64,000 bases of DNA from Cellvibrionales bacterium (GTDB taxonomy: Bacteria > Pseudomonadota > Gammaproteobacteria > Pseudomonadales > UBA7239). The first letter of the stretch is position 1. Each line of letters opens with the position of its first letter. The translations under genes and the position numbers were made by a program. Shown piece by piece: positions 1 to 64,000 of the stretch. Under the pieces are notes generated by a model that worked only from the letters and a program-made list of their open reading frames with translations, ran no database searches and had not been told where the DNA came from. The stretch is from the NCBI GenBank assembly GCA_043769275.1, contig JAYVJM010000079.1:1182-65181 (forward strand), read 5' to 3'.

Positions 1-212
1 ACAGTCGCCAGCTTGCGCTCCCGCAAAATGCCTCGCACGCGCTGCACGGCGGCACCAGAGGGGATGCGTACACGTATCCAGTCTGGTTTGCGCAAGGCGT
101 TGTCGCTGGCAATTAGATTCGCTTCGCTATGACGAACTTTATCGGCGGAGCGCAATTTTTCGCCAATCTGCACTTTCGGTTTGGCCGTTTTGGCTGGCAT
201 TTGCTCACTCAT
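1..212 (-). CDS. lipA: lipoyl synthase LipA, N-terminal fragment (gene continues past the left window edge)
   Basis: My own minus-strand translation from the ATG at 212-210 gives MSEQMPAKTAKPKVQIGEKLRSADKVRHSEANLIASDNALRKPDWIRVRIPSG..., which matches the conserved LipA N-terminus (LRKPxW..v.iP). The start overlaps the lipB stop. The dacA-ybeD-lipB-lipA order matches E. coli. Confidence 0.8.
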   Translation of the reverse strand, partial: MSEQMPAKTAKPKVQIGEKLRSADKVRHSEANLIASDNALRKPDWIRVRIPSGAAVQRVRGILRERKLAT

Positions 213-984
213 AAGGTGCTCGGGGAGAAGTCGGGGCACTTGCTATAACCAGTGGCGCGTAGCTAATTTCAGTGTAGTGAAAGATACGCGCCATTTGCGC
301 CACCACGCGCTGTTCAATGACTCTACGTGTCGGCATCTCAGCCAGCAAGTCGAGCAGTCGCGTGGTTTTTTGACCGACATAACCACAGGGGTTGATGCCG
401 ATAAAGGCAGATAAATCGGTGCTGATGTTAAGTGCCGCGCCGTGGTAGCAACCCAGCTTACGCAAACGCAAACCCAATGCGGCTATTTTGACTTCAGCAC
501 CATTGTGCAGAACGTAGACACCAGGTGCTTCACGGCGCGTGTATGCACTTACATTGATGTCGGCCAGCACGGCAATTAGCACCTGCTCTAGCTTATTGAC
601 CAGTGCATGAGCGCCAAGTTGCATGCGCACCGCATCAAACAGGGTATAAATCATTAGCTGGCCTGGGCCGTGGTAGCTTACTTGGCCGCCTCTATCTGTT
701 TGTACGACGGGAATCGTGCCGGTTCTGAGCAAGTGCTCTGCCTTGCCTGCTTGTCCCTGTGTATAGACGGGCTGGTGTTCCAACAGCCACAGCTCGTCGT
801 GGGCGTTGGGAAGGCGGTTCTGGGTGAATTGACGCATGGCATGCCAGACTGGCTCGTACGCCAATGTTTGATAAGAAGAACGAACAAGCAATTTTAACGG
901 GGCAGTACTTGATGTGTGATGCGGAGTTGCGCGGGTTGTTGAGTGGGTGGGCGATCCGGCCGAATCTACGTCTATTGATGCCAT
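205..984 (-). CDS. lipB: octanoyltransferase LipB
   Basis: ORF 205..987. It carries LWLLEHQPVYTQGQAGKAEHLL and GGQVSYHGPGQLMIYTL, typical of LipB. The ATG at 984-982 overlaps the ybeD stop (TGATG); a GTG one codon upstream is also possible. The N-terminus is about 30 aa longer than in E. coli LipB. Confidence 0.9.
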   Translation of the reverse strand: MASIDVDSAGSPTHSTTRATPHHTSSTAPLKLLVRSSYQTLAYEPVWHAMRQFTQNRLPNAHDELWLLEHQPVYTQGQAGKAEHLLRTGTIPVVQTDRGGQVSYHGPGQLMIYTLFDAVRMQLGAHALVNKLEQVLIAVLADINVSAYTRREAPGVYVLHNGAEVKIAALGLRLRKLGCYHGAALNISTDLSAFIGINPCGYVGQKTTRLLDLLAEMPTRRVIEQRVVAQMARIFHYTEISYAPLVIASAPTSPRAPYE

Positions 985-1280
985 CACAGTACCATTTTGA
1001 CTCGTTCGTGCGCTTTTAAATCGTCAAAAATAGCCTGCAACTGTTCAATGCCTGTGGCGGTTATCGTCACGGTTAGCGCTTGGTAATTTCCGCCGCCGCT
1101 ATCGCGGATGGTGATATCCGTTTCGGCAATGTCACCCGCATGACGCTCCAAAATAGCGCGTGTGGCGACGTGAAAATCTTCACCCGCTATTCCCATTACT
1201 TTAATGGGGTAGCGGCAAGGAAATTCAATTTTAGGTAGCGCTTGTACGGGCTGATCTGCGGGGGGGGATTGCTGGCTCAT
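984..1280 (-). CDS. ybeD: YbeD-like small protein (DUF493/UPF0250)
   Basis: The 98-aa ORF contains FPCRYPIKVMG and sits between dacA and lipB, as in enterobacteria. Confidence 0.85.
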   Translation of the reverse strand: MSQQSPPADQPVQALPKIEFPCRYPIKVMGIAGEDFHVATRAILERHAGDIAETDITIRDSGGGNYQALTVTITATGIEQLQAIFDDLKAHERVKMVL

Positions 1281-1303
1281 GTCAGCATTTCTCGCGTGTT
1301 ATA

Positions 1304-2485
1304 TTAGGTTTTTATGCCGAAAAGCGTTGAGAAGCTCAACTTTAGGGTGTCCCATATCACTCGGAAAATGTTCCCGCGCGGCACATCCGCTTCTGCGACA
1401 GCGTCGACACTGTAAAGTATTTTGCCTTCGTGCATGATATTCACTTGCCCTACTTTTTGCCCCTTGTTAATGGGTGCTATCAGCGGATTATCAATACGCA
1501 CATCAGGGGTGAGGTCACTTGCGATATTGCGCAGGACGGTCATACTCACGGCTTGTGCAGGGATCACTGCAACGGAATCTTCCTTGCCCTTCCATACACG
1601 CGGTGTAGCCAATACGCTGTTTGCGGCAAAAAACACTCTGGTTTGAAAGTAACGATAGCCGTAATTAAGCAGTGATTCGCTCTGCGCTTCGCGCTCTTTG
1701 ATGCTGGGCGCACCCATTACCACGGATACCAAACGCATGCCATCTCGAACGGCGGATGCGACCAAACAATAACCCGCGCCATCGGTATGGCCTGTTTTCA
1801 GGCCGTCAACAGTGGGGTCTGTCCATAGCAGACCGTTTCGGTTGACCTGTTTAATTTTGTTGTATGTAAACTCCCTTTCTTTATGTAGTGCGTAGTCTCG
1901 CTGGTGGGTAATAGCACGCGCCAATAGTGCTAAGTCGCGGGCAGTTGTGTAGTGATTGGGGTCGTCTAGGCCGTGCGGATTAACGAAGTGGGTATTGTTC
2001 ATGCCGAGCGCCTTGGCGTTTTGATTCATTATGTCAGCAAAGGCGGTTTCAGTGCCGGCAACGTGTTCCGCTACCGCGACGGTAGCGTCATTGCCTGAAG
2101 AAATGACGATGCCACGGTGTAAGTCTTGGATAGATACCGGCTTGTCCGGCGCAATAAACATCAGTGAGGAGCCATTAAATTTGGCCCCGAAAAGCGGATT
2201 TTGCGACCAAGCATTTTTGCTGATCGTCACCATGTCCTCATTGTGTACGCGACCTGCCTCCAATTCCCGCCCTAAGACGTAACTGGTCATCAACTTGGTT
2301 AGGCTCGCTGGCGGCAGCTTTTCGTCGGCGCCGTGCTCCAACATAACGGTGCCTGTGTTGGCATCCAACAACAACCACGATTTGGCATTTAACTGCGGCG
2401 GCGCAGGTATAGCGTCAACGGCAAAAGCAAAAGTACCGCTCAATAAAAGGTAGGCAGCCGTCAGCAGGTGGGGCAATAATTTCAT
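1304..2485 (-). CDS. dacA: D-alanyl-D-alanine carboxypeptidase (PBP5/6 class, DacA-like)
   Basis: It has the SxxK motif (ASLTKLMT), the SGN motif (SSGNDA) and KTG (LKTGHT). I set the start at internal M42 (MKLLPHLLTAAYLLLSGTFAFA, a signal peptide) at 2485. The longer track ORF reaches 2608. Confidence 0.9.
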   Translation of the reverse strand: MKLLPHLLTAAYLLLSGTFAFAVDAIPAPPQLNAKSWLLLDANTGTVMLEHGADEKLPPASLTKLMTSYVLGRELEAGRVHNEDMVTISKNAWSQNPLFGAKFNGSSLMFIAPDKPVSIQDLHRGIVISSGNDATVAVAEHVAGTETAFADIMNQNAKALGMNNTHFVNPHGLDDPNHYTTARDLALLARAITHQRDYALHKEREFTYNKIKQVNRNGLLWTDPTVDGLKTGHTDGAGYCLVASAVRDGMRLVSVVMGAPSIKEREAQSESLLNYGYRYFQTRVFFAANSVLATPRVWKGKEDSVAVIPAQAVSMTVLRNIASDLTPDVRIDNPLIAPINKGQKVGQVNIMHEGKILYSVDAVAEADVPRGNIFRVIWDTLKLSFSTLFGIKT

Positions 2486-2818
2486 TGTAAATCCAAGGGT
2501 GGCGTGACAGGTTGGCGGGTATTGTAGTCGTCCACTGCACAAACATGCACTATTTGCGGCATTGATTATAACCGAACAAACCGGTAAGTTGTGCGATCCT
2601 TGATTCACAGTGTTTTGCTTGGGCTACTCTTTTTTTTGTGTGGAAGCATGGAAATCATGAGCCACTTTATCGATCCGGCCCAGCGGCAAAAACGATCACT
2701 AAGCAAAAATGTAAACATAGATGGATCGGCGTAGTTATGAGCGCTTGGAAGCTTATTGGCACGCCGCACAGCACCAGAAGGAATAAGCTCAACAGACACA
2801 CTGAAGAGAACATCATTG

Positions 2819-3406
2819 ATGACGACAGCGGCAAACGCTCGTGAAATTGATAAGCAGCTCGTGCTGCGGGTACAGCATGGTGATAAACGTTGTTTTGATC
2901 TGTTAGTACTAAAATACCAGCATAAAGTGCTCGGTTTGGTCTGCAGTTTTGTACGCGATCACACAGAAGCCGAGGATGTAACGCAAGAGGTGTTTATCAA
3001 AGCCTATCGCTCTATCAACAACTTTCGGGGCGATAGTGCTTTTTATACGTGGCTGTACCGTATTGCCGTCAACGCCGCGAAAAACGCTTTGGATGCGCGC
3101 AAACGCAGACCCAGCGCTGATGTAGATATCGACAATATCGAACAACTTAACACCAACGAGCAATTTACAACCGAGGAAGACCCTGAGAATTTGTTGGCAG
3201 GGCAAGACTTACAGCGTGTTGTCGAGGCTTCTCTTGCGGCTTTGCCGGAAGAGCTGCGCCGTGCTCTCATGTTGCGTGAATTTGAGGGGCTTCCCTATGA
3301 ATATATCGCGAGGATCATGGGGTGCCCAATGGGCACGGTACGATCGCGTATTTTTCGGGCGCGTGAGGCCATAGACCGTGCGGTTCAGCCGCTACTGGAA
3401 AGGTAG
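2819..3406 (+). CDS. rpoE: ECF sigma factor RpoE/AlgU (sigma-24)
   Basis: It is near-colinear with E. coli RpoE: LVLRVQHGDKRCFDLLVLKYQHKV, FRGDSAFYTWLYRIAVN, GTVRSRIFRAREAIDRAVQPLL. I set the start at the ATG at 2819 (MTTAANAREID...), preceded by GAAGAG. Confidence 0.92.
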   Translation: MTTAANAREIDKQLVLRVQHGDKRCFDLLVLKYQHKVLGLVCSFVRDHTEAEDVTQEVFIKAYRSINNFRGDSAFYTWLYRIAVNAAKNALDARKRRPSADVDIDNIEQLNTNEQFTTEEDPENLLAGQDLQRVVEASLAALPEELRRALMLREFEGLPYEYIARIMGCPMGTVRSRIFRAREAIDRAVQPLLER

Positions 3407-3462
3407 CCGCCAATAACCAAGCACAAGATAACAACCCAACCATTGGTGTTGACGGAGCATTG

Positions 3463-5127
3463 CTACCGTAGAGCCTCGTCAGCCTTGCGCACCCAAGGCG
3501 ACGACTTTCCTTTAAGGTGTTCTGTCAGTTGATTTTTGGCAGCCATTGCCGCTTCTTGATTGGGGAAGGCACCGTAGACTAATACATGCCACAGCTTGCC
3601 TTCATGCAGGGACTTGTAAATCAGATGTGGCTGCTTTTGGGGTAACTTCGCAGCCAAGGCGGCCATGCCGCCATCGCCATAAGCCGCAGCCAACTGCACT
3701 GTGTAGTAGTCGCGCGGCAATGACTTCCAGTCTTTTTGTGTGACAGGCATCAGCTCTTTTCTTGTTTTTGATTTCGCGCTAGTCGATGTTTTCGCTGTGT
3801 CTAGCTTATTTGCCGATGCTCGGTGCGCCTGTTTTTCTATTTGCTGCGAGGCTGCGCGGTGCGGCGTGACGGGTAGCTGCGCTATTTTTAATGAAGCCTC
3901 TGTAGCACCACTTGTCAAAACTAAAGGTTTGGGTTTGGGTTTGGGTTTGTGCTCGGTAGAGCCCGCCGTATCTTTATGCCGCTTGGGAGCCGTGGCCTCT
4001 TTAACTGGTTGCTGTGAAATAGCCACGCTGTTGGGGGCTTCCGGCACCAAACGTGCTCCTGATGCGGCGCTACTACCCACAGACATTGGCAAGTTTCCAA
4101 TGCCTTGCACCGCCTGGCTTAGGTCTGTGTGCGTTTCTCTTGGGTAATAAAGCCAGCCCGTTAGCAGCAGGCCGATCAACACGGCAAGAGCCACAAGCAG
4201 TTGTGGCCATGTCGGCATCGGCGTTTTGCGTGACGCTAAGGTAAAGCGCGCTTCTGTGTTCGGTAAATGCGCAGTCGGCAGCAATATACTAGCATCTAAG
4301 GTCGGCTCTCGGCGGGCGGCGTATCGATTGGCCGGCTTCGGCTCCGCATGCCTAAAATGGCCACGCGTAGCCGTTATTGCGCTGTCACTTGGTGCGTAGT
4401 CAACCGTGCTGCTCGCGTTAAATGCGCTGTCTTCATATACCGTGTCATGAAAGGGGTCGGCGTGAAATGCGCGTCCATCAGAGGGGTCGGCGACCTCGAA
4501 GAGGGAGCGGTGCGCCGACTCGCACAGCACAGCCTCCTCTGGCACAGCCTCTTCAGGCGCATCCATTTGTGGCGGAACCGGATTTGTCGATGGGTCTTCT
4601 GCCAGTACATCAATGCGCTGCACGGGGATCTCCATCTGTTGTGCGAGAGAGAGCAGCGAGCGCGTATCCAATACACCGGCAAACAGCACGGTGAGCCGAC
4701 TGTGGCGAGCCATCAATTCCAACAAAAGCTGACTGGCTTCTTCACGAAGTACAGCCGTACGCTCTATCACCACAAGTGCCATACGTGCACTGTGCGCCAC
4801 AAGATCGAGATACTCATGGATGCGCTGAAGGTCTGACTTGCCATCTCCGTGTGCGCAATAGATTGACCATTGCTGGATCAGCGCCGCGGTCACGTGTTCT
4901 ATATCGGCGCAACCATGTTCTTGCAAGGAAAAGCCCAGCAAAGCCACATGTAATTCGTTACGTAACAGGCTCGACATGTGTCGTAAAAATGTTATTGGGC
5001 TTTTGCCTGTCTCGCCAGACAACAAGATAAGCCCTGGGGCATGGCGGCAGATATGCACTACGCGTTCAATAATCTCCACGCGCTGCGTGCCATGTACCGA
5101 CATCTCCAATGGCTCATTCATAGTCAA
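3463..5127 (-). CDS. DamX-like SPOR-domain protein with N-terminal ATPase-like domain
   Basis: The C-terminus looks like a SPOR domain (YYTVQLAAAYGDGG...LWHVLVYGAFPNQEAAMAAKNQL). There is one central TM segment (WPQLLVALAVLIGLLLTGWLYY) and an N-terminal Walker-A-like SGETGKS. It lies directly downstream of aroB, as damX does in E. coli. Confidence 0.75.
   Translation of the reverse strand: MTMNEPLEMSVHGTQRVEIIERVVHICRHAPGLILLSGETGKSPITFLRHMSSLLRNELHVALLGFSLQEHGCADIEHVTAALIQQWSIYCAHGDGKSDLQRIHEYLDLVAHSARMALVVIERTAVLREEASQLLLELMARHSRLTVLFAGVLDTRSLLSLAQQMEIPVQRIDVLAEDPSTNPVPPQMDAPEEAVPEEAVLCESAHRSLFEVADPSDGRAFHADPFHDTVYEDSAFNASSTVDYAPSDSAITATRGHFRHAEPKPANRYAARREPTLDASILLPTAHLPNTEARFTLASRKTPMPTWPQLLVALAVLIGLLLTGWLYYPRETHTDLSQAVQGIGNLPMSVGSSAASGARLVPEAPNSVAISQQPVKEATAPKRHKDTAGSTEHKPKPKPKPLVLTSGATEASLKIAQLPVTPHRAASQQIEKQAHRASANKLDTAKTSTSAKSKTRKELMPVTQKDWKSLPRDYYTVQLAAAYGDGGMAALAAKLPQKQPHLIYKSLHEGKLWHVLVYGAFPNQEAAMAAKNQLTEHLKGKSSPWVRKADEALR
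3926..3949 (-). repeat. hexanucleotide tandem repeat (GGTTTG)x4 encoding KPKPKPKP in the DamX-like linker
   Basis: Read directly: ggtttg ggtttg ggtttg ggtttg. The protein shows HKPKPKPKPLV. Confidence 0.9.
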
Positions 5128-5141
5128 AGTATCCTGTTGCG

Positions 5142-6218
5142 CTAGCGGCAGGCGGTAATCGCCGATGCAATTTGCGCCAGTGTAATGTGCTCTGCAATCA
5201 TTGCCCTGCCTATAGCTTCCAGCAAAATCAATCGCATGCGGCCATCTATCACCTTTTTATCACGCTGCATATAGTCAATGAGCTGCTCGTTGCTCATCGC
5301 TGCTGGGGGTCTTATCGGCAAGCTCGCACGGGTAAACAGGCGAGGAATCCGCTCGGCATCGGCTGCGCTTATCAAGCCCATCTGGCAAGACATCGTTCCT
5401 GCCATCACCATGCCTACCGCAATCGCTTCACCGTGCAGCCAGTCGCAGTATCCTTGGCAAGATTCAATAGCATGCCCAAAAGTATGGCCTAGATTGAGTA
5501 AAGCGCGCAGGCCAGTTTCGGTTTCATCTGCCGCGACCACTGCGGCTTTATTCCGGCAAGACCGCTCTATGGCAAAAATCAACGAATCGGCATCGCGCGC
5601 CAGCAGCTTGTCTAGGTGCTTTTCCAGCCAGTTAAAGAACTCCACATCTGTGATTAAACCATACTTGATGACTTCCGCTAACCCTGCACGAAACTCTCGA
5701 TCTGGCAAAGTGGCGAGCGTGTCAATATCAATCAGCACACAAGCTGGCTGATGAAATGCCCCTATCATGTTTTTGCCAAGGGCGTGATTAATGGCAGTTT
5801 TACCGCCCACAGACGAATCAACCTGCGCGAGCAATGTGGTTGGAATCTGTATGAATTTTACGCCGCGTTGGTAGCTGGCCGCCGCAAAGCCTGTCGTATC
5901 ACCTACAACACCGCCACCCAGCGCAATCAACGTGGTTGTACGCCCGTGTTTTTCTGTGAGCAGCGCATCAAAAATCAGGTTGAGCGTGGCCAGATTTTTG
6001 TGTTGTTCACCGTCAGGTAAAATCACTTCGGAACACGAATATCCGCTAAATAAGGACTTGATTTTTTCGAGATACAGCGGGGCGACAGTGGTGTTGCTGA
6101 CTATCATAATTTGCTTTCCGTGCACGTGCTGAGTGAGCAGCGCGCCTTGCGTTAGCAGTCCGGAGCCGATATATATCGGGTAGCTACGCGCACCTAAATC
6201 AAGAGAAAGAGTCTGCAT
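5142..6218 (-). CDS. aroB: 3-dehydroquinate synthase
   Basis: 358 aa, with [45 protein letters not shown] and HTFGHAIE, typical of AroB. Confidence 0.95.
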
Positions 6219-6271
6219 TACGCACCTGAATAATAAGCGAAAAAACAGGGCAATTTATCACAGGAACGCCG

Positions 6272-7933
6272 TTACTGGCGCGCTGGCTGCGGCCTCCTAA
6301 ACAAGGCGATCAGAGACGCAAGCCACGGTGCAGCCAATAGCAGCACTGCCACACTCCAAACTGTACTTTCAACGCTGCAACCGAGTGCCCACCAGGCGAA
6401 AACGGCACTGGTCAGCATCAGTAAAGCCAGCCACGCCTCTTCCGCGCCGCGCACCAGCGAGCGATGACGCCAGTTAATCCAGCCTAAGATCAATGAAAAA
6501 GCAGCGGGTACCAGCAGGAAAATATCAGGTACATCTCGATGGCGAGCACTGACAGCCAATGTGAGCGTTAATGCTGCCACAGGAAAAGCGACGGCAAAAT
6601 GCAGAGAACTAATTTGCGTAGCATTGTTTGAAAGCAATCCAGTAATGCGACGACGTGCAGCCCCGTCGCCTGCACATTGGCCGATAGCACGAAAGATATT
6701 CCGCAATGGAGCCGGCTTTTCTGCAACCCAAGCCCGCATGCCGCGTGCGAAAAAATCCAAGATGGCAAGGCCGGTTAATAGCGTCAGTAGCCATGCGCCG
6801 CAATAGAGGCCGGCTGCCAGCCAGCCCAGCACCACGTCCTTTGCGTAACAAAAACCGACGAGCAGGACAGTGCCTAATGCTTGGGCACTGAGTGCCACCG
6901 GAAACAGTCGGCACGTTGTGGTGGCACGGAAAGTGGCGATGCTGCCCATAAGCAGGCCGAGGAGTACAGCAATCCCCGCCAATATTCGCCACTGCGGCCA
7001 TTCGCTGACAGGGCCTGTTAATGGAAACTTTTGTTCGCGCTCCGCGGTCAATAGCCCCCAATAACCGCCAGCAGTGCCTTCATCTGCCCGCTTCCAAGGT
7101 TGATCAAGTGCCTCAATGAGGTTGTACTGTACGCCGAGCCGATGAGCCTCCTGAATAAAACCGCGGATAAAGCGCGCTTCGTCAACTCGGCTCGCATGAG
7201 CCGCCCCTCGGGAAGGGCCGACACTGGGCCAGCCCGTTTCACCTAACATAATTTTTTTATCAGGAAACGCCGAAATAAACTTTTTTAGCTCTCGATGCAA
7301 CTGTCCAATCGCCTTGCTGACATCGGGTGCAGGATCACCCCAATAAGGCAAGATATGCACTAAAAGCGTATCTACTGATTTGGCGACATCCGGATAAAGC
7401 ATCCAGAAGTCATAAACCTCCGCATAGGCCACCGGCACAGGAGACTGCGCACGCACGCTATTGATGAGGGTAATCAGGCGGCTGGCTGGTAGATCGCGGC
7501 GCAATAAAACCTCATTGCCCACCACGAGGAGTTTGATTGTTTCTGGATAGCGGGCGGTCAGGGCAAGCGCTGCGGCAACCTGTTCTGCATTGCTTTTCTC
7601 ATTGCTGGATATCCATATGCCCAACAATATATGGAAGCCATAACGCTCGGCCACTGCCAGCACATCGGGGGCAGAACCCATACTGCTGTATAGCCGCAAG
7701 CAGTTTGTGAGCGGCCGGAGTGCTTTCATGTCTGCATCAAGCGTCGCCGCTGAAACATGGTCTTTTTCGAGACGCGGGTCACTACCGATCTCAAACGCGG
7801 TGTAAGAGAGGCAATCAAAATGAGCATCGGGCACATCCGGTAGCGTCACCACTCGCCCGAGCCAAGCCCATAAGCCGATATTGACGACAATAGCCAAGGC
7901 TGTTGCCGTTAAACAGAAGATAGCTTTTTTCAT
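6272..7933 (-). CDS. GH17-family beta-1,3-glucanase/transglycosylase domain fused to a C-terminal polytopic membrane domain (NdvC-like)
   Basis: It has an N-terminal TM anchor, then the GH17 signatures VVGNEVLLR (acid/base Glu region) and MLGETGWPS (nucleophile Glu motif). The last ~250 aa form about six hydrophobic helices. I set the start at MKKAIFCL (7933); the track ORF starts at 7948. Confidence 0.7.
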   Translation of the reverse strand: MKKAIFCLTATALAIVVNIGLWAWLGRVVTLPDVPDAHFDCLSYTAFEIGSDPRLEKDHVSAATLDADMKALRPLTNCLRLYSSMGSAPDVLAVAERYGFHILLGIWISSNEKSNAEQVAAALALTARYPETIKLLVVGNEVLLRRDLPASRLITLINSVRAQSPVPVAYAEVYDFWMLYPDVAKSVDTLLVHILPYWGDPAPDVSKAIGQLHRELKKFISAFPDKKIMLGETGWPSVGPSRGAAHASRVDEARFIRGFIQEAHRLGVQYNLIEALDQPWKRADEGTAGGYWGLLTAEREQKFPLTGPVSEWPQWRILAGIAVLLGLLMGSIATFRATTTCRLFPVALSAQALGTVLLVGFCYAKDVVLGWLAAGLYCGAWLLTLLTGLAILDFFARGMRAWVAEKPAPLRNIFRAIGQCAGDGAARRRITGLLSNNATQISSLHFAVAFPVAALTLTLAVSARHRDVPDIFLLVPAAFSLILGWINWRHRSLVRGAEEAWLALLMLTSAVFAWWALGCSVESTVWSVAVLLLAAPWLASLIALFRRPQPARQ

Positions 7934-7948
7934 GCGGACATCAAGCAC

Positions 7949-8350
7949 TTACTTAACAACACGAAGCGCCGGTCTTCCTTGCGTGCCAGTTTTTGGGGTT
8001 TCTGGCGGCGGCAAATTTGAGTCTTGCTCTGGCTCAAACATCATGCCGCGCCCATTTTCTCGCGCGTAAATGCCCAAAACAGCATGTATAGGCACATAAA
8101 TATCAGTCGATATTCCAGCGAAACGCGCGTTAAAAAATACAGATGTTTTGTCTATCAATAAATCAGCGACCGCAGATGGCGCGATATTTAGAACAATTTG
8201 GCCATCTTTTACGTATTGTTGCGGAACCGTCACATCATGCTCCATCGCATTCACGACGATGTGCGGCGTGCAGTCACTGTCGAGTATCCACTCATACAGA
8301 GCGCGCAATAAATAAGGCTTACTGGACTGCATTGCAGTAGGGTCTTTCAT
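7949..8350 (-). CDS. sspB: ClpXP adaptor / stringent starvation protein B
   Basis: KPYLLRALYEWILDSDCTPHIVV matches the SspB N-terminus. It follows sspA. The ATG at 8350 is preceded by AAGGGG. Confidence 0.9.
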   Translation of the reverse strand: MKDPTAMQSSKPYLLRALYEWILDSDCTPHIVVNAMEHDVTVPQQYVKDGQIVLNIAPSAVADLLIDKTSVFFNARFAGISTDIYVPIHAVLGIYARENGRGMMFEPEQDSNLPPPETPKTGTQGRPALRVVK

Positions 8351-8400
8351 GCAATCCAACCCCTTGTTTTCAAAGCTTGTGCCACGCGAGAGTCAACCAC

Positions 8401-9048
8401 TTATTTTGATTCTGCACGGTCAGGACGCATATCCTTTTCCTGATCGCTTAAGCTGGCACGGAAAGCGCGGCGCTTGAACATACGTTCCATATAGTCAAAC
8501 AAAGGTTTTGTCTGTTTATTGTTTGGTATGTCGACATTCAGAGCCGGCAGCCGCCACAAAATAGGCACGAGACAGCAATCAACCAAAGTCAGCTCATCAT
8601 TCATGAAATACGGCTTTTCATTAAACACGGGCGCAATGGCCATCAATGTTTCTTTGAGCTCTTTAGCGGCTTTTGCCGCGCTCGCTTTATCCCCGTTTTC
8701 AATCGTTTTAATGAGCACGTCCCAATCACGCTCCATGCGTCGATGCAGCAAGCGAGTTTGCGCTCTTGTAACGGGATACACAGGCAGCAGCGGGGGATGC
8801 GGGAAACGCTCGTCAAGGTATTCCATCATGACCCAAGCGTCATACAGCGCAAGATCACGATCGACAAGCGTTGGCAGGCTATTATAGGGATTGTGTTCTG
8901 ACACCTCTTCGGGCACGCGGGAAGGATGTGTGTCAATAATTTCTACGGTGATATCTTTTTCTGCCAGCACAATACGCACGCAATGGCTGTGGTGATTACT
9001 TCCATCCGAAAACAGCGCCATAGTCGAACGACGAGTCACTACTGCCAT
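8401..9048 (-). CDS. sspA: stringent starvation protein A (GST-like)
   Basis: It is colinear with E. coli SspA (MAV...RS.M.LFS, MEYLDERFPHPPLLPVYPV, LVDCCLVPILWRLP). AGGAG lies upstream of the ATG at 9048. Confidence 0.95.
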   Translation of the reverse strand: MAVVTRRSTMALFSDGSNHHSHCVRIVLAEKDITVEIIDTHPSRVPEEVSEHNPYNSLPTLVDRDLALYDAWVMMEYLDERFPHPPLLPVYPVTRAQTRLLHRRMERDWDVLIKTIENGDKASAAKAAKELKETLMAIAPVFNEKPYFMNDELTLVDCCLVPILWRLPALNVDIPNNKQTKPLFDYMERMFKRRAFRASLSDQEKDMRPDRAESK

Positions 9049-9165
9049 ATCAATCTCCTACAAAATAGTAAAATTTCTTTAACTGCTATGTATCAGCCAG
9101 CTACCTAATTAATAATGAATGTAGGCAATTACATATTTAATTGCGCGCCGACCCATCAGCACCGA

Positions 9166-9993
9166 TTAATGTACGTCTTTCCAGTATTCGCGGTTCAACA
9201 GCCAAGCGAGAATAAAAAATAACAGGATAAACAGCAAAGCATAAACACCCATACTTTGACGCTTCAGCGCAGCCGGCTCGCCTGCATAGGCAAGAAAGTT
9301 GACCAAATCCGCAATCGTGGCATCAAACTGAGCAGGATCGAGTTTGCCAGGCTTGGGGACATGGAGGAGGCCGCAAGGGTTTAACGCTACGCCAGTTTTT
9401 GGGTCAAACAGAATGTCGGCACCTGTAAGCGGATCGCGACGAACGCCGCCATTGGCCGCATGCACAGGACCTGGCGCACACTCGGCGACTCCTTGTAGCT
9501 CAAGCAGCACATTAGGCATCGCCACATCTTTGAATACACGGTTATTGACACCGTAAGGGCGTGTATCGTCGCGATAAAAATTACGCAGATAGGTGTAGAG
9601 CCATTCTGGGCCACGCACTCTTGACACGAGGGTCAAATCTGGTGGGGCAACGCCAAACCACTTTTTCTGCGCCTTCACCGGTGCCGCGATGCTCATCAAG
9701 TCGCCAATATTCCCGCCTGCAAAATTGAGGTTTTGCTGCACAATATTGTCAGGAATATCGAGGTCATTGCCCATCCGCTGATAACGCATAAAGCCCAGCG
9801 CGTGACAACCCATACAATAATTGACGAACGTTTTTGCGCCTCGCTGCATGGATGCGTTGTCATGCAGGTTTGGCTTGAATTCGTCGCAGGGTATTGTGCC
9901 GCAGCTATGTTCCCCTTCGTTGGCACTCACCGTAGCCGCCGCCAAGATAAAAAAAGGCAGTACACACAATACGCTGATCCACTTTTTGTTCAT
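9166..9993 (-). CDS. petC: cytochrome c1 (bc1 complex)
   Basis: It has the heme motif CMGCHAL and a C-terminal TM anchor, and is the third gene of petABC. I set the start at MNKKWISVLCVLPFFIL (9993), which lies after the petB stop. The longer track ORF overlaps petB. Confidence 0.9.
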   Translation of the reverse strand: MNKKWISVLCVLPFFILAAATVSANEGEHSCGTIPCDEFKPNLHDNASMQRGAKTFVNYCMGCHALGFMRYQRMGNDLDIPDNIVQQNLNFAGGNIGDLMSIAAPVKAQKKWFGVAPPDLTLVSRVRGPEWLYTYLRNFYRDDTRPYGVNNRVFKDVAMPNVLLELQGVAECAPGPVHAANGGVRRDPLTGADILFDPKTGVALNPCGLLHVPKPGKLDPAQFDATIADLVNFLAYAGEPAALKRQSMGVYALLFILLFFILAWLLNREYWKDVH

Positions 9994-10010
9994 GCTTTTT
10001 GTCCAGCCAA

Positions 10011-11315
10011 TCATCGCATGGTCACCCGCTCTGGTTCTTTTTTTGTTTTCTCCCACCGAGTATAAAAAGGCATAAGCAGAAAGAAAGCAAAGTATACGAC
10101 GGTGAGATACTGAGCTACGTCTTGATTTTCCAGCCAGTAACCATTGGGATCGCCCCACAAGTTTGGTGCTGCAATGCCTAAAAAGTGACCGCCTGGCGGT
10201 AAAGCACCCAAGTAACCCAAAACCACAAAAGCAATTACGAAAGAAAACAAGGCTATTTTAGTGCCCCACCCTTTATAGCGCCAAGACTTCACCGGGCTGC
10301 GATCCAGCCACGGCAGAACAAACATGATCGCAATGGCAGCCCCCATCGTCATAAACCCGAGCAGCTTGGCGGGCAACCCAAACAGCTCAAAAGTGATGGC
10401 GCGCAACATGGCGTAAAAAGGCGTGTAATACCAAACGGGCGCGATGTGAGCTGGAGTTTTTAGTGCGTTAGCCTCTTCAAAGTTGGCATGCTCTAAAAAA
10501 TATCCGCCCATTTCTGGGGTAAAAAACAAAATAAAACAGAATACGAATAAAAATACGGCGATACCCACTAAATCATGCACGGTGTAATAAGGATGAAAGG
10601 GAATTCCGTCAAGCGGATGTCCATCAGCACCTTTTTTCTTTTTGATTTCAATGCCGTCAGGGTTGTTTGATCCTACCTCGTGCAACGCCAATAAATGCAG
10701 AACAACTAACGCAAGCAAAATTAACGGAATCGCGATAACGTGCAAAGCAAAAAAGCGGTTGAGTGTAGCGCCAGAAATCAAGTAATCGCCACGAACCCAC
10801 TCAACGATTGACTCACCTACCACGGGGATTGCGCCAAACAACGACACAATGACCTGAGCACCCCAATAAGACATTTGCCCCCACGGAAGCACGTATCCCA
10901 TAAAGCCTTCAGCCATCAGACATAGGTAAATCCCCATGCCAAACAACCAGACCAGCTCGCGTGGCTTTTTGTAAGAGCCGTAGAGAAGGCCACGGAACAT
11001 GTGCAGATACACCACGGCAAAAAAAGCTGACGCGCCAGTGGAGTGCATGTAACGCAAAATCCAACCGTAATCGACATCGCGCATGATGTATTCAACGGAA
11101 GCAAAGGCTCCATCTGTGGTCGGCGTATAAAACATCGTCAACCAGATGCCCGTCAGCAACTGATTAACCAACACAAGCAGGGACAGCACACCAAAAAAAT
11201 ACCAGAAATTGAAATTTTTTGGCGCGTAATACTGCGCCATGTGGGTATTCCATGCCCGCATAATAGGCAGCCTAGCATCTACCCAATCGCGCAAGCCGAG
11301 TAGCCAAGATGTCAT
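10011..11315 (-). CDS. petB: cytochrome b (bc1 complex)
   Basis: This is a 434-aa polytopic protein with the typical cytochrome b N-terminus (WNTHMAQYYAPKNFNFWYFFG) and PEWY-like region (APVWYYTPFY). The start overlaps the petA stop (ATGA). Confidence 0.95.
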   Translation of the reverse strand: MTSWLLGLRDWVDARLPIMRAWNTHMAQYYAPKNFNFWYFFGVLSLLVLVNQLLTGIWLTMFYTPTTDGAFASVEYIMRDVDYGWILRYMHSTGASAFFAVVYLHMFRGLLYGSYKKPRELVWLFGMGIYLCLMAEGFMGYVLPWGQMSYWGAQVIVSLFGAIPVVGESIVEWVRGDYLISGATLNRFFALHVIAIPLILLALVVLHLLALHEVGSNNPDGIEIKKKKGADGHPLDGIPFHPYYTVHDLVGIAVFLFVFCFILFFTPEMGGYFLEHANFEEANALKTPAHIAPVWYYTPFYAMLRAITFELFGLPAKLLGFMTMGAAIAIMFVLPWLDRSPVKSWRYKGWGTKIALFSFVIAFVVLGYLGALPPGGHFLGIAAPNLWGDPNGYWLENQDVAQYLTVVYFAFFLLMPFYTRWEKTKKEPERVTMR

Positions 11316-11911
11316 GCTGCTGCTCCTTTTTGGGCTTCACCCACCACGAGTGTGGTGTCAGTTTCGTAACGGTAAGGGGGTATCGTCAAGTTTGTAGGCG
11401 CGGGGACGTTTTTGAATACACGGCCAGCTAAGTCGTACTTGGATCCGTGACAAGGACAGAAAAAGCCGCCAAGCCAACTTTTGCCCAAGTCTTCTGGTGC
11501 GACATCAAAACGGTTTTTTACCGCACAGCCTAAGTGCGTGCAAATGCCGCTTAACAACAAAAATTCTTTTTTAATCGAGCGCCACTCGTTTTGGCAATCG
11601 GCGGGCTGAATTGAGTGCAGAGAATCTGGGTCAGATACGCGGTCTGTCATGTTTGGCAGGCTATCGAGCATTTGCGCGCTGCGCCGCACGATATAAATCG
11701 GCTGCCCGCGCCACTCAACAACAATCATGGACCCCATTTCTATCTTGCTAATATTGACTTTGACCGCCGCGCCGGCTGCTTTTGCCTTGGCGCTAGGATT
11801 CCAAGCGCCAACAAAGGGGGTTGCGACAAAACCGGCACCCACCACGCCGACACCCGTGGTGGCGACAGTGAGGAAACGGCGGCGCGCTTGGTTGATTCCG
11901 TCATCATGCAT
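11312..11911 (-). CDS. petA: ubiquinol-cytochrome c reductase Rieske iron-sulfur subunit
   Basis: It has the Rieske boxes CTHLGC and CPCHGS and a twin-arginine leader (ARRRFLTVAT). The start is at 11911 (MHDDGINQ) or 11944. Confidence 0.92.
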   Translation of the reverse strand: MHDDGINQARRRFLTVATTGVGVVGAGFVATPFVGAWNPSAKAKAAGAAVKVNISKIEMGSMIVVEWRGQPIYIVRRSAQMLDSLPNMTDRVSDPDSLHSIQPADCQNEWRSIKKEFLLLSGICTHLGCAVKNRFDVAPEDLGKSWLGGFFCPCHGSKYDLAGRVFKNVPAPTNLTIPPYRYETDTTLVVGEAQKGAAA

Positions 11912-12094
11912 GACGCTTTTTCTCCCGTAACTTGCTAGGTGCATCCTTGGATGCCAGTTTAATCACTTAACTTGCGCCGCAACACCCGAAGGTGAGCGCG
12001 GATAAGCCGCCAAAAGACGTGCTAAGGTAGTTAAATCGACCCGCACTAGCAAGAAAACCGCGCTTAATTTGTGCCTTTAGTTGCCCCACATGAC

Positions 12095-12126
12095 ACAAAA
12101 AAGCCCAGACCGATAAAGCATCTGGG
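12095..12126 (-). terminator. Rho-independent terminator after rpsI
   Basis: A 7-bp stem (gcccaga/tctgggc, 12102-12108 and 12120-12126) is followed on the minus strand by TTTTTT. Confidence 0.7.
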
Positions 12127-12153
12127 CATATGCTGCAATATTTCGCGGCGAAC

Positions 12154-12546
12154 TTAACGCTTGGAGTATTGTGGACGCTTACGCGCTTTGCGAAGCCCAA
12201 CTTTTTTGCGCTCGACTTCACGGGAGTCACGCGTCACATAGCCCGCACGACGCAATGCTGTGCGCAACGATTCATCATACTCCATTAGCGCACGCGTGAT
12301 GCCGTGGCGTATCGCGCCTGCTTGTCCAAAACTGCCACCACCGGCAACGGTAATGTTGAGATCAAACTTTTGCTCCATCCCAACCAGAACCAATGGCTGG
12401 CGCACAATCATACGAGCGACTTCACGGCCAAAATAATTTTCAATAGTGCGATCGTTAATCGTAATAGCACCTTCACCTGCACGCAAAAAAACCCGAGCAG
12501 TGGATGTTTTACGACGACCCGTGCCGTAATGCTGCTGAACTGCCAT
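12154..12546 (-). CDS. rpsI: 30S ribosomal protein S9
   Basis: [16 protein letters not shown]...[13 protein letters not shown] set the start at M11 of the track ORF ([10 protein letters not shown]), which gives the canonical 130 aa. 12561 is an alternative. Confidence 0.95.
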
Positions 12547-12576
12547 ACCTTTCGTCGCCATAATAATGCGCCCCAA

Positions 12577-13011
12577 TTAAAATTGTAAAGCCAAAGCTTG
12601 CGGTTGTTGCGCGGTGTGCGGATGCTCTTGACCTGCGTAAACCTTAAGCTTCTTAAACATGGCGCGACCTAACGACCCGCGCGGCAACATGCCTTTCACT
12701 GCATATTCGAGTGCGCGCTCAGGCACACGATCAATCAGCTTTTCGAAAGTGATTTGTTTCAAGCCACCGGGGAAATTGCTATGACTGTAATACGTTTTGT
12801 CTTTGGCTTTATTGCCGGTTACACGCACTTTTTCGGCGTTAACGATCACTATATAGTCGCCTGTATCCACATGGGGAGTGAACTCGGGCTTGTGTTTGCC
12901 TCGCAGTCTGCTAGCAACTTCTGTTGCCAAGCGACCTAAGACCTTATTTTCGGCATCCACGACGAACCACTGGTGCTGCGCAGTCTGCGCATTGGTGCTG
13001 ATCGTTCTCAT
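12577..13011 (-). CDS. rplM: 50S ribosomal protein L13
   Basis: [33 protein letters not shown] matches the L13 N-terminus. The internal ATG at 13011 gives about 144 aa. Confidence 0.95.
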
Positions 13012-13163
13012 TTTTTTACCGCTCTTATATACAGGCATATTCTGGGAGGGCGAATTGTAATGATGCACCCACGCTATTTCAAGCGGTAAAAATCATTACT
13101 GTCCAAATTCCTGCCATTCACGCCGTTTTTTCTAACTGTTTTACCATTACGATGCAATTGCTA

Positions 13164-13931
13164 TCAGCACGACGGCTTTTTGCCTTCAAATTTCGCCTGC
13201 TGATAGAGCATGTCAGCCTGCGGCAGATTGGCACCAAGCAGTTGAATGCGTGCAGCATCTGAAGGATGGGTCGATAAAAACTCGGGCGACTTAGCACCGC
13301 CTTGTTGCTGCAACAATTCCCAGATTGCTACGCTGGCTTGCGGATTAAAGCCGGCGCGCGCCATTAGTTCCTGTCCGATAATGTCGGCCTCCGTTTCGTG
13401 CGAACGACTGTATGGTAGCAAAACACCGTATTTCGCGCCCATGCCAACAACGGACGCGAGACTCGGATCCACGGCTTGTCCGGCCACTTGCTCGCTCAGT
13501 TGAGCAAGCAAATTCAGGGAGGCACGCTCATTGCCGTGTCGAGCTAAAACATGCCCAATTTCATGCCCAATAACAGCCGCCAACTGATCGTTGTTTTCTG
13601 TCAGCTTTAACATGCCGATATTCACACCAATTTTTTTGCCGGGAAGAGCAAAGGCATTCGGCGTTTTGTCATTAAAAAGCCGAACATCCCAGTCCTCACG
13701 CATCTCCCCCTGCAACTCTTGCGTGAGCGCTCGCACGATACAGCATACTCTGGCGTTAGCTTTGGAATCTTGCAGTGGCGGGCTTTTTTCTTTCAGCTCA
13801 TCAAATACCCGCTCTCCCATTGAGGCCATTTGGCCATCGTCCACCAATAACAACTGGCTGCGACCGGTGGGCGATGTCACGCAAGCTGTCAATGTCCATA
13901 AAATCAAGCACACGAAAACTGTTTTTTGCAT
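13164..13931 (-). CDS. M48-family zinc metallopeptidase lipoprotein
   Basis: It has a lipobox signal (LILWTLTAC), the HExxH motif (IGHEIGHVLARH) and a downstream E (SHETEADIIG). Confidence 0.8.
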   Translation of the reverse strand: MQKTVFVCLILWTLTACVTSPTGRSQLLLVDDGQMASMGERVFDELKEKSPPLQDSKANARVCCIVRALTQELQGEMREDWDVRLFNDKTPNAFALPGKKIGVNIGMLKLTENNDQLAAVIGHEIGHVLARHGNERASLNLLAQLSEQVAGQAVDPSLASVVGMGAKYGVLLPYSRSHETEADIIGQELMARAGFNPQASVAIWELLQQQGGAKSPEFLSTHPSDAARIQLLGANLPQADMLYQQAKFEGKKPSC

Positions 13932-14032
13932 CGCAGATATCTCGCCAAGGATAAGGGCGCAGAGACTACAGAAAATTGGCCACTTTTTCTAATGGGCAAA
14001 GGCGTTCTAGCTGCATTCGCATAAATAAGACA

Positions 14033-14848
14033 TCAAGCATTCTCCGCCTGCGACGCTGTATCGTCTACCGGCAACAAACGACCGCCCTCCAGTAAGCGAT
14101 AAAGATTCAGATATTGCACAGTGAGCTTGTGTTTGGGTGCGTAATGCACCATCGGCAAATGAAACTCGCGTGACTCTTTCATTTTCACTGAGGTGCTAAG
14201 GTAGCTGGCCAGCACGGGCAGGCCGTCGTTTTTTAATTGATCAACCAGATCATTGGGCAAGCGAGCTTGCGCGCTGTACTGGCTGATAACGACGCCTTCA
14301 ATAACTAATTTAGGATTGTGATCTTCACGAATTTCGCCCACTGTATTGACTAGGCTGTACAGTGCCTGCCGTGAAAAGCTGTCACAATCAAAAGGGATTA
14401 GCAGGCTATCAGCAGCAATTAACGCTGCGCGGCTGTAGAAGTTGAGTGCCGGTGGCGTGTCGATATAAATGCGGTCGTAATGCTCAGACAGTTGCACCAA
14501 TGCTTCACGCAATTTATAGATTTTTTGACGACTCTCCAGATCGCGTTCTAGCGCAGAGAGCTCAATGCTGGCAGGCATCACCGATAGGCGTGCAAACTGT
14601 GTTGGATGACAAAATGTCGGCAAATAATGTTTGCGATTAAACATGCCAAGAAACGATTTAAAAAAATCTGCTGCTGTATTTTCTTTTTCCGCGTAGCGTG
14701 GACCGAGTAAATACTCTGAACTATTGCATTGCGTATCGAGATCAATGAGCAGCGTTTTGAAGCCCTGCTGCGCGCTTATAGCGGCAAGATTGCAACTGAT
14801 GCTGGTTTTGCCAACGCCTCCTTTTTGGTTGAACACTACGCGCTTCAT
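14033..14848 (-). CDS. orphan ParA/MinD-family ATPase
   Basis: It has the deviant Walker A motif NQKGGVGKTS. I set the start at MKRVVFNQ (14848), directly preceded by AAGGAG. No parB is adjacent. Confidence 0.8.
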   Translation of the reverse strand: MKRVVFNQKGGVGKTSISCNLAAISAQQGFKTLLIDLDTQCNSSEYLLGPRYAEKENTAADFFKSFLGMFNRKHYLPTFCHPTQFARLSVMPASIELSALERDLESRQKIYKLREALVQLSEHYDRIYIDTPPALNFYSRAALIAADSLLIPFDCDSFSRQALYSLVNTVGEIREDHNPKLVIEGVVISQYSAQARLPNDLVDQLKNDGLPVLASYLSTSVKMKESREFHLPMVHYAPKHKLTVQYLNLYRLLEGGRLLPVDDTASQAENA

Positions 14849-14971
14849 ACAGAACTCCTTTGCTCCTCGATATTCTATGTTAGCAGCAAAGCCTGCTGGT
14901 GCAGCAAGCTGTATTTTCGCGGCTAATTTTCTGGGCATAATACATACCCGCCGCTAACAAACATCAACTGC

Positions 14972-15916
14972 GTGACCGCACTTCCTCCCGCTATTTTTTT
15001 GATGGGTCCTACTGCGTCTGGCAAGACAGACTTGGCCGTTGCGCTGACAGAGTGTCTGCCCTGCGACATTATCAGTGTCGATTCCGCGATGATTTATCGC
15101 GGCATGGATATTGGCACGGCCAAGCCGGATACCACCACATTGGCGCGCGCGCCGCATCGTTTGATCAACCTCTTGGACCCGAGCGAACCGTACTCTGCGG
15201 CACAGTTTCGCCGTGATGCACTGCGTGAAATGTCGGCGATTACTGCGCGCGGACGGATTCCGTTACTCGTAGGCGGCACGATGCTTTATTTTAAGGTGCT
15301 GCTGGAGGGGATTGCTGAATTACCGGCAGCGGATCCCGCTTTGCGCGCAGCTGTTACGTGGGAGGCGGAAAGCATCGGGTGGCCAGCTATTCATGCTCGC
15401 TTGGCTGCTGTCGATCCGAGTATGGCTGCGCGATTGCACCCAAACCATTCGCAGCGGATTTTGCGTGCATGGGAGGTGTATTGTCTGACGGGGCAACCCA
15501 TGTCTGCACTGCAAAAACAGCAGGCCAGTGAGCCGTTGCCGTGGTCTGTTACGCAACTGGCGTTGATGCCTGCGCGCGATGCGGTTCATCTGCGTATTGC
15601 GCAACGCTTTGACGCAATGTTGTCGCACGGGCTAATCGACGAAGTGCGCGCTCTACATGCACGCGGGACGCTTTCGCCAGATTTGCCCGCAATACGCAGC
15701 GTTGGTTACCGGCAGGTGTGGGAGTTTCTTGATGGCGAAACCACTGCAAATCAAATGCACGACAAGGCGGTTTTTGCTACGCGGCAACTTGCTAAACGTC
15801 AGTTCACATGGCTACGAAGCTGGCCGCATCTGCATAACTTGCCCACAAGGGAACCTTTCGATATAAAAAAAGTCTTATATATCGCCTTGAAACTGCTGGC
15901 TAACATCGGCATATAG
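14972..15916 (+). CDS. miaA: tRNA dimethylallyltransferase
   Basis: It has the P-loop MGPTASGKT, and [22 protein letters not shown] start is at 14972. It lies directly upstream of hfq. Confidence 0.95.
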
Positions 15917-16073
15917 GCGATCTACTATTGAGAAAAACGAAGAGAAGTGATTTTGCAGTGACTTCTGCTGCCCTGTTCACTAACATCGTGCTATATCTGT
16001 AGGGCGGCATCTATTTACTAGGCGCTAAATTCGTGGAATTTTTTATAATCATTCACTCTTGAAGGAGATTCTT

Positions 16074-16391
16074 ATGTCGAGAGGGCAAAGCTTACAAGAC
16101 CCTTACCTGAACGTTCTGCGCAAAGAGCGCGTTCCGGTTTCCATTTACCTAGTCAACGGCATCAAATTACAGGGTCAAATTGATTCTTTTGATCAGTTTG
16201 TTGTTTTGCTGAAAAACACTGTTAGCCAAATGGTATACAAACACGCTATTTCCACTGTTGTGCCATCTCGTCCTGTGCGCCTGCCTGTCGCAAGCCCGCT
16301 CGTCGCCGGTGCTGTCGCTGGTGTAAACGGCGGCAACTTCAACCAAGGCGGTTACGATGATGATGACGGCTATAACGATCTCGGCAGCTAG
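16074..16391 (+). CDS. hfq: RNA chaperone Hfq
   Basis: [43 protein letters not shown]. The ATG at 16074 is preceded by GAAGGAG. There is an acidic, Gly-rich C-terminal tail. Confidence 0.97.
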
Positions 16392-16411
16392 TTCTTTTTT
16401 AAGGTTAGCTT

Positions 16412-17728
16412 TTGTTTTTTGATCGCCCAAAATCCGGTGAGCTGGCTGTCTTGGTTCACTTGGATTTGCAACGTCCCAGCTCCCATGATGATCTGCGCGA
16501 ATTTGAAGAGCTGGCGTTGTCGGCGGGTGCCGATCCGGTTGAGCTAATTACCGGTAGCCGTACGGCACCTTCTGCGCGCCACTTCGTGGGAAAAGGCAAG
16601 CTCGAAGAAATCGCTCATTGCGTACAAATGCACAGTGCGCGCTTAGCGATTTTCGATCATGAGCTATCGCCCAGCCAAGAGCGCAATTTAGAAAAAGCGT
16701 TGGGATGCCATGTGATTGATCGCACCGGCTTGATCCTCGATATTTTTGCTCAACGCGCCCGCACACATGAAGGCAAGTTACAGGTGGAGCTGGCACAGCT
16801 ACAGCACGCATCAACGCGCCTAGTACGTGGATGGACACATCTTGAGCGACAAAAAGGCGGCATTGGTATGCGCGGCCCAGGTGAAACGCAGCTTGAAACG
16901 GATCGTCGCCTGATCAGGCTGCGGATTAAATCCATCTTGGCTAGGCTGGAAAAAGTACGTAGCCAGCGCGCCCAAAGTCGCCGCTCCCGTGCGCGCAGCT
17001 CTGTCCCCACCCTCTCGCTTGTTGGCTATACCAACGCAGGCAAGTCCACCTTATTTAACGCACTGACACAGGCCGACGTTTATGTGGCCGATCAGTTGTT
17101 CGCCACCTTAGACCCCACCATGCGTCGTTTACGTTTGCCGGATACTGGTAACGCAGTGCTCGCAGATACCGTCGGTTTTATTCGCGCATTACCGCATCAA
17201 CTGGTCGATGCTTTTCGCAGCACCTTGGAAGAGGCCGCTAGTGCCGATTTGCTGTTGCATGTCATTGACTACGCCTCTCACGAGCGCGACGAACAGATCA
17301 CGCAAGTAAATGATGTACTGCACGAAATCGGTGCAGGCGAGCTGCCTTGCCTCCAGGTATTTAACAAAATTGACGTGCTAGGGGTGGAACCGAGAATAGA
17401 TCGCGACCAGCAAGGTCGGCCGCTGCGCGTGTGGGTTTCTGCCCATACGGGAGCAGGCCTGAACCTGCTGCTGCAGGCATTGGATGAACATCTGGCCGCT
17501 GAGAAATTTAATGGCACACTGTTGCTGCATGCCGCGCAGTCGCGATTGCGAGCGCGCCTTTTTTCACTCAAGGCCATTGTCAGCGAACGCTTTAATGATG
17601 ATGGCAGCCAAACGCTTGTCGTGCGTTTGGCGCGTGCAGATTGGCAACGCTTTTTAGCATCCGAACAATTAAATGCTAAAGATTTGCTTGCGCCTGTCGA
17701 AGAAGTGCCAGAGGATGGCGCGCCTTGA
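16412..17728 (+). CDS. hflX: GTPase HflX
   Basis: It has G motifs (GYTNAGKST, DTVGF, NKID) and a TTG start at 16412. It follows hfq. Confidence 0.93.
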   Translation: MFFDRPKSGELAVLVHLDLQRPSSHDDLREFEELALSAGADPVELITGSRTAPSARHFVGKGKLEEIAHCVQMHSARLAIFDHELSPSQERNLEKALGCHVIDRTGLILDIFAQRARTHEGKLQVELAQLQHASTRLVRGWTHLERQKGGIGMRGPGETQLETDRRLIRLRIKSILARLEKVRSQRAQSRRSRARSSVPTLSLVGYTNAGKSTLFNALTQADVYVADQLFATLDPTMRRLRLPDTGNAVLADTVGFIRALPHQLVDAFRSTLEEAASADLLLHVIDYASHERDEQITQVNDVLHEIGAGELPCLQVFNKIDVLGVEPRIDRDQQGRPLRVWVSAHTGAGLNLLLQALDEHLAAEKFNGTLLLHAAQSRLRARLFSLKAIVSERFNDDGSQTLVVRLARADWQRFLASEQLNAKDLLAPVEEVPEDGAP

Positions 17729-17829
17729 TCTGCAGGACGCGCCGTGCGAAAAGCCGGTCAGCAATACCGTCAAAAGCAACCTGCACTGATCAATGACACA
17801 AAATTTATTTTTCAAAAGCGGAGATAGCT

Positions 17830-19008
17830 ATGGCTTGGAATGAGCCCGGCAACAAGGGCAATAACCCGTGGGGCAGCCCGTCCAACAACGGCAGTAAAAA
17901 AAACGGCGACAACGATTTACAGGAGCTGCTGCAAAAACTCAAGGCACTCTTGGGAGGAAGCGGCGGGGTCAGCAATAGTGGCGAAGTCGCGCCTGTGGGC
18001 AAGCTCGTGCTGTTGATTCTGGCTGTACTGCTGATTTCGTGGGGTGCTCTGGGCTTTTATCAGCTCGACGAACAAAAGCGCGCCGTTGTTTTACGCCTTG
18101 GTGCCTACCACGGCACCGTCAGCTCTGGCTGGCATTGGAATCCACCGTTCATTGATACGGTAATAAAAGACAACGTGACCCAGTTGCGCTCTTATACATC
18201 GCAAGGCGCAATGTTGACTTCAGATGAAAACATAGTAGATGTACAGCTGTCGGTTCAATACAACATCAAGGATTTGGAAAAATTTACACTCTCGATTCGC
18301 GAGCCTGAACTGACACTAGCCGATGCCACCGACAGTGCTTTACGTCACGTCGTTGGCAACTCGGGAATGGATGAGTTATTGACAATCGGCCGCGCAAAAA
18401 TCGCCCCTGAAGTGCAAACGCGCTTACAGCATTATTTGGATAAATATCAAACGGGTATTTTTGTGGCGGTAATTAACGTCGAGCGCACGCAGCCACCCAA
18501 GCAAGTGCAGGATGCTTTTGATGACGTGAGCAAAGCTCGCGAAGATGAACAACGCTTCCAAAATGAAGCAAAAACGTACGCAAATACCGTGATCCCTCAA
18601 GCGCGAGGGATTGCCAAACGTCTGAATTCAGAAGCACTCGCGTACCGTGACAGCACCATCGCACGGGCGCAAGGGGAAGCCAGCCGGTTCAATGCATTGC
18701 TAACGGCCTATCGCACATCGCCCACAGTGACCCGTCAGCGGCTTTATATTGATGCCATGCAAGACGTGATGACCAACAACAGCAAGGTGCTAGTGGATGT
18801 CGCCAAAGGCAGCAATATGCTGTACCTGCCCTTGGATCAATTACGGAATCAACCTGCTGGCAACAAAGTCGGCAGCAGCGCAGAGCGCAGTGATGGCACG
18901 AGTATCAGCCAGATCGACATCGACAACATTTCCAAACGCATAGAAGAAAAGCTGCGCGGAGAACAGCAGAAAAACAGCAACACGCGTCGTCGGGAGAGTC
19001 GCCAATGA
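17830..19008 (+). CDS. hflK: FtsH modulator HflK
   Basis: It has the MAWNEPGNKGNNPWG N-terminus, a TM segment and an SPFH/band-7 domain. GGAG lies upstream. Confidence 0.95.
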   Translation: MAWNEPGNKGNNPWGSPSNNGSKKNGDNDLQELLQKLKALLGGSGGVSNSGEVAPVGKLVLLILAVLLISWGALGFYQLDEQKRAVVLRLGAYHGTVSSGWHWNPPFIDTVIKDNVTQLRSYTSQGAMLTSDENIVDVQLSVQYNIKDLEKFTLSIREPELTLADATDSALRHVVGNSGMDELLTIGRAKIAPEVQTRLQHYLDKYQTGIFVAVINVERTQPPKQVQDAFDDVSKAREDEQRFQNEAKTYANTVIPQARGIAKRLNSEALAYRDSTIARAQGEASRFNALLTAYRTSPTVTRQRLYIDAMQDVMTNNSKVLVDVAKGSNMLYLPLDQLRNQPAGNKVGSSAERSDGTSISQIDIDNISKRIEEKLRGEQQKNSNTRRRESRQ

Positions 19009-19880
19009 ACCGTTTAGGCAATGTTTTATTGACTATTTTTATTTGTATTTGGCTTGTTTCCCAGTTTACCTTCGTCGTGCGAGCTTATGACACAGCCGTG
19101 CTATTGCGCTTTGGAAAACTGGTGCAGAGCGACATTCCCCCAGGCCTGCATTGGAAAATCCCGCTAATGGATGATGTCCGTCGTTTTGATAGCCGCATAC
19201 TCAGCATCAACGCGCGTCCAGAGCGTTTTTTGACGATTGGGAAAAAGCCCATGATGGTCGACCTGTACGCTGTATGGCGCATTATCGACGTTGCACGCTA
19301 TTACACCGCGACGGGTGGCGATGAAATGCGAGCGGAAATGGTGATTTCACAGCGCATCAATGAGGGAATGCGAAACCAGTTTGGCGTGCGCACCCTGCAC
19401 GAAGTCGTGTCTGGGGAGCGCGATGCGCTAATGGCCGACATGACTAAAAAACTCACCGACATCACCAGTAAAGAGCTTGGCATTGAAGTCGTGGATGTGC
19501 GCGTTAAACGCATTGACCTGCCCGAGGAAGTCAGCGCCAACGTCTACACTCGTATGAACTCGGAGCGCGAAAGAGAAGCGCGCAAACATCGCTCGGAGGG
19601 ATCCGAAATTGCCGAAGGGATACGAGCCGATGCTGATCGCCAAAAAACCGTACTGGAGGCCGACGCTTACCGCGACGCTGAAAAAGTGCGCGGCGATGGT
19701 GACGCGAAAGCCACGGTTATTTACGCGGCAGCCTACGATAAAGACCCTGAGCTTTATAGTTTTACGCGCAGCTTACAGGCTTATCGAGACAGCTTTAACG
19801 GCCGCAACGATATGCTGGTGGTTGACCCTAGCAGCGCCTTCTTCAAATACCTCAAAAACGAGAACGCTCAAGCACAATAA
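19005..19880 (+). CDS. hflC: FtsH modulator HflC
   Basis: It has an SPFH domain, and its ATG overlaps the hflK stop (ATGA). Confidence 0.95.
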   Translation: MNRLGNVLLTIFICIWLVSQFTFVVRAYDTAVLLRFGKLVQSDIPPGLHWKIPLMDDVRRFDSRILSINARPERFLTIGKKPMMVDLYAVWRIIDVARYYTATGGDEMRAEMVISQRINEGMRNQFGVRTLHEVVSGERDALMADMTKKLTDITSKELGIEVVDVRVKRIDLPEEVSANVYTRMNSEREREARKHRSEGSEIAEGIRADADRQKTVLEADAYRDAEKVRGDGDAKATVIYAAAYDKDPELYSFTRSLQAYRDSFNGRNDMLVVDPSSAFFKYLKNENAQAQ

Positions 19881-20559
19881 ATTTGCCGTCTTACTCACCC
19901 CGCTATTCAGCGCGGCACTTTCCGCCGCGCCGAGTCTCCCAAACATCCAAGTCCACGGACTCCTACCGCCCAACCGGGCGGTAGTGACCATTAATGGCAC
20001 ACAAAGCGTGCTCAGTGTGGGGAAAACCCGTGCGGAAGCACTCACCCTGCTCAGTCTCGACAGCAAAAAAGCCGTGTTTGAATGGCAAGGACAGCGTTTT
20101 GAGCGCCATCTGAGCCAGCAAATCTCTACCAATTACAGCGCCCTTAGCGAAAAAGAAAGAAAAAAAATATCTGAAATTGGCGGAAACAATGAAGTGGCAC
20201 GCATCAAGCGTGGAGCCAGCGGTCACTTTCTAACGCAGGGGCAGATCAACGGCAAACCAGTCGAATTTCTGGTTGATACCGGCGCATCTTCCGTTGCAAT
20301 GAGCGAAAAAGAGGCCGACCGTTTAGCGCTGAATTGGCATAAAGGCAAGCCGTTAACGGCCAAAACAGCCTCTGGCGACGCAGCCTACTATGAGGTGCAA
20401 TTGGAGTCGGTAACCGTAGGCGGCATTACCATCGACAATATTCAAGCCTCGGTGCTAATGACCGGCTCCGTACATCCCATTCTGCTGGGCGCAAGTTTTT
20501 TGCGACAGACCGAAATGGCGGAGAAAGACGGCGTGATGGTGCTGCGTAAAAAACACTGA
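19822..20559 (+). CDS. retropepsin-like (clan AA, DTGA-type) aspartic protease, secreted; start codon unresolved
   Basis: It has the active-site motif [13 protein letters not shown] and a signal-peptide-like [16 protein letters not shown] just after the hflC stop. There is no ATG or GTG between the hflC stop and the signal peptide. The nearest in-frame start is TTG at 19822, inside hflC. The track ORF starts at 19609. Confidence 0.65.
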
Positions 20560-20600
20560 TCGCCTACAATGCCCGCCCACCCGCCCGAAGGGAAATTCCA

Positions 20601-21197
20601 GTGTCTTTCCGTTTTGTCGAATCTTCCCTCCTGCCTACGGCATGGGGTGAGTTTATGATCCACGGTTTCGAAGACGATGAAACCGGTAAAGAGCATATCG
20701 CCTTAACGATGGGCGATGTTTCCTGTGGCCTGCCGGTATTGACCCGTATTCATTCCGAGTGCCTAACCGGCGATGTGTTGCACAGCTTGCGCTGCGATTG
20801 CGGCTCACAACTGGATGCAGCGCTGTGTGCGATTGCTGCCGAAGGCCGTGGTGTGCTGTTGTACTTGCGCCAAGAGGGGCGCGGTATCGGCCTCGTTAAC
20901 AAAATAAAAGCGTACAACCTGCAAGATCAGGGTGCGGACACCGTGGAAGCCAATGAGCAATTAGGCTTTGGTGCTGATATGCGCGGTTACGGTATGCTTA
21001 AAATTATGCTGCATCATCTGCGTGTAAGTCGCGTGCGAGTGATGACCAACAATCCGCGTAAATTGCGAGCCCTAGAAGCGATAGGCATTACCATCGACGA
21101 GCGTATTTCTCTGCAGACAGGGCAAAACCCGCACAACGTCCGCTATTTGGCCACCAAGGCGCTCAAGTTGGGGCACCTGTTCGATCAAAAGGTGTAG
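20601..21197 (+). CDS. ribA: GTP cyclohydrolase II
   Basis: [23 protein letters not shown] and [14 protein letters not shown] start. Confidence 0.93.
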
Positions 21198-21207
21198 ACC
21201 GCCCAAT

Positions 21208-21609
21208 ATGAAGATGATGTCTTTTTTACTTAAGCCCCTACCGTTAACTTTTTTGGTATTTTTCATCGCGTTATTAACAATGCTTTGCTTGCGTTTTTGG
21301 CTGATTGAGCCAGAAACGATGGGCGCAGCTTGTTCAAATGCCATGCTGTTTCTTTGGTGTTACCCACGCCAATTATTGATATGGGGGATGGCTTACAGCT
21401 TGTTTGCCTACGCATCTTCGCTACTGCTGGCGCTAAGTCTGTTTGGCTCCATTAAACGATCACGCTGCTTTCTGTTAGCCAGCATTATTTTTAGCTCAAT
21501 GGCACTGATTTTTTATAGTGCTGGCACAGGCAGTGTGCTTCTGCTTGTTGGATTGTTGCGTGCGGTTTATCTCAGCGAAAACACGCAGACACATCAATCC
21601 ACCCTTTGA
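21208..21609 (+). CDS. hypothetical small integral membrane protein
   Basis: The 133-aa ORF has about four hydrophobic helices. I recognise no family. Confidence 0.5.
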   Translation: MKMMSFLLKPLPLTFLVFFIALLTMLCLRFWLIEPETMGAACSNAMLFLWCYPRQLLIWGMAYSLFAYASSLLLALSLFGSIKRSRCFLLASIIFSSMALIFYSAGTGSVLLLVGLLRAVYLSENTQTHQSTL

Positions 21610-21667
21610 CAGACTCAGAACGAAGAGTTGTAAGCCAGCGCGATCAGTTCGTGGTGAGCCTGTCGAA
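21605..21667. repeat. palindromic intergenic repeat, family copy A
   Basis: The arms tttgacagactcagaacgaa (21605-21624) and ttcgtggtgagcctgtcgaa (21648-21667) are imperfect reverse complements. The right arm matches the family unit (..TTCG..CTGAGCCTGTCGAA). Confidence 0.7.
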
Positions 21668-21714
21668 CCATGCAATGCCAACCACACATCACGTGAACTT
21701 ATAGGGATTTTCAT

Positions 21715-22813
21715 ATGCTAGAAATCAACCCTCTGCTTAATGCCATTAAAGATTTACAGGGGCGCAGTGATGTGCTTAGGGGGTATCTTTGACTACGCGA
21801 ACAAGAAAGAGCGCTTAGTGGAAGTTGAGCTGGAGCTGGGTGAAGCCGGCATCTGGAATAACCCTGAGCGCGCTCAAGAGCTGGGGCGCGAGCGTGTTGC
21901 GCTGCAAAATGTGGTGGGTACGCTGGATGAGATGGCAGCAGGCTTGTCTGACGTGGCAGACTTATTGGAAATGGCGGCCGCTGAAGACGATGCCGATACG
22001 GTACACGCAGTAGAAGCAGACATCGACACACTGCGCATTAAGCTGGAACTGCTCGAGTTTCGCCGCATGTTTTCCGGCGAAATGGACCCCAACAATTGTT
22101 ACCTTGACATTCAAGCCGGCTCAGGCGGTACAGAAGCGCAAGACTGGGCAGAAATGTTATTGCGCATGTATTTGCGCTGGGGCGATGCCAAAGGCTTCAA
22201 AACAGAGCTTATGGAGGTGTCGGCGGGCGATATCGCCGGCATCAAGTCAGCCACCATTCGCTTCGAGGGTGAATATGCTTATGGCTGGCTGCGCACCGAA
22301 ACAGGCGTACACCGCCTGGTGCGAAAATCGCCGTTTGATTCAGGCAATCGCCGTCACACCTCGTTTTCCTCGGTGTTCGTATCGGCAGAAATCGACGACA
22401 GCATTCAAATTGACATTAACCCTGCGGATTTACGTGTTGACACCTATCGCGCCGGTGGCGCAGGTGGCCAGCACGTCAACAAAACCGATTCTGCTGTACG
22501 CATTACGCACGTACCCACAGGCACAGTCGTGCAGTGTCAGAACGAACGCTCACAACACGCCAACCGCGACAAAGCCATGAAACAACTGGCGGCCAAGCTG
22601 TATGAGCTGGAACTTAAAAAGCGCCAAACCGAGCAGCAGAAACTGGAAGACAGCAAGTCCGACATCGGCTGGGGCAGCCAAATTCGTTCTTACGTGCTGG
22701 ACGATGCCCGCATCAAAGACCTACGCACGGGCGTTGAAACACGCAATACACAGGTGGTGCTGGATGGGGACTTAGATCGCTTTATTGAAGCCAGCCTGAA
22801 AAGCGGGCTGTAA
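21715..22813 (+). CDS. prfB: peptide chain release factor 2, requires programmed +1 frameshift
   Basis: Frame 0 from the ATG at 21715 reads [25 protein letters not shown] and then hits TGA at 21790. Shifting +1 at CTT-TGA-C continues as [29 protein letters not shown]... (track ORF 21740..22813). The SPF and GGQ ([13 protein letters not shown]) motifs are present. Confidence 0.95.
21778..21793 (+). promoter_or_regulatory. prfB autoregulatory +1 frameshift site (internal SD AGGGGG + CTT TGA C)
   Basis: The sequence agg ggg tat ctt tga c is identical to the E. coli prfB frameshift cassette. Confidence 0.92.
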
Positions 22814-22898
22814 TTGCTGCGGGTGCTTAGTGGGAATTGGCGCGGATGTAGTGCGCAAGCAAAGACTGCCTTCTGCTACAATCGCCGCGTTTTTTCGC

Positions 22899-22924
22899 CA
22901 GAAAGCCCCTGCTTTCTGTTTTTT
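22899..22924 (+). terminator. Rho-independent terminator after prfB
   Basis: cagaaagc-ccct-gctttctg is followed by tttttt. Confidence 0.75.
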
Positions 22925-22947
22925 ATTCGCCTAATACGGTACTTGTC

Positions 22948-23484
22948 ATGAGCTTCAGCAAACTATCCCCCGGAAAAGAATTGCCACACGACATTTATGT
23001 CGCCATTGAAATTCCTGCGAATCACGCGCCAATCAAATACGAAATTGACAAAGACAGCGACTGCCTGTTTGTTGATCGCTTTATGTCCACGCCCATGTTC
23101 TACCCCGCCAACTACGGCTATATTCCAAGCACGCTGTCAGAAGACGGCGATGCGTTGGATGTTTTGGTGATTACCCCGTACCCTGTTACACCCGGCGCGG
23201 TGATTCGTGCGCGGCCTATCGGCATTTTGTATATGTCGGATGAAGCAGGACGGGATTCAAAACTGTTAGCGGTTCCGCACAGCAAATTAACCCCGCTGTA
23301 TAACGACGTGAAAGAAGCCAGCGATTTACCCGCGCAGCTACTCAAACAAATCGAACATTTTTTTGAGCACTACAAAGACCTAGAGCCTGGAAAATGGGTG
23401 AAAGTAGACAAATGGGGCAATGCGAAAGATGCGGAAGCGGAAATTATCGCCGCGCGTGAAATGTATTTAAAAGACAAAGGCTAA
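22948..23484 (+). CDS. ppa: inorganic pyrophosphatase
   Basis: 178 aa, with [27 protein letters not shown] and DGDALDVLV, typical of family I PPase. Confidence 0.95.
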
Positions 23485-23506
23485 ATATTTATTGTTGAGC
23501 CTCACC

Positions 23507-23535
23507 AAAAAAGCCACCGTAAAGGTGGCTTTTTC
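23507..23535. terminator. bidirectional hairpin terminator between convergent ppa and rsmC-like gene
   Basis: aaaaaa-gccacc-gtaaa-ggtggc-ttttt: a GC stem flanked by an A-run and a T-run. Confidence 0.75.
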
Positions 23536-23569
23536 CGTTAGGCGTATTGTGCGTGTGATGTGATTGACG

Positions 23570-24625
23570 CTAAACACGATGCTGCTGTAAAGAAAACAAC
23601 CTGAACTGCCCGTTATCAGCCACGGTTTTGATGTGTTTGAAATAGGGAGCCGCCGCGTTTTCTAATCCAATAAATTGATTCACGACCAATACGGCAACAC
23701 CGTTGGGCGCAAGCAAACGGCGTATGTGTTGCAAAAACTTCACCGTGAGCGCGCCGTCTGTCTCAAAGCCTCGATGGAAAGGTGGGTTACACAAAATCAG
23801 GTCAAATTTTGCTTGCAGGCTCGCACCGCAATCGTCAGCCAGCGTTTCAACCTGCATCCCGTAAAAAGAAAAATTTTCCTGTGCTGCGCGCATGGCTGCG
23901 GCGTTATTGTCTGTCGCTACGCGACGTATTAACGGCAGATGACGGCTTTGCAGCATGAGATAACCGTAACCACAGCCAAGATCAAGCAGGCTTGTTAGCG
24001 GCAGGTTTCCCGCCAAAAAAAGGGGCAAGTGAGCCGCTAAAAACGCACTGCCTTGGTCGACTTTATTCCAGCCAAACAATCCTGGCTTGCTGTAAAAAGG
24101 CAGCGAAACGCCTTCAATTAAACGCAGACTGGCGTAGTTCTGCGTGTCTAGCCGCTCATCGGCAATGGGCAATGCTGTTTTTGTAAAAGTGCCGCTGTAA
24201 ACACTGCCCTGTTTTTTTGATTCGCCATTGCCGAAATATTTTTTCGTTTTTTCGATATAGGTTTTTGTGCCCTCGTTTTTAAAACCCACCAACCGTAATT
24301 GGCCACCTTGCGCCAGCAGGTGCGATGCCTCGTTAATAACATGATGCACCACCGGTTTTTCTTTGGAAATTCTGTAGAGGATGCGGCTATAACTGCCTTG
24401 CGCGAAATGGCTGAAGTCAAAGTCTGAAAACGTGGCTTCGATATGATGGTTGCGCGCAGCTTCAACCACGTCAAAACGGTTGCTAATGATGGACAGGCCG
24501 CTCAAGCCCGCGATGTTTTGGATATAAGGTGCCGCGTGCTCGTCGGCCACCAACAAGGTTTTGTCATATGAATTTTCTGACGCACCTAAACAAGACAATA
24601 AATACTCAAACGCCACATCGTGCAT
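23570..24625 (-). CDS. rsmC: rRNA (guanine-N2)-methyltransferase, RsmC/RlmG-like
   Basis: It has the SAM motif LLDLGCGYGYL and the N-methyltransferase motif CNPPFH, in a two-domain length (~350 aa). The ATG at 24625 overlaps the rsuA stop (TGATG). Confidence 0.75.
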   Translation of the reverse strand: MHDVAFEYLLSCLGASENSYDKTLLVADEHAAPYIQNIAGLSGLSIISNRFDVVEAARNHHIEATFSDFDFSHFAQGSYSRILYRISKEKPVVHHVINEASHLLAQGGQLRLVGFKNEGTKTYIEKTKKYFGNGESKKQGSVYSGTFTKTALPIADERLDTQNYASLRLIEGVSLPFYSKPGLFGWNKVDQGSAFLAAHLPLFLAGNLPLTSLLDLGCGYGYLMLQSRHLPLIRRVATDNNAAAMRAAQENFSFYGMQVETLADDCGASLQAKFDLILCNPPFHRGFETDGALTVKFLQHIRRLLAPNGVAVLVVNQFIGLENAAAPYFKHIKTVADNGQFRLFSLQQHRV

Positions 24626-25323
24626 CAACAAAAGCCCTTGATTTCCACGGCGGTGAGCGGGCGGTACGTGCCAGCGGCAAGATTTTCATCTAAAACAATG
24701 ATGCCAATTTTTTCACGGTGTAATGTCAAAACATGATTGCCTGTCGCCGCAAACATGCGTTTGACTTGATGGTATTTCCCTTCGCTGATTGTCAATAAAA
24801 GGCAGCGCCTTTCAACGTCTGTGAATACGAGTTTTGCAGGCTGGGTGACTTGTGTTTCGCCGCGTAATACGATGCCTTCTTGCAATTGCTTTTCTGCCTC
24901 TGCGCCGAGGCTTTCCTGCAATACAACACGGTAACTTTTTTCGCATTTTCTGGAAGGTGCTGTCACGCGGTGATTCCATGCGCCATCGTCTGTTAGCAGC
25001 ACGAGGCCGGTGGTATCGACATCTAATCTGCCGGCAATTTGCAGTGTGTTTTTGTTTTGCTCGCACAGCAAATCAAGTACGGTTGGGTATTCGCCATCGG
25101 TATTGGCGCACACGAAACCTGCGGGTTTATGCAGCATAAAATAACGTGGTTGCGGGGCGAGTATCGACTGTCCGTCTAGTGTTACGGTATCGCTTTCGCT
25201 GATCTGCACATCAAATTTTTTAACCGGCAGACCGTTTACACATACGCGATTATTTTTCACCGCACGGCGCACATCTAAACGCGACAGTGCTGTGCTGTTA
25301 CCGATCCAACGATCAAGACGCAT
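24625..25323 (-). CDS. rsuA: 16S rRNA pseudouridine synthase, RsuA family
   Basis: It has an S4 domain (MRLDRWIGNSTALSRLDVRRAV) and the catalytic GRLDVDTTGLVLLTDDG. I set the start at the internal ATG at 25323; the upstream extension looks non-coding. Confidence 0.85.
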   Translation of the reverse strand: MRLDRWIGNSTALSRLDVRRAVKNNRVCVNGLPVKKFDVQISESDTVTLDGQSILAPQPRYFMLHKPAGFVCANTDGEYPTVLDLLCEQNKNTLQIAGRLDVDTTGLVLLTDDGAWNHRVTAPSRKCEKSYRVVLQESLGAEAEKQLQEGIVLRGETQVTQPAKLVFTDVERRCLLLTISEGKYHQVKRMFAATGNHVLTLHREKIGIIVLDENLAAGTYRPLTAVEIKGFC

Positions 25324-25346
25324 AGGGTTTTTTAAGGAGAGAAAAA

Positions 25347-25748
25347 TTATTCTGCACAAATAAATTCGACATAATTTCCGTCTGGGTCTTGCACCTGCGC
25401 GCAACGCACACCAGGGCGTAAGTCGCGTATTTCTACTGCAATGGTGCTGCCAAACTGCCTGCATTCTCCGACTACTTCATCAATATTTTGAATATTGATC
25501 GTGATATAACGCAGGCCGTTGCGTGAGGCAAACTCGCCGCCCGCGACGTTTTCCAGCACAGTATCGGCCACCACAATACGCAACACACTTTCACCACAAT
25601 TCAATCGGCAAATAACGCCTAAGCCCGGAAAAGGAATGGGCGCGTCCTGCTTGAAACCTAAAACACCACAATAAAACGCCAGCATTTTTTCGCCATTGTT
25701 GGTAATCATGCCTATATCAAGGGCTGCTTTGCTTAAAACAATCGCCAT
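25347..25748 (-). CDS. VOC/glyoxalase-family protein
   Basis: The 133-aa ORF shows the LAFYCGVLGFK and DPDGNYVEF patterns of glyoxalase/bleomycin-resistance folds. Confidence 0.7.
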   Translation of the reverse strand: MAIVLSKAALDIGMITNNGEKMLAFYCGVLGFKQDAPIPFPGLGVICRLNCGESVLRIVVADTVLENVAGGEFASRNGLRYITINIQNIDEVVGECRQFGSTIAVEIRDLRPGVRCAQVQDPDGNYVEFICAE

Positions 25749-25850
25749 AGTGCTTTCTCCGATACACAGGTGGATTTAATACGCGCGGCATAGTAACGCG
25801 ATAAGCCAGCTCGATTAAACTGTCGACTGTTTCATCCCGAGAGATTTCCC

Positions 25851-26303
25851 ATGCAATTGGCCTATTTTGAAGATTTGCAGCCGGGCTTTGTGTGTCGTGC
25901 GCAAGGTTATACCGTGAACGAGGCAGAAATTATTGAATTCGGCCAACGTTTCGATCCGCAGCCTTTCCACACCAGCGCAGACGCTGCCAGTAACTCCCTG
26001 TTTGGCGGCTTGGTAGCGCCCACCTGTTTGCTGTTGTGCGCGCGCTCTTGGCTGGCAAATCACTTGGACGTTCCCTATGTTTATACCGCAGGCTTAGGTG
26101 TTGATGATCTCAACATACGAAAACCGGTACGTGCGGGCGATTGTTTGCGTCTGGAAGCCGAGGTTTTTCATGCGCGCCCCTCACGCTCGCGACCCGATTG
26201 TGGCGTGGTGCAGATGCACAACCGTCTTTACAACCAGCGTGATGAGCTGGTGCTGGATATGATCGCAAAAATGCTGGTGCAGAAAAAATCTGCACAAGTG
26301 TAG
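25851..26303 (+). CDS. MaoC-like (hot-dog fold) dehydratase
   Basis: The 150-aa ORF has FEDLQPG...YTVNEAEIIEFGQRFDPQPFHTS, the typical MaoC N-terminal pattern. Confidence 0.7.
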   Translation: MQLAYFEDLQPGFVCRAQGYTVNEAEIIEFGQRFDPQPFHTSADAASNSLFGGLVAPTCLLLCARSWLANHLDVPYVYTAGLGVDDLNIRKPVRAGDCLRLEAEVFHARPSRSRPDCGVVQMHNRLYNQRDELVLDMIAKMLVQKKSAQV

Positions 26304-26454
26304 AAACCAGCGCCTTGTAGTCGTAAGCGGCATCAATGGCGTTGGATCGGGCTCGTAAACATTCGCTAGTGTCTCGTCGCTAAATTCCGCTCTTGCATTC
26401 GATATGCATTGCGCTGCGGCTTCGATGGCTAAAATTTTCCCACGCTGCGCGTTC

Positions 26455-26483
26455 CCTCCCCCTTTTTCCAAAAAAAGGGGAGG
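26455..26483. repeat. G/C-A/T hairpin (ccctcccccttttt cc aaaaaaaggggagg)
   Basis: Read directly. The minus-strand translation gives PPLFLEKGGG inside spurious ORF 26181..26519. Confidence 0.6.
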
Positions 26484-26565
26484 TAGTGAGTGAGTCATCA
26501 AGCGAATTGGCGTGCTCACACGGCGCGTTCACGCCACACGCCGTATGGATGTGGTAAAACCGAAA

Positions 26566-26594
26566 ATAAAAAAACCGGCACAAGGCCGGCTTTT
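26566..26594 (-). terminator. Rho-independent terminator after the giant TSP3-repeat gene
   Basis: On the minus strand, aaaagccgg-ccttgtg-ccgg is followed by ttttttttatttt. A second hairpin (ggcaggc-gtgtgt-gcctgcc) lies at 26606-26625. Confidence 0.75.
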
Positions 26595-26642
26595 CTTTGT
26601 GCTTAGGCAGGCGTGTGTGCCTGCCCCTGAAACCATCCCATA

Positions 26643-29600
26643 TTAGCGATAGCCCTGCTTCTCACTCACCACTGCACCTTGGTATTTGCCGTCCAGCATC
26701 AACGTGCGCTCACTGGTGACATCCGGATTAAGTGGCTCTGCGTCAATGTAATCCGGTACGCCGTCACCGTCGTCATCGTCATCACAGGCATCACCTAACG
26801 CGTCCTCGTTGTTTCCTAACTGTTTATCCGTGTTTAACTGATCTTTATTGGCCACCAGCGGGCAGTTGTCTCTGCTGTCAGGCTTGCCATCGCCATCCGT
26901 GTCTTTGCCCTGTGGTGGCAACACGACAGTATCCTCGCAGCCTCGGCTAGTGACTGGCGTGCCCACTGACGTGCCAGGGCAGTAGTCGTTGATATTTGTA
27001 ACGCCGTCTTGGTCATCATCGTCGTTCGGGCGTTGCGCAGTAGAGCAACCGCTCGCGTTAACACCGGTCGCATCTGGCAGCGTGTTAGGGCAGGTGTCCG
27101 CGCTGTTGATAACGCTGTCTTTATCGTCATCGTCATTCGGGCGCTGTGCAGTAGAACAGCCGCTCTCGTTAACACCGGCTGCGCCTAACAACGTATTCGG
27201 GCAAGTGTCTGCACTGTTAATAACGTTGTCTTGGTCATCATCGTCGGTCGGACGTTGCGCAGAAGAACAACCGTTCGCGTCAACACCAAGCGCACCTAAC
27301 AACGTATTCGGGCAAACGTCGGCGCTGTTAATAACGCTGTCTTTGTCATCATCGTCGGTCGGACGTTGCGCAGAAGAGCAGCCATTCACGTCAACACCGA
27401 GCGCGCCTGCTGCTGTGTTTGGGCAAATGTCTTGGGCGTTGAGCACCAAGTCTTTGTCGTCATCGTCATTCGGGCGTTGCGCAAAAGAACAACCCTTCGC
27501 ATCAACCGCTGCACCGGCTGCTGTGCCCGGGCAAAGGTCTACATCATTCGGCACGTTGTCGTCATCGTCATCCGTTGATACGGCGGCAAAAGGCGCGTTA
27601 AAGCGTGCAACGGCCAGCGTATCGACTTTAGTGGCTGTTTGCGTGCTGCCCACCAGCAACACCTTGCCACCCTGCACCTCACTCAAGGCATAAGCACCGT
27701 CGTTCTCATTCGTGGTGAAATCAAGCAGCGTAGTGCCGTCTAATTTACCCGTCGCAGAGTAACGCGCTAGAAACATATCTTCCGCACCCACCGCACCCGC
27801 AACACCGCCGACTAAAATTGCGCCGTCACTTTGCAGAGTGATTGAAGTACCTGTATCGGCATCGTCTGCGCTCGTGGTGATGTCGGCGTGTACGATGCCG
27901 CTGCGACCAAAAGCTGTGTCAAAGCTGCCGTCGCTATTTAACTTCACGACGATCACTTCACCGCTGTTGGCGGCGAGAATTGACGAACCCGTAGCGACAA
28001 TTTTGCCGTCCGCACTGACTTTGACCGCATTTAACTGTGAAGCTAAACCAAGCGTGCTGATGGCGGCATAACCCGTGCTGGCGAAGCTGGTATCCAGCGC
28101 GCCATCGGCATTAAAGCGCGCTACCACAGAATCGGTGCGCGCGCAGGCGGCATCGACACACATCGCACCCACGGTCACCAGTTTGCCGTCGGCCTGCAGA
28201 GCAAGGCCGATGTTATTGCTGCTAGTGGCCACACCATAATTGAGGCGCTTGAGCCCGTTAACACCAAAAGTAGGGTCGAGTCTGCCGCTGGCATCAAGGC
28301 GCAACAAAAGGGCTTGTGATTGCGCACAGCTTGCGTCCACACAGACATAACCCGCCGCGACCAGCTTGCCGTCGGGCTGCTGCACGAGACTTTGCAGTTT
28401 TTCGTAGCCTGCGCCTGCGCTGAAGGCGTAAACCCCCGCCGTGCCGAAAGTCGTATCCGGTGCGCCGTTGGCATCAAAACGCGCCAACAAAACCTTTTCG
28501 CCACCTAGCGATGTTGGCGCGCCGTTCGCAAAACCGGCCATCACCAGCTTGTGATCGCTCTGCTCGACAATGGCCAAGGCTGCATCGTTTGCCGCAAGCG
28601 TAAGGTTGCTCACCACGCTGCCACCGCTGCCAAAGGCCGTGTCTAGCGTGCCATCGGCTTTGAATTTCACCAGTGTGATGGCCTCGTCTACATTTGCCGC
28701 ATCGCCTACGTTACTCAAGCCTGCCGCTACAGAGGTGCCGTCGACCAACTGCACTACCGCATTGGCGTAGCTGTAACCCGTGGCTCCCGCTGTGCTGGTT
28801 TTACCGTCTACATCAAAGCTGGCATCTAAAGCCACAGAATTTTGGCAGAGATCACCCGTGCCGTCGCCGTCGCTGTCTTTCTGATCGGCATTCACAACGA
28901 GCGGGCAGTTGTCGGCGGCATTAAGCTTGCCATCGCCGTCAATGTCATCGTCACAGGCATCACCCAACGCATCGCCATCTTTATTTTTTTGGTTGGCGTT
29001 GGATGCTGTTTTGCAGTTATCCACATTGTCTAACACGCCGTCGCCGTCGGTATCGGTTTTGGCATCTATCTGCACTTGTGAACAACCGTTTGCATCCACC
29101 ACAGCACCGGTTGCAGTATTCGGGCATTTATCGTCAAGATCGGGAATGTTGTCGCCGTCAGGGTCTTCACCGCGCGGTGTGGCATCGCAGACATCGCCCA
29201 AAGCATCGCGGTCAGCATTTTTTTGGTCAGGGTTTGGAGTGAGCTTGCAGTTGTCTCTGCTGTCTGGCACGCCGTCGCTATCTGCATCTGCCACCACAAC
29301 AAGGCAGCCATTATTGGCGATGGAACCTGCCACCAAGGGGCATTGATCCGCCGTATCAGCTACGCCGTCATTGTCGTCGTCCAAGTCGCAGGCATCACCG
29401 CCGTCTGGCGCGCCGTCGGTATTGATCTGATCGGCATTTACAACGGTAGGGCAATTGTCTGTAGCATCGACAACGCCGTCTTTATCGGTGTCGACCGGGC
29501 TGGTTGCTATAACACAGCCGACTGCATCCACGGTATCCGCATCTTGAGGCAAGGTGTTTGGGCATTGGTCTATATCGTCTTTCACGCCGTCATTATCGCC

Positions 29601-30557
29601 GTCGAGCTGTGATGTCGCGCAACCCTTAGCATCAACAACCGCACCCGCTGGCGTGCTTGGGCATTTGTCCAGCGCATCATTAACCGTATCTTTATCTGTA
29701 TCACGCTGTTCTGCTGCGCAACCGCTGGCATCCACTTTGGCTCCCGCCGCCGTACCCAAACACTTATCTTTTGTTTCGTCGTCTACTTTGTCGCCGTCTT
29801 GGTCAAGAATGATAAGCGTGCCGCTGAAGGTGTAGCTTTGAAAAGTATTGCCCGTCACGCCAATTGATAGACTGCCGCCAACATCGATGCCAACGCCCTC
29901 GCCGGTAAAGCTTTTACCGTCTGCCGAAAATGTCAGCTTCATGTAAAAACGCTCCTGGTCGGGATTGGCCAAAAAATACTGATTCTGCCCACCACACACA
30001 GTGCTGTTGCCCGTGCAACTGCCACCGGCTGCAGTGGGTACCGCAGGCGAGGAGTTCCACAGTAAGCGCGCATCACTACCTTGGTCTTTATTGCCGCCAA
30101 AGGTTATTGCTTGCCCTAGAGTCAATGCGCGCGTAGCGGCATCGTAAGCGACCGTACCGGCTCCAAACCGGTAAATAGCATTAGGCTGTGTGATGGTTGC
30201 ATACATCCAGCCAACAACTGGCGCATTTACCGCAACATCAGTCTTCCAGCTTGGGTAATCCAAAATACCTGTAACGGTTTTTTTGGCGGTATCAATTTTC
30301 CATACGCTGGCGTGATTGCCCACCGCCAGCGGGTTGGCATTGGCAGCATCACCGAAAGGCGGATTGCCTGGCACCATAGTCAAGCCGGGGTCTGATGTTG
30401 CCCCCACCGTATCAATGCCCGTAATGGCACCAGTCACATTGTAATAAGCCGCATAAGCGCTAGGCGTGGAAACAAGGAAGCTGGCGGCCAACAGGCCAAA
30501 GGCAAAGAGGCGCGCAGAAAAACCGCAACGGGAGATACGGGAGTAAATAGAACTCAT
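26643..30557 (-). CDS. 1304-aa secreted protein with thrombospondin type-3 Ca-binding repeats, delta-60-type repeats and a 37-aa tandem array
   Basis: There is a Sec signal ([15 protein letters not shown]) and a strong SD (AAGGAGG) before the ATG at 30557. TSP3 motifs recur ([50 protein letters not shown]..GDVCD). Six units of about 55-60 aa carry DG.LD..FG..G. The array consists of six DDDD.D.V.N..D.CPNT...G..GV...GCS.AQRP. units. Confidence 0.9.
   Translation of the reverse strand: [1304 protein letters not shown]
26931..27580 (-). repeat. six tandem 111-nt (37-aa) coding repeats inside the giant gene
   Basis: The motif atcgtc(g/a)ttcggg recurs at 27018 and 27129, a period of 111 nt. Protein units R1-R6 run from [17 protein letters not shown]... 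to [18 protein letters not shown].... Confidence 0.9.
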
Positions 30558-30840
30558 GGCTTGCGCCTCCTTGTGAATTATTTTTTGTTAGTTATTCGTG
30601 CAGACTGTAACACCGGCTTTAAGAAGAAAACAATAGGGCAGGAGCTGAAAGCAACGACGGGCGGAAAAATCCCGAGACGACCGCAAGGGAAAGCCGATGA
30701 GGCAACAAAAACTTAAGCCACGCATTCGGCAATTTTGCCGCATTTATACCCACCATCCAGTCAATCGATTAGACTGTCGCCCCTCCAGCAAAGCCAGCCG
30801 ACATATATGCAACCTACCATCTATCTGCAAGCCTAAAAAA

Positions 30841-31677
30841 ATGAATGCGATAGGCAGCACCTTGCGACGCGCCCAAGACAGGCTGGCCACGGACAACGCA
30901 CGCTTAGAGGCCGATGTACTGTTGGCGCATGTGTTGCAATGCGAGCGCAGCTTTTTGTATGCACAGAGCGATGTACGCTTGAATGACAGCGATGCCTGTC
31001 AATTTGAAGGCTATGTGCAGCGCCGTGCGGCCGGCGAGCCGCTGGCTTACATCACAAAACAGCGCGAGTTTTGGTCGCTAACGCTAGAGGTTAATCACCA
31101 TACGTTAATCCCCCGCCCCGATACCGAAACGCTGGTATCCCACGCGCTGGAACTCTGCACCTCAAAAAATGCACGTACGCTGGAGCTAGGCACCGGCAGC
31201 GGCGCAATTGCGCTGGCACTCGCGTTTGAAAAACCGTTGTGGAAAATTGACGCGGTAGACGTGGTGCCAGAGGCGGTTCTATTGGCGCAAAGAAACCAAG
31301 CCGCTTTGGCTATACAAAACGTATGCGCTTATCACAGCGACTGGTTTGCGAGCGTGCGTCCAGAACAGTTTGAATTGATTCTCAGCAACCCACCTTATAT
31401 CGACAGCCATGACCCGCACTTGACGATGGGCGATGTGGCGTTTGAGCCACGCACAGCACTTGTGGCGGCGAATAATGGCTTGGCGGATATTTTTTTGATT
31501 ATTGAGCAGGCTGTGCTTTTTTTGGCACCGAATGCTTGGCTGCTGCTGGAACACGGTTTCGAGCAAGGCGGGGCTGTACGTGCTTTTATGCTGGAGAAAA
31601 ACTACGTTGATGTACACACCGTGAGCGACCTAGCGGGTTTGCCGCGCGTTACAGCCGGGAGATTTCCAAGTGAATGA
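30841..31677 (+). CDS. prmC: release-factor glutamine N5-methyltransferase PrmC/HemK
   Basis: It has the NPPY motif (LILSNPPYI), the SAM motif LELGTGSGAIAL and PLAYITKQREFW. I set the start at the ATG at 30841; the track extension from 30697 looks non-coding. Confidence 0.9.
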   Translation: MNAIGSTLRRAQDRLATDNARLEADVLLAHVLQCERSFLYAQSDVRLNDSDACQFEGYVQRRAAGEPLAYITKQREFWSLTLEVNHHTLIPRPDTETLVSHALELCTSKNARTLELGTGSGAIALALAFEKPLWKIDAVDVVPEAVLLAQRNQAALAIQNVCAYHSDWFASVRPEQFELILSNPPYIDSHDPHLTMGDVAFEPRTALVAANNGLADIFLIIEQAVLFLAPNAWLLLEHGFEQGGAVRAFMLEKNYVDVHTVSDLAGLPRVTAGRFPSE

Positions 31678-32455
31678 CGAGCGGCTGCTGCGCTATAGCC
31701 GCCACATTTTACTGGACGGCTTTGACATTGCCGGTCAGGAACGGCTTATTCAGGCACGCGTGCTGATTGTGGGTGCCGGCGGTTTGGGCTGCGCTGCGGC
31801 CATGTATCTGGCGGCGAGCGGTGTCGGCACGTTAATTATTGCCGATGATGACGTGGTGGACATCAGCAATTTACAGCGTCAAATTGGGCATAGCACCGCC
31901 GATATTGGCCGCGCAAAAGTGAACTCGCTCGCAGACCGACTCCGTGCGCTCAATCCGAACGTGAACGTAGTGCCTTTACATGCGCGCTTGTTAGGCAGCG
32001 CGTTACGGGAGACGGTAGGCTCTGTCGATACCGTACTGGATTGCTCGGATAATTTTATGACGCGCCACGCGATCAATCGCGCCTGTGTCGCACAGCAAAA
32101 ACCGTTGGTATCAGGTGCCGCTATTCGCTTCGAAGGGCAAGTGGTGGTGTTTAATCAGGCCGCAGACAGTCCCTGCTATGCCTGCTTGTACGGGGAACAA
32201 CCAGAGGAAGACGACACTCTAAGCTGCAGCGAACTCGGTGTTCTGGCTCCGCTTGTCGGCGTTGTCGGCTCACTACAGACTGCAGAAGCTTTGCGGCTTT
32301 TGGTAGGTTTTGGCAAAAAAGAGAGCAAGAAGGATTGTTGCTTACATGTGATCGACTTGCGCTGCATGGAGTGGCGATCGATCACGCTCAAAAAAGACCC
32401 GCAATGCACCGTGTGTGCTAGCACAATCACTGAGGCACTAACTCACCATGTTTGA
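31670..32455 (+). CDS. moeB: molybdopterin-synthase adenylyltransferase MoeB (ThiF family)
   Basis: RYSRHILL, VGAGGLGCAAAMYLAASGVG, and two CxxC pairs (CYAC, CTVC). It follows prmC, as in Pseudomonas. Confidence 0.85.
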   Translation: MNDERLLRYSRHILLDGFDIAGQERLIQARVLIVGAGGLGCAAAMYLAASGVGTLIIADDDVVDISNLQRQIGHSTADIGRAKVNSLADRLRALNPNVNVVPLHARLLGSALRETVGSVDTVLDCSDNFMTRHAINRACVAQQKPLVSGAAIRFEGQVVVFNQAADSPCYACLYGEQPEEDDTLSCSELGVLAPLVGVVGSLQTAEALRLLVGFGKKESKKDCCLHVIDLRCMEWRSITLKKDPQCTVCASTITEALTHHV

Positions 32456-33527
32456 TGCGCAAAAACTCTTCACCGTGAAACCATTGGATCGTCGCCTGCA
32501 AGCTGCAACACAAGACAAAATTGACCAAAAAATCAAGCCGTACGGGGCGTTAGGCGTATTGGAGCAAGTGGCTTTGCAGGTTGCGCTAATCCAAAAAACC
32601 CTCTCGCCGACACTAAAACGGCCTCAAATGCTGCTGTTTGCTGGCGATCACGGCATTGTGGCGGAAGGTGTCAGCCCATTTTTGCAAGTAGTTACGCAGC
32701 AAATGGTGCGCAATTTTATGGAAGGCGGCGCGGCGATCAACGTGTTTTGTCGACAACATGGCATTGCCGTTGAAGTAGTGGACGCTGGCGTAAATGGCGA
32801 CTTGTCAGGCCTCCCCATCACACAAGCAAAAGTGGCGATGGGTACGCGAAGTTTTTTGCACGAGCCGGCCATGACGGCTGTGCAGTGTGAACAAGCGATT
32901 GCCCGAGGTGCTGCACTGGCGCGCGCCAAGTCTGAATCAGGCTGCAACGTGCTGGCTCTGGGTGAAATGGGCATTGGAAATACGTCCTCTGCTGCCGCGA
33001 TATTTAGTGTTTTGTCTGGCGTTCCAGTCGCTGAATGCGTCGGTCGCGGCACAGGACTAGACAGTGCCGGCCTTCATCACAAGGTAGACGTGCTGCAACA
33101 GGCGATTGCGTTTCATGGCACGATACATGACCCCTTTACCATTTTGTGTACCTTTGGCGGCTTTGAAGTTGCCATGATGTGTGGCGCAATGCTGGCGGCC
33201 TGTGAACAAAGCATGCTGGTGTCTATTGACGGCTTTATTGCTAGCTGTGCGGCGGCCATTGCCTTTGCACTGGAGCCACATGCGCGTGATTACTGCGTTT
33301 TCTCCCACCTTTCCGGTGAATGTGGGCACAAAAAGCTGCTGGACTACTTGCAGGTGACACCGCTGGTGTCGCTTGGCATGCATTTAGGCGAAGGCAGCGG
33401 CTCGGCGGTAACTTATCCGCTGTTGGTTTCTGCCGTTAGTTTTTTCAATGAAATGACCTCGTTTGATGAGGCGGGCGTTGATAAACAAATCGTAGAGCCT
33501 GAGCCTAAACCCGCTCTACACGCCTAA
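32448..33527 (+). CDS. cobT: nicotinate-nucleotide--dimethylbenzimidazole phosphoribosyltransferase
   Basis: LGEMGIGNTSSAAA and the LGEGSGSA motifs. About 350 aa. Confidence 0.88.
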   Translation: MFDAQKLFTVKPLDRRLQAATQDKIDQKIKPYGALGVLEQVALQVALIQKTLSPTLKRPQMLLFAGDHGIVAEGVSPFLQVVTQQMVRNFMEGGAAINVFCRQHGIAVEVVDAGVNGDLSGLPITQAKVAMGTRSFLHEPAMTAVQCEQAIARGAALARAKSESGCNVLALGEMGIGNTSSAAAIFSVLSGVPVAECVGRGTGLDSAGLHHKVDVLQQAIAFHGTIHDPFTILCTFGGFEVAMMCGAMLAACEQSMLVSIDGFIASCAAAIAFALEPHARDYCVFSHLSGECGHKKLLDYLQVTPLVSLGMHLGEGSGSAVTYPLLVSAVSFFNEMTSFDEAGVDKQIVEPEPKPALHA

Positions 33528-33658
33528 TGCCAACACTAAAAACAGAAGGCAAACCCCAAAACGTGCGCATCTCCGTTTGTGCCGGCTCTATCGAAGCGCG
33601 TAGATGCTGCATTTTTGTTATCCACATGGGCGAACTGCTACCATGCTTATCCCTGTAA

Positions 33659-34510
<852 letters not shown>

Positions 34511-34545
34511 AACCTGCGTATTAAAACAAGATGCTCGATCGCCCC

Positions 34546-34632
34546 CCCGTTCGCCATGATGTTTCCGCTCGTCCTAAGCCTGTCGAAGGACTCGAATAGC
34601 TCCGCTCATGGCTCGACAAACCCACCGAACGG
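34546..34632. repeat. palindromic intergenic repeat, family copy B
   Basis: cccgttcgcc...ccgctcgtcctaagcctgtcgaagg...gctcgacaaacccaccgaacgg. The arms are imperfect reverse complements. It lies between dapB and queG. Confidence 0.7.
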
Positions 34633-34638
34633 AGTCTT

Positions 34639-35787
34639 ATGCTTAACCCCACCCTAAGCCTACAAAAACTACAAAGCTGGGCACTGGAGCTGGGCTTTCA
34701 GCAAGTGGGCATAAGCGACATCGACATCAGTGCCCACGCCCAACACCTGCAAAACTGGTTGAGTAAAAAACATCACGGCAGTATGGCATGGATGGAAAAA
34801 CACGCCGCGCTACGCGCCGATCCGCACCGATTATTGCCGGATGCGACAGAAGCGAAAAACTTGCGTGTCATTTCTGTGCGTATGGATTATTTGCCAGACG
34901 ATAATGCACCAAACGACAAGTTGCCTGCGAAAAAAAACAACCTGATCGCCAAGGTCAGCGCCGATGGCACGGCCTATATCGCGCGTTACACCTTGGGGCG
35001 CGACTACCATAAAGTGCTGCGCAAGCGGCTGGCGGCACTGGCTCTGCGTATTGAACAACACGCACAGGAACCTGCATCAGACAGCGGGCAACATTTCCGC
35101 GCGCTCGTCGACAGCGCGCCTTTGCTGGAGCGCGCCTTTGCCGAAAAAGCCGGCTTAGGCTGGATAGGCAAAAACACCATGCTGATTAACAGCCGTGCTG
35201 GCTCGTATTTTTTTCTGGGCGAAATACTCACCGATCTGCCGTTGCCTGTAAGCACTGCTCCGCCAGACGCACATTGCGGCAGTTGCACAGCCTGCCTCGA
35301 TTTATGCCCCACAAAAGCCTTTGTTGCGCCTTATCAGCTCGACGCACGCCGCTGCATTTCCTATCTCACCATTGAAAATAAAGGGGCTATTCCGCTGGAA
35401 TTGCGCCCGCTGATTGGCAATCGTATTTTTGGTTGCGATGACTGCCAAGCCGTCTGCCCGTGGAATAAATTTGCGCACGCATCAATGGAAGAGGATTTTC
35501 AGCCGCGCCACGGCCTAGACCATATCGCGCTCATTGAGCTCTTTGGCTGGAATGAAGAAGAGTATCTGCACAAAACCGCCGGTTCCGCGCTGCGACGCAT
35601 TGGTTACGCCGGCTGGCTGCGCAACATTGCCGTCGCGCTGGGCAATGCACACCGTCGCGCCGACATTACTGATGCGCTGCTCGCACGACGGGATGATCCT
35701 TCAGGCTTGGTACGCGAGCACGTAGCGTGGGCGCTTGGCAGGCATAGCGCGGCAACTTTCCTTCCGATTGGCGGAACAAAAAACTAA
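34639..35787 (+). CDS. queG: epoxyqueuosine reductase
   Basis: It has two 4Fe-4S motifs (CGSCTACLDLCPT, CDDCQAVCPWNKF) and C-terminal HEAT-like repeats. Confidence 0.9.
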   Translation: MLNPTLSLQKLQSWALELGFQQVGISDIDISAHAQHLQNWLSKKHHGSMAWMEKHAALRADPHRLLPDATEAKNLRVISVRMDYLPDDNAPNDKLPAKKNNLIAKVSADGTAYIARYTLGRDYHKVLRKRLAALALRIEQHAQEPASDSGQHFRALVDSAPLLERAFAEKAGLGWIGKNTMLINSRAGSYFFLGEILTDLPLPVSTAPPDAHCGSCTACLDLCPTKAFVAPYQLDARRCISYLTIENKGAIPLELRPLIGNRIFGCDDCQAVCPWNKFAHASMEEDFQPRHGLDHIALIELFGWNEEEYLHKTAGSALRRIGYAGWLRNIAVALGNAHRRADITDALLARRDDPSGLVREHVAWALGRHSAATFLPIGGTKN

Positions 35788-35820
35788 GCTCGTCTATTGT
35801 TAAGCATGCGCCTCTTTCAT

Positions 35821-35907
35821 GCTTCGATACGCGCAAAAAACTGTGCTACTCCGCACGAACGGTAAATTACAACCCGTTCGCGCTGAGCTTGTCGAAGGGC
35901 AATCGAC
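35821..35907. repeat. nested palindromic repeat, family copy C (upstream flank of glycosylation operon)
   Basis: gcttcgatacgcgc..gctactccgcacgaacgg-taaattacaac-ccgttcgcgctgagcttgtcgaagggc. Its translation is the source of spurious ORF 35817..36008 (..LRQAQRERV..). Confidence 0.75.
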
Positions 35908-35925
35908 CCAAAGGAATACGCGCGC

Positions 35926-37806
35926 ATGTTGCACAAGGATTGGCGACGACTTGCTTTTTCCCTGCCCGCACTGTCTTTTGCGCTGTTGCTGCTAAGTCTT
36001 GCCGTCACTTTTTTTGCGCCAAAACAAATTCCGTGGGACGCATGGGGCTACCACTACTACTCCGGCGCGATGCTGCTTGAAAACCGCTTGGACAGCGACT
36101 ACTTCGCCGCATCCAGCCAGAGTTACCTCAACCCGCTGGTGCATGCGCCGTTTGCTGCGATGGTGCATGCGCACTGGCCAAGCGTGGCGGTAGGCTTTGT
36201 ACTCACTTGCTATGGCGCGCTGGCGTTGGTGCTGCTGGCTGTCTTTTATCGCGTAAGTTTGCATTTACGCAATGAGGAACTGCTGGCGGCACTGGCTTTA
36301 TCGTTGCTGCAACTGCTGGTGTGGTGGTGCATGGGCAGCAGCTTTGCCGATCTTTTTCTGCTCTGCCCTGTTTTTTTGGCGCTGATTTTTCTGTATCAAG
36401 CACAAGACACCCAAAAGATGCGCCAGACTCTCGCATCTGGCTTCTGTTTTGGTGTGGCTTTTGGGCTGAAATTTACCGCGATTATTTACGCGCCCGGGCT
36501 GGCGCTCTTGCTTTTATTGTGGGTGTGGCGCGGCACGCTTCGCTGGAACACTCTCGTTTTGTATCCGCTAGCGGCATTGTTGGGTTTGTGCGCCAGCTAT
36601 GGCTGGTGGGGCTGGCAGCTCTACCGGCATTTCGGCAACCCGTTTTTTCCTTTTTTTAATCACTATTTTCGTTACCCCTACTTCCCCATCAACACAGCCA
36701 CGCATAGCCGTTTTGTCAGTTGGGACGTGCTGGCGCAAGCAGTGCTGCCATTTCATATGGCCTCGACCGAACCAATGGTGTACGTAGAGCGGCTAATGCC
36801 AGACTTGCGGCCTGCCCTATTTCTAACTCTACTGCCGCTGGTTTTTTTTATTAAATACGGACTAAAACGTGCGACATACTTGCGCACAACAGAACAAGAT
36901 TTTTTGCTGTTTGTGTTGCTGACGCTGTACACATGGGTGTTTACCTCTGGCAATGGGCGTTATGGCATGGGCGTTTTTTTGCTGCTGGGGGCTGCGCTGT
37001 TTATGGTTTTGCGTGTGCTGCTGCCCGCCAAAATCCTGTGGCGCGCTGTGTTGTGGTTTTTGTTGCTGCAAGGAGCGGTGGTGTTTAGCGCAGTGGATTT
37101 CAATTTTGATCGCAGCAATTGGAAAGGCGAATGGTTTGCTATGGATTTTCGAGATGTGGCAAGCCAAAACAAGCAACTGATCTTAACATCCACCAGCATC
37201 AGCTATTCCGTGATGCTAAAAGACATGGGACAAGGCTCCACGCTGATGAACCTGTCGGGGCAATTCAACATGGAAAACAATGCGCTGATTCAGGCAAAAG
37301 TCGCCGCTTACAACGAGCGTATCTTTGGGGTCAGTGCGCTATCGCCCGATCTGCTGAAAGACAAAACACGACTGCAAACGGCTTTTTTTGATGAATTTGG
37401 CCGTTTTGGCTTGGCACTGGGCGACCCGGCCGGTTGTCGCCTGAAGCACTCAACAGTAGAGGGCATTTTGAATAATGACCTGCTGTTTTGCCAGCTCAAA
37501 CCGGATGCCTTTGCCATTGCGCGTTACGCAGAAAAAACGCAATGGGCGAGACACGCCGCCGCACTGCTTGAGCCGCTGTGTCCGGAAGCTTTTTCACCCA
37601 CGCAGAGCAGTGTGCGGATTACAGGAACGCACTTTGTTAAGCGTTACGATGCAGGCGACATAATGCTGCATCTATACCGCCCCGAAATAGCCATCGCTTT
37701 TAATATGACGCGCCCCAAACTAATGGCGAGTATTGATCTACGCGAGACGCAAACCCTTTCAAAAAATACTTGGCGGGAAAAATATTGCCTGCCGCTGCTA
37801 CGCTAA
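35926..37806 (+). CDS. polytopic membrane protein, candidate GT-C-fold glycosyltransferase (ArnT/PMT/YfhO-like role)
   Basis: 626 aa. About 11-12 hydrophobic helices span the first ~390 aa, and the first loop has acidic residues (ENRLDSDYF). A ~230-aa soluble C-terminal domain follows. It is the first gene of an operon with GT2 and GtrA-like genes. The fold is inferred from architecture and context only. Confidence 0.55.
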   Translation: MLHKDWRRLAFSLPALSFALLLLSLAVTFFAPKQIPWDAWGYHYYSGAMLLENRLDSDYFAASSQSYLNPLVHAPFAAMVHAHWPSVAVGFVLTCYGALALVLLAVFYRVSLHLRNEELLAALALSLLQLLVWWCMGSSFADLFLLCPVFLALIFLYQAQDTQKMRQTLASGFCFGVAFGLKFTAIIYAPGLALLLLLWVWRGTLRWNTLVLYPLAALLGLCASYGWWGWQLYRHFGNPFFPFFNHYFRYPYFPINTATHSRFVSWDVLAQAVLPFHMASTEPMVYVERLMPDLRPALFLTLLPLVFFIKYGLKRATYLRTTEQDFLLFVLLTLYTWVFTSGNGRYGMGVFLLLGAALFMVLRVLLPAKILWRAVLWFLLLQGAVVFSAVDFNFDRSNWKGEWFAMDFRDVASQNKQLILTSTSISYSVMLKDMGQGSTLMNLSGQFNMENNALIQAKVAAYNERIFGVSALSPDLLKDKTRLQTAFFDEFGRFGLALGDPAGCRLKHSTVEGILNNDLLFCQLKPDAFAIARYAEKTQWARHAAALLEPLCPEAFSPTQSSVRITGTHFVKRYDAGDIMLHLYRPEIAIAFNMTRPKLMASIDLRETQTLSKNTWREKYCLPLLR

Positions 37807-37818
37807 AGCAATAGCACT

Positions 37819-38985
37819 ATGCAGAAAAAGGAGTTTTTCGTGGAGCTGTCCATTGTTATTCCCTGCTTGAACGAGGCAAAAACCGTTGGTTCTTGTGTGA
37901 GTAAAGCACTGGCCTTTATGGCACACGCCGACATCCACGGCGAAGTGATTGTGGCTGACAACGGCTCCACCGATAATTCCGTCACCCTTGCTCGCTCGCA
38001 CGGCGCGCACGTGGTTCGCATTGCGCAAAAAGGCTATGGCAACGCACTGCGCGGCGGCATCGAAGCGGCGCGCGGGCAGTACGTCATCATGGGCGATGCC
38101 GATGCCAGCTATGATTTTTCTCGGCTGGAAGCCTTTGTCTCCGCTCTGCGCACCGGCGCCGATTTAGTCATGGGCAATCGTTTTCGCGGCGGCATCTCAC
38201 CCCGTGCTATGCCCGCACTTCACCGCTATGTTGGCAATCCTGTACTCAGTTTTATTGGTCGCCTGTTGTATCGAACCCATATTGGCGATTTTCACTGCGG
38301 CCTACGCGGCTTTGTGCGTCAGCGTATGCTCGATTTACACCTCAACAGTACCGGCATGGAGTTCGCCAGTGAAATGGTGATGAAAGCCTGCATGGCCGGT
38401 TACACCTTACAAGAAATACCCACCACCTTGCAGCCTGATGGCCGCGACCATCCGCCGCATTTGAGCAGTTGGCGCGACGGCTGGGCGCACCTCAAGCTAT
38501 TACTCTCTTACGCCCCAGACTGGCTGTTTCTATACCCTGCCCTGCTGCTGATCACCGTGTCTTTTGTGATGTTTGTTCTGTTGCTCGCCGGCAACTTCCA
38601 AGTGGGTGCAATTGGGCTGGGTATCCATACCTTACTTTATGCCGGCATGGGGCTGTGTGCAGGCCTTGGCATGTTGCTGTATTACTTGCTGGTACAGCGT
38701 TTGGTTGCGCGCAGAGGCTGGCTGCTGCACAGCCGTGTGCAGCCAAACCAGCATTCGCTGCTCTATAACGAAGACGCCCTTTTGCTGACTGGTGGCGGTT
38801 TGGCAACAGTCGGGGTGTTGGCGGGCATGCAAGCCCTGCATATCTGGAGCGGCCACGGCTTTGGCTCCTTGCTAGGATTTCATGACGTAACGCGATGGAC
38901 TGCGTTTTCGGTTTTCTGCCTGCTGGTCGGCTTTCAACTATTTTCTTACGCACTGCTACTTATGGTGATGGACAGGATTGATTAG
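37819..38985 (+). CDS. GT2-family glycosyltransferase with C-terminal TM helices (polyprenyl-phosphate sugar synthase type)
   Basis: LSIVIPCLNEAKTVG, VADNGSTDNS and the DxD motif (MGDADASYD). The C-terminal ~150 aa form about four TM helices, as in DPM1/GtrB/ArnC-like enzymes. Confidence 0.8.
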   Translation: MQKKEFFVELSIVIPCLNEAKTVGSCVSKALAFMAHADIHGEVIVADNGSTDNSVTLARSHGAHVVRIAQKGYGNALRGGIEAARGQYVIMGDADASYDFSRLEAFVSALRTGADLVMGNRFRGGISPRAMPALHRYVGNPVLSFIGRLLYRTHIGDFHCGLRGFVRQRMLDLHLNSTGMEFASEMVMKACMAGYTLQEIPTTLQPDGRDHPPHLSSWRDGWAHLKLLLSYAPDWLFLYPALLLITVSFVMFVLLLAGNFQVGAIGLGIHTLLYAGMGLCAGLGMLLYYLLVQRLVARRGWLLHSRVQPNQHSLLYNEDALLLTGGGLATVGVLAGMQALHIWSGHGFGSLLGFHDVTRWTAFSVFCLLVGFQLFSYALLLMVMDRID

Positions 38986-38999
38986 GCAGGTACAGCATC

Positions 39000-39719
39000 A
39001 TGGAAGAATCCTTATCATCCCCAAAAAGCACTCGCCTACACCGACGCTGGTGGGATTATGACGGCTACCCGCTGCGCGGATTAGCACACGCCATTGAGCG
39101 CGCATTGACACGTTGTGCAGAGAAACTTGAGGACGCGCGTGCGCTCGATTTTGGCTGCGGCGACAAACCCTACGCGGCATTGTTTGCGCGTCTCGGCATA
39201 CGCTATCAAAGCGCGGATATCGAAGGCACTGTCGACTTTCCCGTGCAAGCTAATGGTCAAGTAATGGCTCCCTCTGCCACATTTGAAATAGTGACGTCTT
39301 TTCAGGTTTTGGAACATGTGTGGGATATCGACACCTACCTGCACGAGTGCGCCCGCCTACTGCGCACTGACGGCGTACTGCTACTGTCGACACACGGGGT
39401 TTGGCTTTATCACCCGCATCCAGGTGATTTTCGTCGCTGGACGCGGGCAGGGCTGGTACGCGAACTGGAGTCTCGGGGCTTTGTCGTTGAATCGGTCGAG
39501 TCCATTGTCGGCCCCATGGGATGGACTTTAGTGATGCGTCTATTGGGCTATGTCTCCATTTTCCAAAAAATTCCGCTACTGGGCAGCGGCCTGACAGTCC
39601 TGTTTTCGCTTGTGATGAACCTACGCGCCCTACTAGAAGACAAAATAACGCCACACGCGGTTTTACAGGAAAACGCCTGCATGTACCTCGTCACAGCCAG
39701 AAAAGCTCATGCGGTTTAG
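39000..39719 (+). CDS. class I SAM-dependent methyltransferase with hydrophobic C-terminal segment
   Basis: It has SAM motif I (ALDFGCGDKPY) and a motif post-II region (FEIVTSFQVLEHV...DGVLLLSTH). The C-terminus GWTLVMRLLGYVSIF..LLGSGLTVLFSLVM is hydrophobic. Confidence 0.7.
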   Translation: MEESLSSPKSTRLHRRWWDYDGYPLRGLAHAIERALTRCAEKLEDARALDFGCGDKPYAALFARLGIRYQSADIEGTVDFPVQANGQVMAPSATFEIVTSFQVLEHVWDIDTYLHECARLLRTDGVLLLSTHGVWLYHPHPGDFRRWTRAGLVRELESRGFVVESVESIVGPMGWTLVMRLLGYVSIFQKIPLLGSGLTVLFSLVMNLRALLEDKITPHAVLQENACMYLVTARKAHAV

Positions 39720-50281: not shown

Positions 50282-52366
50282 ATGCGCACCATTTTATTTT
50301 CTTATCTACTATTCGCCGCTGTTATTTCATTTTTATCCAGTTTTGCGCTGGCCTCGCCCCCCCCCCAAAGTCTGCCAGAAACCGTGGTGACCGCCGCCAG
50401 AACGGCGCAGCCTTTAACCGTGGTGCTGGATGCCAAAACCCCGCACCAACCCTTGCCTGCGCAGGATGGTGCAGACTATTTAAAGGCAATTCCGGGCTTT
50501 TCTGTGGTGCGCAAAGGCGGCTCGGGCGGCGACCCTGTTTTTCGCGGCATGGCCGGCTCGCGCCTGAATATATTGCAAGATGGCGAAACCCTGCTGGGCG
50601 GTTGCGGCGGACGTATGGATCCACCAACAGCCTATATATACCCACAAAGCTACGACACCGTCACGCTCATAAAAGGGCCGCAAACAGTGCTGTACGGGGC
50701 GGGCAACGCGGCCGGCGTTGTGCTGTTTGAGCGTGAACGTGAACGCCTGAACGACAAGGAAGCAAAAGCCTACGCCAGTGCCTTGGGCGGCGACTTTGGC
50801 CGTCACGAAGAGGTATTGGATGCGCGCGGAGGCGTACCCGAGGCGTATCTACGCGGCGCAGTTACCAACGCACACCAAGGCGACTACCGCGATGGCGATG
50901 GCCAAAAAATCCATTCGCGCTACTCACGCGCCAGTGCGAATGGTGCCGTGGGTTTCACGCCTACTGAAAACAGCTTGCTTGAAGTGGCTGGTGCGCATAG
51001 CGATGGCGAGGCAGCCTATGCCGATCGCGGCATGGACGGCGCGCAGTTCACGCGCGACAACCTTGGCCTACGGCTACAACAAGACAACTTAAGCGAGCAC
51101 TGGAAAAAACTGGAGCTGCACAGTTACTACAATAATATCGACCACGTTATGGACAACTACAGCCTGCGTCCCTTAAACGGCGCAACACCAAAAGCCTCCA
51201 ATCCTTCACGTAAAGTGGTGGGCGGGCGTATCGCCGCGACGCTGGCGCTGACGGAACGCACGCAGACCGTCATAGGGCTTGATACCCTGCGCGATCAGCA
51301 CAGCAAACGCATAACGCTGAATCAAAGTTTATTGCCCTATCAAGACGTGCCGCGCACGGAGGATGCTCGCTTTGAACAGACAGGCGTTTTTGGCGAGGTC
51401 ACGCACCACTACAACACACAGCAACGGCTAATTAGCGGCTTGCGACAAGATCACTGGTGGGCGGAAGACCAGCGCAGCAAGATCAATATGCAAGCGAACC
51501 CCACCGCCGACCACGAACGCACAGCCCGCCTTAACAGCGGCTTTATGCGTTACGAACACGATGTAGCATCACTTGGCGGCACGCTGTATGCCGGCTTAGG
51601 CCACAGCGAACGCTTTCCTGATTACTGGGAATTGATAGCCAAAGAAAGTGCGCACAGCACCAGTGCTTTTGATGCCAAACCTGAAAAAACGACACAACTA
51701 GATACCGGCTACCTGTTTCACAGCGGCCAACTGAGCGGCGGTCTTTCGGCGTTTTACAACGAGATAAACGATTTTTTGCTGATTGAATCTGATTTTGCCA
51801 AACCCACCACCGGCCTACAGCGCTTTACGAAACCTTGCGGCTGCACAATGATAAAAACCGTAAAAGGGATACGCACGACCAGCATCACGCGCAATGTGGA
51901 TGCCCACACATGGGGTGGCGAAGCGGGCATTGGCTACGCCCTAAACCCCGTCTGGCGCACGGATGCGACACTGGCTTATGTACACGGCCAAAACAACACA
52001 GACAACCACCCATTGGCACAAATGCCCCCACTGGAAAGCCGCTTTAGCCTGATGTATGACGATGGAACATGGTCTTACGGCGGCCTGCTGCGCATGGTGG
52101 CAAAGCAGACGCGCGTGAGCCTTCACCAAGGCACCATTGCCGGACAAGATATTGACGAATCTAGCGGTTTTAGTGTGTTTTCGCTTAACGCTAGCTGGCG
52201 CGCAAACGCTCACGTACAGCTCACAGCGGGCATCGACAACCTGCTAGACAAAAACTACGCCGAACACCTCAGCCGTGCCGATGCAACGATGACAGGTTAC
52301 GATCAAATTCGGCAGGTCAATGAACCAGGGCAAACCGTGTGGGCGCAGGTACAGGGCTTTTTTTAG
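50282..52366 (+). CDS. oprC: TonB-dependent copper receptor, OprC/NosA type
   Basis: It has a signal peptide, a TonB box (ETVVTAAR), a plug domain and a terminal aromatic residue (VQGFF). CGGRM (Cys, then Met four residues later) and HVM (His-x-Met) sit at the positions expected for the OprC Cys/Met/His/Met copper site. Confidence 0.8.
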   Translation: MRTILFSYLLFAAVISFLSSFALASPPPQSLPETVVTAARTAQPLTVVLDAKTPHQPLPAQDGADYLKAIPGFSVVRKGGSGGDPVFRGMAGSRLNILQDGETLLGGCGGRMDPPTAYIYPQSYDTVTLIKGPQTVLYGAGNAAGVVLFERERERLNDKEAKAYASALGGDFGRHEEVLDARGGVPEAYLRGAVTNAHQGDYRDGDGQKIHSRYSRASANGAVGFTPTENSLLEVAGAHSDGEAAYADRGMDGAQFTRDNLGLRLQQDNLSEHWKKLELHSYYNNIDHVMDNYSLRPLNGATPKASNPSRKVVGGRIAATLALTERTQTVIGLDTLRDQHSKRITLNQSLLPYQDVPRTEDARFEQTGVFGEVTHHYNTQQRLISGLRQDHWWAEDQRSKINMQANPTADHERTARLNSGFMRYEHDVASLGGTLYAGLGHSERFPDYWELIAKESAHSTSAFDAKPEKTTQLDTGYLFHSGQLSGGLSAFYNEINDFLLIESDFAKPTTGLQRFTKPCGCTMIKTVKGIRTTSITRNVDAHTWGGEAGIGYALNPVWRTDATLAYVHGQNNTDNHPLAQMPPLESRFSLMYDDGTWSYGGLLRMVAKQTRVSLHQGTIAGQDIDESSGFSVFSLNASWRANAHVQLTAGIDNLLDKNYAEHLSRADATMTGYDQIRQVNEPGQTVWAQVQGFF
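50357..50366 (+). repeat. C10 homopolymeric tract in the oprC-like 5' coding region
   Basis: Read directly: tcg ccc ccc ccc caa (S P P P Q), immediately after the predicted signal peptide. Confidence 0.95.
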
Positions 52367-52407
52367 CAGCGATTTGACACATTGAAAACACCATCTTGAA
52401 CAGGCGA

Positions 52408-53400
52408 TTAGGGCGCGCGTGCCGTCAAAATAGCGCGCTTAGGCGCGGGATACCCTTCAACCGTTTTGCTGGCATCGGCAGGGTCGAGAAAGTCCAGCAG
52501 TGATTGAAAACGCATCCAGTCGGTGCTGCGCTGCTCCTCGACTGTCGTGGTTTCCACATTCACCACACGCACATCGCGGAAACGGTTTTTGTGCAGCCAG
52601 CACTTTACGGCCTCAACGCTGGGAATAAACCACACATTGCCCATACGGGCGTAACGATCTTTCGGCACCAGCGCGGTGTTCGCGCAACCCTCCACGACGA
52701 GCGTTTCAAGCACCAACTGGCCGCCTGGCTTAAGCAGTTGGCGCAACGCTAAAAGGTGATCCATCGGTGAACGGCGGTGATACAGCACGCCCATTGAAAA
52801 CACCGTATCGAACGCTTGCAAATGGGGCGGCATGTCTTCAATGCCCAGCGGCAGCACGAAAAGTTTTGCGCTGCGAATGTAATGTTGCAGCGCAGCGTAC
52901 TGCACCACAAACAACGGCGAAGGGTCGATGCCGACCACTAACTCTGCGCCCGCCCCCACCATACGCCAGCCGTGATACCCGCTGCCGCAGCCTATATCCA
53001 ATACGGTTTTCCCAGTGAGATCGTCAATAAACGGCGCGAGGCGCTGCCATTTCCAGTCAGAGCGCCATTCGGTGTCAATCACAGTGCTGAACAAATCAAA
53101 AGGCCCTTTGCGCCACGGATGCAAACCGCGCAGCGCGTTTTCAAGCGTCACCTGTGTTGTCATCTCAAGCGGCTTTTGTGCACGCAAGGTGATGCAGTCG
53201 GCATCCAAAACAATGCGGCTAGGCTCGAGCGTCGGCAATTGCTGCAAGCAGTCGAGCCAGCGCGGCAAATCGCCCCAACGCTCGGCATTAAAGTTGTTGG
53301 CGACAGTGTTATTTAATGAGGCCACCCACGGCGCGAGAGGTGTATTTTGCAGGCGCGCCAACAGAGGCGCGTAAGTGCTTTGAATAAAAGATGCAATCAC
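52408..53400 (-). CDS. cmoB: tRNA U34 carboxymethyltransferase
   Basis: WRKGPFDLF..IDTEWRSDWKW and VLDIGCGSGYH. It overlaps the cmoA stop. Confidence 0.92.
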   Translation of the reverse strand: MIASFIQSTYAPLLARLQNTPLAPWVASLNNTVANNFNAERWGDLPRWLDCLQQLPTLEPSRIVLDADCITLRAQKPLEMTTQVTLENALRGLHPWRKGPFDLFSTVIDTEWRSDWKWQRLAPFIDDLTGKTVLDIGCGSGYHGWRMVGAGAELVVGIDPSPLFVVQYAALQHYIRSAKLFVLPLGIEDMPPHLQAFDTVFSMGVLYHRRSPMDHLLALRQLLKPGGQLVLETLVVEGCANTALVPKDRYARMGNVWFIPSVEAVKCWLHKNRFRDVRVVNVETTTVEEQRSTDWMRFQSLLDFLDPADASKTVEGYPAPKRAILTARAP

Positions 53401-54116
53401 TTAATGGCGACCAAAGAAACAAAACTAAAACACTGAAACCAAACACCAAAATGGCTGAATCCCGCTTTTTTTAGGCGCTCTTGATGGGTTTTTAGGTTTT
53501 CTGGCAGCAGAACGTTTTCCAGCGCGGTGCGCTTCTGCGCCACTTCCAATGCTGAATAGCCGTTGGATTTTTTGAAGTCGTGGTACAAATCTGTATTGAG
53601 CTGCTGCATCAGCGGATTATCAAAGGCAATTTTCTCCGACAAAACCAGCACGCCATTTGGCAATAAACCCGCATAAATACGCTGAATAACCGCATCACGT
53701 TCCGCCAGCGGCACAAATTGCAGCGTGAAATTCAGCACAACCACCGAAGCGTTTTCGATGGCCACATCTTGCAGGTCAGCGCACAACAGTTGCGGCGCTG
53801 TCGTCGCGACATGCGCCAATGCTGCTTTGCATCGCGTCAGCATGGCGGGCGAATTATCGACGGCGATAAATTCAACATCGCGACCAGACAACTGCGCTAC
53901 CATAGCCAACGTAGATGCCCCAAGCGAACAGCCCAAGTCGTAACAGCGACTGCGATCCTGCGCGTGGCGCGCAGCCAAAAGCCCCGTCATAGCAATGATC
54001 GTGCTGTAACCTGGCACCGAACGCTGAATCATATCGGGGAAAACAGCAGCTACCGCATCATCAAATGCAAAGGGCGCAATAGCATCAAGTTCGGCAGAGT
54101 AAATAGCGTCGTGCAT
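53397..54116 (-). CDS. cmoA: carboxy-S-adenosyl-L-methionine synthase
   Basis: FDDAVAAVFPDMIQRSVPGYS and YDLGCSLGA. It is paired with cmoB. Confidence 0.92.
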   Translation of the reverse strand: MHDAIYSAELDAIAPFAFDDAVAAVFPDMIQRSVPGYSTIIAMTGLLAARHAQDRSRCYDLGCSLGASTLAMVAQLSGRDVEFIAVDNSPAMLTRCKAALAHVATTAPQLLCADLQDVAIENASVVVLNFTLQFVPLAERDAVIQRIYAGLLPNGVLVLSEKIAFDNPLMQQLNTDLYHDFKKSNGYSALEVAQKRTALENVLLPENLKTHQERLKKAGFSHFGVWFQCFSFVSLVAIK

Positions 54117-54124
54117 AGAGAAAA

Positions 54125-55330
54125 CTAGGGGGCTGAAGGGGGCGTTTGAGCGACTTGCAAGCTCCAGTTCACAGCGGCTTCATCCGGCTTTACGAGGTCA
54201 AAGGCGATATGAACGGGCTGTCCGACGGGCATCATCGTTTTCCCTGCCCACTGACTGCCGAGGTATTCCTTCGGCTCAAAACGACGACTGGCAACCGGCT
54301 GTTGCGCTAAGTTTTGGAAATACATATCCAGTTTTGGGAAAGGCTGTGGCTGTTCGGCCTCATTCAACAAAACAGCCTCCACTGCCAGCGCATCTGTACT
54401 GGGATCGGGGCGCACCAGTAACTGGGAAATTTTGATGGTGCGCCAACTTTCCTCCAATGGCAGGGAACAGCCTAGCGTGCGACATAGCGACTGCAACCAC
54501 GGGCGCGTTTCTTCCTGTTTCACCAGTTGATCGAAGTGAAAAAACACGTACTGAGCCAAGGCTAACGCGAGCAATAGCGCAGCCAGCAACGTCCACAACA
54601 CCTGCATTTTCCACTGCGACGGCGTGGGCGCGACAGCCATCTCAACCGGCGCAGGATCAATATGAGCAATCATGGTGGCGCGCCGCGCGCTAAGTGGCGG
54701 TTCAGCAGCCAAGGTGTCGTCAAATACAGGGTAATCAGGCGTGTTGGCGGCGGCTCTCTGGCCGGCAGATTGATCTTGCCGATACGTGTTTTGCTTGCCG
54801 ATTTTCCCGCTTATATCCACACACGGCAGCGCCTCTACTTCCTCTATTTCAACACTTGTTTCGGCCACGCTTTCTGCATCTATTGCCGCTTCTGTTTCGG
54901 CCTGTGTTGCAAATCCGCTGATCAGTTCACGCGCCCATGATTCGTTTACGACAATAGAACTCGATGCCGTTTCGGTGCCGCTTGTCGCCGTGTCATCGGC
55001 AGGCGCTCTACGGTAATCCCGCTCCTCAAAAAGAGGCTGCCTTGTCACGGCAGGCTCAGCCACCACCGCGTCCGCAGTCTGCATTTGACGATCTAGGTTC
55101 GCCTGATCAAAAGGAAATCGCATTTCGTTAACCGGTACGGTCGCGCTTTGAGCGGGTGCGGCAGGCACTTCAAGGTCGGCGAAGTTGGTGGCCACCACCC
55201 AGTGCTGGCGCGCTTGGAAAACATGCAGGCAAGCCCCACAGCGCACCGCGCCATTGGCTATCGCCAGTTGAGCGTCAGTAATTTTAAAAGCGGTCTGGCA
55301 CTGCGGACAGCGTGTCACCATTTTGCTCAT
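54125..55330 (-). CDS. zinc-ribbon (MJ0042-type) / DUF3426-like membrane protein
   Basis: I set the start at MSKMVTRCPQCQTAFKITDAQLAIANGAVRCGACLHVF (55330). It has one TM segment (VLWTLLAALLLALALAQYVFF) and a C-terminal DUF3426-like domain. Confidence 0.7.
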   Translation of the reverse strand: MSKMVTRCPQCQTAFKITDAQLAIANGAVRCGACLHVFQARQHWVVATNFADLEVPAAPAQSATVPVNEMRFPFDQANLDRQMQTADAVVAEPAVTRQPLFEERDYRRAPADDTATSGTETASSSIVVNESWARELISGFATQAETEAAIDAESVAETSVEIEEVEALPCVDISGKIGKQNTYRQDQSAGQRAAANTPDYPVFDDTLAAEPPLSARRATMIAHIDPAPVEMAVAPTPSQWKMQVLWTLLAALLLALALAQYVFFHFDQLVKQEETRPWLQSLCRTLGCSLPLEESWRTIKISQLLVRPDPSTDALAVEAVLLNEAEQPQPFPKLDMYFQNLAQQPVASRRFEPKEYLGSQWAGKTMMPVGQPVHIAFDLVKPDEAAVNWSLQVAQTPPSAP

Positions 55331-55505
55331 TGCCGATTCCTGTTGGGTGTGCCACTTGATGGGGCATTTAGTGTAATGCAGGCTGCGTATTGTCACATCC
55401 TCAATTTGTGCGCAAAGTCGCGAAGTGATGCCTAGCCGCTGCGCCTGCTTTTATGCACAATGCCGAAGCATCAAAAACTACCCTATAAAAAATAAGGAGA
55501 TCGCC

Positions 55506-56765
55506 ATGAGCGAGACAATTGAGCACAGAAAAACCATGAACGCCAGTCAACGCGCAGATTATGACCCTTATTCGCATGCGGCAATGCAAGACCCTTATCC
55601 GCTGTATGCTGCGATGCGCCGCGAAGGAAAGCCCCATTTCATGCCTAAATACAACGGCTGGGCTTTGGCGCGCTTCCAAGATATTTGGGATGCCAGCACG
55701 AAAGTAGATGACAACGTCACCTTCACCAAAGGCCAAACCCCCGGCCAAGTTCTGCTCGGCGAGCCAGTACCCAGGACGTTTATGACGATGGACGCACCAG
55801 AGCACCGCCAATGGCGCGGCCTCATTCGACAGGAATTCACACCAGAAGGCGTGCGCGAAAGCGAGCAGCGTCTGCGCCAATTAACCCGCGATTTACTCGA
55901 GCCCCTGCTCAAAAAAGGCGAGTTTGATGTTTACAGCGAATTGGCCAACCGCGTCACCTGCATCAACGCCGGTTATAACCTCGGCCTGCCGCAAGAAGAC
56001 GCCGAAAAATGGCGCGCATTAATTGACGACATGCTGCACCGTGAGCACGGTCAAGTCGGTGGCGGTTCGCCACGCAATCAGGCCGCCGCCGGCGAGTTGT
56101 TTGGCTATTTTGGGCAATACGTTGCCGAGCTGCGCAGCAATCCCGCGCTCGCACAGCGTTACACCAAACTCTTTTTGGATGCCAACATTGATGGCCGCAC
56201 GCTCAACGACGAAGAAATGATGTTTTATCTATTCTCGCTGCTGGTCGTCGGCTCTGAAACAACGCCGATCACGGTGGCGGGAACGCTGTGGAACTTAGAG
56301 CAGCACCCCGAACAAAAAGCCGCAGTTTTAGACGGTGTTGCGCGGCAAGACATGGGCTTACTGCGAAAAGCTTTTTTGGAAACGGCGCGCTACGACCAAC
56401 CCACAAACATGCTGGCACGTGTAGCCAAGCGCGACTTTGAACTGAACGGCGCGCACATCAAAAAAGACCAGCCGCTGTTGTTTTTATATGCCTCTGCTGA
56501 ACGCGATGAAAGCGTTTATCCGCATGCCGATCAGTTCGACTTATACCGTCAGCCCACGGAAAAAAGCCTGATGTTTGGTCACGGCGGCCACAAATGCTTA
56601 GGCATGCACCTAGGCGTGATGATGGGCTGCATTCTATTAGAGGAAATTGTGAACGCGGTGGGTGACTACACCGTGGTAAGCGACCAATGCGAACGCCTAT
56701 ACGGCGAACATTTGTCCGGCTGGGGCAAATTAGTTATCCGCTTTCAACCAAAAAGAAGCGTGTGA
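55506..56765 (+). CDS. cytochrome P450
   Basis: It has the heme-thiolate loop FGHGGHKCLGMHLG, the I-helix LLVVGSETT and ExxR (ETARYD). The ATG at 55506 is preceded by AAGGAG. No redox-partner gene is adjacent. Confidence 0.9.
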   Translation: MSETIEHRKTMNASQRADYDPYSHAAMQDPYPLYAAMRREGKPHFMPKYNGWALARFQDIWDASTKVDDNVTFTKGQTPGQVLLGEPVPRTFMTMDAPEHRQWRGLIRQEFTPEGVRESEQRLRQLTRDLLEPLLKKGEFDVYSELANRVTCINAGYNLGLPQEDAEKWRALIDDMLHREHGQVGGGSPRNQAAAGELFGYFGQYVAELRSNPALAQRYTKLFLDANIDGRTLNDEEMMFYLFSLLVVGSETTPITVAGTLWNLEQHPEQKAAVLDGVARQDMGLLRKAFLETARYDQPTNMLARVAKRDFELNGAHIKKDQPLLFLYASAERDESVYPHADQFDLYRQPTEKSLMFGHGGHKCLGMHLGVMMGCILLEEIVNAVGDYTVVSDQCERLYGEHLSGWGKLVIRFQPKRSV

Positions 56766-56769
56766 TCTC

Positions 56770-56806
56770 CCGCTCGTGCTGAGTTACGCGCTTTTTGCGC
56801 GTAGCC
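56770..56806. repeat. repeat-family-related hairpin (copy J) between convergent P450 and mutM
   Basis: ccgctcgtgctgagttacgcg resembles the inner arm of copy D. The hairpin tacgcgc-ttttt-gcgcgta lies at 56786-56804. Confidence 0.55.
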
Positions 56807-56827
56807 AAGCATGCGCCATAAAACCAT

Positions 56828-57643
56828 CTAAATTTGACACTGCGGGCACCACACGGTGCTACGCTGGCCAAGCTTGGCTTCTAGCAAGCGGCCTTGGCAT
56901 CGTGTACATGGCAGACCGCCACGTCCGTAAACCTGTAGCTCTTGCGCAAAGTAGCCGAGCGCACCTTCGACTCCCACAAAGTCGCGCAGGGTAGTGCCGC
57001 CACGCTGGATGGCGCAAGTCAATACGTCGCGCAACACGCACACCAGCCGCGCGCTTTCGTTTTTCGTAAGAGAGCCTGCCTCGCGCAGCGGCAAAATACC
57101 CGCGATAAAAAGGGACTCATTAGCGTAAATATTGCCAATGCCCACCACAATGTGACTGTCCATCACGAATGTTTTAATCGACTGTTTGCGCCGACGACTC
57201 ACATTGAATAGGTAGTGCGAGCTAAACGCATGCGTCAACGGCTCTGGCCCCAGCTTCGCCAGTAAAACGTGCTTGCATGGGCTTGTTGTCGTCCATAACC
57301 ACGCGCCGAAACGACGCGGGTCACGGTAGCGCAGGCAGCGGCCATTGCTCAATACAAGATCAATATGCTCGTGTTTGCCGCAAGGCAAATGCGCCTCAAC
57401 CAGCCGCAAGCTGCCCGACATACCCAAGTGCACAATCAGCGTGCCGTTCTCACAGGCGATCAGTAGATATTTGGCGCGACGCGTAACGTCGAGGATACGT
57501 TGATTTTCGAGTATTTTTTCCAGCCCATCTTCCACAGGCCAGCGTAAACGGCGCTCACGCACCTGCAAATGGCTGACGGTCTGCGAGAGCAAGTAAGGCC
57601 GTATGCCACGTAACGTGGTTTCAACTTCTGGCAGTTCGGGCAT
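56828..57643 (-). CDS. mutM: formamidopyrimidine-DNA glycosylase
   Basis: It has the MPELPEVET N-terminus and a C-terminal zinc finger (CTRCQG...CPQCQ). Confidence 0.96.
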   Translation of the reverse strand: MPELPEVETTLRGIRPYLLSQTVSHLQVRERRLRWPVEDGLEKILENQRILDVTRRAKYLLIACENGTLIVHLGMSGSLRLVEAHLPCGKHEHIDLVLSNGRCLRYRDPRRFGAWLWTTTSPCKHVLLAKLGPEPLTHAFSSHYLFNVSRRRKQSIKTFVMDSHIVVGIGNIYANESLFIAGILPLREAGSLTKNESARLVCVLRDVLTCAIQRGGTTLRDFVGVEGALGYFAQELQVYGRGGLPCTRCQGRLLEAKLGQRSTVWCPQCQI

Positions 57644-57654
57644 GTCAGATCAAA

Positions 57655-57685
57655 ACCAAAAAGCCCAGCGAGCGCTGGGCTTTTT
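57655..57685 (-). terminator. Rho-independent terminator after rpmG
   Basis: On the minus strand, aaaaagcccagcg-ct-cgctgggc is followed by tttttggtttt. Confidence 0.75.
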
Positions 57686-57718
57686 ATATGAAGACAAAAC
57701 ATCAAGCCAAAAGCAGAA

Positions 57719-57874
57719 TTACTTGATTTTGGCTTCTTTGTACATTACGTGTTGGCGGATAACAGGATCAAATTTTTTGATCTCCATTTTTTCCGGCATA
57801 GTACGTTTGTTCTTGTCGGTGGTGTAAAAGTGACCAGTGCCAGCCGAAGACACCAAGCGAATTTTATCGCGCAT
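57719..57874 (-). CDS. rpmG: 50S ribosomal protein L33
   Basis: It is not in the ORF track (51 aa). My own translation gives [51 protein letters not shown]. It lies directly downstream of rpmB. Confidence 0.95.
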
Positions 57875-57904
57875 GATCGTTATCTCCTAAAAAATGTTGA
57901 GGGC

Positions 57905-58159
57905 TCAGACTTGCTCGCTGCGGCGCACCTGTTCATTGCGGCCGCATATATCTGCCAGCACAACATCAATGCCGACTTTGTCGATTGTGCGCATGCCCTT
58001 GGAAGAGACACGCAGACGCACAAAGCGGTTTTCTGATGCCACCCAAAAGCGGTGGTAGTGTAAATTTGGCTCAAAACGGCGACGTGTGCGGTTTTTAGCG
58101 TGGGATACGTTGTTGCCGGTCATGGGTTTTTTGCCGGTCACGATACAAACTTTTGACAT
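57905..58159 (-). CDS. rpmB: 50S ribosomal protein L28
   Basis: [41 protein letters not shown] set the start at the internal ATG at 58159, preceded by AAAGGTG. Confidence 0.95.
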
Positions 58160-58223
58160 GTGTACACCTTTAAAACAAATGCGGCCTGAAATGGGCATGG
58201 CGAAGCCGCGCAAAGAGCTGCGC

Positions 58224-58252
58224 TTTATAGCAGAGGGACACGCGAGAGGCAA
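58224..58252 (-). promoter_or_regulatory. candidate sigma-70 promoter for rpmB-rpmG
   Basis: The minus strand reads TTGCCT, a 17-nt spacer, then TATAAA. It lies ~65 nt upstream of the rpmB ATG. Confidence 0.35.
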
Positions 58253-58292
58253 GAAAAAGATAGTTGACTGCGCGAATCAAACCCAATTCTGG

Positions 58293-58321
58293 TTGGACAT
58301 AGCTTTGTATTGCTATAGAAT
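58293..58321 (+). promoter_or_regulatory. candidate sigma-70 promoter for tRNA-Leu with GC-rich discriminator
   Basis: TTGGAC, a 17-nt spacer, then TAGAAT, followed by gcgcgcc. It ends 13 nt before the tRNA 5' end. Confidence 0.4.
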
Positions 58322-58333
58322 GCGCGCCTCCGT

Positions 58334-58418
58334 GCCTGAGTGGCGGAATCGGTAGACGCGCACGACTCAAACTCGTGTTCCTAACGGAGTGAGAGTTCGA
58401 GTCTCTCCTCAGGCACCA
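58334..58418 (+). tRNA. tRNA-Leu (anticodon CAA), type II with long variable arm, encoded CCA
   Basis: I folded it by hand. The acceptor stem is GCCTGAG/CTCAGGC, the anticodon stem is CACGA/TCGTG with loop CTCAAAC, and the T arm is GAGAG-TTCGAGT-CTCTC. It has a 3' ACCA. Confidence 0.92.
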
Positions 58419-58496
58419 ATTAATGGCTTTTTACTCTGCCGCAACTTGCCGCATTATGTTTTTTACGTCCCAGGAATTTGACGTATCGTCTGGGGC

Positions 58497-59435
58497 TTAC
58501 CCCCATCGAACCGGCATTTTGTGTTCCCTGTGATAGCGCAAACGCAGCAAGTATTCCGCCGAGGGCTTGAGCGTTTGCCGCGTTTTTGTGCGCTCTACCC
58601 ATAATCGCGACAGCCAAAAACGCGCAGCCGCTAACTGCAATAGTGTCGGCCAGTGCTGTTGCTCATGAGCGGTGACATGTCGCTGAGCACAATAGGCACT
58701 CACCATAGTTTGGGCAAGCACTTCGTCCACCGATCCATTGGCCAGCGCGCACCAATCATTGATGGCAATAGCCAAATCCAGCAGCAGCACATCGGTACCG
58801 GCGTGGTAAAAATCAATAACGCCAGCCAACTGCTCGCCGCCTCCTACAAAAAGTGCATTGTCGCGAAAAAGATCACCGTGAATGATGCCCTGCGGCAAGC
58901 CTTGCGCTCGCACAAAAACAGCATTGTTTATCTGTTCCGTTAGCAGATTTTTTTCATCATCGAGCAGATTAGGCAGGTGCTGTTGCGATGTTTGCATCCA
59001 CTGCGTGCCGTGCGGGTTGATGCGGGCTTCAGGGTAATTCGCGGTGCGCGTGTGCATCTCCCCCAAAAAAGCCCCGATAGCCGCACAATGTGCCGCATGC
59101 ACATTCATCACATGCGCGCCCGTCAAGCGCGGAAACAACAGCGCTGGTTTGCCCGACAAACAATGTAGCGTTTTACCTTGCTGGTCGGCCAGCGGATAAG
59201 CCACCGGCAGCTTGTGCGCATGCAGCTCCGTCATAAGGCTTATAAAAAACGGCAGTTCTTGCGACGACAACGCCTCAAACAACGTTAGCACCCACTCACG
59301 CTCACCGGCGCGCAAAAAATAGGTGCTGTTTTCAATGCCGTCACTGGCACCTTGGCAAGAAAATGGCACGTGGATGCCGTAGTCTCGCAACATAACTGCC
59401 AGCTCTTGTTCGTTGATGGGCGTGTAAAAAGCCAT
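58497..59435 (-). CDS. thrB: homoserine kinase, type II (APH-fold ThrB as in Pseudomonas)
   Basis: I set the start at MAFYTPINEQELAVMLRDYG (59435). It has the kinase catalytic motif IIHGDLFRDNALF. It lies beside polA, as in Pseudomonas. Confidence 0.85.
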   Translation of the reverse strand: MAFYTPINEQELAVMLRDYGIHVPFSCQGASDGIENSTYFLRAGEREWVLTLFEALSSQELPFFISLMTELHAHKLPVAYPLADQQGKTLHCLSGKPALLFPRLTGAHVMNVHAAHCAAIGAFLGEMHTRTANYPEARINPHGTQWMQTSQQHLPNLLDDEKNLLTEQINNAVFVRAQGLPQGIIHGDLFRDNALFVGGGEQLAGVIDFYHAGTDVLLLDLAIAINDWCALANGSVDEVLAQTMVSAYCAQRHVTAHEQQHWPTLLQLAAARFWLSRLWVERTKTRQTLKPSAEYLLRLRYHREHKMPVRWG

Positions 59436-59534
59436 GGAAATATCGCAAAAGGATGAAGCCAATTCTAGGCGGTATCCGGCCGCGCACGCGACAATGCTAT
59501 TCTTTCGCACCGCAAAACCGGACTATTCCTCACC

Positions 59535-62297
59535 ATGATTGTTCCAGATCGCATCCTTGTCGACGGCTCCTCTTATTTCTACCGTGCGTTTCATGCGTTG
59601 CCACCTTTGGCCACCGCCAGCGGCCAGCCCACCGGCGCAATTAAAGGCGTGCTTTCCATGTTGCGCCGCCTGCGTGCCGACTATCCGCACAGCATTATGG
59701 TGGTGATTTTCGATGCGAAAGGCGGCACGTTTCGTAACGAGCTCTACCCTGCATACAAGGCCAATCGCCCGCCCATGCCAGATGATTTACGTGTGCAAAT
59801 TGAGCCTCTGTATGCCGCTATTCGTGCGATGGGTTTGCCGCTGCTGATCGTTGAAGGAGTGGAAGCCGACGACGTAATCGGCACGCTGGCGATGCAGGCG
59901 CGTGCGCATCAACACGAGGTGCTGGTGTCCACCAGCGATAAAGATATGGCGCAACTGGTGTGCGAGCACGTCACGCTCGTCAACACCATGAGTGACACGG
60001 TATTGGATCGCGCAGGCGTTCTCGAAAAATTTGGCGTTTTTCCCGAACAAATTGTCGATTATCTGGCGCTGATGGGCGACAAGGTAGACAACATCCCTGG
60101 CGTGGACAAATGCGGCCCAAAAACCGCAGCGAAGTGGCTGCAGGAATTTGGCACGCTGGAAAAGGTGATGGAAAACGCCGGCAAAATCAGCGGGAAAATT
60201 GGCGAAAATCTGCGTGCTGCTTTAGATTTTTTGCCGCTGTCGCAACAACTAGCCGCCATTAAAACCGATGTGAATTTACCGCAAAACTGGCATGACTTGC
60301 ACCCGACAGAACCGGATCAAGAACAGCTAATAAACCTGTTTGAAACGCTTGAATTTAAAAGCTGGCACGCAGAACTATTGCGCGGCGGACAGATGATGGC
60401 GGCCGTCACAAAAAAACAAGAGACAGAAAAGCCATCTTCCATGACCGGAGAAACCGCCGATTTTTTTTCTGCAGAAATACCTGAAGAACGCCATTTATAC
60501 GAAACTATTTTTTCTATGACTGCTTTAAATAGCTGGATAGAAAAATTAAAACACGCGCCGTATTTTTCTTTTGATCTTGAAACAACCAGCTTGGATTACA
60601 TGCAGGCCGATATCGTCGGGCTGTCATTTTCCATTAGCGCAGGCCGTGCCGCTTATGTGCCGATGGCGCACAGTTATCTCGGTGTGCCGCAGCAGTTGTC
60701 GCGCATAGATGTATTAGAAAAAATGCGCCCAATTTTAGAAAATTCCGCACACAAAAAAGTGATGCAAAACGGCAAATATGACATGAATGTACTGGCGCGT
60801 GTGGGCATCACGCTGCGCGGCGTAACGTTCGACACCATGCTGGAATCTTACGTTTTAGATTCGGTGGCGACGCGCCACAACATGGATGATCTGGCGCAAA
60901 AATATCTGAATTACAAAACCATTCATTTTGAAGATGTGGCAGGCAAAGGCGCAAAGCAATTGCGTTTCGACGAGATAGAAATAGGACAAGCCGCAGCCTA
61001 TGCCGCTGAAGATGCCGACATAACTTTGCGCTTGCACGAAACACTGTGGCCGCAAGTACAACAACAAAACGGCCTAAGATTTATTTATGAAAAAATTGAA
61101 GCACCGTTGATTCCCATTTTGTCACGCATGGAATGCCACGGCGTGCTGATAGATGCCGCGCTGCTGGCAAAACAAAGTGTGGCGTTGGACGCACGCTTAC
61201 AAGCATTGGAGCGCGAAGCATTTGATCTGGCGGGGCAGGAATTTAATCTGAGTTCACCGAAACAATTGGGCGAAATTCTTTACGGAAAATTGCAGTTGCC
61301 TGCACTGAAAAAAACCCCCACCGGCCAAGCATCTACCGCAGAGGCAGTATTACAGGAGCTGGCTCTGGATTACCTGCTGCCACAAGTGATTATGCAGCAC
61401 CGTGGACTGAGCAAATTAAAATCCACCTACACCGACAAATTGCCGCGTATGCTCGACCCCGTTAGCGGTCGCGTGCACACGTCTTACCATCAAGCAGTGG
61501 CAGCTACCGGCCGCCTGTCATCGTCTGACCCAAACCTGCAAAACATTCCCATACGCACAGCAGAAGGCCGCCGTGTGCGGCAAGCGTTTATCGCACCCAA
61601 CGGTTACAAAATTATCGCAGCGGATTATTCGCAAATTGAGCTGCGTATCATGGCGCATTTGTCAGAAGATGCCGGTTTATGTCGCGCATTTTCTGAAGGC
61701 TTAGACATTCACCGCGCCACCGCCGCTGAAGTGTTTGGCATGCCGCTGCAAGCTGTAACACAAGAGCAACGCCGCAGCGCAAAAGCCATCAATTTTGGGC
61801 TGATTTACGGCATGTCGGCTTTTGGATTGGCCAAACAATTGCGCGTCGGTCGCGCACAAGCGCAGGACTACATCAATGTATATTTTGCGCGTTACCCTGG
61901 CGTGTTGTCTTACATGGAAAACACACGCTCGCAGGCGGCTGAAATCGGCTTCGTCGAAACGCTTTTTGGGCGGCGTTTGTATCTGCCGGAAATCCGCGCC
62001 CGCAACGCAGGCTTACGTCAAGCCGCCGAACGCACTGCCATCAATGCGCCCATGCAAGGCACCGCAGCCGACATTATTAAACGCGCCATGATTAACGTGG
62101 ATGCGTGGCTGCAAACCTCAAATATCGACGCACGTATGGTGATGCAAGTACACGATGAACTGGTATTTGAAGTGGCGGAAAATGCCGTGGAAAACGTGCG
62201 CGAAAACATCGTGCAACTGATGGCAAGTGCCGCCGATTTACGTGTGCAGCTGATTGTCGATACCGGCGTGGGTAACAACTGGGATGAGGCGCATTGA
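59535..62297 (+). CDS. polA: DNA polymerase I
   Basis: 920 aa. It has a 5' nuclease domain (LVDGSSYFYRAFHA), a 3'-5' exonuclease domain (FDLETTSLD) and a polymerase domain (DYSQIELRIMAH, QVHDELVFE). Confidence 0.97.
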   Translation: MIVPDRILVDGSSYFYRAFHALPPLATASGQPTGAIKGVLSMLRRLRADYPHSIMVVIFDAKGGTFRNELYPAYKANRPPMPDDLRVQIEPLYAAIRAMGLPLLIVEGVEADDVIGTLAMQARAHQHEVLVSTSDKDMAQLVCEHVTLVNTMSDTVLDRAGVLEKFGVFPEQIVDYLALMGDKVDNIPGVDKCGPKTAAKWLQEFGTLEKVMENAGKISGKIGENLRAALDFLPLSQQLAAIKTDVNLPQNWHDLHPTEPDQEQLINLFETLEFKSWHAELLRGGQMMAAVTKKQETEKPSSMTGETADFFSAEIPEERHLYETIFSMTALNSWIEKLKHAPYFSFDLETTSLDYMQADIVGLSFSISAGRAAYVPMAHSYLGVPQQLSRIDVLEKMRPILENSAHKKVMQNGKYDMNVLARVGITLRGVTFDTMLESYVLDSVATRHNMDDLAQKYLNYKTIHFEDVAGKGAKQLRFDEIEIGQAAAYAAEDADITLRLHETLWPQVQQQNGLRFIYEKIEAPLIPILSRMECHGVLIDAALLAKQSVALDARLQALEREAFDLAGQEFNLSSPKQLGEILYGKLQLPALKKTPTGQASTAEAVLQELALDYLLPQVIMQHRGLSKLKSTYTDKLPRMLDPVSGRVHTSYHQAVAATGRLSSSDPNLQNIPIRTAEGRRVRQAFIAPNGYKIIAADYSQIELRIMAHLSEDAGLCRAFSEGLDIHRATAAEVFGMPLQAVTQEQRRSAKAINFGLIYGMSAFGLAKQLRVGRAQAQDYINVYFARYPGVLSYMENTRSQAAEIGFVETLFGRRLYLPEIRARNAGLRQAAERTAINAPMQGTAADIIKRAMINVDAWLQTSNIDARMVMQVHDELVFEVAENAVENVRENIVQLMASAADLRVQLIVDTGVGNNWDEAH

Positions 62298-62310
62298 GCC
62301 GTTAGCATTC

Positions 62311-62336
62311 CATTCGCCCTGAGCTTGTCGAATAGC
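62311..62336. repeat. single unit of the palindromic repeat family (copy G)
   Basis: cattcgccctgagcttgtcgaatagc lies just after the polA stop. Confidence 0.65.
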
Positions 62337-62486
62337 ATTGGCGCGCTTGCTGGCACGGCCAGCTCGATGGTTTGACCTAATGCCGACGGCGATGGCTACC
62401 GAGATGCAATAGACCCGCAGCCGACAAACCCTGCTGTACATTGAATGGGAAGCGCAGCATTGTTTGATCCGATCACAGATCGGCGC

Positions 62487-63104
62487 TTATTGCATCACCA
62501 GCGGTTCACCAAAACACATGCGCAATAACGCCACATTCTCCTGCCACGCAGGCATGCGTGCCCCGAGATCATTGGCAATCCAACCGTGCAGCGGCAATCC
62601 GTCGGCCAGTATTGCTTCCCGTGTTAGCAAGGCGTGATTCAAACAGCCCAACTTTAAACCCACCACCAAAATGACGGGGATGTTTAAAATTTTCACCACA
62701 TCGGCCAACGTTTCGCTGTTGTTGATCGGCGTGCGCCAGCCGCCCGCGCCCTCGATTAGCGCGTAATCAAAATCAGTGTGCTTCAGCACGGCTTGTATTT
62801 TCTGCGCAATAGTTTCGGCACTTAACAGCACATCACCGTGCGCTGCGGCAATGTGCGGTGCGATTGGCTCGGCAAAACAAAAAGGGTTGATAGCCTCATA
62901 AGGCAACTTGATGGAACTCGCGGCCATCAACGCCAGCGCGTCCTCATTACGCAAACCCTCCGCACACAATTGCGCTCCAGATGCCAGCGGTTTTAATCCT
63001 AATGTACGCAAGCCTTTTTGTTGCGCGTGATGCAACAACGCACAAGCGGAATAGGTTTTGCCTGCGTCTGTATCTGTGCCAGTGACAAAAAATATTTGCT
63101 TCAT
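62487..63104 (-). CDS. bioD: dethiobiotin synthetase
   Basis: I set the start at MKQIFFVTGTDTDAGKT (63104), preceded by GGAG. It follows bioC. Confidence 0.92.
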   Translation of the reverse strand: MKQIFFVTGTDTDAGKTYSACALLHHAQQKGLRTLGLKPLASGAQLCAEGLRNEDALALMAASSIKLPYEAINPFCFAEPIAPHIAAAHGDVLLSAETIAQKIQAVLKHTDFDYALIEGAGGWRTPINNSETLADVVKILNIPVILVVGLKLGCLNHALLTREAILADGLPLHGWIANDLGARMPAWQENVALLRMCFGEPLVMQ

Positions 63105-63138
63105 AAATTTGATCTCCGCTGGGGGGGGCAACGCGTTT

Positions 63139-64000
63139 TTAACAAACCGCACTCACATAAAACACCGCATACGTCGCAGGCAATCCATCCAATTCACGAA
63201 ACTGTTCATAAGCCACTTGCGCGTGTTGCCAGTGTTGTTTTCCGGTTAAACCCGCAGGCTGACCGGCATTCATGTTGTGCGCGCCGATGGCTTTTAATTC
63301 GCGCACCAGTTCAAACATATCGGGATAATGTTTAACGTAAGAAATTTGATTTGTTTTCACAGTGTGAAAACCCGTGTCTTGCAAACATTGCTGCAAAAAA
63401 TCAGCCGCCATAAAGTGATTCACATGCACTCGGTCATCTGCCGCTTGCCAGCTTTTCTCTAACTCATGCAATGTGCTGGGCAAAAAAGTGCTGAAAAATA
63501 ACTGGCCGCCTGCACACAATACGCGTCGCCATTGCACGAAACAACGCGGCACATCGCTCGCCCACTGCAGGGCTAAATTACTCACCAGAACATCCACGCT
63601 GTTATCTGCCAGCGGCAAGCGCTCCATGTCGCCTTGTAGCCAGATAATTTTCTCGCCGTGCTGTTGGCGCGCATATAGCAGCATATCTGTGGCGATATCC
63701 AGCGCCAAAACAACATTATTTTCTTGATAAAAATGCCGACTGATGAACCCTGTACCGCAGCCGACATCCAATATTTTTTGGGGTGTTTCAAAATTCATTT
63801 GCGATAAAAGTTGCGTGCCAACTTCACGTTGCAAAATAGCAAAGCGGTCATAACTGGCGGCTGCTTTTCCAAACGAGCGGCGAATATTTTTTTTATCGAC
63901 CCGATAACGCTCGTCTTCGTGCACGTTTTTTTCAGATGCGGTGCTGGCAATAAATGTGCGTATTTTTTCTGCTAATAGCTCTGGCTGCGACAAAGGCAAA
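63139..64000 (-). CDS. bioC: malonyl-ACP O-methyltransferase BioC; reading frame open to the right window edge
   Basis: IRRSFGKAAASYDRFAILQREV and ILDVGCGTGF match BioC. About 35 extra residues upstream of the BioC core stay in frame with no stop before position 64000, so the true 5' end cannot be set. Confidence 0.85.
   Translation of the reverse strand, partial: LPLSQPELLAEKIRTFIASTASEKNVHEDERYRVDKKNIRRSFGKAAASYDRFAILQREVGTQLLSQMNFETPQKILDVGCGTGFISRHFYQENNVVLALDIATDMLLYARQQHGEKIIWLQGDMERLPLADNSVDVLVSNLALQWASDVPRCFVQWRRVLCAGGQLFFSTFLPSTLHELEKSWQAADDRVHVNHFMAADFLQQCLQDTGFHTVKTNQISYVKHYPDMFELVRELKAIGAHNMNAGQPAGLTGKQHWQHAQVAYEQFRELDGLPATYAVFYVSAVC

What the first reader, a model, noticed from the sequence alone, without database searches (positions are those of the whole stretch)
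6219..7948. GH17 domain fused to a polytopic membrane domain (NdvC-like) where aroK is expected
The GNE and ETGWPS signatures are the two catalytic-Glu motifs of glycoside hydrolase family 17, which comprises beta-1,3-glucanases and transglycosylases. The domain has an N-terminal anchor and is followed by ~250 aa containing about six TM helices. That layout resembles Bradyrhizobium NdvC, which is needed for beta-1,6 branching of cyclic beta-glucans. No NdvB-type GT2 glucan synthase is adjacent. The gene lies between sspB (gap 0-15 nt) and aroB (53 nt). This interrupts the otherwise conserved blocks, and the usual aroK upstream of aroB is absent.
Basis: partly seen in the sequence, partly recalled or inferred. 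Interest (0 to 1): 0.55.

Follow-up and report, generated by a model that had tools for sequence, protein, structure and literature searches.

The report
Membrane-anchored GH17 glucan transglycosylase (NdvC-type)
The gene encodes an ordinary member of a widespread bacterial family, in which a periplasmic beta-1,3-glucan-remodelling enzyme is tied to the inner membrane by eight helices; only its position between sspB and aroB is unusual.

Summary
An intact minus-strand ORF runs 6272..7933 from the ATG (553 aa), or to 7948 from a GTG (558 aa). It encodes an N-terminal signal-anchor helix, a GH17 (beta/alpha)8 domain and seven further TM helices. Both catalytic glutamates are invariant across 118 homologues (E141 in VVGNE, E232 in GETGWPS).

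The best solved relative is the Rhizomucor beta-1,3-glucanosyltransferase RmBgt17A, by sequence (E 6e-19) and by fold (TM-score 0.86-0.87).

The architecture is common. More than 2,400 homologues of about 550 aa exist, and more than 580 GTDB species representatives carry one. These include Pseudomonas, Rhodanobacter, Azospirillum and Bradyrhizobium, where such proteins are named "beta-(1-6) glucans synthase", the NdvC name.

About 1 in 8 family members sit beside an NdvB-type GH17-GT2 synthase. The rest are unlinked, as here: the 64 kb window holds no such synthase.

The gene lies in a same-strand array petABC-sspAB-GH17-aroB-SPOR with no aroK. The nearest AroB relatives keep pilMNOPQ-aroK-aroB-SPOR. 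GC3 gives no sign of recent transfer.

By-product: the family aligns end to end with NdvB-type synthases, with the GT2 domain as an insertion. The homology of the membrane helices is suggestive, not proven.

Verdict: a new member of a known kind, of low interest.

The parts
6272..7933 (-). Complete CDS of the GH17-7TM (NdvC-type) protein: 553 aa from the ATG. An alternative GTG start at 7948 gives 558 aa.
   Evidence: ORF list. P0001 is 100% identical and is called at 553 aa in five assemblies.
7859..7930 (-). N-terminal signal-anchor TM helix (residues 2-25), preceded by Lys-Lys. The N-terminus is inferred to be cytoplasmic.
   Evidence: Hydropathy and charge analysis; AF2 helix H2-25.
7004..7828 (-). 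Periplasmic GH17 (beta/alpha)8 catalytic domain (residues about 36-310).
   Evidence: Pfam PF00332. PDB 4wtp, E 5.9e-19 over residues 69-307. Foldseek against 4wtp/4wtr, TMt 0.86-0.87, rmsd 2.3-2.5.
7502..7525 (-). VVGNEVLL motif containing the putative acid/base Glu141.
   Evidence: Aligns with VGSEVL of RmBgt17A. G139, N140 and E141 are invariant in 118 sequences.
7223..7243 (-). GETGWPS motif containing the putative nucleophile Glu232.
   Evidence: Aligns with ETGWPS of 4wtp. The active-site mutant 4wtr carries Ala at exactly this Glu. E232 is invariant.
6989..7015 (-). Conserved GPVSEWPxW linker between the GH17 domain and TM2. NdvB-type synthases share it.
   Evidence: G307, P308 and W315 are invariant or nearly so. 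The linker aligns with GPVVEIPQW of the NdvB-like protein.
6296..6991 (-). Seven-helix membrane domain. TM2-TM4 span residues 315-400, a basic cytoplasmic loop spans 401-436, and TM5-TM8 span 437-546.
   Evidence: AF2 full-length model, pLDDT 94.9. TM-only model, pLDDT 91.8. Positive-inside charge distribution. No solved-structure match.
6533..6544 (-). RHRD motif (R464-H465-R466-D467) in the short TM5-TM6 loop, predicted to face the periplasm. R464 and D467 are invariant.
   Evidence: Invariant columns in A1 and A3. Position. The side of the membrane is inferred from the topology.
7949..8359 (-). sspB (ClpXP specificity-enhancing factor), immediately upstream on the same strand.
   Evidence: Pfam SspB E 3.3e-34; NCBIfam.
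5142..6218 (-). aroB (3-dehydroquinate synthase), 53 nt downstream on the same strand. A SPOR/DamX-like gene follows at 3463..5127.
   Evidence: TIGR01357, 388 bits against a cut-off of 305. SPOR domain.

Best explanation
The gene encodes an inner-membrane-anchored, periplasm-facing GH17 retaining beta-1,3-glucanosyl transglycosylase of the NdvC type.

Shown here:
- The protein has a GH17 TIM barrel with both catalytic glutamates, flanked by one N-terminal TM helix and seven C-terminal TM helices.
- It has no GT2 domain.
- Its GH17 domain is closer to the GT2-less family members than to the GH17 domains of NdvB-type synthases encoded in the same genomes.

Inferred:
- The N- and C-termini are cytoplasmic and the GH17 domain is periplasmic.
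- The enzyme cannot polymerise glucose from UDP-glucose.
- Instead it cleaves a beta-1,3-glucan chain made by another enzyme, most likely an unlinked NdvB-type GH17-GT2 synthase. It then transfers the glycosyl-enzyme intermediate to a glucan acceptor. By analogy with Glt20, the Bradyrhizobium GH17 transglycosylase taken here to be the NdvC catalytic domain (own knowledge), and with RmBgt17A, this would create beta-1,6 branches or kinks, or beta-1,3 elongation, in periplasmic or cyclic glucans.
- The 7-TM module holds the catalytic cleft at the membrane surface. It appears to derive from the same scaffold as the TM region of NdvB-type synthases, so it may dock next to the synthase's exit.
- The gene is probably co-transcribed with sspAB and aroB.
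For: GH17 domain:
- Pfam PF00332 is above its gathering score.
- phmmer against RmBgt17A (4wtp) gives E 5.9e-19, with GNE and ETGWPS aligned to the catalytic motifs. The 4wtr active-site mutation falls on the aligned Glu.
- The AF2 model has pLDDT 94.9 and pTM 0.92. Its best PDB fold match is RmBgt17A, with TMt 0.86-0.87.
- E141 and E232 are invariant in 118 homologues.

Architecture and family:
- More than 2,400 homologues, mostly 520-570 aa, some named beta (1-6) glucans synthase.
- At least 583 hits in GTDB species representatives. The central ORFs of the 80 kept loci have the same length class and lack QxxRW.
- The TM-only profile hits 438 clusters at 50% identity, always at about residues 305-550 after a GH17 domain.

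Link to NdvB:
- An NdvB-like GH17-GT2 gene is adjacent in L007, L014, L024, L026, L035, L036, L042, L053, L059 and L066, often as a tight tandem.
- The window's GH17 domain is 41-55% identical to the GT2-less copies in those loci, against 30-38% to the NdvB-type GH17 domains.
- hhalign aligns the family to NdvB-like proteins over 3-546 against 11-853, with the GT2 domain as an insertion in the cytoplasmic loop.

Topology: the positive-inside rule fits 8 TM helices with N-in and C-in.

Biochemistry of relatives: Glt20 of B. diazoefficiens and RmBgt17A cleave from the reducing end and form beta-1,6 elongation or branching (PMC11005184). NdvB is a GT2+GH17 protein and NdvC is hypothesised to be a beta-1,6-glucan synthase (PMC10514313).

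Operon: no terminator-like or promoter-like site lies in either the sspB-GH17 or the GH17-aroB spacer.
Against: - No glucan synthase was found in the 64 kb window, and the rest of the genome could not be searched. The substrate source is therefore unproven.
- The linkage specificity (beta-1,6 against beta-1,3) cannot be read from the sequence.
The Bradyrhizobium protein named beta-(1-6) glucans synthase that was examined has no NdvB-like neighbour within 8 kb, so that name may be a homology transfer to a paralogue.
- The Pfam score is only 1.2 bits above threshold and covers only the C-terminal quarter of the model.
- The TM-domain homology to NdvB is weak: hhalign probability 65-68%, and HMM E-values of 2e-4 to 0.5.
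Confidence: 0.62

Rival explanations
1. The protein is a membrane-anchored beta-1,3-glucanase (laminarinase). It would degrade exogenous beta-1,3-glucan that has entered the periplasm, for nutrition, and would not remodel self-made glucan.
For: - GH17 includes bacterial laminarinases such as Formosa 6fcg, which matches at E 1.7e-7 by sequence and 2.8e-11 by fold.
- JGI pipelines name homologues 'exo-beta-1,3-glucanase' or 'glucan 1,3-beta-glucosidase'.
- In two Chromatiaceae-type contigs the homologue lies near an OprB carbohydrate porin.
- No synthase is present in the window.
Against: - The protein is far closer to transglycosylases than to laminarinases. RmBgt17A scores E 5.9e-19, and identity to NdvB-type GH17 domains is 30-38%. 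Identity to laminarinase-type GH17 of Vibrio and Haliscomenobacter is 27%.
- There is no PUL, SusCD or sugar-catabolism context here.
- About 10 of 80 family loci are physically linked to a glucan synthase, and none to catabolic genes.
- The JGI names are automatic.
Confidence: 0.12
2. The protein is a transglycosylase, but it acts on a non-cyclic envelope or biofilm beta-1,3-glucan (a curdlan-like exopolysaccharide), or itself carries out cyclisation. It would not be the beta-1,6-branching step of cyclic beta-1,3;1,6-glucan synthesis defined for NdvC.
For: - Characterised proteobacterial GH17 domains differ in their products: beta-1,3 elongation, beta-1,4, or beta-1,6 elongation or branching (PMC11005184).
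- Pseudomonad NdvB GH17 domains are proposed to cyclise (PMC10237404).
- The window protein is only 40% identical to the Bradyrhizobium proteins.
- Most family members are not linked to ndvB.
Against: No direct evidence distinguishes this from the best explanation. The family-level association with NdvB-type synthases favours periplasmic or cyclic glucan as the substrate.
Confidence: 0.2
3. The protein is a decayed or non-functional remnant of an NdvB-type synthase that lost its GT2 domain, carried along passively in the operon.
For: hhalign places the GT2 domain as a clean insertion or deletion relative to this family.
Against: - The ORF is intact and identical in five assemblies.
- The catalytic residues and 40 or more other columns are invariant across 118 sequences down to 35% identity.
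- The TM domain carries its own invariant residues, R464 and D467.
- The architecture is conserved across several classes of Proteobacteria.
- GC3 matches the neighbouring genes.
Together these indicate purifying selection on a functional protein.
Confidence: 0.03

Closest known systems
NdvC of Bradyrhizobium japonicum/diazoefficiens ('beta-(1-6) glucans synthase'). Its GH17 domain, characterised as Glt20, is identified with NdvC here from my own knowledge, not from the papers read.
   Same: - Same size class (about 510-560 aa).
- Same layout: N-terminal anchor, GH17 domain, GPVS-x-(F/W)P-x-W linker and a polytopic C-terminal domain, with no GT2 domain.
- 40% identity over the GH17 domain to Bradyrhizobium proteins carrying that name.
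- 32% identity over 536 aligned columns, including the TM region, to a Bradyrhizobium family member about 80% identical to them.
   Different: - Not next to ndvB or ndvD; instead embedded in a housekeeping array, sspAB-X-aroB.
- Gammaproteobacterial host.
- The Bradyrhizobium proteins have RxKD where this protein has RHRD.
- Orthology to the genetically defined ndvC, and beta-1,6 specificity, are untested.
[quoted passage not shown]
   Same: - Periplasmic GH17 domain, 30-38% identical.
- Same N-terminal anchor and same GPV-E-PxW linker.
- Profile alignment is collinear through the TM helices to the C-terminus.
   Different: - Lacks the roughly 300-aa cytoplasmic GT2 domain and its QxxRW motif, so it cannot be a Leloir-type polymerase.
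- The TM similarity is weak.
RmBgt17A, the Rhizomucor miehei GH17 beta-1,3-glucanosyltransferase (PDB 4wtp/4wtr)
   Same: Best solved relative by sequence (E 5.9e-19) and by fold (TMt 0.87, rmsd 2.3 A). The catalytic motifs are identical in register.
   Different: RmBgt17A is a soluble fungal enzyme with no membrane domain, and identity is only 24%.
Bacterial GH17 laminarinases (Formosa FbGH17A, PDB 6fcg; Vibrio VvGH17)
   Same: GH17 fold and the nucleophile motif region.
   Different: Much lower similarity (19-27% identity). The laminarinases are secreted or PUL-encoded hydrolases with no polytopic membrane domain.

Membership tests
Glycoside hydrolase family 17 (CAZy GH17, clan GH-A) | (beta/alpha)8 TIM-barrel fold | tested here: met
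   AF2 model, pLDDT 94.9. Foldseek top hits are the GH17 structures 4wtr/4wtp (TMt 0.86-0.87), 8akp and 6fcg.
Glycoside hydrolase family 17 (CAZy GH17, clan GH-A) | Two catalytic Glu: the acid/base in the (V)GNE motif and the nucleophile in the E(T/V)GWPS motif | tested here: met
   Both align to RmBgt17A, and the 4wtr active-site mutant has Ala at the aligned nucleophile. E141 and E232 are invariant in 118 sequences.
Glycoside hydrolase family 17 (CAZy GH17, clan GH-A) | Family HMM match above the curated threshold | tested here: met
   Pfam PF00332 scores 29.4 bits against a gathering score of 28.2. This is marginal, and only profile positions 225-303 align. The dbCAN HMM was not available. 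The phmmer result against PDB GH17 (E 5.9e-19) supports the assignment independently.
Glycoside hydrolase family 17 (CAZy GH17, clan GH-A) | Activity on beta-1,3-glucan | not testable with these tools
   Requires an enzyme assay.
NdvC-type membrane GH17 proteins | Architecture: N-terminal anchor + GH17 + C-terminal polytopic membrane domain, about 500-570 aa, no GT2 domain | tested here: met
   The same architecture appears in the 80 GTDB loci and in the TM-profile hits.
NdvC-type membrane GH17 proteins | Full-length sequence similarity to the Bradyrhizobium protein(s) annotated beta-(1-6) glucans synthase | tested here: met
   32% identity over 536 columns, including the TM region, to a Bradyrhizobium family member (E 1e-68). 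That member is about 80% identical to the proteins carrying the name. 40% identity over the GH17 domain to P0485.
NdvC-type membrane GH17 proteins | Orthology to the genetically defined ndvC of B. japonicum USDA110 | tested here: inconclusive
The named Bradyrhizobium homologue that was examined lacks an ndvB neighbour within 8 kb, so it may be a paralogue.
NdvC-type membrane GH17 proteins | Genomic linkage to ndvB (GH17-GT2 synthase) and ndvD | tested here: not met
   There is no NdvB-like gene in the 64 kb window. In the family, about 10 of 80 loci are linked and the rest are not, so linkage does not hold for most of the sequence family.
NdvC-type membrane GH17 proteins | Required for beta-1,6 linkages in cyclic beta-1,3;1,6-glucans | not testable with these tools
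   Needs genetics and glucan chemistry.
NdvB-type cyclic beta-glucan synthase (GH17-GT2) | Cytoplasmic GT2 domain with D,D,D,QxxRW motifs | tested here: not met
   No GT2 Pfam hit, no QxxRW, and the GT2 region is a gap in the profile alignment.

The most novel reading that the evidence does not exclude
NdvC-type proteins may be GT2-less derivatives (or ancestors) of NdvB-type cyclic-glucan synthases that kept the whole periplasmic GH17 domain plus the TM scaffold. The 7-TM module has no relative among solved structures and carries an invariant R-H-x-D motif predicted to face the periplasm. It would then be a functional glucan-handling or synthase-docking platform and not a mere anchor. 'Orphan' copies such as this one, wired into a stringent-starvation (sspAB) operon, would act in trans on glucan from an unlinked synthase under stress.
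Probability: 0.35. Interest if true: 0.4.

Novelty: new member of a known kind. Interest (0 to 1): 0.2.

Why it matters
On its own it matters little. It adds one more member, from a deep-branching, uncultured gammaproteobacterium, to a large family that standard pipelines already annotate as GH17 or beta-(1-6) glucans synthase.

It does mark this organism as a likely producer of periplasmic or cyclic beta-1,3/1,6-glucans, which are involved in osmoadaptation, biofilm antibiotic tolerance and host interaction in other Proteobacteria.

Three by-products are more useful for the family than for this locus:
- Most NdvC-type genes are not linked to a synthase.
- The family aligns end to end with NdvB-type synthases minus the GT2 domain.
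- The TM module is a confidently predicted fold with no solved homologue and its own invariant residues.

These give testable hypotheses about what the so-far ignored membrane half of NdvC does.

Tried and rejected
- NCBIfam gave no hit for the protein.
- Pfam gave nothing for the TM half.
- Protein comparison on the two alignments failed internally, so hhalign was run locally instead.
- The TM-only model found nothing there (best E 0.34, TM-score 0.26 or less). In particular, BcsA-type channels did not appear, so structural homology of the TM module to cellulose-synthase-like channels is not supported by this test.
- Bhagwat et al. 1996 (PMC178234) is not held, so the original NdvC description and sequence could not be consulted.
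- The closest homologue, P0002 (56%), lies in a different context with no DNA available. No relative with the sspB-X-aroB arrangement other than the same organism was found.
- The genome-contig scan did not return the window's own species; the best hit was 46%. The rest of its genome therefore could not be searched for ndvB, opgGH or aroK.
- Recent horizontal acquisition was rejected as an explanation for the position: GC3 is 0.540, against 0.46-0.57 in the surrounding genes (0.50-0.57 apart from sspB at 0.46).
- The GT2 at 37819..38985 was rejected as a partner synthase. It is a 388-aa PF00535-only, ArnC-like protein next to a PMT_2/ArnT-like gene, 30 kb away.
Full report
**1. What is in the sequence**

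The region holds one intact minus-strand ORF, 6272..7948 from a GTG (558 aa). Public gene calls start at the ATG at 7933 (553 aa), and the identical protein P0001 occurs on contigs from five independent assemblies with the same neighbours. All residue numbers below use the 553-aa form.

The sspB stop codon (7949-7951) directly abuts the GTG and lies 15 nt before the ATG. aroB starts 53 nt after the stop.

The surrounding same-strand array is petA-petB-petC-sspA-sspB-[this gene]-aroB-SPOR/DamX-like. A consensus scan finds no promoter-like or terminator-like site in either spacer, so co-transcription is plausible but unproven.

**2. The GH17 domain is real**

- Pfam PF00332 scores 29.4 bits against a gathering score of 28.2, using only the C-terminal quarter of the model. 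This is a weak pass, expected for a model built mainly on plant and fungal sequences.
- Independent support is strong. phmmer against PDB sequences gives E 5.9e-19 to RmBgt17A (4wtp), the Rhizomucor miehei GH17 beta-1,3-glucanosyltransferase, over residues 69-307.
- In that alignment VVGNEVL pairs with VGSEVL and GETGWPS with SETGWPS. The deposited active-site mutant 4wtr carries Ala at exactly the aligned Glu.
- In an alignment of 118 homologues down to 35% identity, G139-N140-E141 and E232/G234/P236 are invariant.
- An AlphaFold2 model built on that alignment is very confident (pLDDT 94.9, pTM 0.92).
- Its best matches among solved structures are 4wtr/4wtp (TM-score 0.86-0.87 on the target, rmsd 2.3-2.5 A). 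Other GH17 structures follow, then clan GH-A barrels.

**3. Membrane architecture**

Hydropathy and the model agree on eight TM helices:
- one N-terminal helix (residues 2-25, preceded by Lys-Lys);
- seven helices after the barrel (315-334, 340-367, 370-400, 437-461, 470-490, 497-516, 521-546);
- two short helices in a basic loop (401-436).

The distribution of Lys and Arg fits N-in/C-in: 8 K+R in the 398-447 loop, and RRPQPARQ at the C-terminus. This places the GH17 barrel in the periplasm. That topology is an inference.

The TM half has its own conserved features. R464 and D467 of an RHRD motif are invariant, and the motif lies in the predicted periplasmic TM5-TM6 loop. An (R)EEAWLA motif starts TM7.

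**4. How common is it?**

It is very common.
- The word-indexed search returned 2,410 significant homologues among the scored candidates. Most are 520-570 aa and cover more than 90% of the query. Some are named 'beta (1-6) glucans synthase', 'glycoside hydrolase family 17' or, by JGI's pipeline, 'exo-beta-1,3-glucanase'.
- In the 80 best loci the central ORF has the same length class and no QxxRW motif. The hosts include Pseudomonas, Rhodanobacter, Dyella, Luteibacter, Acidocella, Rhodospirillales, Burkholderiales and Chromatiaceae.
- RefSeq plasmid and chromid records of Azospirillum and Bradyrhizobium annotate it as 'glycosyl hydrolase family 17 protein'.
- A profile of the TM half alone finds 438 clusters at 50% identity among 1.84 billion proteins. 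In full-length hits it always sits at about residues 305-550 behind a GH17 domain.

The nearest relative of the window protein is only 56% identical.

**5. Relation to NdvC and NdvB**

Literature:
- Group 4 periplasmic glucans (cyclic beta-1,3;1,6) are made by NdvB, a GT2+GH17 protein. NdvC is 'hypothesized to be a beta-1,6-glucan synthase' (PMC10514313).
- Glt20, a GH17 transglycosylase from B. diazoefficiens, cleaves laminari-oligosaccharides from the reducing end and transfers with beta-1,6 elongation or branching, as does RmBgt17A (PMC11005184). That Glt20 is the GH17 domain of NdvC is my own knowledge; the paper does not mention NdvC.
- Pseudomonad NdvB has been modelled with a periplasmic GH17 domain, a TM region and a cytoplasmic GT2 domain (PMC10237404).

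Comparison with Bradyrhizobium:
- The window protein is 32% identical over 536 aligned columns, TM region included, to a Bradyrhizobium barranii family member.
- That member is itself about 80% identical to Bradyrhizobium proteins named beta-(1-6) glucans synthase.
- The window protein is 40% identical over the GH17 domain to one of those named proteins, P0485.
- P0485 has no NdvB-like neighbour within 8 kb, and I could not obtain the original NdvC sequence. Family membership is therefore established, but orthology to the genetically defined ndvC is not.

Linkage to NdvB within the family:
- tblastn of all fetched loci with a GH17-GT2 protein from L007 shows an NdvB-type gene directly beside the GT2-less gene in L007, L014, L024, L026, L035, L036, L042, L053, L059 and L066. 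This is often a tight tandem.
- No such gene appears within about 8 kb in the other roughly 70 loci, or in contigs L006, L008, L009 and L090.
- The window's GH17 domain is 41-55% identical to the GT2-less copies in those loci, but only 30-38% to the NdvB-type GH17 domains there. It therefore belongs to the NdvC-type subfamily.

**6. A by-product: the family looks like NdvB minus GT2**

- Profile-profile alignment (hhalign) of the 118-sequence family against nine NdvB-type proteins runs from residue 3 to 546 of the query and from 11 to 853 of the synthase. The whole GT2 domain appears as an insertion in the query's basic cytoplasmic loop.
- With the GH17 domain and linker removed, TM2-4 and TM5-8 each still align in order to the corresponding synthase helices (E 4.6e-5 and 6.1e-5, probability 65-68%).
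- An HMM of the TM half was searched against 6,087 ORFs from all fetched DNA. Its first non-family hits are NdvB-type C-termini, all in the same register (E 2e-4 and 4e-3; weaker domain hits follow in three more).
- Compositional bias of TM helices inflates such scores, so I rate this homology as probable, not shown.

**7. The gene-order observation**

- The two nearest AroB relatives (65-66% identity) sit in the canonical pilMNOPQ-aroK-aroB-SPOR-gltB array.
- The window has no aroK, pilQ or pilM.
- So the aroB-SPOR pair has been detached from pilMNOPQ-aroK and placed behind sspAB plus the GH17 gene. It is not an insertion into a conserved sspB-aroB block.
- The gene's GC3 (0.540) lies within the range of nearby genes, so there is no sign of recent transfer.
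- The closest homologues sit in unrelated contexts, so the placement is lineage-specific.
- AroB's best hits reach only 66% identity, and the window's species is missing from the GTDB scan. The organism is therefore a poorly sampled gammaproteobacterial lineage.

**8. Mechanism and verdict**

The best-supported reading is a periplasm-facing, membrane-tethered retaining GH17 transglycosylase. It would remodel beta-1,3-glucan made by an unlinked synthase, by branching, kinking or elongation. The 7-TM module would hold it at the membrane, possibly beside the synthase.

- The fold, the catalytic residues, the architecture and the family association with NdvB are shown.
- The topology, the substrate source, the beta-1,6 specificity and co-transcription are inferred.

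Rivals (a catabolic laminarinase, another glucan substrate or linkage, or a relic protein) are less likely for the reasons given under each.

The finding is correct but ordinary: a new member of a known, automatically annotated family. It carries a mildly unusual chromosomal address and an under-studied membrane half.

Noticed in passing
window 3463..6218 (-), compared with L093 and L094: aroB and the SPOR/DamX-like gene are detached from the pilMNOPQ-aroK block that precedes them in the nearest AroB relatives. No aroK, pilQ or pilM lies anywhere in the 64 kb.
   Followed up: partly
window 26643..30557 (-): A 1,304-aa protein with thrombospondin type-3 repeats (184 bits) and DUF5122 beta-propeller repeats. 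It looks like a large secreted or surface protein.
   Followed up: no
window 35926..41915 (+): A glycosylation cluster: a PMT_2/ArnT-like 626-aa membrane glycosyltransferase, a 388-aa PF00535 GT2 (ArnC-like), two SAM methyltransferases and a GT4. It is unrelated to NdvB-type synthases and lies about 30 kb from the GH17 gene.
   Followed up: partly
window 48574..50058 (-) and 50282..52366 (+): A 494-aa protein combining a PI-PLC X domain with a ricin-B lectin domain, divergently adjacent to a TonB-dependent receptor.
   Followed up: no
window 55425..56765 (+): A cytochrome P450 (446 aa) that overlaps, on the opposite strand, an ORF at 55401..55880 next to a DUF3426/zinc-ribbon protein (54125..55396).
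   Followed up: no
L006 11475-12572 and L090 7612-8709: In two Chromatiaceae-type contigs the NdvC-type gene keeps a conserved neighbourhood: a GDSL lipase, an ABC/FtsX pair, the GH17-TM gene, a LigB-family gene and an OprB carbohydrate-selective porin. A functional link to the porin is possible but untested.
   Followed up: no
L029 7878-10769: A variant architecture: a 963-aa ORF with the GH17 domain followed by about 700 aa, roughly twice the usual C-terminal length, with no QxxRW motif.
   Followed up: no
L095 8001-9524 (Bradyrhizobium tropiciagri): A protein named 'beta-(1-6) glucans synthase' has no NdvB-like gene within 8 kb. A near-identical family member lies between IS elements on a B. 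barranii plasmid (L091). The NdvC name may therefore be applied to paralogues.
   Followed up: partly
window 6296..6991 (-), model mf1d3996ba459: The 7-TM module is predicted with high confidence (pLDDT 91.8) but has no Foldseek match in the PDB. It carries an invariant R-H-x-D motif predicted to face the periplasm.
   Followed up: partly
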